Assembly (NCBI GenBank): GCA_951406725.2
Contig: OX597822.1
Coordinates: forward strand, 86,800,001 to 86,864,000
Reading direction: 5' to 3'
Length of the DNA stretch: 64,000 nt
Source: Octopus vulgaris
Taxonomy: Eukaryota
Numbering within the stretch: the first letter of the stretch is position 1; each line of letters starts with the position of its first letter. The notes beneath the pieces are model-generated. The model made no database searches. It was given only the letters and a program-made list of their open reading frames with translations, and was not told the origin of the DNA. Of the stretch, positions 1 to 64,000 are shown piece by piece. A program made the translations under genes and the position numbers.

Positions 1-394
1 TGCAAGACTGTCATTCTCGTGTAAGCCACAGAATACGTTGCACCACCATCAGCAGCCGACACAAAATTCTCCAGGCGTAGACCCATGGTCTTTCGCGACC
101 GACAGGTACCTATATAAATATAGCTGTCCCAAAAACGTTGCTAAAACAAAAAAACAAGCACGTTTACTTTCTCTTACATGCCCATGCGTGTACTCACATA
201 CATGCGTACAATTATATTGTACATATAGACACGTGTGATGGAGAGTCGCTGAATAGGTCACAGGGTGTGTGATGAAAGATTTTAGACAAAGGACACTAAG
301 ATATGAATAATGATAAAGCTGAAGTGAAGAGCAAGTATAAAGAGTGGGTGGTTAGTTGGCAAACGTATGATCATCCCAAAGTATAGCAATATAT

Positions 395-609
395 GTATAC
401 GCTTATGTATAAAATATATATGTATATATGTATGTATTTATGTGTGTATGTATATATATATATATAAAACATATATATATATATATACACATGCATACAC
501 ATATATATACATATATGTATATATATATACACATATATATACATATGTATATATATATACATATGTGTACACACACACACACACACATATATATACATAC
601 ATATGTATG

Positions 610-655
<46 letters not shown>

Positions 656-682
656 CATACATATATATACATATATGTATAT
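395..682. repeat. Compound (TA)n/(CA)n/(TATG)n microsatellite; representative of dozens of such tracts in the window
   Basis: Directly visible; it explains the YI/HT/CV-rich ORFs. Confidence 0.97.
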
Positions 683-853
683 GACCGCATGTGTACCGTT
701 GGCGATTTTTTTCCTCCGTCTTCCCTTCTTTGGATCTTTCCTTTTCGTATGTTTCTGACGAAGAGCTCCGCTCGAAACGTTAAACCCTCCTTCTTTCCCG
801 AGCGTCCAATAATACTATACTTGTTCCACGTCCTCGCGTTGTTGTGTTTGGAT

Positions 854-857
<4 letters not shown>
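683..857 (+). mobile_element. Short non-autonomous PLE-type (pLTR-like) repeat carrying a minimal hammerhead; homologous to 30310-30510
   Basis: Aligns by eye with 30310-30510 (TTGGCGAT...GCTCGAAACGT..AAAC...GAGCGTC...TAATACT...ACGT.CTCGCGTTG); embedded in (TA)n. Confidence 0.7.
751..785 (+). ncRNA. Ultra-minimal type-I hammerhead ribozyme motif, probably dimer-dependent
   Basis: Stem I GTTT/AAAC, core CTGACGA, stem II GAGC-TCC-GCTC, GAAA, palindromic ACGT stem III, GUU cleavage triplet. Confidence 0.7.
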
Positions 858-918
<61 letters not shown>

Positions 919-1051
919 TAAATATTAGGGAATAAATCCAAACTTACAGGGAAAAATAATTTAATATAATATATATACATATATATACATATATATATAC
1001 ATATGTATATATGTATATATACATATGTATATATATATATATATATATACA

Positions 1052-1123
<72 letters not shown>

Positions 1124-1180
1124 GGTCCCGTTGATATAAGTATATATATATATATTTATTATATATATATATATATATAT

Positions 1181-3665
1181 AGCTAAGATTTCTCTTGAAT
1201 ATAAAGAACCATTGAACCGTTATAGAACAAACATTAAATTTGGGTCAATGACTTTAACATACAACACCACCCCTCAAACATTTAATCATATATATAATCT
1301 CCTACAGCGAGCGTGATTGGCAGAGAGTTGATCCCACCAATTTCTTCGGTATAACCATTGGGTCTTCTTATTCTGCACAGTTGACTAACTTAGTGAGCCT
1401 ATATCTCCTTTCACAGATTAAGGATAGTTTTCCTCTCCTTACCGGGGGACTGTATAGGGATGATGCACTTCTAGCTATACATAGCCAGTCTAAAACTGCA
1501 TTGAATAGATTAAGGAAATCCCTGAGAGGTTTCTTAAAGGATTTCTTTAATCTTAACATTATCTTTGATGTTAACTCCAGAGTGGTGAATTTCCCGGACG
1601 TTACATTGTGTTTGGATATGGGTTTATACTACCCATTTCGTAAACCAAACAAATCCATTTCATTTATCAACGTATCGTCCAATCACCCAAAATCCACTAT
1701 AGATGGCATTGTTACCGCTATTTCGATCAGAATCTCTAATTTATCCGCAAATGAAGAGAATTTCGATCAACATGCGCCAGTGTACAACAGCGCTCTAAAA
1801 TTAAGCGATTTCAGGACTCATATAGACCTAACACGAGATTTAAAAACAAGATGGCGGGTCTACCATGTCACTGTTGGTCAGGAAAAATGCAGTACATTAC
1901 CTGATTGTAACCGAAATAAGCCATTGGTTAGAAACGTATATAAAGAGGTTAGGAATAGGTATAAGAAGTGAAATAGTGGTAGGGGAGAGATAAGTAAAGC
2001 CAAGAACTCACGTTCTAGAATAAGGGAATTAATATGGTTCGCCCCCACCTTTTTTCTCTTAGAGTGAGAAATTTGCCCGAGATGTTTTTAGGATTCTAGA
2101 GGAGAACTTACCAAAGGGTCATAAATACTACAGCATTTGCAATAAGTCTTCTATCAAGTTCTCTTACTCAGTAATGCCAAATTTGGCCTCCGTTATTGCA
2201 TCTATAAATAGAAGCAAGTTAAATGGGCAAGGGCACTGGAGATGTTCTTCTGGTGGAAACCTCGGTTCTGGACAGGTAAGTTATGATACGCCTAAGGCTA
2301 GTGATGCCAACGTGTTGCTCCCAGGGGGTGTATCGAACTCCAGTAATGAGAGATGTGAAGGAGTGAATGTGGGAAACCTGACAAGTACTGTTAGTAGTAG
2401 AAATAAGGGATGGCCCTGGGAAATCATGTAATCGTAGAAACCCTGGATTACGTCCCCTTGATGGGGTCTGTCTATTTACTAATGTAATTTATAAATGCGT
2501 TGTTAAGGATGAGGATAATTTAGATAAGTTTTATATAGTACAGTAAATTTTAAGGAAAGGTATAGGGCCCACATGAGCTTGTTTTCAAATGAAAGATACT
2601 TGCATCTTATTTATACGATCTAAAGAGGAATAATAAGAGTTATTCTCTGGAATGGTCCGTTATTTCGAGAGCCCCTTACTTCAGAGTAAATATAAATAAG
2701 TATAAGTTGTGTGTAAAAGAATCCCTTGCCATCCTGAAGTCTTTTGGGCCAAAAACTTTGAATAGATTTACTGAGGTGATCCTTTTTTGCAACCATAGGT
2801 TTTCGTCCACCTTTGTGAAAGTGTATAGAAATAAAATTAGACGTAATAAAATTGCTTAGCGTTACGGGGATTTGAAACCGGCGAGGTTGAATTTCTGTTA
2901 ACTACAGCCACCTAAATGTCTAGCAATAGACTTTTTTTTTTTATTAGAAAATTTGGACTGGTCCGTTGAGGGGTTTTTCTTTTAAATTATATAAGCTTTC
3001 CTTAAAAAAATGTTTTGATCTGTGCGTAAAATCCTGTTTCCTGTTTATCGTGATGAGGCGGGTCATAGATATAGATGAATGTTGAATTTGACCTGTGAAC
3101 TTTTGGATGTAGAGGGAGTAAAAGGCTTTTTTCAAGATGTATGTGAATTTGACCTGTGGAAATCTGTTTACTTATGAACTTTGGAGGTACTTGGATGAGG
3201 GAAGTGAAAGACTTTTTTCAAATATTAAAAAAAATTTTTTTTCTTAATTGTTTTCAAATATTTTAATCGTCTGATAATACTTTTTTAGTCGGTGGATATT
3301 TATTTTATTTTTATTTTTACCTTTACTTATTTATATTTGTCTATTAGGTTTTTTGGTAGTTTTTGAATTTGTATCCGTTTATATTTAACATTTTTGATTG
3401 ATCGTTCTATTTGTATTTTATTCGATTATATACTTTTTACCTTCTGTCATTTTATGTATATGTATTTTATGTGTTTGTGAACCATGGTGATTTTTATATA
3501 TGATTAAATCTCTGAGGGGTGGTGTTGTATGTAAAGTCGCTGATCCAAATTTAATGTTTGTTCTATAACCAATGTTTCTTTATCTTCGTCTCATTTATAC
3601 TTGAGTGCTTTCTTTTGCAGTCCTATAAACCCTTTTGTTTCTATTAGAAGAGACAAATATTATCT
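1181..3665 (+). mobile_element. Penelope-like element, 5'-truncated and decayed (RT C-terminal half plus GIY-YIG), with inverted pLTR segment at the 5' end
   Basis: ORF 1381-1971 has GLYRDDAL, VNFPDVTL, YYPFRKPN, SNHP; downstream frames give LIWFAP, CLFTNVIYKC..KFYI, KLCVKESL..LNR..E...C.H; 1201-1299 is an inverted copy of 3489-3583. Confidence 0.9.
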
Positions 3666-3670
3666 CTTGT

Positions 3671-3738
<68 letters not shown>

Positions 3739-3756
3739 TATTTACACACACATGTA

Positions 3757-3821
<65 letters not shown>

Positions 3822-3826
3822 GCATA

Positions 3827-3865
<39 letters not shown>

Positions 3866-4121
3866 GCGTACTCGCGTGGGTAAAAGACCAGACGTACCTA
3901 GTTAGCTTCAGATGTAGTATCTATAACTGAAGAGCATAAATTATGTAGAAACATGTGTATCTGATAATCAGTTGTCATTTAGAATGTATGTTTTTATCAC
4001 AAATTCTGAGAAAGAGAAATTGTCGAAGATGAAAACTCACATCGGGCGCCGTTCCACTCTACTTTGATAGGTTTTGACCATTAAGTTTGACATATCTAAC
4101 TTAAGAGCACCTATATAATCC

Positions 4122-4169
<48 letters not shown>

Positions 4170-4249
4170 CAGGGCAAGCGAATAAGTACACAAGCACATG
4201 CTGAAAGAAGACGGCAAATGGCTCTAAACTACCTTAAATATATATATAA

Positions 4250-5736
4250 GAAAGAGCCATCGGCTTGATGAAAAGCGGAAAGGCGCCAGGGAAAGACAGT
4301 AGAACATCGGAGGTGTTAAAGTCAGGCAGAGACCAGCTCTGGAAAATCCTCGCTGAGCGATTCACGCACTATCTAGACGAGGGAAGAATTCCCTTCCAGT
4401 GGAAAGAGTCAAATATCACCCTGCTATATAAAAAGGGCGATAGAGAAGATCTAAAGAGCTACCGACCCATATGCCTGCTGTCTCACGTGTACAAGTTGTT
4501 CACAAAGATAATTCTGAACAGGTTGTCACGTCATCTCGACGAGCAACAACCGAGAGAGCAAGCCGGTTTCCGGAAGAACTACAGAACGATGGACCATATA
4601 TTTATTCTAACACCACTGCTTGAGCGAGCGAATGAGTACAAGCTGCCTCTTTGCGTTGCGTTTGGTGACTATGAGAAAGCATTCGACAGCGTCGAAACCA
4701 ACGCAGTGCTGAACTCGCTGCAGAGGCAAGGAGTCGAGGCGCAATATGTGCAACTGCTCATGGAGGCAAATTCCGGATGCACCACCGACATTGCTCTGCT
4801 GCCATCACCCGTACGAGTGCCGGTCGAGAAGTGAGTGAAGCAAGGAATTACGATCTCTCCAAAACTTTTCACCGCATATCTCGAGCAGATCATCAGAGGC
4901 ATCGACTGGCAAGGCGGTGTCAACATCATTGGCGAGCTACTCACCCACCTCTGTTTCGCTGATGACATCGTAATCATCGCTGAAACCACAGATCAGCTTC
5001 AGACCATGCTGACGGAGCTCGACATCAAAAGCTCTGCAGTAGGTCTTAAGATGAACCGCATGAACTTTGTTTTTACACGTTTCGACAACGTACTAACAGG
5101 TCGAATGGTGGTCGGCAGTGATGAAATAGAGGAGGTAAAGGAATATGTCTACCTGGGACAGAAAGTGAATATGTGCCGAGACATCGAAAAGGAGATCTCG
5201 CGGATAGTTAAGGCCGGATGGAAGGCGTTTAATGGCATAGGGGATGTGCTCAAGGGAAGGTTGGACAGGACCACCCGCGCCAACCTCAACAATAGCACAG
5301 TTCTACCTGCTGTGTTATATGGTAGTGAAACATGGGCTACAACAAAGAGAGAAGAGTAGAGATTGGTAACGGCTCAAAGAGCCATGGAGAGGTCAATGCT
5401 TGGAATCTCATTGAGAGAGCACATCGGTAGCGAGGTCATCAGACAGAAGTCCGGCGTGAGGGATGTCATCGTAGAATATACACGAAGCAAGTTTAGATGG
5501 GCTGGACACGTCGCCCGGCTCACTGATAATCGGTGGACCCACGCAGTTGTCGAGTGGTACCCGCGCGAGCGGAAACGACCACTCGGAAGGCCTCCACGAC
5601 GGTGGAGTTACGGTTTTAGGAGGGCGATTGGGACCACGTGGATGAGGAAGGCGCGATCCAGAGAGGAGTGGACAACGTGCTGTTACCTGCGGTGTTAAAT
5701 GGACGCCCGACAGACTGGTCAGTTAAGGTAATCAAG

Positions 5737-5739
<3 letters not shown>
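4250..5739 (+). mobile_element. RTE-clade LINE, 5'-truncated RT region with 3' tail; two nonsense codons
   Basis: KAPGKD, YRPICLLS, QAGFR, DYEKAFDSV, KQG.TISPKLF, FADDIV, YVYLGQ, RWAGHVAR, GRPPRRW; ORFs 4265/4835/5363 share one frame, split by TGA (~4832) and TAG (~5357); flanked by (TA)n. Confidence 0.95.
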
Positions 5740-5807
<68 letters not shown>

Positions 5808-7699
5808 GTATGTACATACGCACATATATATATCATGTATATATGTGTGTATATGTGTTCGTGTATATATGTATATATGCAATTTTTTGTTTATTTTTTG
5901 TTGCTTTGCATCATTGTATTATACTGAACTGTATTGTACTGAATTGTAATGACTTGTTGTCTGTGGGGCAAATAATGAAATCATTATTTAATATTAGTTT
6001 TTAATGATGGCCTGAGTGGGGGCGCATTGCTTAGGGTTGCATTCTTCGGGAAATAACGATGTTAAAACCAATAAGTGTGAAAGCACCGATACGACCCGAT
6101 ATTTTCTGGAGATAATTAATTCTCCACTAATCTAATTCTGATTACTAAATGGGATAGGAGTCCATTAGGAATAATCCTTTTTTAGATAGAACTCAGCAAT
6201 ATGACAACGAGGAAATGTCACCAAGTGCATTTTTGTTTGTTATTTATGTCGAATGATTTCTTTGCCAGATGAGGAACGCTCTCGCTGAGTCACGTGATGT
6301 TGTCCGTTCAAAGAGACATGGCTTCGTTTGTAAGGTTATAGAGAAAACTAAGGCATTCTATAGCAAAGATGGCTTCTTCTTCATTATAATAATGTAAATA
6401 AGGGAGAAGTGGCTGCTATTACTAAAGGGGAATTTCAGACGCAATCTGAGTTGAGGAAATGATTGAATCTTAGATTCGTAGATATCACCCATTAACAATC
6501 TCTCTCTATTTTCCCCTTCTTGGCATTTACTCGCCAATTACCTCCACCTCCATTTAGATCTCACTTCATTCTATGAATTATGTCGCCTGGTAATCTTTGA
6601 TCTTACTCTCTTCCTTTTGCTCTGGGGGTCTCACCCGAAAGACTGCCTGGGGGTATTGTGCTGAACCCTTCTAAGGTAGTAGTCAATTCAGTTTTATCCC
6701 CGTGTTATCGAGGTCTGTTGGGTTTACTCCTCAAGCTATGCTACTGAATTTTTTCAGTTGATGGATTTTGACAATGTCTCCTGGGTATTGTTGAAGGTCT
6801 AGATCTTCATATGAGGCATTTCTATAAAACTACAAAGTAAGGCTTCTTTTGTGTTTTAACTGAAGAAGCGTATCTTAACGTTCTTGGCGGTAAGCGAAAT
6901 GGCGGAAACTACTAAATGGGAAATTTTGCATGTGCTGGCGCGCAATGTATGTGAATATGTATATGCTATTGCTCGCGCATGCTAATAGATCGAGGTAATT
7001 GACGGGGTGCATATCAACTGTTTGAAAACAAAAATATAAATATGTCTTTGTTTGAACGTTGTTGGGTTTTCATTAAAGTTTAAGAAACCCATTTAATCAA
7101 ATCAACATTTTTAAGCAGCTAAGAAACATTTTATTGTGTACTCTTTTTATTAAACAGTTTCCTAAACCTTTGCAATTAAGTATAATTATAATAAATGATA
7201 AATTAAAATTAACAAAGTCACTTTAGATCATCAAAAATAAATTTACATAACATTAGGGTTGTGTATCAGGAAATAACATTTAATGTACGTATATTTGTTG
7301 CTTAAGCTAGAATGTTGTATATAAGAAGAGTGGCCAAATGTCTGAAGCATTGAAGCTATGTTTTTTAGTCGAAACCTAATTAGGATCAATAAAGGAAGTG
7401 TATCCCCGTTCAAATTCACGGCGGATAAATTTTGGTTTTAGGCATTGCCATAAAGACTGTTAAGGTCAATAGACAAAAGTGAATTGATTGGTAGAGAAGG
7501 GTTTTAGGTTTCGGGGATATTAGCGGTCAATAGACGTACATTAGTAAAGGTCATTCCACTTCAGATTGCACGTTGAAAACGTGTCATACATTTCCGGACT
7601 TTTGAGGAAAGAGAGCCCTATAGAGAATTAAAGGGGTTGAAGGGAGGTACTACGAATCCAACAGATGTTTCTGTGGGATCGGTGGTCAAAAATAATGTT

Positions 7700-8381
7700 T
7701 GTAGATTAATTCCGACATCAATCTACATCAGCACCGACATCGTACGTCCACGTAAATATATTTGTTGCACCGGAAATTCATTCAAGAAACGTTTTTCCAA
7801 CCATCGATCCTCCTTCAGAGTCCCGGAAAGGAGATATGTAACATTGCTGGCCAGCCATGTTTGGCAACCAAAAGACGACGGAGTTCCACACACGACCTTA
7901 TGGAAAATCTCCGAAAACCCAGGCCCCTACATCAACAGGACGAAACGCTGCAAGCTAGGCATAGCCGAACGCACGAGAATCCTAAGAGACTCACTCGAGT
8001 CAGGGGCTATACTTAACTCCAGAACGGAGATTTTCGAGCCATGTTTGCATTTTAGGAGATTTCTGCTGGCCTTTTGGGAACCGCCGGAAGTTGATAGCTA
8101 ACGGGAGAGGGAGATAATATATTGTTTACCCTCCCAGCTGAACGATGGCAGTTCAACCGGAAGTCGATAGTCATTGGCAGAGGGAGATAATCCAGACTTT
8201 TCCTTTCCATATTTTAAAGAGTTCATAGGCCAACAGGTCTTGGGGTCTGACGATATGCCATAAAATTAAACTCTTTATGGACGGGAAACCCAAGGTAACC
8301 CCCCAAACCAGCTTTCACTAGAAAAAAATATAGATTCTTCTTCTCAGAGTGTGCTTCTCCAGATTTATGTTATTCTAAAAA

Positions 8382-8384
<3 letters not shown>
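7700..8384 (+). mobile_element. Penelope-like element 3' end (GIY-YIG C-terminal part plus HHR-bearing 3' pLTR)
   Basis: KYI..TGNSFKKRFSNHRSSF, LASHVW, WKI, RCKL..AE...I, LNSRTEIFEPC.H; ends ...AAAACGA at (TA)n. Confidence 0.9.
8242..8302 (+). ncRNA. Type-I hammerhead ribozyme motif in PLE 3' region
   Basis: Stem I GGGGT/ACCCC, CTGACGA (8247-53), stem II CCATAAA/TTTATGG with imperfect base, GAAA (8285-88), stem III ACC-CAA-GGT, GUA triplet (8295-97). Confidence 0.8.
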
Positions 8385-8440
<56 letters not shown>

Positions 8441-8443
<3 letters not shown>

Positions 8444-9786
8444 AGTGAATCATAAATCCGAAAGAGAAATACACTCTAAGTTATAGAGTAGTAGTGTATT
8501 TAAAGACACCGCAAACTTCTTAGACGTCACGCTCGACTTAGGCTCCGGTAGATACAGGCCCTACCGCAAGCCAAACGCAAGCCTTCTGTTACCCACCTAT
8601 CATGTTTCGAAACCTGGTGAAGGGTGTCAACAAGAGGATCTCGAATCTTTCTTCTAGCAAGACATTTTTAACGTGGCGAGCTCCTACTATGACCTGACCC
8701 TAGTTGCTAGTGGGTTTAAGAACCGCATCACCTACATGCCGGACCCTAACACCCGCAGAAGGAAGCGCTACCGAAATATCGTTTGGTTCGTCCTTTCCCC
8801 TTCTTACTCAACGTAAAAACGTGTGTAGGTAGGATATTCCTTAGGCTAGTAGATAAGAACTTTACACAATCACACAGGTACGGACGCCTATTCAACAGAC
8901 AACCTAAGGGTCTCTTTGAGCTGCGCCCACAATATTAAGATTATTTTAGTTAACACCCCTAGAGCACGAGCAGAGGCGAGATGATCATGCAGCGACTACA
9001 GCAGATGTCTAGTGGGAGGCCAGTTCGAAACCAAGGTGGTCGTATACAAGGCTGAGGTAGTATCTGACCCTTGTAGCAGAAATAGTAGCAACACCATCGT
9101 TGGTGATAATGCTAGACAACAACAACCACTATAGCGCCGACAACAACTCCAGCAACGACGATGGTTATAGCAGCACCAACGGAGATACCAACAATGACAA
9201 CAACAACAGCATCAACACTAACTTCGCCATCGATGATGTTCCCTGTGGCAGCATATATGACACCAACAACAACGGAAGTAGCAGCGTCAACAACATTAAC
9301 AGAAACAGCGACTCCAACAGCAGTATTCGGAAATTGGATGTTCAGGAAACACCTTCAAGCAGCACCTCTCCAACTACAAATCCTCTTTTAGGGTCCCGGA
9401 AAGGCGCCTGAAGGACAAAGGGATTCCACATGTAATCACAGGGAAACTTCAAGAAAAATCGGGTCCCTACATCAACGGGAGTAAATGTTGTTAGCTGTGC
9501 ATAGCAGAACGGCCTGGGGAACATCTTAAATTCCAAGATGGAAGTCTTCGGATCTTATTTATGCTTCAGCCGATTCCTACTGAAATCCTGGGATTCCGAA
9601 TAGTGGTCTAAGGAAGACAATCCCATGCGCTTGACCTTTGCGTGTTCAATAACTAGCCACGAGGCCTTTTTCAATTTGAAGAGAGGTTATAGCCACCGAC
9701 CATTAGGGTCTGACGTATGTAAAGCTAGGCGTTTTATGGATGTGAAACCTTGGGGTAACCCTATGAACCGGCCATGACTAACATTG

Positions 9787-9790
<4 letters not shown>
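8441..9790 (+). mobile_element. Second, related Penelope-like element (RT C-terminus plus disrupted GIY-YIG) with short inverted 3'-end segment at its 5' end
   Basis: ANFLDVTLDL..GRYRPYRKPN, KRISNLSS, RNIVWF, VKTCVGRIFLRLVDKNF, VVYKAEV, LNSKMEVF; 8441-8500 resembles the reverse complement of 8325-8384. Confidence 0.88.
9704..9763 (+). ncRNA. Degenerate type-I hammerhead homologous to 8242-8302
   Basis: Stem I TAGGGT/ACCCTA, CTGACG(T) with A9 lost, GAAAC, stem III ACC-TTGG-GGT, GUA. Confidence 0.7.
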
Positions 9791-9885
<95 letters not shown>

Positions 9886-9923
9886 ACAACAAAGGAATGA
9901 AAGAGACCTCGATATTATGTAAA

Positions 9924-10307
9924 TCTCTCTCTATATAAACGGCAGTTTGTCTGTGTGTGTTTCTGTGTGTCTGTCAGGTTGTACCTCACCCTGACCACGG
10001 CTTTCAACCGATTCTGATGAAACTTGACACACACATAGCCCAATGTCATAATTCAAAACTAACGCAGCGAAAATTTTGAAAAGTTCCCCCAGTTCTGAAA
10101 AAGATCAATAAATTCGACATGGGGTCGACAATCAGAAACACAAACCACAGATGGTCTAGGGGACGCAACTCGACCTTTTTAACTATCAAAAAAATTTACC
10201 ATAATTTTTTTCCCCAATTTTTTTGTTATTTTTTGGTTATAACTCTCTAAAAATGCTTTATAGTTATTTCCCTTACAAACCCGAGCAACGCCGGGCGATA
10301 CTGCTAG
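9924..10307 (+). mobile_element. Non-autonomous Helitron
   Basis: Starts with TC after an A and ends with CTAG before a T; subterminal GC hairpin CCCGAGC-AAC-GCCGGG; internal (GTCT/GT)n near the 5' end. Confidence 0.8.
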
Positions 10308-11309
10308 TATATATATAAAAGCATTTGTACATACATATTTATAGACACATGCAAACATGCATACACGTTTTTCTAGAGACACACTTGCGTGTCTTCAATC
10401 AGGCAACATTTATTCTCGCTCGTTTACAGGCGAGAATTGAAAGCTTGTAATCATGGCCAAGTGAAAGACCGTAATCAAGTGAAATGGAGGAGGTTTTCAT
10501 TAAAAGCTGCGACTTCAGTTAAAGCTTCAACGTGTGTGAAGGGAAAAGCTAGTTTTTTGTATTTAGACAGAAGGGAAAAAAACAATGTAGATGATTGAAA
10601 CAAGATATAAAATAAATTGGAGGGGAAAATGGCTGACTGGGTTAATGAGTTCGACACACAGTGAGGGTGGTGGTGGTGGGGATGGCGGGTTTTAGTTTTT
10701 GTATTTGTTTTGGATGTATTTTTATGCATATTTTTTCTTTGAAATTTGAAAGCAAACAATTCTGTTTTTGTCATTAGGAGGGATGTGTCCCTAGAGACGC
10801 TGAAAAGTAATTAAGATGGGCTTAATATTTTAAATGTTTTGTACTTGTGTATATTAGAGTTCTTACTGTTGGCATTCTAGTAGTAGTAGCAACAGTAGTA
10901 GTAGTAGTAGTCTAGTTTCGTGGAACAGATGGAATAATCACGAGACTGTATTTCAGAGTTGCATTGAGCTGAGTGGATGGGAACAACTAAACGAACTGTG
11001 AATAGTTCGAATCTTATCAGTGGTACTAAGCTGTATCCATGGATAAGACGTTCAGTAAGTAGCTCAGTCGGTTAGGGTGTCAATAGGTAGCCTAGGCTCG
11101 TATACATCACTTCTGTAAACAAAGAGAACACAAGGGGCCATGCATGCATACATACATGCATACAAACACGCACATGCATATATACACGCGCATACATACA
11201 CACACATACATACACACACACACATACATACACTCATATACATACATACATACATACATACATACATACATACATACATACATACATACATACATACACA
11301 TCGTGGACC

Positions 11310-12035
11310 ATCAACCAGATTACTACTTCCCACTTTGAAGGGTTAGGGTTTGCAAACCCGGGACAGGAAATATCATCCAAATACCTGATGCACAAAAGGA
11401 ACAGAGATGCAGGAAAAGCAGTAAAATGTGACAACCGATGCAGACTTTGTGGTATTAACACCGAAGATATCCCCCACATCATAAGCAGTTGTCCAAAAAT
11501 GTCATCACGGTATTATCTACTGATGAGACATGATGTTGAAGCTAGAACACTGTATAACGAGATCCGTCGAAAGGATAACCCCCAACAACAAAGATATAAA
11601 AACTCACAGCATGGGGGAAGCCATATCCACTCATAATAAAAGAGTATTGGTGGAATGTCCCAGTGAAAACCTCAAAAAATGTAAACACAATACACCTGGT
11701 ATAATGATTTGGGATAGAGAAGAGAAACTGTGTACAGTTGTGGAAATCAGCTGTCCAGCAGATGTTAACATAAAGCTGAAGATCAGTGAAAAGGAGAATA
11801 ACTACGCTAAACTATTGAGAAATCCTCTGCTACACTATTCAGATTACAAGTTCAGGTTTATACCTGTAATTATTGGGGCCCTCGGATATGTAACACACTG
11901 CCTAAATACCATACTAATCTTGAGAAATTAGTCTTCTCAAAATAGAAAGGAGAAAGCTAATTCAAAGACTACAGACCCAATCCGTCATTGGAAATGTAAA
12001 AATCTGTAAAGCTTTTCAGAAGTTTATCATTTAAA
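11310..12035 (+). mobile_element. R4/Dong-type non-LTR retrotransposon 3' fragment (CCHC knuckle plus restriction-like endonuclease)
   Basis: CRLCG..TEDIPHIISSC, RHD, HNTPGIMIWD..K.CTVVEISCP.D, EK..NY, IPVIIGALG. Confidence 0.88.
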
Positions 12036-12779
12036 TATATATGAGCATGTCTAGATATGCAAATATATATATGAGAAGACATACATAAAGCAAAACATAC
12101 AAATCTGCATGTATACACACATACATACATACATACATACATACATACATACATACATACATACATACATACATACATACATACATGCATACATACATAC
12201 ATACATACATACATACATACATACATACATACATACATACATACAAAAATACCTTGTTGGTATTGTTGAAATTCCAATGACGGAGCCTTGGATCTAGGTC
12301 AGAAACCGATTCTTTCTCTATGGGCAAGAAGTCTTGAAATAAAACTGAATAATGACATACATACATGCATACATACATACGTACGTGCATGCATGCATGC
12401 ATGCATACATACATAAATGCATATATACACACATGTGTGTGTGCGTGTAGATATATACATATCTACACGCACACACCGACTCCCTTTTTTCCCGAAAGTG
12501 TTAGCATGGTCAAAATTTGAAACCAATATCATTGGTATTAAGGTCACTGGTGGATGAAACAACCGAGAAAGCCCTTACAACTCATGAAACATAATTTTAT
12601 TGTAACACAAGTTACGGTGAATTGAGGGGTTTCCTGAGTTGTCAGTGTTCTTTGTCCAAATTTCTCATGGGTTAACTGCTAATAACCTTCTTCTTGTAAG
12701 GGAATATCGTAAAGACTCGAAATTTGACTAGCTCATCTTCCAATTCAGAGGATTTATCTCGGCTGGAATTAGTTTCTAC

Positions 12780-13420
12780 GTCTATTCGACTGAGATGATG
12801 GATCAGAAACCTTCAGTTTTTATCTAATGCAAAATATTGCTCGGTGTATGGAACTTTTAAAACTGTTTCACCATTAATCAGTTTTATACAACACACGTTA
12901 CCACGAACGGTAACGATTTACGTCTTGTCTGTGTCTCAATAGTCAGAAGAACTGATGAGAGTAACATCAAATTTGTCTCAGAACTGGAATCCATAGATCT
13001 CACGTTATTACCAAACATAATTGCAATAGATTTTGAGCTAGCAACAATTAATGGTATTGGAACAATTTTCTTAAAGTAAACGAAAAGAAAAAAAAAAATC
13101 TCCCTGCTCGATCTTTCTCAATATTTCCCTCCATTCAGAAAAGAGTTTGCAACAAAAATATTAAATAAATTTGCGTTGAAGATTCTCATCATTGCTGTCA
13201 TTGCATTTGTTTTAAACGTACTTCTTTCTTTTAAATAATTATGCGACAAAACGGGTTCCCCGATGGCGGTCAACAAGGAGGAAGGCTATTCAGAGTGGAC
13301 ACCCAGATCTTCGGCTCAAATCCCAATCTCCACAGTTTGTTTTTGAGGCAGTTTTGCAAGGTGCATCATTGACAAACAATTGTAAAGATTCTCATCAGTC
13401 ATTCAACAAATTGATTAAGG
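12780..13420 (+). mobile_element. Decayed MULE (Mutator-like) transposase relic
   Basis: Manual translation gives NLQFLSNAKYCSVYGTFKTV (DGTF-like), PNIIAIDFELATING, TNNCKDSHQSFN. Confidence 0.65.
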
Positions 13421-13529
13421 AACTTTTAGAAATTTTGGAAAAAAATAAATAAATAAACAGTTGAAAAACGGACACTGGAAAAACGAAGAAATACTATAAG
13501 AGAAAATCAGTGGAGCAGAAATTCCATAT

Positions 13530-13729
13530 TTATCTGTTCGTGTTTCAGTCACTAGACTGCGACCATACTGGGGCACTGCTTTGAAGAATTTTTGTCGAAC
13601 AAGTCGACCCCAAGACTTATTTTTCATTTTTAAGTCTAATACTTATTCTATCGACCTCTTTTGCCGAACGTCTAGTTTACGGGAACGTTAACACAGAAAC
13701 ACCGGTTGTCAAGCGGTGATCAAACACAC

Positions 13730-13778
<49 letters not shown>

Positions 13779-13960
13779 CATACACGCACGCAACATACAC
13801 GCACACGCAAACATATACATATATACGCCGGGCTTCTTTTAGTTTCCATCACAAGGCTATGGTAAGCCCAGAACTATAGAAGACACTTGCCCAAGGTACC
13901 ACCACAGTGGGACTGAACCTGAAACCATGTGGTTGGTAACCAAACGTCATACCACACTAC
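13530..13960 (-). mobile_element. tRNA-derived SINE with CORE-like CTTGGGCAAGT segment and internal (GT)n
   Basis: Minus-strand head GTGTGGT...GGTTCAGTCCCACTG..CCTTGGGCAAGTGTCTTCTA; homologous to 51215-51603. Confidence 0.8.
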
Positions 13961-14228
13961 TACTGCGGAAAAAAGAATACAGCGAGAATGCAGCACATTC
14001 TCAATTATTATGAAACTCACGAAATAATGGGTTAGAAAGCTTTTTTTTTATAATTTCCTAGTCTTATCTCTTGTGTTATCTTTGCGTGGTATTTTTTGTG
14101 CTTCTATTTTGAAAATAGCTTTGGTTTAGTTTTTATGTTTAATATATTCAGTAAATTTAATTTCAAAATTGTTTTATCTTCCGATGTTTACTCACCAAAT
14201 AAAAACGTTATATATACATACATACATG

Positions 14229-14354
<126 letters not shown>

Positions 14355-14437
14355 ATACTACCGATAGTACTGGGTAATTCTGAAGGTGGACGAACTTTAA
14401 ACTATACTCTATCACATTCCTAATGGAATATAACTAC

Positions 14438-14561
<124 letters not shown>

Positions 14562-14566
14562 TAATA

Positions 14567-14624
<58 letters not shown>

Positions 14625-14937
14625 ATTTTTCCTCATGATTTTTATCCTGGTTTGTCAGAAGAAATCTTTAGGTATTGATACTAACACATTTGGATTACTT
14701 GTAGCAATAACCAACTACAATTTGAAACAAAAATCTCTCTGCTTTACTCATTCGCATAAACTATAATATTCAGAATTGCTCGCTCGATTGAAGAAAAATA
14801 TAAAAAGATACAGATGGTTATTGAAAATCAAGGTGTTCCCAAGCAAAAGAAAAAAAAAGTTGGTTAAAGGAAATTTCCAGGGGCTGGGAGAAACAGTGGG
14901 GCCGTTTACATAATAATTGATAATATTTGGTCTTATT

Positions 14938-15148
14938 AAGGCGGCGAGCTGGCAGAATGGTTAGCACACCGGCTTAGCGGCACTTCGTCCCGCTTGACGT
15001 TCTGAGTTCAAATTCTGTCGCGGTCGACTTCGTCTTTCATCCTTTCTAGGTCGATAAAATAAGGTACCAGTTGCATACTAGGGTCGATGCAATCAGCTTT
15101 CCCCTCCTGCGAAATTGCTGGCCTTGTGTCGAAATTTGAAGTCAATTT
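14938..15148 (+). mobile_element. SINE family A (tRNA-like head; central CTTTCATCCTTTC..GGTCGATAAA..AGTACCAG domain resembling the Meta-SINE core)
   Basis: GGCGGCGAGCTGGCAGAA head, GAGTTCAAATTC B-box; many homologs in the window. Confidence 0.88.
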
Positions 15149-15619
15149 TAAGTCATATAAGACATGTTTTACATGAGAAATAGAGACAGACCGCAGAGTT
15201 TGGACAACTCCACTCGTGTCTCTGACACTTCCCCAAAATTACGAGAAGGGCTTCTATAACTGATCGAGACATCCCTCTTACTCCAGTTTTGTTTTTTATC
15301 TTTTATTCTGTCTTCATCAACTTAGAGAACTGGTGAATTTTTGACAACCATTCATAATTCCTCTTTCACACACACACGGGCACAAACGCAGTGACTTTTG
15401 GATTAAGCAACAACGAATTCTTACGCTGTTTCACGAACATGCAATTCGATCTACAGTCAAGCGCCTTCTTATGACTAACATAAACATTCAACTAAACTGC
15501 TCAGGATATTCTGACACGATTAAAAAAAAATGACAATGATCTACTTAGAAAAATAAATGAAACTAGACATAGGTTTAGCTTCATTTCGAAACCTTAGTGT
15601 TGTACTTGACAATACATGG

Positions 15620-15789
15620 AAGGTGGCGAGTTGGCTGAATCGTTAGCACACCGGGCAAAATGCTTGGCGGCATTTCGTCCGGCATAACGTCTGAGTACAA
15701 ATTCCTCCGCAGAGTCGAGCACTAGGGAGTCGATGTAATTGACTTACATCTTCGAAATTACTGGCCTTGTGTCAAAATTTGACACTAAT
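15620..15789 (+). mobile_element. SINE family A, internally deleted
   Basis: Head and tail match 14938-15148. Confidence 0.8.
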
Positions 15790-15973
15790 ATCCATTCCAC
15801 ATGATGTGGGTCTTCAGGCCTTGCATAATATTTCCATTGGTCCGGTTTCGTGCATGATACAAGTATGTATTTGTACATATATTTACACACACACACACAC
15901 ACACACACAAACGCACACACGCAGGTATGTATGTACGGACGTACGTATGCATGTATGCATGCGTATATGTATG

Positions 15974-16160
15974 TACGAGGGGTGGGGTCGCGAAAAGCCC
16001 ACCCTTCCGAGTTCTTTTACATGGTATAGAAAAGCTGAAGTACAGCTGCAATAAATGTGAGAATCTGAGAATGGAATATGTTGAATAAAATCATAATTAT
16101 CTGATTCTTCTGTATTTTCTTTTACCCAAAGCCAGGAAATTTTCAGCCCCACCACTCGTA
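15974..16160 (-). mobile_element. Mariner-derived MITE
   Basis: TACGAG...CTCGTA ends; homologous in reverse orientation to 47949-48167. Confidence 0.75.
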
Positions 16161-16532
16161 TGTGTGTGTGAGTGTGTGTGTATGCATAGATACATAATGA
16201 AATAGATAAACACATATTTATAAGATGTAAAGGCATAGATATTATTAAGAAAATGCCATATTGAAATTGAAGAGCATGCATATATATATTTAAATTTTTG
16301 CAGGAAGTGGTCCACTTCCGGTTGGCATTCACGATTTATTCATGTGTTTTTTGTGTTTGTGTGCCATGTATGTGCATGTGTATGCACAGATGTTATATAT
16401 ACTCGCGTGCACCACGCCCCCTTCCCATAAACACACGCATTTGGCGATGGTTGGCATCTCGATTTCGAGCACAACTACTTTCTCATTGCTTTCTTCTATG
16501 TGGAGGTTTGTCTACCTCTGTAAATGTATATG

Positions 16533-16570
<38 letters not shown>

Positions 16571-16573
<3 letters not shown>

Positions 16574-16690
16574 TCTGTAAAAAACATAAATCCGAAAGAA
16601 GAAGCACATTCTAAGATATAGAGCAGGATATATTAAAAATGGCGAAGCCCGGTTTATCTTAGGCTTCCCGTCCATAAACCGGACCTTCTC

Positions 16691-16692
<2 letters not shown>
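16571..16692 (-). mobile_element. Solo 3'-terminal fragment of the 7.7-9.8 kb Penelope family, including the 3' half of its HHR
   Basis: Reverse complement reads TTTATGGACGGGAAGCCTAAGATAAACC...CGGATTTATG...ACGA, matching 8274-8384; (TA)n on both sides. Confidence 0.72.
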
Positions 16693-16745
<53 letters not shown>

Positions 16746-17576
16746 TGATAGATAGATAGATATATTGAGTGTGTGTATGTAGATATATATATATATATAT
16801 ATATGTAAATATCAATATATATGTGCGTATGTGTATATGTATAAACGTATCTAAATATATATATATATATATGTGTTAGTGTAATATATATATATATATG
16901 TATGCATGTGTATTTATACATGTATATTATTATGTATATGTAATTTTCCGTTTCATAAATGCCACATATATCTTTGTTATCAATATGTTTAGCGTTTAAC
17001 AAATTTGTTAAAATCGGAGTTAATTAACGGAGATTTATATCATCAACACAATTAATCTCGCCTTAACATTTCAGTATGTTGTCTTATTTTCTCAGCAACT
17101 CTGTTTTCGCCATGTTAGCACAACATCGTAGCAAACATCCATGCTTCTCACTACTTTAGAAATTAGAGTTTAGAACATAAGAACCTCTACAACATGGAAT
17201 GTTTTTACCATCTTTTCAAACCCCATCACTTTCGTTATTTTGCTCCTACACGCTTTTCAATTTCCCATTTTCTTACCACGCCTGAGCCTCAAACATGAAG
17301 TGCAATTTTTTGGGGAGAACAATTACATTTATACTTTATATATATATATATATAGAGAGAGATAGATAGAGAGGGAGAGAGAGAGAGAGAGAAAAGTTTA
17401 CAGATAACAATCCAAAATAATAAACCGAATATATATACATATAAATTACACTTCATGTTTGAAGCTTAGATGAAGCTGTAAGATGTTACTCAGGCACTCA
17501 ACTATGAATCCACTGCATCTTACAGAAGAAAAAATGAAATTCGACAATTATTTTTTCCTTTGTCATCTCATTTTTG

Positions 17577-17660
<84 letters not shown>

Positions 17661-17664
<4 letters not shown>

Positions 17665-17970
17665 CGTGATCACCGTGACCGACCAGGCTATCAGATGTTG
17701 CTACACATCGCTGGTCACAATGCGCTTCGCATTGTTTTAGCCTTCAAATGACGCCACCCCGCTGGCTAAGCGAGCAGGCCAACAGAAGAGAGAGTGAGAG
17801 AAAGTTGTGGCGAAAGAGTACAGCAGGGTTCGCCACCAACCCCTGCCGGAGCCTCGTGGAGCTTTAGGTGTTTTCGCTCAATAAACACTCACAACGCCCG
17901 GTCTGGGAATCGAAACCGCGATCCTACGACCGCAAATCCGCTGCCCTAACCACTGGGCCATTGCGCCTCC
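17661..17970 (-). mobile_element. Full-length tRNA-derived SINE (octopus OR-type-like) with RTE-derived tail
   Basis: A-box TGGCCCAGTGG, B-box GTTTCGATTCC; tail CTGGTCGGTCACGGTGATCACGGTGA resembles the RTE 3' end at 5714-5739. Confidence 0.88.
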
Positions 17971-18329
17971 ACACACACACACGCACACACACATGCACAT
18001 ACACACACACACACACACAAACACACACAAATACACACATACACATATATAATTTATATATGCAAAATCTAAAGTTATGTAACAAACCGCTATATTTTTC
18101 AATGTTCGATCTTATTAAACGATCTTACGTTCGCCGAGATCATTTGAGAGAAACAACGCGGTTTTATTTTTAACGAAAGAATAAGATTAATTTATCTGCT
18201 GAAAATATATCCGGACATGTTCTTGAACAGTTGCAACTCTATCATCTAGTTCACCTTCCTGCATCCCATCACTCGTGAATACTTCTCCACTTTTCTCAGT
18301 GATGCTTTACTAACAGGCAGAGTGCACTG

Positions 18330-18745
18330 GGAATGCTTTCTTAAGAGGCCCAATGTCTCAGTCTTTGCGGTGCTCATTCTCATCCATGTCTTTCAGCACT
18401 AGCCAATGAACCCAATCAGTGCATATTGGAAATCATCTTCTGGTGAGCCAAGTAGCACCATGTTATCTGCAAATATCTGCCAATTGATCCTACATTCCCC
18501 AGATTTGATACCAATTCCTCAAAGGCTGTGCATCTCATAAAAATTATGAAAAAGAGAGGTGACTATATGCACCCTTTCCCAAGTTCAACACTGACATCGA
18601 AAGGTTTCGACTTAACACCGTTTCCTTGGACAGAAGTATCTGGGAATTTGTATAGGGACTTCACAGCAACCAGAAGTTGCTCATTAACCTTAAACTTCTG
18701 CGAATTCTCCACGCATTTATACGCCTTTTCGAGGTCTAAAAAACA
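18330..18745 (-). mobile_element. Old RTE-group LINE RT fragment
   Basis: CFLDLEKAY, KSLY..., SKPFDVSVELGKGC, SPLFFIIFM, IFADNMVLL. Confidence 0.8.
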
Positions 18746-19484
18746 ATCACGCACGCACGTATTGTTAGGTCACTCATTGCACTGTCATTGGTTAAAACAA
18801 GGACGGCAAAAGGCTGCGTCGTAGACAAGAATGAGACAACAATATATTATATGCGTTTCCATTTATCATTTTAAATGGTTTATGCATTACATATGTACAA
18901 GTAAATTAATGTTAAAAAACATTTCTACAAGAATGTGTGTGATACTTGAAGCTTTGCAGTATGGAAGATAAATATAATGATTGGTTAATACTGTTATGTG
19001 GCATATGTACATTATTATTGTAAACAGAATAAAGTAGATAATTATATAGAAAGACGCTGGTATGCATATAAGTATATATGAATGTCTACATTACAGTACC
19101 GGATTGATTTCTTTGGCAAACATTGTATATAGAATATGGTATACAAGAACAAGTAGAAAGAAGTGAGAGCAAATTTATTGGAACAAAACGCCAGAGTTCC
19201 ATATAGAGTTTACAGTAACTCGTAGGTTCGAAAATCTAGCCCTTTAGAGTTCAAGACAAAACTTCTGGAACCTTCGGAAATGCAATTTTACACACGTCTT
19301 TTTTTTTTTTATGTCGCCGACGTTAATTGCTACATGCCAGCCGATACTGATCGGATGATAAAAATTTACGTGAGCGCTCATGCCATATAATTATATATGG
19401 CCATATAATTATATAATTAGGCTGGGATTCTATACTTGAAATCTAAGCTAAGCGGTTCGAACAGAAGCAGAAACCTGCCACAGA

Positions 19485-19537
<53 letters not shown>

Positions 19538-19609
19538 CACACATTAATCTGAAGGGCTACTCCATAATTTTGTAGAGTAGAAATTTATTATTTAACAAAA
19601 ATAGTATTG

Positions 19610-19654
19610 ACAGTGACTTCGAAGTTTCGACCAGTTAAGCTATCATTTAACTGC
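19610..19654 (-). ncRNA. Degenerate minimal hammerhead with palindromic stem III
   Basis: Minus strand reads GCAGT-TAAATGA-...GGTC-GAAAC-TTCGAA-GTC-ACTGT; stem I, GAAA, palindrome ACTTCGAAGT and GUC are intact, but CTGA is mutated. Confidence 0.55.
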
Positions 19655-19767
19655 AATGTATGAAGTTAGTCTTGGCTTCATATTGATTCTGCTGAGATAA
19701 AAATTTTTCTCGAGTTTGTGGGGTTCAGTTGAATGTGATGGAGAGAAATTTTTATTAAATTTGTGAA

Positions 19768-19851
<84 letters not shown>

Positions 19852-19852
19852 G

Positions 19853-19883
<31 letters not shown>

Positions 19884-20733
19884 AGTTAAAGCCAATCCAG
19901 TAATCTGTTGCTCTGGACTTTCCCCAGCGCGCTGCCGTCTGACAAGAATGTATGTATGTATGTATGTATGTATGTATGTATGTATGTATGTATGTATGAA
20001 AGTGAGTGAAGTAGATGGATAGACAGATAGATATATGCCTCTGTACACGCCCACACACAGAGTGGGTGGCTTAATTTGTTTAACGAATCAGTTGATCGCT
20101 TAGACATTATGGATTGTTAATTAAAATGGGCTATAGTTTCCTGTTCGGGTGGATGAAGTGAGCTGTCTTGATGTTTATTTAATCCTAGTGAATATCCTGT
20201 CTAATGTGACATCTAGTAGAAGGGAGGCAGACAGTGGCAAGAGTTGGTTTTTCTCTTTTAAAAATATTTCTACGTTAATTTTATTTCTAATTTTTCTAGT
20301 TAATGCTGCAATTTTGATTAAACTTTTAACTAATGAAAGGAAATCTTTCCTATGAATTTTCGAATGGTTTAGAACGACGGCGACAAGAACCAGAGACAAG
20401 CCATGAAAAGAGACCCCCGCGTAGTCACGTGACTTGCTAAGATGTCAGCCAACTGTCTCCCCTATAACAAAAACTCTGCAATCTTGGGAAAAGCAAACAT
20501 TAATTATTGTGGTTCAGGGAGAAATGTGTCTCAGAAGGAGACGGGATGATCTCGTCGGGAATAGCTTTAATCGAGGGTAACCTGGAACTGGATAACATGA
20601 ACGATAATGAGCATTAAAATAAAAAAAAAAGACTTGAGAAGATGGCGATGAGGATGAAACAACACTGAGCAACAGCCACAGAGAGCGACAAACAAGAACA
20701 CCAAAAACAATAGAAGTCGCTGTTATTGGGGTA

Positions 20734-20873
<140 letters not shown>

Positions 20874-23040
20874 AAGCCAACATATACGAGATGACTGAGA
20901 GATAAAACTAAATAAAACCGAAGTGGTTGAATACGCATAATACCAGATCGATAGCTCAGGGTCCACCAGTGGAGGGCACTTTACTTTACAGCTCAACCTT
21001 GTTTAACAGGCTATAGAATTTAAGTGCATATAATTTGGATAAGTTATCTCTAATTGACAAATTCCAAGAATTGACCAAAGTTATTGATCACTCATTCTCC
21101 TAAGACCGTTCCTGATGTGATTAATTCTTAAGGTGTTGGGGAACACACCAAAGGATACGGTTTATTCTCAGATGCGTATCTCTGCAAAAATCACTGAAAT
21201 GTCTTTAATTTAAATCGAAGCTGCATCGCAAACTCGACTTAATGCGAATTCACCTCTTTATGGGCGCCCTTAACATCCTTCTTGAAGATAGTGAAGCAAG
21301 GAAGGTGCCTCTACATGATTTCTCGACCTCAAGTCCTGCTTGATCATTTCTAAAAAGAAGACACACTGGGTAATACAATTCCATCTACACCTGAAGATTA
21401 TGGTCTGTTCATGGCTGGAACGTCTTTTCATTCAGAGATGACTTCAAACTAAATGGCAACCATAAATTATTTTCTAAAGTCAGCTATGTGGCAATGCAAC
21501 AACAAGCTTTGCCTCCATGAATAAAGCAAAAGCGCGCTTTCTCAGCGGTAACCCTGCATTGACTTTTCTCTTATAGGTGATCTAATTTAAATTGTTAAAA
21601 GACAATAAATAAAATAGAAAATGTCACAAATTCTTGTTATTTATTAGCTGCGGGTGTTACTCATCCGTTTCTATTTCTACCAATCGTGACACCAATTCTG
21701 TCAGCAGTCAACTTCCTGTAACAAGAGACAACGATGTACATCAGATGAGAAGTAGAAATTTAATTAATAATTAATTTCTCAGAAAAAATAGAAATTAATA
21801 CATGTATCTCTATAATTATTTCACACGTAAAACACTTCACATTTATTAAGGAAATTGAATGAGGTCATGTGTTGTTCATGCCATTCTCAAAAGCGTCAAT
21901 AGCTTAAGTGAAAATTAATATATTTGGTAACCTCGGCGACGCAATTCACTTTACTTCTCATACTCTTTTCTATTAAGTACAACAGTTTACTCTCTCTTCC
22001 TATCTCTTTCTCTCTCTCTCCCTCCCTCTCTCTTTCTCTCACCTCCCTCTTTTCCCCTCTCCCTCTATCTTTCTTTTCCTCCCCCTGTCAGTGTACATGC
22101 AATTCGTTATTCAACGTATAATCTATGGTAAAGATTCCAGTGAAACTCCAGTATTCTGTAATGCATTTATAAAAAAGGGATTTTGCCTTCAATCAGCTGC
22201 ACTAATCTTTGGTATACAACCAAGGTTTTAATGTTTACATTAAGATTCAATTTAAAGACTCGTTCAACAGTTGTCCGCTATATCAGTGAATATTTCCTAC
22301 TTATGGAAGGGGACAAATTTCATCCGGGAATGTGACGATCAGGTGCATATGAATGACTAGGTCCAAGGAAACCGAAATGTATCTGGCATTCTCGAGGGTT
22401 TCTGCTAGGGAGATGTTCTCGCTCCGATATGTATTGTATTTTTAACACAGCATATCAAAGAAATGATCTTCCCTCAGACAAAAACCACACCATCATGCCC
22501 TCCCCCCAACAGTGCGTAAAAGGCGAATGCAAACTAATTAATTTAAAAAAACCCCTGAAAAGTGAGATCATCCAAAATTGTGAACATAAAAACTGATGAT
22601 TTCTTTGTTCCTGCTTTTTAATCGTGTCTTAATCCAAACATAGAACTGCAATCTGGAGATTTTGTCTGTGGATTCAAGGGATTCTCAGGTTTTGCTTTAA
22701 TGGACAAAATAGAACCGAATCTAGTGCGTTCTTATGTTACAAATGAAATGAGGAAACGGTTTCTGGCCATAATCTTTTTAAATGTGAAATCTATAGACAG
22801 AGGATAATAAAATCCTTGATGTGGTTAACAAAATAGTTATTTGAAAGAATTAAATTTTATTGCAAAAAAACGAGTTATATAAGAACTTCCGTGCCAGGTG
22901 TCTTATTTTACCAGTTGATGTTGAATATGAATCTCAAACGGTTTTGATGAAATCGCTCAAGCAACTTCAGATGGATACGCTGTGCTGGTCATATTTCGGA
23001 AGAGAGCATAATGCATAATTACACACACACACACACATAT

Positions 23041-23109
<69 letters not shown>

Positions 23110-23112
<3 letters not shown>

Positions 23113-23270
23113 TGCTTGGACAGGTGCACGATGTATTACAGGTCAGGTAACGACGCAGAATAACGGGAGCTGAAGTGTCTTGCTCAAGAACACGACGCCC
23201 CACCCGGTCCAGAAATTGAACGCAATATCTCGTGATGGTGAGTGCAACACCCCAAACCACCCTAGCCATC
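23110..23270 (-). mobile_element. Degenerate tRNA-headed SINE
   Basis: TGGCTAGGGTGG A-box-like, GTTCAATTTC B-box-like, CTTGAGCAAGACACTT core-like. Confidence 0.55.
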
Positions 23271-23848
23271 GTATCTCACCGTCTTCGTTCTCCCTCTTTC
23301 TCCCAATTTGTCTGTCTGTCTGTCTGTCTCTGTTTATCAGTTTACTATTTGCATATGTAGGAATGTGTATCGTGTATGTGCTTGTGTGTGTGTTTATGTG
23401 ATTGTGTGTGTGCTTGTGTATGTGTGTGTGCTTGTGTGTGAGCGTGTGTTTGTAAATTAAAAAACCTAAGAATAGTGAGAAAGAGAAACGTAGAGTGGGC
23501 TGGGGGGAGGACAAAGACGAAGGGAGATAATAACCGATGTCATCTTGTACCAGCGCACACACACACATACATACACACACATACACACACATACACTCAC
23601 ATACATACACACATACATACACATACATACACACACATACATACACACACATACATACACATACATACACACACATACACACACATGCATACACACACAT
23701 ACATACACACATACACACACATGCATACACACACATACACACACACACATACACACACATACACACATCTGTGCATATGTACTAGAAAATGCATACACCC
23801 TTCTTCAAGATTATCGATAATCAACAACCACTTCCACTTTGATGCACA

Positions 23849-23910
<62 letters not shown>

Positions 23911-24562
23911 AGAGCCACTTATGAGAAACTAACATAAAAATAACAAGATGACGATGATGATGATAACACATAGAAAATAAAATAAGTAGAGCAGATGCCA
24001 ATCAGTGCATAGTGTGATGTCTTTGTACTCCAAGCTACACAACGCCGTCTCTTTACCAGAAGTTTCTTTCAAACTTCTTTTGCTGCTCTTGTTGTGTCAT
24101 CAAAAAAACAACAAAAAAAAAGAAAGAAAGAAAAGGAAACAAAGAAAACAACACCGAAATTGAAGAAGAAACAAAAATAGAATAAAAGAAGAAGCGCGAA
24201 CGCGGCTGTTTATTTTCTCTCCCCCATGACCATTCGATGGGTCAAACACGTCCATTTTTAACATCTGGTTGTGCTGCGTTGTTTTCTAACGGGATGTCCA
24301 ATTCTAACTTGACACTGTTGTTCCTAGTTTTTTTTCGTTATGAGGAATTCGCAGATGAGTTTTTCGAAAACAAAAACAGAAAATGACTTTAATTGAACTC
24401 TTTACCACTCCTCCCACTGCCCTCCTCCCCTCCCTCCTCCGCATCCTTACACACATCAACGCATACATACATCTCTCCTGGCAGTAGTCGTCATCCGTCT
24501 GTTTTGTTCGTAGCTTCTCCCATCTGTTGCAAACCTACAACTGCAACTCAGAACAACGATGC

Positions 24563-24642
<80 letters not shown>

Positions 24643-25559
24643 CCTACATGCATGCTTGTACACATACAAACATAGATGAATGTGTTGTATGTGCGTATGT
24701 AAATATATGTTCACATATCTGAGTGTGTTTGTGTATGCATTTGTGTGTGTACGTTCGTGTGTTCGTTTGTATATGTGTGTATGAGAGAATGGCATGGACA
24801 TTTGGTTAACTTCGCAGTTCTCATGTCTTGAGTTCGATCTCATTGCAAGACATATGAGGCAAGTGTCTCTTACTACAAGCAAGGGTCGACCCTGGCGTTG
24901 TCAATGCAATTGGGAGATTGAGAAGAGTGGAACGGAGGAAGAGGGTCCTATGGACTTCGCTTGTAATTCAAACGCAGATAGTCGCATCGCAATGGGTTAT
25001 GCTCATTACATTAAAGGCACAATTGACTGCGGAATACCCGACCGCTTAAGTTATAATACAATGAATGAATATTTCTGCTAGTCGAACAACTAGAATACTA
25101 ATTGTCGAAGCCATCCCAGATGCATTTACTTTCATTTTATGTTTGCTTGTTTGTGAATATGTATGACATGTATATGTGTGTCATTCATTCTGTGACCACA
25201 GAGTTACAACTTTACTATTTAGAGGAGAGAAAGTGCCAGAAATAAAGTCTACGAAGGAGCAAGATCAACCTTTTAGTCAATTTAATCAATTAAAAAAAAA
25301 AAGAAGCAGTTAGACCTGATTTCTTTCGAGTTGTTTTCGAGTTTAAATGACTTTCGTAAAACCTCACAGTTCAGAACTATGAACCTATGTAATCCTCGTA
25401 AAACACCAAAGCAAAGCAACAAAAACAAAACGAAAATAAATGATTGGGTATTTGCAGCAACCTGAAACAGCTACAGAACGAAATCCTAATTTAACACAAC
25501 TGGGGAATTTCCCTCATCAGCTGGTTAATGGATATCATTAAAATTTCGACACCTAATGC

Positions 25560-26310
25560 AGTTTCACCACTTACGTGGGTGTCAAGAAACCTTAGAGAAA
25601 AAAGTCAAACGGTGTTTGGGAATATACAAATCAAACGTTTGTATCTGGTCCACAATAACATACATATTCCAAAAATTAACATTTATAAGACAATTAAAAC
25701 GTAAAATATAAATTCGCCTAAAATATGTTTCCAATGAGAAAAAAAAATTCCATCATTCTTCATACTTAATGTTCAGTGTTGTCCAAATTTCTGTCTTAGA
25801 AGTCCCAAAGCTCTTTGCAATAACAACTTCATCAAACAAATGATCAGTATTTATTACTTGTTTTCTAGCCCTTTGCTTGATCTTAACTTCAGACTACTCA
25901 ACACTCGGTCAAGATGTGTCTCCAAAATTTGACTACACAAAGTTGTCCGTCTGTTCAAAGTTCTACTTCCATAGATCTAGATACGAGACACAGCTTTCAT
26001 AATACCTCTAAAATTCTTCAAGTTTACTCAGGAAGGGCTTTGCATTTTGAGGCACAAATTCACGGTTTTCCTTTATATTATTAGATTTAACATTTCTTCT
26101 TTGATAGAGCTAATTTGTTGAAAAGGCTGAGCTGTTCATGTACAAATTATAAATACATCTCACTAAAATAATTTTCAACGTATTGTTCTATAACAATCAG
26201 CGCTTCGATATCAATTTGCAATAAATCAACAACTGAAGACAGTTATGCACAATGTGTGCAGCACGGTCAATACCAGCAAGGTCCCTTTCAAGTTTGGTTT
26301 TTAATCGGCT
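25560..26310 (-). mobile_element. Possible highly decayed hAT transposase relic
   Basis: Minus-strand peptides AAHIVHNCLQ, DLLQIDIEALIV (CxxH region) and INTDHLFDEV; heavily frameshifted. Confidence 0.45.
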
Positions 26311-27464
26311 AAATATGTTATTGTCTTTTCTCACAAAATTTGTCCCTGTTAGGTTTTCATCTCAAATTTAGCCGTTGGTACAATTCAATTTATAATTACG
26401 GCTTCATATTTTGTTCGCGCAAGACGAAACTTTGGTTCAAAACGTTTTGAGACTAATTTTGACAAACAGTCAGGTGTGTTGGAACTCAGTTTATGAGAAA
26501 TGGAATGAAAAGTAAAAGTGGATTTTTTAACTACAAAAAAAAAAAAGAAAAACTGCATTTCGATTATATCTAATCGTGTAACGAAACCCACATTTTGCAA
26601 TTGAAATTTCAAATAATCTTCGATATCTGCTCTGCCTACTTTCGCCACAAAGGGCTCTATATGACAGTGATTACATTTTATTCTGTTCTCTTATAAATTG
26701 TATTCTTGTGAGAATACTGTTGAGGCCAACAGTAGTAAGAATAACTGAAACCTAAATTCTAGGGTTTTGTAGAAAACGCTCATTTTTTTTTCATTTCTTT
26801 CGTAAATGATAACACTCTTTTCGACATTGTAAAAATATATGAAAAATGCTTTAGGAGAAACATGTATGAAATATCAAAGTAAAGTGAAATATGAAATATG
26901 TATCTCAAATGGTTTATTCTGGGAGATTCTAACACCAGGAGAAATACATTCAGCAAAATAGCAAGAAAAACAGACAGAATTGCTTGTTCATGAAACAATG
27001 AAAAAACTCATTGTTACTGAATTTAAAATGTCGTGTGTGTGTGTGTGTGTGTGTGCGTAAGGGAGAGGGGAAAAAGAGAGAAAGGGGCAGGTAAGTATAG
27101 TTGTCAAAATGCAGCAGTTATCCTGCAGTTCTTTGTGGCTTGGTTAAAAGACAAAAATAAAGAGAGATGTCTCGGTCGGTTGTCATCGGCAAGATGAACA
27201 AGTTCCTCTAACGATTTTGGTGAGACATCAGTTGAACTGTCCAAGCTCTGTAGTCTGCCTCTAATCTTTCGACCCCATGCAATTTCTAAGATATCGTTAA
27301 TGTATTCAAAAGGTGGCTGTTGTGAAATGAGATAGTAAAGCGCTAGACTCGATTGTTTACTTTATATAGTTCAATACGTTATTACTTTCAAGCGTAAATT
27401 TCGTTTGGGTCGATTTTTTCTCTTTCAGTGTCTCTTAAAATACATGTCGATATTATATTCCTAA

Positions 27465-27660
27465 TGTTAGCACTCCGGGAAAAATGCTTAGCGGCATTTC
27501 GTCTGTCTGCACGTTCTGAGTTCAAATTCCGCCGAGGTCAACTTTGCCTTTCATCCTTTCGGGAGTCGATAAATTAAGTACCAGTTGAACACTGGAGTCG
27601 ATGTAATTAACTAGCACCCTCCTCCCAAATTTCTGGCCCTGTGCCAAAATTTGAAACCAA
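27465..27660 (+). mobile_element. SINE family A, 5'-truncated, with 15-bp target-site duplication
   Basis: ATATTATATTCCTAA at 27450-27464 and 27660-27674. Confidence 0.9.
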
Positions 27661-28884
27661 TATTATATTCCTAAAGATCAATTGAATGTATTTCTATGTA
27701 TGTCAGTGAAAAGAAATCATTATTGCATCAAATAAGGGCGATTGAGTAATAGAAATGACGGGCAGAGTTTTGTTTTTGGTTTAAATTGAAGTTGAACTTG
27801 ATTTGCCTTTCATACTTCTGAGAGCGATGAAGTGCCAATGTTATTCTTAATCAGTTTCAAGCTAGAACTTAGCCAATTTCATCATCTATAGCGTCTCTTA
27901 TAAATTGTATTTTTGTGAGAATACTTCTGAGGCTAGCAGTAGCAGGAATTTCTGAAACCTAAATTCTAGGGATTCTTACTCTTTTCTCTGTTTACAACCA
28001 CAGGCAAAAACTTCGAAAGATAATTCTATTCCGTATTATTGAATTTGAAGATGGTGTTATATGGCATGACAATGGTAGATACGTGTTTTAAATAGTGATG
28101 AAATTAAGTGATGAGAGTCACTGAACAGAAGCTGAATTTATTGTCAGGATATGAAGAGCGGAGCTGAAGGTGTGTTTTATTTATTTTCGTGTCATTAAAT
28201 AATTCAAGTGTCGTATTTTATTTAGTTTTTCGTCTCCTTCAACGACCACAATGAAATATTTTTCTTTTCCTGAATAGAGCGGTGAATTGCAGTGATGATG
28301 AGAGACATCCAGTGAGTGAAGTAGATAAGAACAGTTAATTAAAAACTATTAACCAACTGACATTTTAAATGTCAACATTTTAAAGCAAGAAGAAGAAGAA
28401 TAGTAGTAGTATGAGGTGGAGGTGGAGGAAGTTGCATTTTTATTTCTTGTTCAATTTATTTCTTTGAAATAAACTTCTTCAGACTCAAAACACCAGCGTT
28501 AAAACTCCTTGAGATCCGAATTCGCGTTTCGGTTTCAGTTACCATTTCCCTTCACTTTGATCACGAATGCTGTTAAGAAAGGAGGATCAACGCCACACAT
28601 TCTCGTTTATCTTCTCCCGTAAGATATTCCATAGTACTCAATACTAGCAAACACTACAAAATAACGGTAGACTTCTTGGTTCGATTCCCGACTAAAACAA
28701 TTTCACTTCACTAGTGTCTTTTGGTGAGACACGAACTCACAAATATCTATTTCTCTTCTTTATAACTCCGAGGCATTAAGTCGGAACAATTCATAGGATT
28801 CAATATATCAGTTATGATCGATGCAGTTACTGTATGAGTAAATGCAACTGTAAGTTCTTTATTATTTTTATTGTTTTGTTATTG

Positions 28885-29055
28885 TTGCTTAACCCTTGGT
28901 CAACCCTGATCAAGCGAGTCTGTAAGCATCAGCATTTCGGTCGTGACCATCCCATATTTTTAAAATTATGTAGAGCTACAACATCTAATGGCCTTTCCTT
29001 TTTAAAGGATGGTAGGGCGTGACTTGAAGGCGACTTCGCTACTATTTCTAGCATG
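28885..29055 (-). mobile_element. Ancient dispersed repeat family; other copies near 33330-33510(+), 47765-47945(-), 48470-48645(-), 55370-55540(+), 58170-58290(+)
   Basis: Shared CTAGAAATAGC..CCAAAT..CCTCAAATCACAC.CTA.C.T.TTAAAA...ATGGTCA.AGCTGGAATG..TTTGATCA motif pattern. Confidence 0.6.
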
Positions 29056-29991
29056 ATGTTATTGGTGATATTGGTTGTGATAGTCGTGACGGTGCTGTTG
29101 TTTTCACTTTGGCTTTTTATTTTCTTTTTTACTGGAAGAAAGACAGACATATTTGCTGAGGTTGTTTCCGAATCTGATAAATATATAACTAGTTGTAATT
29201 TGTCGCCGTCAAATCGTGGAATAATCACTTCGCCTTCCCTCTTTATGTATTAGGATGGCCTTTACAAGTTTAACTTGAACACAATTCTCTATATTTATAA
29301 AGGAGGGGGTAAAGAATTGCGACGTTCATATCTTTGTATAGAATATCAGTAGCTTTAACGAAGTGGAGTGAAATAGTTTCGAAACTAAGTGTTAGCTTGT
29401 CAGAGGATTGCCATCTAGTCTGCAAACATCATTGGTTTGTTTACTTTTAGAGGAGAGTAAATTGAACAGGGTGGTTTAACTACCCCAGTGAAATGGTTTC
29501 AAACGCATTTCAGGCCTCTCTTCAAAGCTTATTAAAATCCGTACAACCTGAAACAGACGGCAGAACAGCTCTACTCCAGATAAACCCTAAATGGGTTGTA
29601 AGTTTGTTTGATATAGCTTTCTTGTAAACAGGGGAGGGGCTATATTTTGCTAGCCAACAGTGCTGTGTCCAATTTGCTCATGAAACTTGTACCAGAAGCT
29701 CCCATAATGCAACTCTGCTTCAGTTCTATAACAATCTTATAAAAAAATACATTTCTTTAAGAATCGACATTAATACCTAAACAAATTTAAATATTGATTG
29801 TTAATATTTAATTCGGTGTAAGATGGTCAGCTAGCACGCCGTTAGCATGGCGGATAAAAAGCATCTCTGCATTTCGTGCGGTTTTTCGTTTGAAGGTTTG
29901 CCCAAACTTAAACTTAGAAGTATATAATAATACGACCGATAGTACTGGGTAATTCTAAAAGTGGACGAACTTTATACTGTACTCTATATAA

Positions 29992-30054
<63 letters not shown>

Positions 30055-30058
<4 letters not shown>

Positions 30059-30293
30059 TCCTAGACCGGACGTTGTGAGTGTTTATTGAGCGAAAACACC
30101 TAAAAGCTCCACGAGGCTCCGGCAGGGTGTGGTGATCCCTGCTGTACTCTTTCACCACTCTTTCTCCCACTCTTTCTTCTGTTGGTCTGCTCGCTTAGCC
30201 AGCGGGGTGGCGTCATTCGAAGGCTAAAACAATGCGAAGCGCATTGTGACCAGCGATGTGTAGCAACATCTGATGGTCTGGTCGGTCACGTGA
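30055..30293 (+). mobile_element. 5'-truncated copy of the OR-type SINE at 17661-17970
   Basis: High similarity by eye; ends CTGGTCGGTCACGTGA then (TA)n. Confidence 0.88.
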
Positions 30294-30309
30294 TATATAT
30301 ATAATGTAA

Positions 30310-30510
30310 CTACACGTGGACTGTTGGCGATATTTTCCCTCCTTTCTTTTCTTTTGGACTTTCCTTTGTCGTCTTCTGTTTCCGAAGACGAGTTTAGCTC
30401 GAAACGTAAAACAACCATCTTTTCTTTCCTTCTCTGAGCGTCTCATTAATACTTTGCATGTACTACGTTCTCGCGTTGCTTTTTCTTGATTTTTTTTTCT
30501 CCGTTTTTTA
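30310..30510 (+). mobile_element. Second copy of the 683-857 repeat with degenerate minimal HHR (30378-30412)
   Basis: GTTT-CCGAAGA-C-GAGT-TTA-GCTC-GAAAC-GTA-AAAC. Confidence 0.68.
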
Positions 30511-30531
30511 AAATTATATATATATATATAT

Positions 30532-30677
30532 TTGTTTCTTTATTACCTTCAAGGGGCTAAACACAGAGGGGACAAACAAGGACAGACAAACGGATTAAGT
30601 CGATTACATCGACCCCAGTGCGTAACTGGTACTTAATTTATCGACCCCGAAAGGATGAAAGGCAAAGTCGACCTCGG

Positions 30678-30682
<5 letters not shown>
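30532..30682 (-). mobile_element. SINE family A 3' half (long-tail subtype)
   Basis: Reverse complement matches 62127-62277. Confidence 0.88.
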
Positions 30683-30723
<41 letters not shown>

Positions 30724-31649
30724 CATGTATATGTATACAAGTAGTGTCACATGACATGTAATGTTGGGAATATACATTTGCCAGCATGGGTAATATCAGG
30801 TAATATATTTATTGTACACTGGAACAATAATTATAGCTTTATCCTTTTCGAAATGCCAGTGTGTTTGTACAAAATAATGAAATGATTAATTTTGCAACTA
30901 TTTATTGAATCAAATTTAAAGAAAATGAAGTCTAACATATTTCTCAAGTTATTTTCATTTACCATAAAAATATCTCATCAAAAGCAATAATAATAATTAT
31001 CAACTGCAATAATGATAATGTAATACACTGATAATGTTACAGATTGGAAATTCCTTATTCGAAATTTCAAAATCCGAAAAGCCTCTGGAAAATTCCACGA
31101 AGTGCTGGGAAGCATTTGATAACATTTACCTGTAATCAAATTCCATGTTTTGCTTTTTTGCAAAAACGGTTTGTGTTTTATTGACTATATTCTCCTGTAT
31201 GAATCAACGTAGATTTAAAATTATTATACATTTAGTATTACGCAACGTTTCCTTTTTTTACTCATAGTGGTGAAAGTTTAGTACCAACGATAGCCATCAC
31301 ATGACAGTGAACACTCCAGCTTTGAAATTAAAAACGTTTATGTGTTTGTGGCAAAAGTAAATTGTGAATCGTGTTGAAGTATTTGATATTAAAGGGAGTG
31401 GTAGATGTAGGGGCGGAAAGGGGAGTAGTAATAGTAGAAAGAGAAGGTAAAGGAGAGGAATTGTTAGTTGAAGTTAGGCGAAGGTGTAGTTAGAGTAGTA
31501 GAGAGTGAGAGAAGGGGAGGAACAGTATTAAATGAGGTTGCATGTCGAATCAACCAATAACAAGACAGCTGATAGAGTTATAGGATATATATATATATAT
31601 ATATGGATATATATATATATATATATATATTTACAGTATACACAAACTC

Positions 31650-31701
<52 letters not shown>

Positions 31702-34700
31702 TTTGGAACAATGAATGTCGAAGCACATGAAGCTATAAATATTGTATTAATAATCCGTGTGGGCAAAAAAGAGATTTCAAATCGAATATCTACACCATTT
31801 GTTTATAGCTTTATCTGCTTCGAGTTTCATAGTTCCAGATAAAAAGAATTACTTCATGTTCTCTTGAAGTCGATAAATTCCTATGACGTCAAGAATATGT
31901 GTGTGTGGGGTGGGGGTGAAAAGATAAATCACAGACCGCGCTTAAAATCCTTGAAAGCAGTTCCCCCAGCTTGACCGAAGTTCAAAGACTGAAATCAATA
32001 AAAGAAATATAGGATATATCCCATAAAAATCGAAGCAGGAAAAAAAATTATCAACCCTGATGGGAATCGAACTCAGAATATTACAATTTGTAATAATGAA
32101 AACTTTTGCATACTAAGAGATGACAAGGGCGGTTGGTGACAAATGATATAAACGCCCGACGGCCATTAAATCCGCTGAAGATTTGTAACTTATTGACATA
32201 GAAAAGAAATTAATAACCGTTCTGCGTTTACTTTGATAAACACAGAATCGTCGTCGTATAGAAACATCATTTCCAGTTCCCAAGCTATCGCAGAGTAACG
32301 GCAGCATTCATATGTGTTTCCATCTCTTAATAGACTACAGCCGTTTAAAAAAGGAATAACTTTTGTATCTGCCCCTCGAGATCTGACAGTTTTGAAATCA
32401 TTTCTTTATAATTAGAACGTAATAATGTCTACTGATATTTCAACCCAGTTGTAGATAGTTGCGAGTGTTTTATTATTTTAGACATTTATACTTACAAGAT
32501 AAAACATATAAAGATTATTGAATAAACTACTTAAAATATGGCTTTTGAATTTTGAGTTAAGATTCCTGATAAGGTTTAAACATTTTCCATTTTCCCTTGT
32601 GGGAAAGAGAAAAAGTTTGAGCGGAAACGATACCGAAGCTACTGACACGACAGTTTCCTTTTTCTTGGCTTTTCTGAGAAGTAAACATATGAACCATTTC
32701 TGTTATTGTTTATAAATTTGCATAAAAAAACCCATTATGCACCACCATGTCAAATTATATTATCTTGGAAATGATAATTTTATCCTTTTATTTTATTCAC
32801 GTTCCTTATTTTTTGTTTTCTTCGCATCTTTAAATGATGCATTTCTTCATGATCTCATGCTCAATACTCCCTCTATTTATTCCTATGAGTGTACACAATT
32901 TTTCTTTTGTTTTTTTTTTTTAGCTAAGTATGTACACATGCATGCTAATAACAATCACTTAAATACCACATTGACCACCTAAGCAAATATATATTTTAAA
33001 ATGTGTTTTATTAAAAAACAATTAATGAATTTTCACAATTAATTCCTCCAATTAAAAAAAAAATCGATTTCATCTTGAAAACCTTGTGCGTACATTTTAT
33101 TCTTTTGTGCGCAAGTTGTAAAACATGTATGCATTTACAAACAAACAGCTTAGGAGGAACACTACTAGTGTCGGTCTATTCCGAAAGGTGATAAAAATCC
33201 AAAATAACTGGGATAAGTCAATTATGAAATTGTAAAATAATCTGACAGCGCGAGAATATTCCGTTAATTTTATGTTTAACTTTAAATTATTTCTCAGTTG
33301 CTGTTTAGAAAAGAAACAAAATTCGGTCAAGGAGGTAGCCTCGATGCGGTCACCCGATCCGTTTGAAATACCAACGAAATATTCCTCAAATCACAACCTA
33401 TCATTTTAAAAATGGAAAAATAATCCAAGGCATAAAATAAATGGAATGGCTATAGCTGGAATGTTTTTGATCATAAGCTTACCGACCTAGGGCTAAATAA
33501 CGACAACAGAACAAAATTTTTTGAGGGTACGACAGCAAAATTTAAACATATTTGTCTTTGTTTCAATTTCTGTAAAATTCCGTTTATCCGCTTTCGATAT
33601 CTTTTCGACATTTTTACTTCATTTTCGATACTCTATTCTGTCTTTTTAAGATTGAGCTTAACCTCAATCGTTGAGGCGCGAAATTATATAACGAAGCTTG
33701 CAACTATAAATCCTGCCTCAGAATATAATAAAATACAAGAGACAGATATGCTTGAATGTGGCACAAAAAGTTGGCATTTATTTACTTATTTCTTGTAACG
33801 AGCATTAAGATGAATATATCAATGAAGTAAATTAACTCCAACAACAGCAACAACAACAGCAACAACAACTAGTTGACATTTTCTCAACTTCTTTTTAAAA
33901 TTTGACATTATCAAATAGACCACCCACCTTATAATTTCAACTCTTTTATTCTAACATTTATCTGGCATGTTTCATTTCTCGAAAATTTTACATTTTTTTT
34001 TATCGCAAGCGTTAACGAAACTGGACCGGAAGTAAGTCAAAAGCCGGATTGTCGGACATAAACGCTAATCATTAACAAAAATAGTTTTAAAGATAAGTTT
34101 TCCTTCATAAATAGAAGGTAATAAATAGCTTAAAGACATTCCTAACATTTTCCGTTATCTCATTCACTTTTGGTTAGCCGAGTTTTGCAAACAATGGTGG
34201 CTACTTTTTAAAATCATCGCATTCTTCTGTGAATACTTTATTTTTATACTGATGCAGAAAAGAAAAATAACATAAAGGTTATATAAATATATGTAGATAT
34301 GCAGACAGATGGTACGAGAAATTACGCTCGCGCGCACGTATACACGCACGCACGCGCGCACACACACACACACATAAAAGGATAGATGAGCTCATAGATA
34401 AAGATTATATAAGCATCTTGAAAAAGATAAATATATAGATTGTCGGAGTGATACATACATTCACCCATCCATCCAGCCCTCCAAACATACACACATGCAT
34501 ACAGAAATAGATACATACATTCATATAAAAATATACACATGCATGCATTTAAGCATTACAATACATACACACACATACATAAAATACATGCACACACATA
34601 CATACAATATACATACACATACATACATACATACATACATACATACAAAAATGACTCGTAAAATATAAACCTCAATAGGAAAGTGGTTGTTAACAGATGT

Positions 34701-35201
34701 AGTTGGTCTTAAGTGACTAATTCTGGCAAAAAAAGCAGGACTAGTCAAACTCGAATTGTGTATCCCCTACCCATACAGAGACACTCATATTCACAAACAC
34801 TCACACATACACACAAAAATGCACACACATACACACACCAATACAATTCATTAAAATTAAAAACAATTGGGAAATCATCAGCAATACACCAGATCTCATC
34901 GCTGTTTCGGTTATTTAAATAAATCTTTAGCTGGCTGGACGCTTCTACATTAGAGTGTTGCGATGTGCTATACAATACGTCCTTCTGTTCTGCTAGCCTA
35001 CCTCTACCTTAACCACGAACCTACTCTCTTATCCAAGAAAAAAATCACCTTGTTCCCTCTACTTCACGTCCCATCAAAATCCCCGCTCAAAATGCAGACC
35101 CCTCAAAATCTCTGCTCACAGCCACCACTGTTCTCCATCCAACTCCCTTACATTCTTCTATCAACTTTACATACTTTACCGCCTTCTTGTCTCCCACTTC
35201 C

Positions 35202-35285
<84 letters not shown>

Positions 35286-35352
35286 GTCTGTCTGTCTGTC
35301 TGTCCGTCCGTCTGTCTGTCTGTCTGTCTGCCTGTCTGCCTGCCTGCCTGCC

Positions 35353-35391
<39 letters not shown>

Positions 35392-35904
35392 ATGTCTGTC
35401 TGCCTCTCTGTCTCTATCTGATCTTAACTGATTGGAAGTGTTATCATGTACATTGTTTTGTCTTGGTATAAAAGATGGACTACTGCAAATATTCTTCCCA
35501 ATACCACAGATTTGCTTGAATTTAACCAGTTGAACATGTCCCTTATTGGATGACGATATGTGCATCTCTGATCACGAGCAAAAGTAGTGGGAGAGCATCA
35601 TAGCCATGTGTTGAGAGGAATTCTTTGGAGTTTGAATAATTCACCTCTGGAAACATTGGTGTTTCTTTCAACATCCTTAAGCAACTCTAATTCAAGGACC
35701 AGAATAAAATTCTAACTGGGCCCCATCTGCAATGTCATGTGTTGTTTATCTTGATATGTGATCACCATGTCGCGCACATATGGTTGTGATGCATATGCCT
35801 GGTGTACCTTTATCAGATGGGTAGTCATGATGGGTACACTGGGCTTTGTATATTTTATCCCAGTCTCACTTTGATGGTATATTAAATAAAATAATAATTT
35901 CTTC

Positions 35905-36243
35905 TATAAGACAAGAAGTTAGAAAACAATAGACCAGATATTACGATCACAGATAAGGAAAAGCGAAGTTGTTTACTTATCGACTCATCATACTCATTTG
36001 ATTCCAGGATCGTAAAGAAAGAGGAAGAAAGACAAATACAATCCTTTAAAATTTGAAATAGGAAGAATTTGGAGCATGTGAACAGTAAAAGTGGTGCCTA
36101 TAATAATTGGTGGATTGGGAACAGTAAGCCAAGATATAGACAAATGGCTGAAGGAGATTGAAATAGAATGTCTGGTAGAGCTCCTACAGAAAGTTTGTCA
36201 CTTAGCAACAGCAAGGATTATCAGAAAAGTCCTTGATATCTAA
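35905..36243 (+). mobile_element. R4/Dong-type RLE endonuclease 3' fragment
   Basis: NRPDITITDKEKRSCLLID, VKVVPIIIGGLGTV, LLQKVCHLATARIIRKVL*. Confidence 0.82.
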
Positions 36244-37216
36244 GAAAATTGGTTGTGACCCAGTATCAAGGACATTGATTCTGAATGTAAAACATTCATG
36301 CATACTCGCTCAGAAAAAAAAATCAGAAAAACTGTTTACTTATAGACACTGCAGTCCCTTCTGACCAAAATATTGTCCAAAAAGAAGTGGAGAATTTGTC
36401 AGCAAATATCCAATGAAATAAACTACCACCAGCAATCTGGATACCCAACGCATTACACACACAGCACACAATACAAACACTAATGCAACAAAAGACTGCA
36501 CCACACCTCAAACATAAAAGAAAGAAAAGAAACTGACGCAATACAATACCGGAAAGTTTTGCATACTCTCAACAACACACACACACACACACACCATTCA
36601 ACACGGTAGCAGGTGACGACGTAGAAATTTACCTGAAACTAACAACAACAAAGACGACGACGACGACGACAATAATAATACAGAAAAAAATGCACAAGTT
36701 AAATAGGCCGTTAGATAAATTGGAATAATAGAAATGGAGGCAAGTGACAAGCAGATAATTAAAAAATATATAATTGTTGGCTATGAAACTAGTAAACAAA
36801 CAAGAGACCCCAACCACCCATGTAGGGAAGAGCGACAAGCGTTAAAGATGGCAGCACAATAGAATATATAATGTCTTATGACGTCATAGGGAAGAATATT
36901 TGCCATTTTGAAACGTTTCTTCTGTGCCGTAGATGTGTCAAAGATGACGTGTTTGAGTTTCAGGTAATTTATAAATTATTGTGAAGTTGGATTAACTATC
37001 TCAGTTGGCAACGTGGGAGTTCTCAGATATTTTATAATAGCCCTAAAAACGAAAGCATTCTGTGCAGATGATACTGTCTTGTAGTGGAGGTGGCGAGAAA
37101 GGACGGGAGGGGGGGAGAAGGAGGAAGAAGGAAGAATAATGAGTTCAACTATTTCAATACTGGAAGAAATAGAATAAGTGCATAAATCTTTGGGGTTTGA
37201 GGGAGGACGTGTGTGT

Positions 37217-37349
<133 letters not shown>

Positions 37350-37467
37350 TAGATTATATGAGGGAATGCGTGGGGAAAAGAAATAAAAAGAAAGAGGGAG
37401 TGAAGGAGTATATATGTGTGTGTGTAAATAACTCTCTCTCTCTCTCTCCACACACACACACACACAC

Positions 37468-37530
<63 letters not shown>

Positions 37531-38347
37531 AATACACACACACATGCATCAATTACTCGGTCAAAAAACTCCTTTTAGCCATATAAGAACGCCGCACAAA
37601 AGTAGTTTTATTCACTTTACGTTTATTTATTCGAGACAAGGTCAAATTAATATGGTACCAAAAAGTTTCGTCGCACTTCTTGGACCAACTATTATTACTG
37701 AATTGTTGTGTAATTGAATGAATGTTTTTTTCTATACAAATGCTATATTCCTCATCCGCAAAGAAAAAAAACAAGAGAAGACACAGGTATTTCTAAGAAT
37801 GTGGGAAGAGATTATAAAAGCTTAAATATATAAAAATAATAAAATAAATATATACAAATTATAAAAATAATTTTTAGAATATACAGTACAGTACTGTTTT
37901 TACTTCGCAGATTTTTACCTATCGCGGGGGCTTTTGGAACGTAATACCCGCGATAAACGATAACCGAGGGATTACTGTTAACTTGCAGGAGATTTGATCG
38001 AAGCTGAGCAATAAAGTACAGAGTGAGAGAAGAAAATAGAAAATCCTATGAAGAAATAAGATATGAGACCCCCTCGTTGAGTAATTATCGCTTGCGAGGT
38101 TCTGCTATGAAACATATGTAGCCTGGATTTTACCCGCTCCATTCCTTCAATTTAGATTTTTCTTTGCTAACCGTGAACAATAGAATAACCTTTTTTCAGT
38201 TTATTGAACTTTGATATGGGAAGAACTTACAACTGTCTACGCCAACAAAACTATTCTTCCTGAAAGTTGTTTTTTATTCTTTCTACGGACTGCTCGAAAC
38301 TTACTAACTTCCTTCACCTGGATCTTTGGAGCTTACATTTACATATC

Positions 38348-38384
<37 letters not shown>

Positions 38385-38413
38385 CAAAATAAAAACATGA
38401 TGCCAAGGATTCA

Positions 38414-38491
38414 GCGGTACATATGTTTCGGACCTTTATTAGACGGATTTATAACAATGCATAATGTGTGTCTATGGCCTTCTTCAGCCGC
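38414..38491 (-). ncRNA. Minimal type-I hammerhead, mirror copy on the minus strand
   Basis: Exact reverse complement of 38634-38711. Confidence 0.85.
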
Positions 38492-38633
38492 GTACAATTA
38501 CTACTTCAAGGACATGTATTACATTATAAGTTTTACGTTGGGGATGCAAATCTTCACAGTCGCGACTGTGAAGATTTGCATCCCCAACGTAAAACTTATA
38601 ATGTAATACATGTCCTTGAAGTAGTAATTGTAC

Positions 38634-38711
38634 GCGGCTGAAGAAGGCCATAGACACACATTATGCATTGTTATAAATCCGTCTAATAAAGGTCCGAAAC
38701 ATATGTACCGC
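38634..38711 (+). ncRNA. Minimal type-I hammerhead with intact core
   Basis: Stem I GCGG/CCGC, CTGAAGA (38638-44), stem II GGCC/GGTC extended by TAGAC/GTCTA, GAAA (38696-99), palindromic ACATATGT stem III, GUA (38705-07). Confidence 0.85.
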
Positions 38712-38813
38712 TGAATCCTTGCCATCATGTTTTTATTTTGATTAATATACTCTACCACCTACACCACTAAATGGTATATACAGGTGCTTGCAATTATCAA
38801 GTATTCACCCTGA

Positions 38814-38960
<147 letters not shown>

Positions 38961-39264
38961 GCGGCCGTGGGAAAAAAATCAAATAGTCATAAACCATTTT
39001 TAAGTTCAACATCACAATCAAGGAACGGCCATAATAGGCCATTCACCCACTAGAAACAACAGCCAAAAGCCTCAACCGCTTTTTTTTGCCACCCTATATT
39101 GATTAATTGTGAATTTTCTGGTTAATTCCGTATTGAATCGGCGGCTTATATTTATTTGCTGCCGATAAATTTGGCGCGAGTGCGACGATTTGAAAATTTT
39201 AGGTCAGATATTGACGAGGTAGCAACGAGAATGCCTCGTGAGAAATATCTGTTCCGGCTTGGCT

Positions 39265-39371
39265 ATTTCTTACTGATGAATCTAAGGGCCTATGGTAGAT
39301 TGGCTTGATTTAATTTAATCAGGTTGGTTTTCCATTAAACAGTAGATGGGACGGTGCATCGTCTAAGAAAT
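39265..39371 (+). ncRNA. Hammerhead-topology motif with GAAA>GGGA core variant (unit 1)
   Basis: Stem I ATTTCTTA/TAAGAAAT, CTGATGA, stem II ATCTA/TAGAT enclosing a long hairpin, GGGA, near-palindromic stem III ACGGTGCATCGT, GUC. Confidence 0.78.
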
Positions 39372-39758
39372 TACAGGGTAAATGTTTTTTGATTTTCTCC
39401 TGGTTTACGGAATTGACGTTATTTTGCGGTTGAGGCTTTTGGCTGTTGTTTCTAGTGGGTGAATGGCCTATTATGGCCGTTCCTTGATTGTGATGTTGAA
39501 CTTAAAAATGGTTTATGACTATTTGATTTTTTCCCACTAGGCCGCTGGTGGCAGAAGAATTCTACAAAATTTTTTTTTTTGCCACCCTATATTGATTAAT
39601 TGTGAATTTTCTGGTTAATTCCGTAATGGAATCGGCGGCTTATATTTATTTGCTGCCGATAAATTTGGCGCGAGTGCGACGATTTGAAAATTTTAGGTCA
39701 GATATTGACGAGGTAGCAACGAGAATGCCTCGTGAGAAATATCTGTTCCGGCTTGGCT

Positions 39759-39865
39759 ATTTCTTACTGATGAATCTAAGGGCCTATGGTAGATTGGCTT
39801 GATTTAATTTAATCAGGTTGGTTTTCCATTAAACAGTAGATGGGACGGTGCATCGTCTAAGAAAT
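39759..39865 (+). ncRNA. Hammerhead-topology motif with GGGA core (unit 2)
   Basis: Identical to unit 1, offset 494. Confidence 0.78.
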
Positions 39866-40250
39866 TACAGGGTAAATGTTTTTTGATTTTCTCCTGGTTT
39901 ACGGAATTGACGTTATTTTGCGGTTGAGGCTTTTGGCTGTTGTTTCTAGTGGGTGAATGGCCTATTATGGCCGTTCCTTGATTGTGATGTTGAACTTAAA
40001 AATGGTTTATGACTATTTGATTTTTTCCCACTAGGCCGCTGGTGGCAGAAGAATTCGACAAAATTTTTTTTTGCCACCCTATATTGATTAATTGTGAATT
40101 TTCTGGTTAATTCCGTAATGGAATCGGCGGCTTATATTTATTTGCTGCCGATAAATTTGGCGCGAGTGCGACGATTTGAAAATTTTAGGTCAGATATTGA
40201 CGAGGTAGCAACGAGAATGCCTCGTGAGAAATATCTGTTCCGGCTTGGCT

Positions 40251-40357
40251 ATTTCTTACTGATGAATCTAAGGGCCTATGGTAGATTGGCTTGATTTAAT
40301 TTAATCAGGTTGGTTTTCCATTAAACAGTAGATGGGACGGTGCATCGTCTAAGAAAT
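40251..40357 (+). ncRNA. Hammerhead-topology motif with GGGA core (unit 3)
   Basis: Identical to unit 2, offset 492. Confidence 0.78.
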
Positions 40358-40475
40358 TACAGGGTAAATGTTTTTTGATTTTCTCCTGGTTTACGGAATT
40401 GACGTTATTTTGCGGTTGAGGCTTTTGGCTGTTGTTTCTAGTGGGTGAATGGCCTATTATGGCCGTTCCTTGATT

Positions 40476-40555
<80 letters not shown>

Positions 40556-40565
40556 TGTATGTATG

Positions 40566-40629
<64 letters not shown>

Positions 40630-40784
40630 GGCCGTATAGACCAATTATGTTGTATAATTAACTGTAAAAATGAAACTAAAATGATAAACTATGAAGATGT
40701 ACCAGTCTCCGTATTCTTTGTAATTGTTCTGGATTTATGACTGGTTCTGCTCGTTTCAGCGAAATTTCGAAATGTAAAAGATCC

Positions 40785-41083
40785 TTTTCTACTCTAGGCA
40801 CAAGGCCTGAAGTTTTCGGGGGGGGGGGGGGCAGTCGATTAGACCGGCCCCAGTACGCAACTGCTACTTAATTTGTTGACCTCGGTGGAATTTGAACTCA
40901 GAACGTAAAGGCTAACGTTTCTTATTTCTTTATTGCCCACAAGGGGTTAAACATAGAGGGGCAAACAAGGACAGATAAAGGGATTAAGTAGATTTCATTG
41001 ACTCCAGTGCGTAACTGGTACTTAATTTATCGACTCCGAAATTTAAACTCAGAACGTAAAAACAGGCGAAATACCGCCTTCGA
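40785..41083 (-). mobile_element. Two adjacent deleted SINE family A copies
   Basis: GGAATTTGAACTCAGAACGTAA and CCAGTGCGTAACTGGTACTTAATTTATCGAC match family A in reverse. Confidence 0.8.
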
Positions 41084-41833
41084 AATGTAAAATATTGCAA
41101 ATGATTTTGTGTTCGCCTTTGCGTATTTAAAAAAAAAAATTGTACGTTTAAAGATTGTCTGTAAAAATAAACAAGATTACTAAGTAATAAAAAAGCAATA
41201 AAATGGAAAAAATTCCAAAGATTATGAAATTCTACTGTTAGACATGTAATGCTCTTATGCATTGGCAGAAGCATGGCAATTGTTTTGTGTTACTTAAGGG
41301 TGGGTTACTTGAAGACAGTGATTTAGCACAAGTGTTGAGGGTAGAATTGCAGACTTATTACTGAGGGGCTTTTGAGCCGAGTGAAGTAAAAGTGAAGAAT
41401 CGAGAGTAAAGTAAATCCCAAAGTGAAGGAATGGAAATAAGGAATAGCTGTATAGAGGGAACAGGAGGAATCGAAGTGTGTTTATTATGTTTGATCTTTC
41501 ACATAAACCTAGTTTTTTTTGTTTTGTTTTATTCTTCTGTCTTTCTCGCTGCATTTTTGTTTCGATGGCTCGGCCTGACACACTTAATTCCAAACAACGT
41601 CCAACCCCCCAACCACGCATCTCTTTACCACTTTTTGCACTCCACAACTCCCAACATCACAACAGAAACCATCACCATCACCACAACCACAACCACCACC
41701 AGAAATACACTCATCACGACCATCATCACAACTGCCATCACCACTGTCGTCGTTGTTATCATCACCTCTTTCCACCACCACCACCACCACCATCATCATC
41801 ACCACCACCACCTCCACCACCATTTCCACCATC

Positions 41834-41866
<33 letters not shown>

Positions 41867-42240
41867 TTTTCATCATCATCTTCATCATCATCCATCATCA
41901 TCATTTTTCATCATCATCATCATCAGTTTGTCACCATCACATGCTGTGTAGACATTCAAACATTATTCACTACCTTTTCAAATCTTGTAGCATTTCACAT
42001 GGAATATTTCCCCTTCTAAAGTCGTATTAGAACTATCTTTTGTGGCTGAAAATTTTGGTCGCAAAAGTTCGACTTCTATACCAGGAAATAAGGCATAATA
42101 TTCTGGTCAACGCACCACTTACATTGCATTTCACATCCCATTTCATGACTGGAAACGTGTACCAGATGTGAGGTGTCAGCTGTTATAATTAAAAAAATAA
42201 CACTCTCTCTCTGGTATTGAGTGCTGTCTTACTCTTCCAC

Positions 42241-42308
<68 letters not shown>

Positions 42309-42833
42309 TGTTCATATTGCTGCTCAATCAGGGGTTGACCTGGAGGAGGTAAACGAATACCATTAAGCTTATGTAAACTGGGGAACCGCGGTAGTATTTT
42401 CAGGGTCCATGAAAAAGATTTAGCTTTCGGTGTATTTATTGCAAGAAACAGCGAAGTTTCTTTCACAAACATTTTACATAGTTCAACTTACACGAGTTAT
42501 TGTGCGAAGAACAAAATAGGAATTTAGAAAAGAAGGTCTATAAAACTAGTTTTTAAACTTTGAATTGCTATGGGGGTCCACCAGAACAGAATAGGAATAA
42601 AGGGGTCCATAGATAAAAAATGGTTGAGAACCACTGAGTAGAAGATCTTATTTTTTTGGCGTGCTAAATACTAAATAGATTGATGTAGCAAAGTGAAAAT
42701 GTGAAGGTGATGAAGATAGCGGAGACAAAATACGAACCCTCGACTCATCTGCTGGTGATGCCAGTACTCTAACCATTCGCCCAGCTGCGACTCTCAGACA
42801 ATACATGCACGCGCACGCACACACACATGCATG

Positions 42834-42864
<31 letters not shown>

Positions 42865-42979
42865 TCTGATTCACATCTGCCATTATTATCTTCTAGAACT
42901 AATCTTCCACGCACACACACACACGCTCGCTCGTATCATGTATGTATGCGTGTGTGTATATATATGTATGCGTATATAA

Positions 42980-43033
<54 letters not shown>

Positions 43034-43346
43034 ATGAATATATATTTATATATGCTCATACTTATTCGAACATGTAATTTAGACATATATATATATATAT
43101 ATGGGTGGATTTGTATATATGTACATATATTACATGCAAACATGTATACATACATTTATATATATATATAAATATATATCTAAGTATTTATACATATGCA
43201 GGCATCAACCACCACCAGAAATACACTCATCACGACCATCATCACAACTGCCATCACCACTGTCGTCGTTGTTATCATCACCTCTTTCCACCACCACCAC
43301 CACCACCATCATCATCACCACCACCACCTCCACCACCACCACCATC

Positions 43347-43379
<33 letters not shown>

Positions 43380-43391
43380 TTCATCATCATC

Positions 43392-43422
<31 letters not shown>

Positions 43423-43438
43423 CCATCACCATCATCAC

Positions 43439-43485
<47 letters not shown>

Positions 43486-43793
43486 ACAACAATAGGTCTA
43501 TCCAAATCGTCAATGTCAGCAGCCCATACGAAACATTGGTCGGGTAAAAGTTGTTTCGAAACGGCATCTTCTGCCACCCGCCTCCAACTCCATTCCTTGC
43601 CAATTTCATGCACTCCATAATTCGAGACACACTGGTTGAAAAATTAATTCTTCTCTGAGAATGGCAAGATTATCACTGACTGCCTGTCTGTCAGTCAGTT
43701 TGTATTATGTATGTGAGTATTAAGTATGAGCATGCGTGTGTGTGTGTGTGTATGTGTGTGTGTGTGTGTGCGCGCGCGCGTGTGTGTGTGTGC

Positions 43794-43863
<70 letters not shown>

Positions 43864-44181
43864 GCGTGTGATATGTAGAATACCGACTACATCTGCGGCG
43901 GTCGGCCAGTTTCCTGATGTTACCTTCATTCTTTTTTTTTTTCCCACTGATTTCCCACCGTGTCTTCTTGCTATCTGGACGCAGCAACCAGCATCATCTC
44001 TTCTCTCTCGCCATATGTTTTACATTAAATTCCATTTCCTGATGCCGACCACAACGACATCATCATCATCATCATCGCTCATCTTTTCCTTTTCTCTTCC
44101 TACCACTTCTCTTTACAGCCACTCGCTGTTGTTATCCCCTGCTTTATCTCCCACGTGTATATACGTGCATGTACACAGCTT

Positions 44182-44227
<46 letters not shown>

Positions 44228-44295
44228 GCACACACACACACGCTCGCTCGTATATGTATGTATGCGTGTGTGTATATATATGTATGCGTATATAA

Positions 44296-44341
<46 letters not shown>

Positions 44342-44709
44342 ATGAATATATATTTATATATGCTCATACTTATTCGAACATGTAATTTAGACATATATAT
44401 ATATATGGGTGGATTTGTATATATGTACATATATTACATGCAAACGTGTATACATACATTTATATATATATATAAATATATATCTAAGTATTTATACATA
44501 TGCAGGCATCATACACACGTACATTACATACATACATACACACATATATACATACAGATAAATAATGAATATCAATATATTAAGAAACTTTTTGCTGTGC
44601 TTAAATTATCATATCCCTATTTCACTTACCTGACTCCCATTGTTGCATCTCTTTCTCATTCCTATTTCCTTCCCTACACCTCGATTCTCTTTCTGTTTAA
44701 TGTCTCCGA

Positions 44710-44772
<63 letters not shown>

Positions 44773-45334
44773 TCAACAGTCACACATATACCCGTACATC
44801 TACACATAATCAAAGTCCTCCCACTTTTCAATGCCAGGAATAATATGTTGCCCCTTCCCCGTGTTAATTACTGGTGAAGCTGAACATATTATTCTAGATA
44901 GAAAAAGTAATGAGATGGGTTCAGTCCGGTGTAATCTGTTGGCTTAGGGACCGTGTCGGCCCCTAGAGTAATGAGATTCAGATTTCAGGGGCAAAAAAGA
45001 CAAAAGTGTAATTAATTCTTCGCTGCAAGATGTCGACTGAGGAGAATTCAACGCTTCAGGCTCTGGTCTTTAAAAATACGAAAAAAAAAAAATGTGTGTG
45101 TGTAAGAAAGGGAGAGAGGAAGAGTGAGAGGAGAAAGGGTTAAGAAAAGTGAATGTTGGTTTATGGTTCCGCATATCTCATCCAAAATGTGACATGAGGG
45201 TGATTTGGCTACATTTTCTAGAAGGTTTAATGACCACAGTGATGCTTCTTGTTATTGCTATTCAGTTCAAGACTCTCATGCACATATACACACATAAGCA
45301 TGCATACATACATACAGATACAGACAGACAGATA

Positions 45335-45398
<64 letters not shown>

Positions 45399-45949
45399 TG
45401 ATGGGGTTCGGGATCTATTCAATTTGACGGCCAGATTGAAAAAAATTGTTTTTAACTAAACACTTTGAAACTTCAGATACTGGTAGAATGTGTCACATAG
45501 GACAGGGTTTACTCGTAATGTTTTTGACAAAATTTTGTATTTTAGAAGTTATTTCGTGTTAAAGTTTTCGTATTTGAGTAATTTTAACCAATCAATGACC
45601 TGTATTCAGCTGAAGAATTTTACTGCTGCTGTTTGTGAACAACTTCCGGGTCCGTTACATACACACACACACATTAATAATAGGCAGAAGTTACAGAGTG
45701 ACAATGGCCAAATTCGTGTTTGATATGTGTCAATGATATACATATATAGCGATAATATATACACATACATATATGTGTAAAAAAAATCTCATTACGCAGT
45801 TTTTGATGATAGGTTTGCTGTATCAGGGTTGATTTGAGGCTAAATAATAACAAAATTATGTTCCTTAGTGAAAATCGTGCGGGTGAAAAGATCAATGGGG
45901 ATGGGGGTTGAAATTTCTGAGGCTTCCACCTCACCTCACCCCGTTTTTC

Positions 45950-46585
45950 GGAACCCAAAAGGGTTTTGTAACATATATTCAAGAACAACAGATCTTCAAG
46001 TATCTACAGCTTGAAAGGTGGAAAACGTTGACAGACAACGATTGTAGGCTGTGCAAAACTAAGACTAAAGGCATCAGCCACATTGTTTCCAACTGCGAGA
46101 GAATGTCTTCCAAATATTATCTTCTCATGAAGCCTGATGCGATGACCAGAACAGTCAGGAACAGGATAACAATAGAAAAAAACCCCTACAGACGAAGTTG
46201 ACTTTATTGAGACTAATGGTTCAAAAGAATATTTGTTGAACTTCGAAATAAAAGACCCGTCAAATTAAAACACAGCTGGCCAGATATTATGGTGTGTGAC
46301 CACAAGGAAAAGATATGTTCTATTGTGGAAATCTGCTGTCCTCTGGACACCAATGTAGTTAGAAAAATAGAAGAGAAAGAGGACATCTATGGATCTTGAT
46401 ACACTTTTAATGTCATACCTATTATTATTGGAGCAACAGGGTACATACCGAGTCGTCTGGGGCACAGTATGGCTGAACTTATTATCATGGGGTGAGAACA
46501 CAACCCCTTGATTCATACGCTGCAAATGATCACGATATCTGGGGCCATTAAAATCTGCAAGACCTTAAGATTTAAAGGATGATAA
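45950..46585 (+). mobile_element. Decayed R4/Dong-type RLE fragment; a further partial piece lies at ~46650-46850
   Basis: IQEQQI, CRLCK..TKGISHIVSNC, WPDIMVCDHKEKICSIVEICCPLD, IPIIIGATG. Confidence 0.78.
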
Positions 46586-47948
46586 ACAAAGCAAGATGCC
46601 TTCCGCCAGAATCTCGCTACCAAGCAGTTGCCCGGTCAAAATTTATTCTAAAGGAGAAAGCGAACACATAGTGCAAAGATTGAAGACTGGATAATGTTTG
46701 GAACAAACAAGATAAAGTATAGACTGTCATACAGGTCAGCTGCTCTGTTGATGTGAATATCGTTTCGAAAATCAAAAGCAAAGAGGATAACAACGGATAG
46801 CTGCTTCGAAACATCGAGCTCCTATATCTACATTATAAATTCACATTTAGGCAAATAATAAGTTGTGCATTTAATTTTGCGAGTAAAAACCCAAGCAACA
46901 ATCGGGATAAGCTCGGGTTTTCAGAACAAAGGAATCAACCAACTTAACCCTTATATTAGAAATACAATTTGTAAGCAGAAAAATAAAAATGTGAATTTGT
47001 TTTTGCCTACATTCCAACTATGAAGCTTTGTACCTTTGTTAACAGCCAGCTCCTACCTTACAGGAAAACTTCAAATAATTAAAAATAAAAGAGAAGACGC
47101 ATACACATACATATTTACATATATATATTTACAAACACCCGCGCACACACACACACACACGCAAGGTTAAAAGCCACACTCCATGCGGACTTTTAAGTTA
47201 GCTCCTGTGGAGGGCTATTTGGGCTTTCAGCCCAAAACTGAAGAGAGCAATAGTAAAACATTTATCTCAGATTTATGTCACAGAGTATCACAATTGGAGA
47301 ATTTTGCATCACTGTGACATTTGGCGATCATTGTAAAGCAGCAGGATGAACAATATTCTTTGTTGACGGATAGAATGTTGCGTTTATTATTGTAGGTAAT
47401 AGAGGTAACTGTCACAAAGTTTGGGTATTAAATCCAAAAAGCTGACACAGAATGTTGCGTTTATTATTATAGCTAAGGGAGGGAATTCTTGTAAACCATT
47501 TAAAACCTCTCACGGTTGCTTTACCTGCTAGAAATAGCAACCCAAATGCTCTTACTTCCGATCCCAGTGCTGGATGTTCAAGAACCAAATGACGGTCAGA
47601 TTTTCAATCTTGGGATCATCCTGATTCCAATAAGGTATAATATTAGCGTGTCTGACAGGTTTTGATCGCGGGTCTTTCGTGCATTGATATGAACGTCAAC
47701 TAAGTTGAAGTGTCGATTGGCTGTGTGACATTGCAACAGTGTTCCCCGTGCTGTTGTGCTTGTTTCACTTCAGATCAGCCTTGATCAAGCAGATCTATTA
47801 TAATAAGCATCCCTCATGCGATCTTCGTGCCTTTTTTCAAGACATAAGACATGCAGAATTACAGCAGCCAACGCTTCCTTCCTTTCTCAGAACAATAGTG
47901 TATGATTTGAGGAATATTTAGCTTCTATTTTTAAAACTTCAAGCAACA

Positions 47949-48167
47949 TACGATGGGGTGCTGAAAAGCTCCTGGCTTTGGGTAAAAGAAAATACAGGAT
48001 GGTCAGTTAACTGATTTTATTCTCCATATTCCCCTCTCAGATTCACACACTTATTGCAGTGGTCCTTCAGTTTTTCTAAGCCCTGTAAAAGAACTTGGAA
48101 GGGTGGACCACTGACTAGGTCTTACGCGATACCCTTAAAACCAGCAACTTTGCAGCATCTCCTCGTA
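47949..48167 (+). mobile_element. Mariner-derived MITE
   Basis: TACGATGGGGTGCTGAAAAG / CTTTGCAGCATCTCCTCGTA terminal inverted repeats with TA ends. Confidence 0.78.
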
Positions 48168-48849
48168 TATATGTTCCCTTATTGCTGCTATTTAACTTCA
48201 ATTTTTCCCTGATCGAATAAATTTAAGATGATTGATGCTATAACCTTGACAATCTCATCTTTTTGAAAAGCAGGACGTTATTATGCAATATATCCTTTTA
48301 AAAGATGGTAACGTGTAATTTAAGAAAACTTTGGCTGATATTTCTAGTCGGTCTAGTAACTACATAGTGGTTCTCTTGTGTTGCTTAGCTTCTGGTCATC
48401 CGTCCTTGCGTTGAGTCGTCTTCATATTCTTACTTACTATTTGTAATAATGCCAGTATTAACTGGGATAACGTTGTTTAATCCCAAGTCAGTACTGACCA
48501 AGCAGATTTATAATTTAAAGGAATTCCAGCTATGACCATCACCAATTTTTCATAGATTATGAAAGGTAGACTACATCAAACTGCCCCCTTTATTTAAGAT
48601 ACTAAAGTGTGATTTGGTGGAGTTTCGGTCTCTGTTTCTGGTTCGAGTTATTGTTGTTGCTAGTTGAAATGGTATGGAAACTTTTCAATCATTTGAAGAC
48701 ATCAAAATTGAAGTGTAGTACCAAAGTGTCGTCTTGCATGCACGGCTTTGTCAGTGAAGATAGTATCTCCTGGGAAACTCAAGCCCCTTGATAACTTATA
48801 CTCTAGCATCAATATTGATTATATATTTCCTTTGCCCACTTGATCTGAT

Positions 48850-49800
48850 AAAGGCGTAATAAAAGGTGTTGTTATCACACCTAACTTACAGAACGATTTC
48901 ATCCTTGCTTCTTGAATAAAAAATTACTTAACAAGTTCTGACCGGAATCTTTCCATTCGAAAATAGCATAGATTTTGCAATATGTGTGATTGTGCGTGTT
49001 ATTACAAACATTGTGAAACTGTTTGCACGAATTATTTGGTTTCCCCATGAAGGTGTATGATGACGCGGAACTATGAAACATCGTAATTTTCATTTGTTTA
49101 CTTTGAATGGAGGTTTTTATAGAGACGAGGGACTGCTAAATGCGCATAATATGAATGACCTTCAGTTAGACTAAGAAAAGGTCTAAAGCTCTTTACTGTT
49201 TTAGTTTTAAGAATCACAGTTGATAGCATTCTTAATATTGTTAATTATTTAAATATCGTTTCATACTTAGGCATGAATAAACCCTGCAGTTAGAGAAAAG
49301 CTAACAAGGAATTATTTCATATAAACAAGAATTCCAGTTACCACCCCATTATTTTTGTAAATCACATTTTAAATATTATCTCTTAAATATCAATGGATGA
49401 GGGAGACTCATCTTTTAGCGTTTCGCATTATAACGAGGCTTTACTTAATAACAATTTTTCTGATAAAACAAAATATACTATGCTCTATTCTCCTAAGTGT
49501 AAGAATATATCAAAAATATCCTGCAATGTGATTCAACTTTCAATTTTAATGCAAGAACAAATATCGCCAGGGAATTTCTAAATTTAGTTTCATTTTAGTT
49601 TTCATCAAACCATAAACATATCATTTTCAGAATCGAAGTTAAAATTTGGCCATTTCAACTAAAAAAAGACTCTCCGACAATAATAATAAAACATCTTTTC
49701 CTAACTGTAATTGTATTGTTCCGAAAAACTCTACACAGAACAATAATTACCTTTCGAAATCATTGCTTTATTGCACAAACTCTCAGATAATAAATAGCAT
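48850..49800 (+). mobile_element. Very old Penelope RT relic
   Basis: PMKVYDDAEL, GGFYRDEGL, INKNSSYHP, HYNEALLNNNF, RTNIAREFLNLV. Confidence 0.65.
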
Positions 49801-49904
49801 TGTATTTATACTGGATTAGGTGAGAAAAAATCCTTCTTTACCTTTTCCGCTTAATTTCTCTATATTCTTGTCCCTAAACAGCATAATCCCATTTACCACT
49901 TTCA

Positions 49905-50165
49905 TTTTTAATATTGTGTGCCAAGGTTATGTCAAACATTAAAAAATCAATTGGTTTCAGTTTTTGGTACAAGGTCATCTGTTTTTAGGGAACGAGTTTG
50001 TCAATTGCATCGACTTCAATACTTGATTGGTACTTTACTTTATCGACACCGAAAGCTTGAAAAGCAAAGTTTACCATGGCAGAGTTTGAACTCAGAATGT
50101 AAAGGACCGGAAGAAATATTACAAACACTTCTTCCGATGCTCTAACGATTCGGCCAGCTCGCAAC
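49905..50165 (-). mobile_element. Degenerate SINE family A
   Basis: TTTGAACTCAGAA...CTAACGATTCGGCCAGCTCG in reverse orientation; similar relics at ~54985-55290. Confidence 0.65.
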
Positions 50166-50379
50166 ACTTCCGTCCATATTGAAATATTTCCATTTCATCT
50201 GCTGAAACGACTGTCATATTTTCTATTTTTTTTATATCTTCATCTGAAGATCAACAACTAGAAACTTGGAGCAATGATTTTTGAAGTTTTAGCTGCCAAT
50301 AACCAGTAACACATTATTTTCAGTATTGAGTACTGTATTTTCTCCTTAAGTACCACCCATATATTTACATACACATACA

Positions 50380-50410
<31 letters not shown>

Positions 50411-51214
50411 CACGCACACATTCAATTTTGTCAAAGCAGATGACTAGTTTCGGCAAGAAAAATGTCCCAAGCCGACGTTTAATGATATTTAATATTTTTC
50501 ATAACAGTCTCTTAGGCGGCATTGATTTCTATATAAATAAGACAGTTCTCGCAGAGAACAGGCAAATCTGTAACCAAGATGTATCTGGTTTATCGTTTAA
50601 ATTCCGAATTTCAGACGGTTCTGCAAAGGAGATGAATATTTTCTGTCATAATAAATAATAACTTTCTTCTTATTGAAACGTATAATTTCTTTTATCTACC
50701 AAGTCTTTTGGACAAACATATGTGTACCGTATTTTGCTGATGATAAAAGACGGAAGATGATTAAAGATATAATGTGTGTTTGTTATCTCCACCAGATTCA
50801 CTGGGATGCAGATAAGAAGCAGAAGCAGTGTCGCTTTAGACACGTAACTTTTCAACTTCCAATAAATTAAGTCAGTTGCGCAAAACGCCAAACTCTTCCT
50901 AATAATATCACCCCAACTTGTTTATCTTTAAACAGAGGTTGGGTTATTTTTAGTGTTTTTATTTAGGAGGAACCCTCTTTTTTTTATTTTAGTTTTTATT
51001 ATTAATTCTCTACCAGAGATCCTCAAAACATCTCAACTATGGGTTGGGTTTCTTTAAAGTTGATATTATTATCACCGTCCAAAAATATTAAAATCAAAAA
51101 CAAACTCGAAACTAAAATGTCTTATATTTCTAAGACACCCCACCCCAACACACACACACACACACACACACATGCGCGCGCATCTATAATCCGAGTGTGT
51201 GCCTCTATGTGTTT

Positions 51215-51603
51215 ATCTTTTACTTGTCTCACTCATTTGATTACGGCCATGCTGGGACACCACCTACAAGAATTTTAGCCGAACGAATCAAGCTCAATAC
51301 TGAATATTTTTAAAGCTTGATACTTATTCTATCGGTGTCTTTAGCCGAAACGTTAAGTCATGAAGATTTAAACACACAAACACCGGTTGTCAAGCAGTGG
51401 TGGGTGACACAGACACAAATACACACACATGTACGCACACAAGCATACACACATATACATACACGACGGGCTTTCAGTTTCCATCTGCCAAATCCAGTTC
51501 CCGTCTGCCCAAGGCCATAGTAGAAGACACTTGCTCAAGATGCCGCGCAGTGGGACTGAACCCGGAACCATGTGGTTGGAGAGCAAGCATCCTACCACAC
51601 AGT
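51215..51603 (-). mobile_element. tRNA-derived CORE-like SINE, same family as 13530-13960
   Basis: GAAGACACTTGCTCAAG..GCAGTGGGACTGAACCCGGAACCATGTGGTTGG. Confidence 0.82.
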
Positions 51604-52829
51604 TTGTAGCCATCTTTTGTTGTTGGAGGATGTACCTTCTGTTTCATCATTCGTGTTTATAAAACAAAAAAAAAATGTGGTTCAATAAAAGTGGCATGCA
51701 AAACGGATGTGTGTATAATGACGGTATATAAATATATATGTGTCTATAATGATGATATATAAATATGTTGGGCGAGATTTAGTTACTGCTGTGCTTCATA
51801 TTTCACTACTGCACTTAACTGGGACGAGATAAAAAGGATTTAGGCTTTTGGTGATCTTTTATTTAATTTCCGAACCGCACTCAGCAGACATCAGTTAAAC
51901 AATGTCAGGAATTTCTCACAGATCCTGTTAATTCTTTCCCTCTCAACCCGAACCCCACCAGCAAAAAGAAACGACAAATACAGAACAACAAAAACCACCA
52001 CCACCAAAAACAACAACACCAACAACAGTAACAGAATATTCTTCTCGTTCTGTCTGTCTCCTCTCGTTGCTTCTATTTTAATGTGAGATGGGTTGGAAAA
52101 GTAGAAATTTAACTCGGGTATGTCAATCGTTAGTTGCAATAACATTTGCGGGTAAAAAGAGAAAAAATAATGTAAAAAAAAAGTGAAAAGGAAACACAGT
52201 AGCGATAAAGAGTCCCTAAGGCTTAATTTGATATCGGAAACAATACTTACTAAATGAAATGGTACAAATGAGATTCTTACAGCATCGAAATGTTCTTAGA
52301 CTGTGTTTGTTTTTAATTTATTTTTCTTATCCAAAGAAAAAAAAAAAAGATAGTATTTATAGTCAGTTGTTGAAATTTTGGCAGATTAAGCTTTTTTTAT
52401 GAGAATTTAACTGAAAAAAAAAAATCAAAGAAAAACAGAAAAATGATAAAACGATTAGAGTTTAGTTGCACAATGGACATAACCAAGTGTCTTATTGCTC
52501 TGTTTTCTATGGAAAACAATTATTCAAGATACGAAAGCACACATCATCACTTCATCCAAAATTTCACTGTCATGTATTAAAGGGGCGCGCGTGCACGTGT
52601 ATGTGTGTGTGTGTGTATATATGTATGTATGTATGCATGTATCTATCTGTCTGTCTGTCTGTCTATCTGTTTATCTGTCTATCTATCTGTCTATCTGTCT
52701 ATCTGTTTATCTGCCTGTCTGTCTGTCTAGCTATCCCTTTTATCTTTTCTTTTATCTTTTACTATTAATAGTTTCAGTTCGAGAGCTGTGGCCATGTTGG
52801 GAGCTCCGCCGTTAGCTTTGCCGTTCTAC

Positions 52830-54470
52830 TAGAAACCTCCTCTGATATCTGGCATTTGGTGTATGAAGGCATTTGGTGATACTATCTTCATCTGCATTTC
52901 CCGCTGCGAGTTAGATCCATCCGAAACTCTTGAATGGAAGAGTTCCAGTTTTGTTTTGAAAACTCCCATATCTACCCAAGTCGGTCTCTCAGGCTTTTTG
53001 GGAAAATATTGAAGAACTATGGGTCCTTGAAACCCAAATTGTTGTTTTATCTGGTTCTCTTTCTTGATAGCGATGTTGGGATTTTTGGTACGATGCAGTG
53101 GCACCTCATTATGCTGTTTGTTTAACTTTCAATGCCAAAGTTTGACACCAGTCATTCCAGGATTTTCTATCTCTGCATATCTTTCTCACCTTCGATCTGG
53201 GGAGTAGAGTCTCAACGTTTTGAACCTTTCCCAGTAGCCGACCTTTTAGATTGAGACGAACTTCTTTGCGTAGCTTCGCCGGATTGCTTCAAGCTCTGCA
53301 GTTAAATTTATACTATGTGGTGACCATAATTGGGAGCAGTAATCAAAACACTGATGACAAATGTTCTCTAGAGGACCATCATAGTTTCCTGTTCTCTCGT
53401 TCTGAAAATTCTAAGGATCCTCCGGTCAACCGCCTGCATTTTATTGTCAACTTAGTAATAAGCTCATGGAAAGATGCATCATTACTCATGTCAATGCTCG
53501 CGATGTTCACTGATGTTGATTCAAGGATTGAAATCCCTCCCGGGTCAGTGTATCCTGTCCGAATTTCATTCAGTTTCGCATGCTGGTAGCGCAAGGTTTG
53601 GAATTTTCTAGCATTAAACTACATGCTATTATCTTCAGCCCACCTGCATATTGCATCAAACTCCTGTTGCCGGTGCGCAACATCTCCATTGTTCTGTATC
53701 CTCTGAGAGACTTTTGCACCATTTGCATAGCTTGCAAGGGTGGCTAGTTCAGTAGCTGAGTGCATGTGTGAAGGAACTACTATGACTAACAGTGGCTCTA
53801 AGACAGAGTCCTGTGGAACACCACTCACTATTTGAGTTTCCTTGGCGATAGACCCATTGGCCACCACTGCCTGGTTTCTATCTTTTAGAAAGTTTCCCGA
53901 CTACACCGAGATCATACAGCTTGTGACATATATCAAGGCCGACTTCATCAAAGGTTTTTGCAAAGTCGAGATATATCACATGCACATTTGAGTCGTCGAG
54001 CAGCCGATTTAACACACAGACACAGGGCTATGTCAGGCAGCTTCTGTCTGGTCGAAAATTATATTTGATGTCATCCAGCAAGTCATTTTCTTGAAAGAAC
54101 CCATTTAGTTTCCTTTGGACTATTCGTTCCATCACTTAACTGATGTGTGAGGTCAGAGAGATAGGTCTATAGTTCTAAGCGTCTGCTCTGCTTCCTCCCA
54201 TATGTGTGTCGGCTTTGTGCTCTAGAACAGATTTGTCACATACGGGTTGCACTATGGACATGAAATGTTTAGGTTCCATGTCGATACCTGGTGTGGAGAG
54301 ACATTTATGCTAATCTTGCTTGAGGATCTCTTTCTGAATCGATTTCCAATTTGATTTATGACTGTTCGGACAGGAGAGATTTTGGGTGCTTCTTATAGGC
54401 TGTATATTTGTGACTCCTTGTGATCTGTCTATACATAATCAGTTCTATTATGCTGTGATCGGAGACTAGT
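52830..54470 (-). mobile_element. CR1/L2-group LINE RT, decayed
   Basis: YRPISLTS, VIYLDFAKTFD, VSGVPQDSVLEPLL, YANGAK (YADDTK-like), WAEDNSM*FN..KF. Confidence 0.88.
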
Positions 54471-56633
54471 GTCGGTGTCCCTTTCGGAGTCCAAACAATC
54501 AGCCCCTAGTATCTCCTCGGACAACCAGCTATTAGGACATAATACCCCTAAGATAAAGTGCGAAATAGAACAAAACCACCTCAATTATATTTTGTTTTTC
54601 AACTTTCATACTATTTAATATCATTAAAATTAGAAGAAAAAATGATTGAAGTAGTTTGTTACTGAAGTAATCCTGAAAAACATAATCTTTCTTCGTGTTG
54701 GTTCACTCCACCTGACTGTTGTTTTCTATACCTGAGCACTGTAATTCCCCATGGAAAGGTGAAAATACCTTCCTAAAAAAAATTAAAAAACAAGCAAACA
54801 AACAAAAAAGAACTAGAAGTGCAACAGAAGGCTAATAGTACAACCTAGCACCAAGGAAAGAATGCAGACAGTTAAGGATAAAGAAAAACACTGACCTGCT
54901 TCCATTTATGATCCGCAAACTTGGCATTCACTAACTCCTTCCATTACTAAACAATTATTTTTAACAGAGACTCATTGGAGAAGAGTTCAGTCGATTAAAT
55001 CTATCGCAGTATTGGACAGGTTCTTATTTTATCGATCTCGGAACTATTTAAACTTCGGACATAATATTTAAATGCTGCCAGGCATTTGGTTTGGCGCTCT
55101 ACCGATTCACTCTATCGATCGCTTCTAAAGCCAAATATTGATTTCCAACTCAGGTGCTAAACGATGAATAATGGGTGGTGGTGGGATTACAATCAATGAA
55201 ATCGACCGCAGTACTTGACTGGAACTTTATTTATCGATCTCAGAAAGATGAATGGTAAAGCTGACTCTGACAGGATTTGGAATCTGAGCGCAACGAACAA
55301 TGATTCACATAAAAACAAAAATTTACAACTGTAAATATGGTAACCTCTGGTAATCTCTATTACTTCACTCCAGCTGTTAGAAATAGCAGTCAAACATCAC
55401 TCAAACCACACTGTTATTGGATAATATCGGGTAATGTAGTCCAAAATTCACACTGCTTAAAGAATTGGTGGTCTTTGCTGGGAGGTCCTGATCATAAATC
55501 TAGGTCAGATCTGACCAGAGGCCAACCAGCAGCAGCAACAATAACAACTATTTGTTCCACATTATTTGTTCAAAGGTTGCATAATGCTGTGTCAAAAGCT
55601 GTATTTCTAGATACCTGATCCCTTTTCAGGGCCGATAAAATATGTAACAATCGTAGTTCTGTTTTTTAATGCCTTATTTTGGAGAGGAAAAACTGTGCTC
55701 ATGACTGCTTTCAGGGTCCTCCTGGTCGGGGAAAGAAGTGATCCTCACACAAGCGAGCATCTCGCCTGAATGCTTCCAACAAAGTACAACAAATGCAACA
55801 AGTGGCAGTGTTTAACCGAGGGACACTCGACCACTCAGGTATCTGATCGATAGACCCCCCACCACCACCACCGACATGCTTCTGTAGGGTTTCAATTTCT
55901 TTTCATTCACAACTTCAGAAGTTCATAACGGAAAAGAAAGAAAAAAACAAAACAAAACAAAACGAAAAACTAAGTAAATTGCGAAGTGAACAAATCAACA
56001 GACCATTCACTAAGCAGCACCATTATCAAAGAGATTTCAATCTTGACAATTCCATCAAGCTATTGCCAGATTACATGATTTAATGTGTCCTTTTAAAGAC
56101 GGCAGAATGTTTTGAGAGAGATTTGGTTGCTATTCCTAAAAAATCACATTCTTGTATAGAATCAGCTTTCGCACCAAAAATACACGACGTGTGCATCTGA
56201 GCGTTGTATACAACAATTTCATTATTATTGTTAAAATTTTCAGTAATATCTATTTATTGGCCTTTAAAAAGGTCCTTTTAAAGCTATTCATGAACTTAAC
56301 ACAGTTCCTATGTAGTTTCTGCATCTTCTCATTTTCGCATTTCTTAGAAAAGAAAATGGCGTCGTTGCATGAAACTAACTTGGCTTTACCGCGTCTTTTG
56401 TTTCCCTTGACCTTGTTTAATTCACAAACCCCTTCCTTCAACAACTTCAATGAAACTTGAAGTTGTACGTCTTCTTTTTCTTAATTTATTCTTCAATTCT
56501 ATCCCTATACTTTTTCCTTTTCGTCATTCTCACTTTCTTCTGCTCCACCACCATACCCGCTCACATCTCTATGCATATACATACGCATATATACATATGT
56601 GATTGTCTGTGTGTGTTTGTGAGAGCGTGTATT

Positions 56634-56718
<85 letters not shown>

Positions 56719-56797
56719 TATGTTTGTATGTAAGTATATATATATGTGTGTATCAAAATAGAGAAACATCTGTGCGCGCACCCTTCATTATATATAC

Positions 56798-56846
<49 letters not shown>

Positions 56847-57664
56847 GAAAATCTACGTGGAGTTCTGATACAGTAGCAGTCGTACATCTAACTGTACACA
56901 CAAGATACGTGTGTGTGTGTGTGTGTGTGTGTGTATGTATTATGCACACTCACAAATAAGCATATATGTATATGTAAACATACATATACGCACGTATACA
57001 GATGTATTTGCATATATTATTTAGGGTTTATCTGTATATCTGTCTATGAACATACGTGTACCACACACACACATAAACACTCAAGTGTGTGTATATATGT
57101 GTGTGAATATGGCACCCGTTGTTTAGTTACATATTATATATCATCGTTTATATTTCATCTCCTCCTGTCTTGTCTAGAACTCGTTTTCTTTTATGTCCGT
57201 TTTATCTGTCTACCAGTGTCTTCTTTGAGAGAGAGAGAGAGAGAGACAAACGGACAGACAAACAGAGGCGAGAGGTGGGGGAAGGAAAGACTAGGAGGAT
57301 GGTAAAGAAGAAGATAGAGAAATAGATAACGACGATGTGATCCAATTGAGAAGCTGGCTGGGGCTGGTTGTCTCGAACAAGTGTCTTCTTTCTCTTATTC
57401 AGTTTTGTTTTTATGTTTCTTAGCCGTGTCGCTGTGTAAGTGGGTCTGAGGGGAAGTGTGAGTAAAGGGGTGGGGGAAAGGCTTTCTTTGGGGTTTGTGG
57501 AGGGAGGGGATGATAGAGATGGAAGGGGAGAGGAGGGAGATTGAAGGCATTGCTGACCGTGGGAACATTGTCCCGTAAAAAAAAAATTAACTGACCTCAG
57601 TAGGAAACGCAAACACACGTATACACGCATTCACCATTCGACAAATGCCATACATGTGCGCGCG

Positions 57665-57723
<59 letters not shown>

Positions 57724-58843
57724 ATATATGCACACACAGCAAATATGTTTGCTGTACTATTTTTCAGAGTTAATACTAGTAAGATCCACCCTTGACTTTT
57801 TCTCCTCCACCAAATCGCGCTCTCCTTCACCCAACCCACTTTCGTTTCGCATCCCCTTCATCTTTATTTCTGTCACGGACCTACATCATCTCCTTACTCT
57901 TCTTTTATGTCTTCCTTTTCTATCTATTTTCCTTCTTTTCTTTCTTCATCAATCCACACATCAATCCACCCATTCATCTGCCCATTCGTCCACCCGTCCA
58001 ATTTATCCATCTAGCCTTCATGCCGTTCTATCATTTTATTATTTTCCTTTTAGTGATGTCGAGAATAAGAATTGAAACAGTTTCCGCGTTAGTAAGTGTA
58101 TCGAGTGAGATTGAACGTCAACAAAAAGTGAATTTTTATGTGATTATAATGTAGCTGCTTGAAACTGCAACCAAATCCTCTGAAAATCATACACACCTGT
58201 CTTAAAAAAAGGAAGGATACATTGATAATGTTGACGCACTTATACAAGATGGTGGTAGCTGAAATGCTTTTGATCATGAAGTCTGCTGAGACTAAACAAA
58301 CATAAAACTTCGTATTAAAGCTTTTATATATCAACGCAGCAATCATTTTGAAACTCTGGACAACACGTATCAACGAATGTTTTCCATCCTTTTGATTGAT
58401 GTTGTTTGATTGATGCTTTTCATTGATATTTTTGATTGATACTATTTCGACATTTTGTCAGATTCTATCACAATGTCTTTTCTTTAGTATTCTCATTGAA
58501 TAATCCATATTTTCTTTCTTTTTAGCGATATAGATAAAGTCTGAAAGTCAATGTGTCTATATATTGTGCACCCCACTCCAACACTGAAAGCCCATAAACG
58601 GATGGCAGCTCAGTGTAACGACCCTCAACAGCGTTCAGCTGTCGACCTGGTTTGTCTTTCGCTATTATGGCTGATTCTTCTCAAATCTTAAACCTCCTCC
58701 TTATTCTCCCCTCCTTCTTTGTGTTGGTTGAGCACTCTCAGTAACAGAATAACATGGAAAAATTCCAATGCGTTCCGAAATATGCATGCACTCCTTTCCT
58801 ATTATGCTTTAATATTTCATTGACCTTGCATGTCAATTTATGC

Positions 58844-58874
<31 letters not shown>

Positions 58875-59414
58875 TGTATGTATGTATGTATGTATGTATG
58901 TATGTATGTATGTATGTATGTATGTATGTATGTTTGTTTGTTTGTATGTATGTATGTATGTATGTATGTATGTATGTATGTATGTATGTATGTATGTATG
59001 TATGTATGTATGTATGTATGTATGTATGTTATGTATGTATGTAATTAATAACAATAATTCTTGGATGGAAATTATAAATATTTAATACATTGCTACACGC
59101 GTTTCCACAAATCGCATAATTTTGACATCAGAGTCAGTATCCAAGGGATTAGTACAGTATAGTCTGTATTATCTGTGGGCATCATCATTGATCATCATCA
59201 TCGATTCATTTCATCAGGTGATACTGCATTATTAGATGAATCACAGAGGGATGTTTATCTCTTCTTGCCAGTATGAAGGCCAATCTGGTTATGTGGGTAT
59301 TTCTGTATGTATTTGGTAAGGGGAGGTAGGTGATGGGAGTAGAGGAAGGAATGTTAGTAATATGGGGATGGGGGTATGTGTGATGGTAGTGGTGGATTTA
59401 TTTGCTATTCATTC

Positions 59415-59460
<46 letters not shown>

Positions 59461-59472
59461 ATAGAGAGAGAT

Positions 59473-60717
59473 GGGGGCGTAAGATATTTGAGGAGAGACT
59501 TACGTTTATAAAAACATATATATAATATATAACAAATAATAACTTAATCAAAAAATGCTATGAGGATAAAAATAAACCTTTTTTACTATAATGTTATTCT
59601 ATAAAGCCACCTTCAACTTCAACAACTATTTCTATATGAGATCTAAATCATCTACATGCTTGAATCAAGTGGTCCTGGTTCATTTTGGACATTACTCTGA
59701 CTATGGCAACTTTCAAAGAATCTTTGGTGTTATGGGTGTATTCATTGACCTCTCACTCAACAACGCTCCACATGTAATAGTCCAATGGATTGAGATCTGG
59801 GGAATTTAGGAGGTCAAATATTAGGGGTTATGTGACCATGAAAATTTTCAGCTATCCATTCCTGTGTTACTAGAGCCATGAGTGAAAGTGCAGAGTCTTA
59901 CTGAAACACATATGGCCTCCCATTGCATATATTGTCTATCCAGAGCTTCATAATTATTTCCAGGACCTCAATATAGGCGGCAGTTAACTCTAAGGCCTCG
60001 TGGAAAGTAAGGGGACATCATATGTCCTTCATTGATGACAACCCTTAAAACCATGACAGTTTCAGGAAATTTTGTATGTCTAACACTTGGGACTTCAGAA
60101 GGGTCTGCACATAGCCATCTGTCATTTCTTGATAACTTTTTGATCTTGGTCAAAGTCTTTCTCGTCTGAGAAAAAACGAAATCAAATCTTCTGCTGGATT
60201 TTTCAGTTTGTTTAAGAGCCTTTTAGATCTGATGTAGTGATTTTCTTTTGCTTTTTCGGACAAATTGATCTTTCCTCATCATATAAAACTTATATTTGAT
60301 GTCTTCGTGGACAACATTTCTGACTGTTCCTTCTGATACATGATCTTTTGCAATTGACTTCATGCACTTTCTGGGATTGTAATCAACGGTCTGTTGAAGT
60401 TGCTGGATAAATTCAGGTGTTTTGATGATTTCAGAGCATTTAGAATGCTTTTCATGCTTTGATACTGGTGATGCATTTCCATCTTCAGTCTCTAACTCCT
60501 TACACACTTTGTAGATGAAAGATCTGGCAACTTTTAAAAATCGAGATATTTCTAAATTGCTATACCCAACCTTTATAACCACAATAACAGCATGCCTCTT
60601 TACTTCTTGTGTAAGCTGAGGGTCTTCCGTTATTATTTTCTGAAAACAAAGATTACAAAGAGTAAGCAAAAAATGCAACAATGACCCAAAAAATGTATGT
60701 CCTCAAATACTTTACAC

Positions 60718-60722
<5 letters not shown>
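59473..60722 (-). mobile_element. Near full-length decayed Tc1/mariner element, maT (DD37D)-like
   Basis: HTH ORF 60223-60681; FSDEK, RNDRW, TKFP.TVMV, FQ*DSA, SPDLNPLDY; TIRs GGGGCGTAAGATATTTGAGGA / GGGTGTGTAAAGTATTTGAGGA. Confidence 0.85.
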
Positions 60723-60782
<60 letters not shown>

Positions 60783-61135
60783 CTAAAAATGGAACAAGAA
60801 CGCAATAGACGCCAATAAAACAAGGAGACTCTATAGAGTCGCAAGAAATAGTAGCCTAATCGCACAACTTATACCTTGCCATGTTACAAAATAGAGGTAC
60901 ATAATAATGTAGTTATAAATATTCCTAAACGGTAGGATGGCCATGGTTAGAATCCCCTTTTTACATAGGTCTGTCACATTCATGGTGGACAAAAATACGA
61001 AATTCATGGTCAAACATATTTTCAGTGATGTCCATCTTTATCGTCACTTTTGGAGCACAAATTGTGCCAAAGAAGGGATCTGGAAGGGTAAGTTATGTGG
61101 ATATCCTCTCATGCTAATAGCAGTCGAAGACCATC

Positions 61136-61215
<80 letters not shown>

Positions 61216-61219
61216 TTTT

Positions 61220-61405
61220 GATTCAGGTTTTGTTGGACCTACTGGAGCCGTGCATGTAGGCTTGCAAACTGCAGCCTACGGTACCATGCTATCTGTTCTT
61301 TTCAACTAACACTTTCCTCATGGTTCTGGCCACGCCAAGGCGACAAACCTTTTGCAATAGCTCTACTGGAAACACTATTCCCAATTTCTTTATATTCTTC
61401 AAATC
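61220..61405 (-). mobile_element. R4/Dong 3' end with (TAA)n tail; a second fragment lies at ~61800-62040
   Basis: VELLQKVCRLGVARTMRKVL followed on the minus strand by (AAT)n at 61137-61213. Confidence 0.7.
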
Positions 61406-61499
61406 CTCCCCCCTCCTCCTCCTCCTCCTCCTCCTCCTCATCATCATCATCATCATCATCAGCATCATCATCATTATCATTACCATCATTATTGTTATC

Positions 61500-61715
61500 A
61501 AGGCAGCGAGCTGGCAGAATAGTTAGCACGCTGGACAAAATGATTAGTAGCATTTCGTCTGTCCTTATGCTCTGAGTTCAAATTCCGCCGAGGTCTAGTT
61601 TGCCTTTCATCATTTCGTAGTCGATAGATTAAGTACCAGTGAAACACTAGGGTTGATGTAATCAACAAATCCTCTCCCCCAGAATTTCGGGCCTTGTGCC
61701 TTTAGTAGAAAGGAT
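61500..61715 (+). mobile_element. SINE family A
   Basis: Complete head, core and tail. Confidence 0.88.
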
Positions 61716-62046
61716 TTTATTATCATTATTACTATTGTTGTTGTTATTGTTTTGTTGGGTATGATGGAAAATGTCAGCAGACTAAGGTGACATTTGCTTA
61801 CTGGTCATGCTTCAAGAACCCTGCAGAGAACTCTGGCAGTTCCAAGCAATGATGATTTTTGTGGGTATTCTATCTTTACATTCGTTCCTAACTTTTGTTC
61901 CCTGTTAGTAGTTGGGTACTAATGCTTCCAAGCATGCCAATCACCTTCATTTTCTCCATTGTCCACAACATGCGTTATTTCCCACTTCAATTGATCATAG
62001 TTGTTCACCTTTTCTTCTTTCTCTTCAATTCTGTTGTCATCAGGAC

Positions 62047-62277
62047 ATGCGAGCTGGCAGAAACGTTAGCACGCCGGGCGAAATGCTTAGCGGTATTTCG
62101 TCTGCGTTACGTTGTGAGTTCAAATTCCGCCGAGGTCGACTTTGCCTTTCATCCTTTCGGGGTCGATAAATTAAGTACCAGTTACGCACTGGGGTCGATG
62201 TAATCGACTTAATACCTATGTCTGTCCTTGTTTGTCCCCTCTGTGTTTAGCCCCTTGTGGGTAATAAAGAAATAGGT
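62047..62277 (+). mobile_element. SINE family A, long-tail subtype, young-looking
   Basis: GCGAGCTGGCAGAAACGTTAGC...GCCTTTCATCCTTTCGGGGTCGATAAATTAAGTACCAG...TAAAGAAATAGG. Confidence 0.9.
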
Positions 62278-63070
62278 ATGTTTTTTTTCCTGTTCACTAC
62301 AGCAATGTCAGGTTTTCGCTGTTTAAACTGTTGGTCACACTGAACCATTGCATCCCGCAGGATTTTGTTATCCTCATTCTCATCAGTTTCGTCAATGAGA
62401 GTTTCGGTTGTTTAATCAACTGAAAAACATTGAAATGTCAGCACATGCGCCCTACGATCCGACGGCGTTACTCACAGCTCCAAAGAAAATGCATGATTTA
62501 CACAAGTCTAGCTGGAGAATTTTTTCCTGCGACTATTCCTACAGTGTAAGGCCTTACCACAATCGAATGCACTCAAACGTGTTAAAGGTGCTTTTACGCA
62601 TAAAATGATTGATTTACCCATTTTAAATACAATGTCTGCAGAACTGGTCCCTTGTTTTATAGATGTCGTCCATCCGACAAGAATATACGACAATTTCCGA
62701 TTACACTCTTTTCGCTGACAAGGCACGAGATAACCGGTGGATTATAGTAAAAAACCAAGGCGTTTACAATGTGGGATGGAACACGGGACAACACTGTTAA
62801 AAAACGAACTTCATAACCATTTGGTCACGGCAGGCACTGTATGAATATGATACAAATAGGAATTAAAGGAAAATAAACAACAACCAAATTGAATCAGAAT
62901 CGATCCCAAATTCTTCGTTAATCTCGATAAGCTGCCGAATCCTACGAATATGCGTGCTTTTAGCGATTACATACATACGTACGTACGTACGTACGTACAC
63001 ACTCATGCATGCATACATACATCTTTATGCGCGCACACAAGTGTGTGTCTTGTTTCATTTTATGTCCAGT

Positions 63071-63141
<71 letters not shown>

Positions 63142-63817
63142 CGCACGCGCGCGTACACAGACACATTATTCTGTTTTTCTTTTTATTTAATATTGTGTGA
63201 ACTAAATAGAGAAGAATTTCTTGTTAAAAGTGGCACAAGTTATCAGGTTTGACGAGATGAACCCAGTGAAAATGAGATGAGTCGAAAACAGTGACAGCAG
63301 CCGACACACGTGAAAAGAATAGAAAGAAAGAAAGAGAGACAGAAAGGGTGGGGTGAGTGAGGCTGGGGGAAGGGGAATTAGGAAATTAAGGAGAAAAATA
63401 TATGAAAACAAAGCAAAAATTGAGGAAAGTAACCCCCCCAAAATAAAAGAAAGAGGGAATTAGGTGAGTTGGTGTGAGTGTAGAGGGAGGTGGTAGAAAA
63501 TGAGAGATAGTTTGCATTTTTATATTCTCTCATCTGCCTTATTGCCTACTGAGTTGATTGTGTTGTCTCTTTAGTGGCGATGCTACACAACAGCTGCCGA
63601 ACATACGAACACTGCTCTTTGCTTTGCACTAGATGGCCCCGGGCCTGGCTGTTTTTCCATTTCCCGGCCCACAGAAACAAATACTATGTACTGGCATTTT
63701 AAAAAAATTATTATTTGCGAATGTTCATGAAATGCGCACGCGCGAGTGTAAATATATACGCGCATACATTCATATACATACATATATGCATTCATACATA
63801 TATAATATATATATATA

Positions 63818-63891
<74 letters not shown>

Positions 63892-64000
63892 TTACACACA
63901 TACATATACCCATACACCTACACTCAGGCATATATACAACAATTATCATTATTTAAACAAACATCTACACACGTATTCTCCCTCTTACACACACACACAC

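Follow-up and report, generated by a model that had tools for sequence, protein, structure and literature searches.

The non-LTR retrozymes of coral, mussel and axolotl/newt satellite 2 are known together with their circles, and the step from circle to tandem cDNA by a Penelope reverse transcriptase (RT) is stated as a proposal (PMC7229834, main text and Discussion). We ask whether a tandem array in the genome of Octopus vulgaris records that step: was its template a single RNA circle, read several times? The array lies in a window of 64,000 nucleotides (contig OX597822.1, positions 86,800,001 to 86,864,000 of the forward strand), the whole stretch that was analysed; coordinates below are those of the window unless a locus is named. 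A first-pass annotation had taken the array for a rolling-circle retro-copy, by a Penelope RT, of a hammerhead-bearing circular RNA.

Structure of the array and its target site

The tandem repeat at 39080-40480 has a period of 492-494, 2.8 copies and 99% matches, with a GC content of 0.39 and no plus-strand ORF of 120 aa. Positions within the monomer, denoted q, are counted from the predicted cleavage site, 39858 being q1. The insertion and its immediate flanks (38818-40630) are composed as follows.

38818..38961, no strand: left copy of the target-site duplication, (AT)29(GTAT)6(AT)9(GT)20 ATAG
38960..39079, minus strand: inverted second arm (head), q63-183, 120 nt, directly upstream of the array
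39080..40480, plus strand: main arm, q208-492, two full monomers and q1-131 (2.85 units)
39364..39857, plus strand: full monomer, 494 nt, with all 11 A-to-G changes described below
39858..40349, plus strand: full monomer, 492 nt, with the same 11 changes and one unit-private T-to-G (40057)
40481..40630, no strand: right copy of the target-site duplication, (AT)n(GTAT)10(AT)7(GT)22 ATAG, then undisturbed flank

Both parts described in the first-pass annotation are borne out: the array of ~2.85 units, with monomers of 494 and 492 nt, and the inverted head, then given as 119 nt, which is 97.5% identical to unit q63-183. The main arm ends outwards at q131 and abuts (AT)n there; the outer end of the head lies at q183, compared to the usual q238, with a 2-nt deletion close by. 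Unmentioned in that annotation is the target-site duplication of ~145-150 nt, a compound microsatellite whose block order is equal in both copies and whose repeat counts have drifted. Further downstream, a 177-nt block occurs twice (41690-41866 and 43206-43382, 96% identity, 1.5 kb apart), a small local duplication.

Hammerhead motif and folding of the unit

Each unit contains one CTGATGA, one GTC, an 8-bp stem I, a 5-bp stem II and a self-complementary stem III; stem II closes a 58-nt insert containing a long hairpin. Three motifs are complete.

39265..39371, plus strand: type I hammerhead motif 1, predicted cleavage after 39363
39265-72 with 39364-71, plus strand: stem I of motif 1; core at 39273-79
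39280-84 with 39343-47, plus strand: stem II of motif 1, followed by GGGA at 39348-51
39759..39865, plus strand: type I hammerhead motif 2, GGGA core, predicted cleavage after 39857
40251..40357, plus strand: type I hammerhead motif 3, GGGA core, predicted cleavage after 40349

The stems, CTGATGA and GTC agree with the exact type I hammerhead per unit that had been called at first sight, but the core does not: the canonical GAAA after stem II reads GGGA in three units out of three (A13G and A14G; 39349-50, 39843-44, 40335-36). A13 and A14 are essential in hammerheads, and the ribozyme of this copy is therefore probably dead. In 10.64898/2026.07.22.740005 a canonical core in every unit defines an active element, and this copy has none. 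Rfam (E<=1, window 30000-50000) returned no hammerhead or other relevant family among its 66 matches, all of them microsatellite and palindrome artefacts.

The extensive pairing noticed in the first pass holds up, the unit folding far better than shuffled sequence. As a linear molecule it has a z of -4.47, with none of 100 shuffles as good; as a circle it reaches -146.8, while 60 shuffled versions average -118.6 (sd 6.4), the best of them at -137.8, and the reverse strand, likewise folded as a circle, comes to -93.5. The self-complementary 12 nt of stem III are predicted to be far more stable as a dimer than as a hairpin (-17.5 vs -0.2 kcal/mol). Dimeric cleavage is described for Penelope hammerheads in the text available of PMC6765202, and the palindromic stem III of the octopus family fits it.

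A young, dispersed family

Dispersed homologs, which a retrozyme should have, were sought in the 2.8-Gb assembly and found: a DNA search with the unit gave 222 matches among the best 40 of 1,327 candidates, the full-length ones beyond the window being 94-98% identical to the unit. Exact core patterns yielded at least 1,765 hammerhead cores genome-wide (948 + 817), a count that leaves out a further group with a GUA triplet. The sample assembled from these numbers 119 loci: 40 were chosen by similarity, 32 lie at the beginning of the 948-core list, 20 came from a targeted pattern search, 3 from the 817-core pattern, and 24 were selected for A-to-G matches. The sampled loci split into several subfamilies.

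An alignment of 60 distinct monomers (66 loci) has 65 columns with recurrent variation. The hammerhead core is unchanging in all 60 except at positions 7 and 17, the latter being the cleavage base (C or A); in hammerhead numbering these are the positions that tolerate change. Seventeen recurrent changes fall in predicted pairs, of which 14 retain the pair by a change on one side and 1 by changes on both, while 2 break it; as the structure was taken from the same alignment, this count leans in the structure's favour. Stem I is invariant across the family, stem II shows a double change from A-U to G-C as well as three broken variants, and in one large subfamily the central GC of stem III has become AU with the palindrome retained. 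Core conservation and this covariation suggest that the family self-cleaves.

Some long arrays show further order: L059 has a 4-unit higher-order repeat inside one array, and at G000:C8:30047278-30050704 a T-to-C variant occurs in 6 non-contiguous units. Such patterns reflect either DNA-level amplification or assembly collapse. A satellite spread only at the DNA level is ruled out for the family by short two-armed insertions with fixed ends on many chromosomes. Dispersed homologs and structure-preserving variation (pairing retained in 15 of the 17 changes) both support the retrozyme family claimed in the first pass. The family is young, dispersed and of the non-LTR kind, and we are highly confident that it is a retrozyme with Penelope-type two-armed insertions. 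Judged against the open-access literature, it is a new family of a known class and no new class.

Insertion anatomy across the family

Ninety loci hold a single insertion, L099 and L108 being left out as double ones. In 61 of these 90, one outer end lies at ~q131 (q126-136) and the other at ~q238 (q228-247), and 72 of them consist of two divergent arms; the same pair of ends recurs in 15 of 22 further loci. Nearly all ends of the q131 or q238 type (140/151) abut (AT)n, and both sites fall in weakly paired parts of the circle fold. The inner breakpoints, in contrast to these fixed ends, are scattered over the whole unit, with a modest excess in q1-50 (22/144), and the junctions across the cleavage site are free of length change in 391 of 391 cases. 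Outer ends join microsatellite or unrelated flanks (40 + 10 loci) with no RT plus GIY-YIG ORF attached, which rules out an autonomous Penelope-like element or its ordinary pLTR.

The first-pass annotation had argued from permuted ends, and had regarded fixed ends as speaking against its reading. This array does run from q208 to q131, but the ends of the family are fixed. They read nonetheless as the signature of two Penelope start sites: for Anolis Poseidon in vitro, both strands of an AT-rich target are cut and extended, and two internal RNA start sites define a 'tail' (PMC11167929, in the text available). As a lead, changes near q238 may divert the second start site: the q238 end is absent in 2 of 5 two-armed loci with such a change vs 6 of 76 without, L181 being a counter-example.

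Two side observations concern insertion sites. L099 and L108 each contain two separate family insertions within ~1 kb, of different subfamilies in L099, and at L047:1606-2343 an insertion with ends q247 and q126 lies outside a microsatellite, in an AT-rich target duplicated over ~10 nt.

Penelope-like elements as candidate partners

A protein search with the Penelope fragment of the window returned many intact frames of 800-1,090 aa (10,047 candidates). Most of the 18 frames retrieved have RT motifs, a CxC...C linker and a GIY-YIG-like C-terminus, as read by eye; most lie in (AT)n, and their type I hammerhead combines a long insert in stem II with a palindromic stem III. In the main family, intact elements with an RT plus GIY-YIG frame of ~980 aa end in (AT)n either 35-37 or 149-155 nt past their own hammerhead, with one end of each kind in L150, L153 and L160 and exceptions at 14, 60 and 179 nt. 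Together, L146-L163 represent several Neptune-like families that are young, bear hammerheads in their pLTRs and end in (AT)n at either of two positions, which makes their proteins candidate enzymes; the Neptune label follows the linker Zn-finger motif as given in the available text of 10.1101/2021.04.23.441226.

No sequence similarity was found between the unit and 38 Penelope loci out of the 10,047 candidates (best match 22 nt, E 0.03), so the partner is suggested by anatomy. Pfam gave no RT or GIY-YIG match for three Penelope fragments of the window and four intact ORFs (one weak, unrelated match), and PDB gave 0 matches; their Penelope identity accordingly derives from the motifs read by eye.

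The window itself holds broken Penelope-like fragments beside (TA)n at 1181-2700, 7577-8101 and 8441-8760. An inverted head had been noted earlier for the first and the last of these; that of the first, ~117 nt long, probably exists, fitting the orientation of matches in L128, L137 and L139. In the last, one part can be delimited.

8511-8756: RT fragment of the Penelope-like piece at 8441

A near-perfect palindrome with 187-nt arms at 38376-38749, beside (TA)n and with a type I hammerhead on each strand, matches the pLTR of L158's intact Penelope-like element at 86% identity; it is a minimal two-armed Penelope insertion. Other elements in the window are a LINE-type RT fragment at 4250-5359 (RVT_1, E 6e-14), what we take to be a retroelement-like fragment at 11091-11931 and presumably a Tc1/mariner transposase fragment at 60223-60702.

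Eleven A-to-G changes shared by all units

Relative to the majority of the first 40 loci, this copy has 11 fixed substitutions, all of them A-to-G on the ribozyme strand: q28, 69, 71, 85, 162, 191, 237, 371, 455, 478 and 479. They correspond to 39391, 39432, 39434, 39448, 39525, 39554, 39602, 39736, 39820, 39843 and 39844 in the first full monomer and to 39885, 39926, 39928, 39942, 40019, 40048, 40094, 40228, 40312, 40335 and 40336 in the second. Each is found in every unit or segment that covers its site. The inverted head has all four of the changes that it spans (q69, 71, 85, 162); on the plus strand they read T-to-C, and that at q162 sits beside an extra T in the alignment. The first-pass annotation did not mention these changes.

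The closest sampled locus differs from this copy by exactly these 11. By comparison, the other 39 loci contain 33 fixed changes, subfamily alleles included, of which 2 are A-to-G (Fisher p 1e-8, which is indicative only, the locus having been picked out after the fact). Over the other loci of a 92-locus sample, 84 of which had a position covered twice, the background amounts to 28 private fixed changes, at most two per locus: 3 A-to-G, 5 T-to-C and 5 G-to-A among them, and thus no family-wide excess of A-to-G among private changes. In that count 8 of the 11 changes are strictly private, q162 being left out by misalignment. A191G is also fixed in L080, and A69G is frequent in other subfamilies, none of whose remaining markers is found in this copy; being a subfamily allele, it was rejected as a marker of other edited loci.

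The edited (GGGA) core occurs genome-wide in three units, all in this array, and a genome-wide pattern search for any A-to-G at the four core adenosines gave four units, three of them in this array. A second hyper-edited locus was not found in the 119 loci or, among the matches listed, in five pattern searches, one of which listed 100 of 211 matches; the single-unit matches L177-L182 were considered and rejected, as they are not hyper-edited. In L176 (G000:C8:65383000-65388300), A224G and A233G are present in both arms, and its second end is unusual (q205). Elsewhere 17 private changes are fixed across both arms, behind which source loci outside the sample could stand.

An assembly error is an unlikely cause of the shared changes: all are of the same type, they switch strand in the head, and differences private to single units stand beside them.

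A single template, probably read repeatedly

Since RT errors made at each pass would differ between units, shared changes point to the template. The stretch q63-131, covered three times by the main arm, is covered once more by the head and has the same changes there, and unit-private differences persist in this array (three) as in others. The most economical explanation is a single RNA molecule that was read over and over, starting from two primers. This copy probably preserves one edited RNA circle, of which about three rounds were copied. The rolling-circle conclusion of the first-pass annotation thus gains support, through the 11 changes common to units and head and not through the permuted ends from which it had been argued.

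We propose the following course of events. Transcripts of the arrays would be cleaved into monomers by the type I hammerhead, which probably acts as a dimer via the palindromic stem III, as conservation and covariation suggest; the monomers may then be ligated to circles, by analogy with the retrozymes of coral, mussel and axolotl. One molecule would have been deaminated at 11 of its 128 adenosines, two of them in the catalytic core, putatively by ADAR. As in a dimer one core cuts the partner's site, a dead core is compatible with editing before or after cleavage. A protein, probably of a Penelope element, would nick (AT)n and start at q131 and ~q238, giving the two divergent arms with variable inner breakpoints that the loci display. 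Each arm may pass the cleavage junction several times on the same template, as the shared changes suggest. Here the second arm would have begun at q183, ~145 nt from the first nick, which would explain the long target duplication. The enzyme would probably be of Neptune type, primed on both nicked strands of the AT-rich target. A circle allows such repeated reading by an RT without RNase H, an activity that Penelope RTs are not known to have.

A linear template has to be weighed against the circle. The ends q208 and q131 permit template lengths of 416 plus whole units, and with zero whole units the precursor has no repeat to expand. With a linear template of 1.85 units, 9 of the 11 sites are covered twice, and most of those 9 are unedited in all other loci; an independently edited linear multimer would not give this pattern. 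The linear multimer might instead derive from an earlier, already edited source array, left uncleaved because its core was dead, the source having started as an insertion of barely more than one monomer and expanded by unequal crossover, with no circle involved. DNA-level expansion is indeed seen in long arrays such as L059 and that on C8 with its T-to-C in 6 non-contiguous units; unequal crossover is a route discussed for tandems in the available text of 10.64898/2026.07.22.740005, and uncleaved RNA is a good substrate for the Penelope enzyme in vitro, where Poseidon used it and no hammerhead was needed (PMC11167929, in the text available). Yet no other unit with the edited core is present in the assembly, and two extra events are required together with a source that was lost or is polymorphic; we consider this origin unlikely.

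Alternatively, the RT could have used one edited, linear self-cleaved monomer and jumped in each round from its 5' end back to the 3' end of the same molecule. R2-type RTs are known to jump between templates, and such jumps would likewise yield identical changes in all units. What makes it highly improbable is the precision of the 391 junctions, none with gained or lost bases, and the scatter of the inner breakpoints, which do not fall at the junction beyond their modest excess in q1-50.

We give still less credence to a differently edited linear multimer that was inserted and then homogenised in place by gene conversion. Homogenisation does occur, in part, in some long arrays (variants in 7/10 or 5/6 units), but here conversion must cover both terminal part-units and the inverted head, leave no residue and spare the three unit-private differences. 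One circle, re-read from two start sites, remains our preferred template.

Origin of the changes

Cephalopods edit RNA heavily, and both the type of change (A-to-G in 11 of 11) and its strand fit ADAR. The sequence context speaks more softly: the 5' neighbour is U or A at 10 of 11 edited sites vs 88 of 128 background adenosines (69%), a weak difference, and a 3' G follows at 2 of 11. Edited adenosines are not enriched in the paired positions of the monomer circle (mean pairing 0.44 vs 0.55, p = 0.71), so that the circle's own fold does not explain the editing. Weak context and lack of helix enrichment make it more likely that editing took place in a long duplex: the read-through hairpin of a two-armed locus, or a sense-antisense pair.

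The same two observations favour a cause other than ADAR acting on a single re-read template, namely biased misincorporation in RNA-to-RNA copying or a lesion of DNA adenine. The strict A-to-G on the RNA-sense strand, flipping in the inverted arm, and the recurrent site A455, a paired UAG, count against it, and we hold such a cause to be very improbable.

A455 lies paired in the long hairpin, in UAG context, and is G on at least 6 subfamily backgrounds. At four adenosines of this hairpin a pattern search found G in 61 units of 20 loci (q455 in 14 loci, q450 in 4), compared with 13 units in 6 loci for a T-to-C control at four G.U sites. On a 103-locus tree with q450 and q455 masked, q455 needs 8 changes, the most of any site, in a sample enriched for loci carrying G there. 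A455G merely converts A-U to G.U, and recombination could spread it.

A wider interpretation, towards which we lean slightly, is that the changes form an editing barcode of a single molecule: the ribozyme circle would be the true template of retrotransposition, one Penelope RT complex would start at two fixed sites of this circle, one for each target strand, and produce both arms by repeated rounds, and ADAR would kill circles (core A13G, A14G) while feeding heritable variants such as A455G into a viroid-like population of subfamilies. For this family we infer ADAR, circularity, expression and the partner enzyme from genomic sequence.

Contigs from sequencing runs (three runs guessed to be RNA, one of unstated kind) cover 29 of 29 bins of the canonical unit and bridge unit end to start; tandem DNA would give the same joint, and they are therefore uninformative as to transcription, circularity and editing. 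In runs labelled with three other organisms, 34-52% of the words are present.

Comparison with known systems

Like the metazoan non-LTR retrozymes described in the main text of PMC7229834, the octopus family consists of non-coding tandem units with one type I hammerhead each and low GC (39% here), in many dispersed copies that co-occur with Penelope-like elements. It differs by its unit of 492 nt, compared to ~300, by the long hairpin in stem II, by its two divergent arms with two fixed ends in (AT)n and by a copy with shared A-to-G changes; inverted arms, target sites, microsatellites and ADAR go unmentioned in that main text. Circles are demonstrated for those retrozymes, whereas the octopus family is known from genomic sequence. 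In Xenopus, retrozymes are linked to pLTRs (10.64898/2026.07.22.740005, in the text available).

Tandem and inverted insertions, tails and (TA)n targets of Penelope elements are described in the available part of 10.1101/2021.04.23.441226. With the Neptune-type elements of this genome the octopus unit has in common the (AT)n target, the inverted upstream arm, the two alternative outer ends ('tail') and a type I hammerhead in which stem II has a long insert and stem III is palindromic; unlike them, it has no ORF and no detectable similarity to the pLTRs compared. The spacing of the two ends is ~107 nt in the unit vs ~117 in the Neptune-like elements here and 30-40 in described ones. Anolis Poseidon shares the two internal RT start sites, the use of both target strands and the AT-rich target, but belongs to a different clade and was studied in vitro with linear RNA; neither concatemers nor circles appear in the available text (PMC11167929).

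The chemistry has precedents in retroviruses with A-to-G hypermutation and in edited hepatitis delta RNA (available text of PMC12925331): there too, A-to-G changes of RNA are fixed by copying, and a ribozyme circle serves as ADAR substrate. The octopus element, by contrast, is a non-viral, non-coding retroelement in which tandem-repeated changes report how the template was read. Among the open-access papers listed in our searches we found no report of editing-marked retrozyme or Penelope copies, or of editing common to tandem units. Circular RNA is also retro-inserted into genomes in circRNA-derived pseudogenes; these come from back-spliced exons without a ribozyme, while the octopus unit bears one.

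The edited copy, with changes common to its units and both arms, is genomic evidence that one RNA was re-read, and thus for a retro-copying step hitherto only proposed. Re-reading of one RNA accounts for the formation of tandem and inverted insertions of the Penelope type. The family also provides a test system: the template is small, both start sites are mapped, the target is (AT)n, and intact candidate enzymes are encoded by the same genome. The search for A-to-G clusters shared by tandem units could be extended to any retrozyme or Penelope family.

Follow-up and report, generated by a model that had tools for sequence, protein, structure and literature searches.

The window analysed here is a stretch of 64,000 nucleotides of the Octopus vulgaris genome, and all coordinates refer to it. 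It carries one insertion (38960-40480) of a young retrozyme family with a unit of ~492 bp that contains a type I hammerhead. We call this insertion the GGGA array after the cores of its ribozymes. The part from 39080 to 40480 is a tandem array (period 494, 2.8 copies, 99% matches) that amounts to 2.84 direct units. Scanning the array frames gave no stop-to-stop frame of at least 120 aa, and the array is thus non-coding. Hammerhead core positions (G12, 13, 14, C17) are numbered by what we take to be the usual convention. The features are as follows:

38817-38961, + strand: left target copy, a compound (TA)n(TATG)n(TA)n(TG)n microsatellite whose repeat order recurs at 40481-40630
38960-39079, - strand: inverted arm, unit positions 63-183, with A>G at 39073, 39071, 39057 and 38980 (C on the + strand)
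39080-39363, + strand: 5'-truncated unit, positions 207-493
39265-39371, + strand: type I hammerhead motif 1 with stem I, CTGATGA core (39273-39279), long stem II and G12 at 39348, from sequence and folding; G13/G14 at 39349-39350, predicted cut after C17 at 39363
39292-39335, + strand: stem II insert, by folding a predicted 18-pair hairpin with six G:U pairs (five family-wide, one new at 39326)
39364-39857, + strand: full unit from cleavage site to cleavage site with all 11 A>G sites (39391, 39432, 39434, 39448, 39525, 39554, 39602, 39736, 39820, 39843, 39844)
39759-39865, + strand: type I hammerhead motif 2; G13/G14 at 39843-39844, C17 at 39857
39858-40349, + strand: second full unit with the identical 11 A>G sites (39885, 39926, 39928, 39942, 40019, 40048, 40094, 40228, 40312, 40335, 40336)
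40251-40357, + strand: type I hammerhead motif 3; G13/G14 at 40335-40336, C17 at 40349
40350-40480, + strand: partial unit, positions 1-131, with A>G at 40377, 40418, 40420 and 40434
40481-40630, + strand: right copy of the microsatellite target, repeat order as in 38817-38961

Apparently ~145 bp of the microsatellite target were duplicated upon insertion. The partial unit ends at unit position 131, the main insertion end of the family, which would be the start of reverse transcription. The inverted arm terminates at a short homology with the target and not at the usual site near unit position 237. Its 3' end (183) lies 24 nt before the 5' end of the direct arm (207), which is the geometry of twin priming.

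A separate fold-back insertion of another repeat family, at 38376-38812, shares the (AT)n tract with the GGGA array. Its arms of 187 bp are followed by an extension of ~60 bp, and it has a type I hammerhead-like motif and similar TTGATT ends. The insertion is young: 40 scored candidates gave 46 matches, most of them 96-99% identical. Given the common tract and ends, the fold-back could be a pseudo-LTR fragment of a Penelope element that the same enzyme mobilised. Broken frames at 1258-2431 and 7577-8101 presumably resemble a Penelope-type reverse transcriptase and a GIY-YIG nuclease; the two gave no Pfam match at E<=0.1. Judged by its motifs, 4250-5359 seems to hold a fragment of a LINE-type reverse transcriptase.

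When the genome was searched with the unit, 40 scored candidates yielded 215 matches, and the top sister units were 97-98% identical. The core pattern of the family has 694 genome matches and the exact right-end junction 433, which makes at least 433 insertion ends. We analysed 164 arrays (677 segments); 151 had not been chosen for A>G changes and 13 were picked by scans with forced G. The unselected sample, 151 out of at least 433 in the genome, is at most a third. Insertions of the family sit in (AT)n, and 112 of the 151 unselected arrays have two arms, head to head. The 3' ends in sense orientation form two clusters beside (AT)n, one at unit position 131 (119 ends) and one at 237 (85 ends). 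In a first set of 73 arrays, 30 were identical to their nearest array; together with the 694 and 433 genome matches this marks the family as dispersed and recently mobile. Across the family, joints over the cleavage site are exact in length in 353 of 354 cases, as expected from a covalently continuous template. A test for donor-to-daughter variant patterns across arrays was dominated by recurrent mutation. Two arrays show periodic variants (G000:C18:59816067 in units 2 and 6; G000:C1:41005465 in units 1 and 3 of one arm), which suggests DNA-level duplication or a multimeric circle as template. When we searched for a helper with reverse transcriptase and GIY-YIG that shares the family ends, we found none; the one lead turned out to be a sister repeat family (L205-L210, on C1, C2, C5, C7, C8 and C13 of G000). 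It is 71-88% like parts of the unit, has a tandem spacing near 474 bp and gave 378 motif matches.

Stems I-III and the type I motif were assigned from sequence and folding in every unit of the GGGA array, and the unit folds with z = -5.4 on the + strand and z = -3.7 on the - strand. An Rfam search of the array returned no match at the gathering score, and the 14 matches at E<=10 included no hammerhead family. The original prediction had read GGGA for GAAA in all three cores, and this is what we see at 39349-50, 39843-44 and 40335-36. The catalytic core is not intact in any of the three motifs, though it is in the family: GAAA makes up 382 of the 387 cores in the 164 arrays, AAAA and GACA occur once each, and the three GGGA cores all belong to the GGGA array. 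GGGA is hence neither due to chance nor the state of the family. Three A>G changes had been proposed for the core region; G13 and G14 hold, but the CGG of stem III is the family norm, with A in a single unit (L024) among the cores listed. The stem II insert, described as a 19-bp helix with about six G:U pairs, does have six G:U pairs but 18 pairs in total, and five of the G:U pairs are already present in an unedited sister copy. The only new one is at 39326/39820/40312. Richness in G:U, which had been read as a sign of editing, is therefore a trait of the family.

According to the mutational data in the relevant part of PMC4075628, changes at A14 lower hammerhead cleavage >100-fold and changes at A13 10-100-fold. 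In addition, the suggested pairing of G14 with C17 does appear in silico in the GGGA unit (P=0.77, with G and not inosine used in folding). On both grounds transcripts of the GGGA array are predicted not to self-cleave. In the unedited sister copy, folding already gives a competing structure that pairs C17 (P=0.6). A literature search found no published account of the effect of inosine itself in the hammerhead core. At 92 of 354 cleavage sites in the family, position 17 is A and not C (GUA triplet). This variant belongs to older subfamilies and should still cleave; C17 tolerates any base except G in the same part of PMC4075628.

Compared with its nearest sister array, the GGGA array has 11 differences, and 11/11 are A>G on the ribozyme strand; its unit is set apart from most sister copies by 11 substitutions of this type. 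Eight of these sites per unit, and the inverted arm that shares four, go beyond what had been predicted. The 11 sites were read as G in 35/35 cases over the 2.84 direct units and the inverted arm, including the segment that was copied first. Only three other substitutions exist in the array; each is found in one segment and none is A>G. The edits are therefore older than the copying, and units were not edited one by one. At unit position 69, G is also the normal allele of older subfamilies, which leaves ten secure sites out of 11.

Within the first 73 arrays the GGGA array is the sole outlier, 11 sites away from its nearest relative as compared with 0-4 for the other 72, in which A>G accounts for 11 of 73 differences from the nearest array. 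In the full set of 164, distances of 8-17 sites to the nearest array were seen for three arrays, which belong to older subfamilies with sparse sampling and show mixed types of change. For the background we used 149 arrays, dropping C1:195867700 (older subfamily), the 13 selected arrays and the GGGA array; variants were counted in near-invariant columns with homopolymer and gap-adjacent columns masked. A>G made up 4/38 array-fixed rare variants and 15/244 unit-only variants. Against 4/38, 10/10 A>G at the secure sites has P about 2e-10, and P 3e-7 after a crude correction (x 164 arrays x 12 types). A family consensus and a strand-wise tally thus gave a strand-specific A>G excess in this array, with GGGA not fixed in the family. 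The proposed fossil of A-to-I editing gains support from this, and so does the proposal that one edited template was read several times, since all units carry the identical set.

Could GGGA be a natural active variant of the core, as had been considered, or the product of ordinary DNA mutation or assembly error? The match of position 69 to the older-subfamily allele would fit, but we find this hardly credible: GGGA was found at this one locus only, all ten secure changes are of one type on one strand and recur in the reverse-complement arm, and the unit-only, post-insertion variants of other arrays are led by G>A (65/244) and C>T (30), as compared with 15 A>G.

The GGGA array stands alone in our data. 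Each of the 163 other arrays has at most one of its 11 changes, and we found no second heavily edited array among the 151 unselected arrays or the 13 forced-G picks. Four genome-wide scans for forced-G/non-A patterns recovered the GGGA array each time and no other locus with a GGGA core; such scans miss subfamilies that are changed elsewhere in the pattern (one missed C1:105063246). A scan with the GGGA core gave 11 matches; three are the GGGA array, and of the other eight four were examined, none of which aligns to the unit. Among family matches of the genome-wide core-pattern scan, only the three cores of the GGGA array have G at 13/14. Closest to a second case comes G000:C8:65384980 (L117), with two A>G in both arms, an array that had been selected for just that. 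Single fixed A>G changes were noted at C1:53282423 and C1:105063246, at positions 191 (4/4) and 456 (3/3), both in long hairpins. It is possible that these three are lightly edited arrays. The array-fixed variants of the 149 arrays show no family-wide excess of A>G, which was counted four times as compared with 11 times for T>C. The latter change, scored on the ribozyme strand, was enriched in the array-fixed class (11/38 vs 26/244 unit-only, p=0.007). Possible sources are A>G on an antisense intermediate, errors of the polymerase, and donors outside the sample.

The neighbours of the edited sites lean towards the invertebrate ADAR motif, for which we compared them with the motif as given in PMC5625713. 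A 5' U/A is found next to 10/11 edited versus 78/118 unedited adenosines (p=0.08), a 3' A next to 7/11 versus 40/118 (p=0.05) and a 5' G next to 1/11 versus 29/118 (p=0.22). A combined, post hoc test gave p=0.006, with no single test significant. Edited sites are distributed all round the unit and were not enriched in predicted self-helices of the circle (permutation p=0.75 by site and 0.45 by neighbourhood, with position 190 used for 191, in the same hairpin). An antisense partner therefore has to be assumed, for which the two-arm loci could in principle be the RNA source. ADAR-family deaminase domains were found at four genomic loci, in a Pfam family that also covers ADAT and ADAD. In contigs of presumed RNA runs, which lose rare variants and cannot reveal rare editing or circles, A was read at core positions 13/14 (X2 and X8 at all depth; X6 73/76 at 14). 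Contigs of X15, a probable DNA run of which 76% was read, show no G at position 13, with the same loss of rare variants. The presumed-RNA contigs have a surplus of A>G and T>C that is inseparable from subfamily variation.

We consider it likely that a single circular RNA, edited by ADAR, was read over several turns by a Penelope-type enzyme and written into (AT)n, which gave rise to the GGGA array. A sister locus would have been transcribed, its intact ribozymes would have cut out a monomer, and the monomer would have been ligated into a circle. ADAR would then have edited about 9% of the adenosines of the circle, A13 and A14 included, probably while the circle was paired with antisense RNA from the many inverted two-arm loci of the family. 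Reverse transcription would have started from unit position 131 and gone on for 2.84 turns (about three rounds), while a second primer would have copied positions 183-63 of the same molecule into the inverted arm. Editing after cleavage and ligation and before reverse transcription is expected since the core lies at the 3' end of the monomer and is needed intact for cutting. If editing is stochastic, as we infer, the identical sets mean that the same nucleotides were read repeatedly. A circle would explain this repeated reading in one step; even the shortest insertion that could have been duplicated later in DNA would need two or more readings from RNA at 10/11 sites. The second priming site of the GGGA array may have been spoiled by its A>G at position 236, an idea compatible with the data but weak because odd ends occur in 12/112 two-arm arrays, the GGGA array included. 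All of this is drawn from one locus, with circle, cleavage and editing predicted from DNA sequence and folding. As a more general statement, that retrozyme circles are edited by ADAR in the germline, core included, and written in register into the genome by a Penelope reverse transcriptase seems to us slightly favoured.

One other route would need two steps. An earlier edited copy might have been fixed and amplified in DNA, and its uncut linear transcript inserted by twin priming; the dead ribozyme of such a donor would lead to long uncut linear transcripts. The 24-nt gap between the arm ends at 183 and 207 fits this geometry, one Penelope enzyme used uncleaved RNA as its main, efficient template in the in vitro work described in PMC11167929, and the periodic variants of the two other arrays suggest that duplication in DNA does occur. 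On the other hand, stops at 207-210 recur in unrelated arrays, the 163 other arrays and four genome-wide scans yielded no donor, and several additional unseen events are required. We regard this course as unlikely. If it were true, editing would still be the source, but the insertion would be without proof of a circle.

It also seems improbable to us that editing of A13/A14 is a regular lock of retrozyme circles against re-cleavage and that the array caught a normal, locked circle. The effects of A13 and A14 changes on cleavage (PMC4075628) and the predicted G14-C17 pair speak for it, and as far as the relevant section of PMC7229834 goes, the ribozyme of animal circles is probably blocked by something besides self-pairing. 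However, the great majority of inserted cores are GAAA, so that editing as a general lock is not supported, and among the 387 cores G at 13 or 14 is confined to the GGGA array. Nine of the 11 edits fall outside the core, the unedited copy can already pair C17, the family has no excess of array-fixed A>G, and no offspring of the GGGA array was detectable.

Finally, a linear multimer or long hairpin might have been edited at the same efficient sites in each unit, or a linear monomer re-copied by template jumps from end to end. Long dsRNA precursors are expected where 112/151 arrays have two inverted arms, and two of the four array-fixed A>G changes elsewhere fall on sites 191 and 456 of the GGGA array (p=0.06). 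Such a multimer would require that each unit was edited at close to 100% at its 11 sites and left unedited at the 118 remaining adenosines, and release of a monomer is not expected from a core that is already edited. Jumps between templates usually add or lose bases at joints, against which stand the exact cleavage-site joints of the family. We therefore think both variants very unlikely.

With the edited circle as the favoured origin, the GGGA array looks like a rare (1/151 unselected arrays) copy that was dead on arrival: being predicted unable to self-cleave, it would be a dead end. It would be an accident of host editing and a barcode of a single template, not a regulatory switch, and is probably functionless.

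The element itself is, by its sequence, of a known kind, a non-LTR retrozyme. We found no literature report of an ADAR-type signature in register across a retrozyme array, in a search of mostly open-access literature. ADAR-type A>G clusters are said to have been put into DNA by reverse transcriptase in hypermutated avian retroviral sequences (the cases attributed to Felder 1994 and to Hajjar and Linial 1995), where the template was reportedly read once, without ribozyme and without circle. APOBEC-edited LTR retrotransposons (Knisbacher and Levanon, PMC4866542), the nearest parallel among the papers we read, have in common with the GGGA array a strand-biased, one-way deaminase signature relative to sister copies, but there G>A arises on cDNA and here A>G on RNA, in register across units. 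In the part of that work bearing on taxonomic range, APOBEC-type G>A is found in vertebrate LTR elements and absent from 19 invertebrates.

Metazoan non-LTR retrozymes, as portrayed in the sections concerned of PMC7229834 and bioRxiv 10.64898/2026.07.22.740005, are likewise non-coding tandem units with one type I hammerhead per unit and hundreds of dispersed copies, for which circle-templated reverse transcription by Penelope-like elements has been proposed. The octopus family differs in its ~492 nt unit with a long stem II insert, in insertions that consist of two arms and have two fixed ends in (AT)n, and in having a GGGA copy with an edited, predicted-dead core. Rolling reverse transcription is proposed in those sections, and editing is floated there only for RNA heterogeneity. 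Penelope-like elements, as far as the passages at hand of PMC11167929 and PMC8557442 describe them, share AT-rich targets, two internal starts of reverse transcription, tandem and inverted 5'-truncated arms and type I hammerheads; here there is no ORF, and the starts lie 106 nt apart as opposed to a 30-40 bp tail.

For the tandem insertion of animal retrozymes, re-reading of a circle has only been proposed, whereas a Penelope enzyme preferred uncut linear RNA in vitro. A stochastic set of edits that recurs exactly in three units, and in the inverted arm as well, serves as a natural barcode by which the circle and the linear model can be separated. In-register sets of A>G in tandem arrays also make a simple genome-wide screen. 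If our reading is true, RNA edits have been turned into inherited DNA in an animal, and arrays of this kind would directly prove from the genome, for the first time, that reverse transcription can roll round one RNA circle from two primers. ADAR would then restrict the retroelements of an invertebrate in a heritable way, by killing their ribozymes, as an RNA-level counterpart of APOBEC editing.
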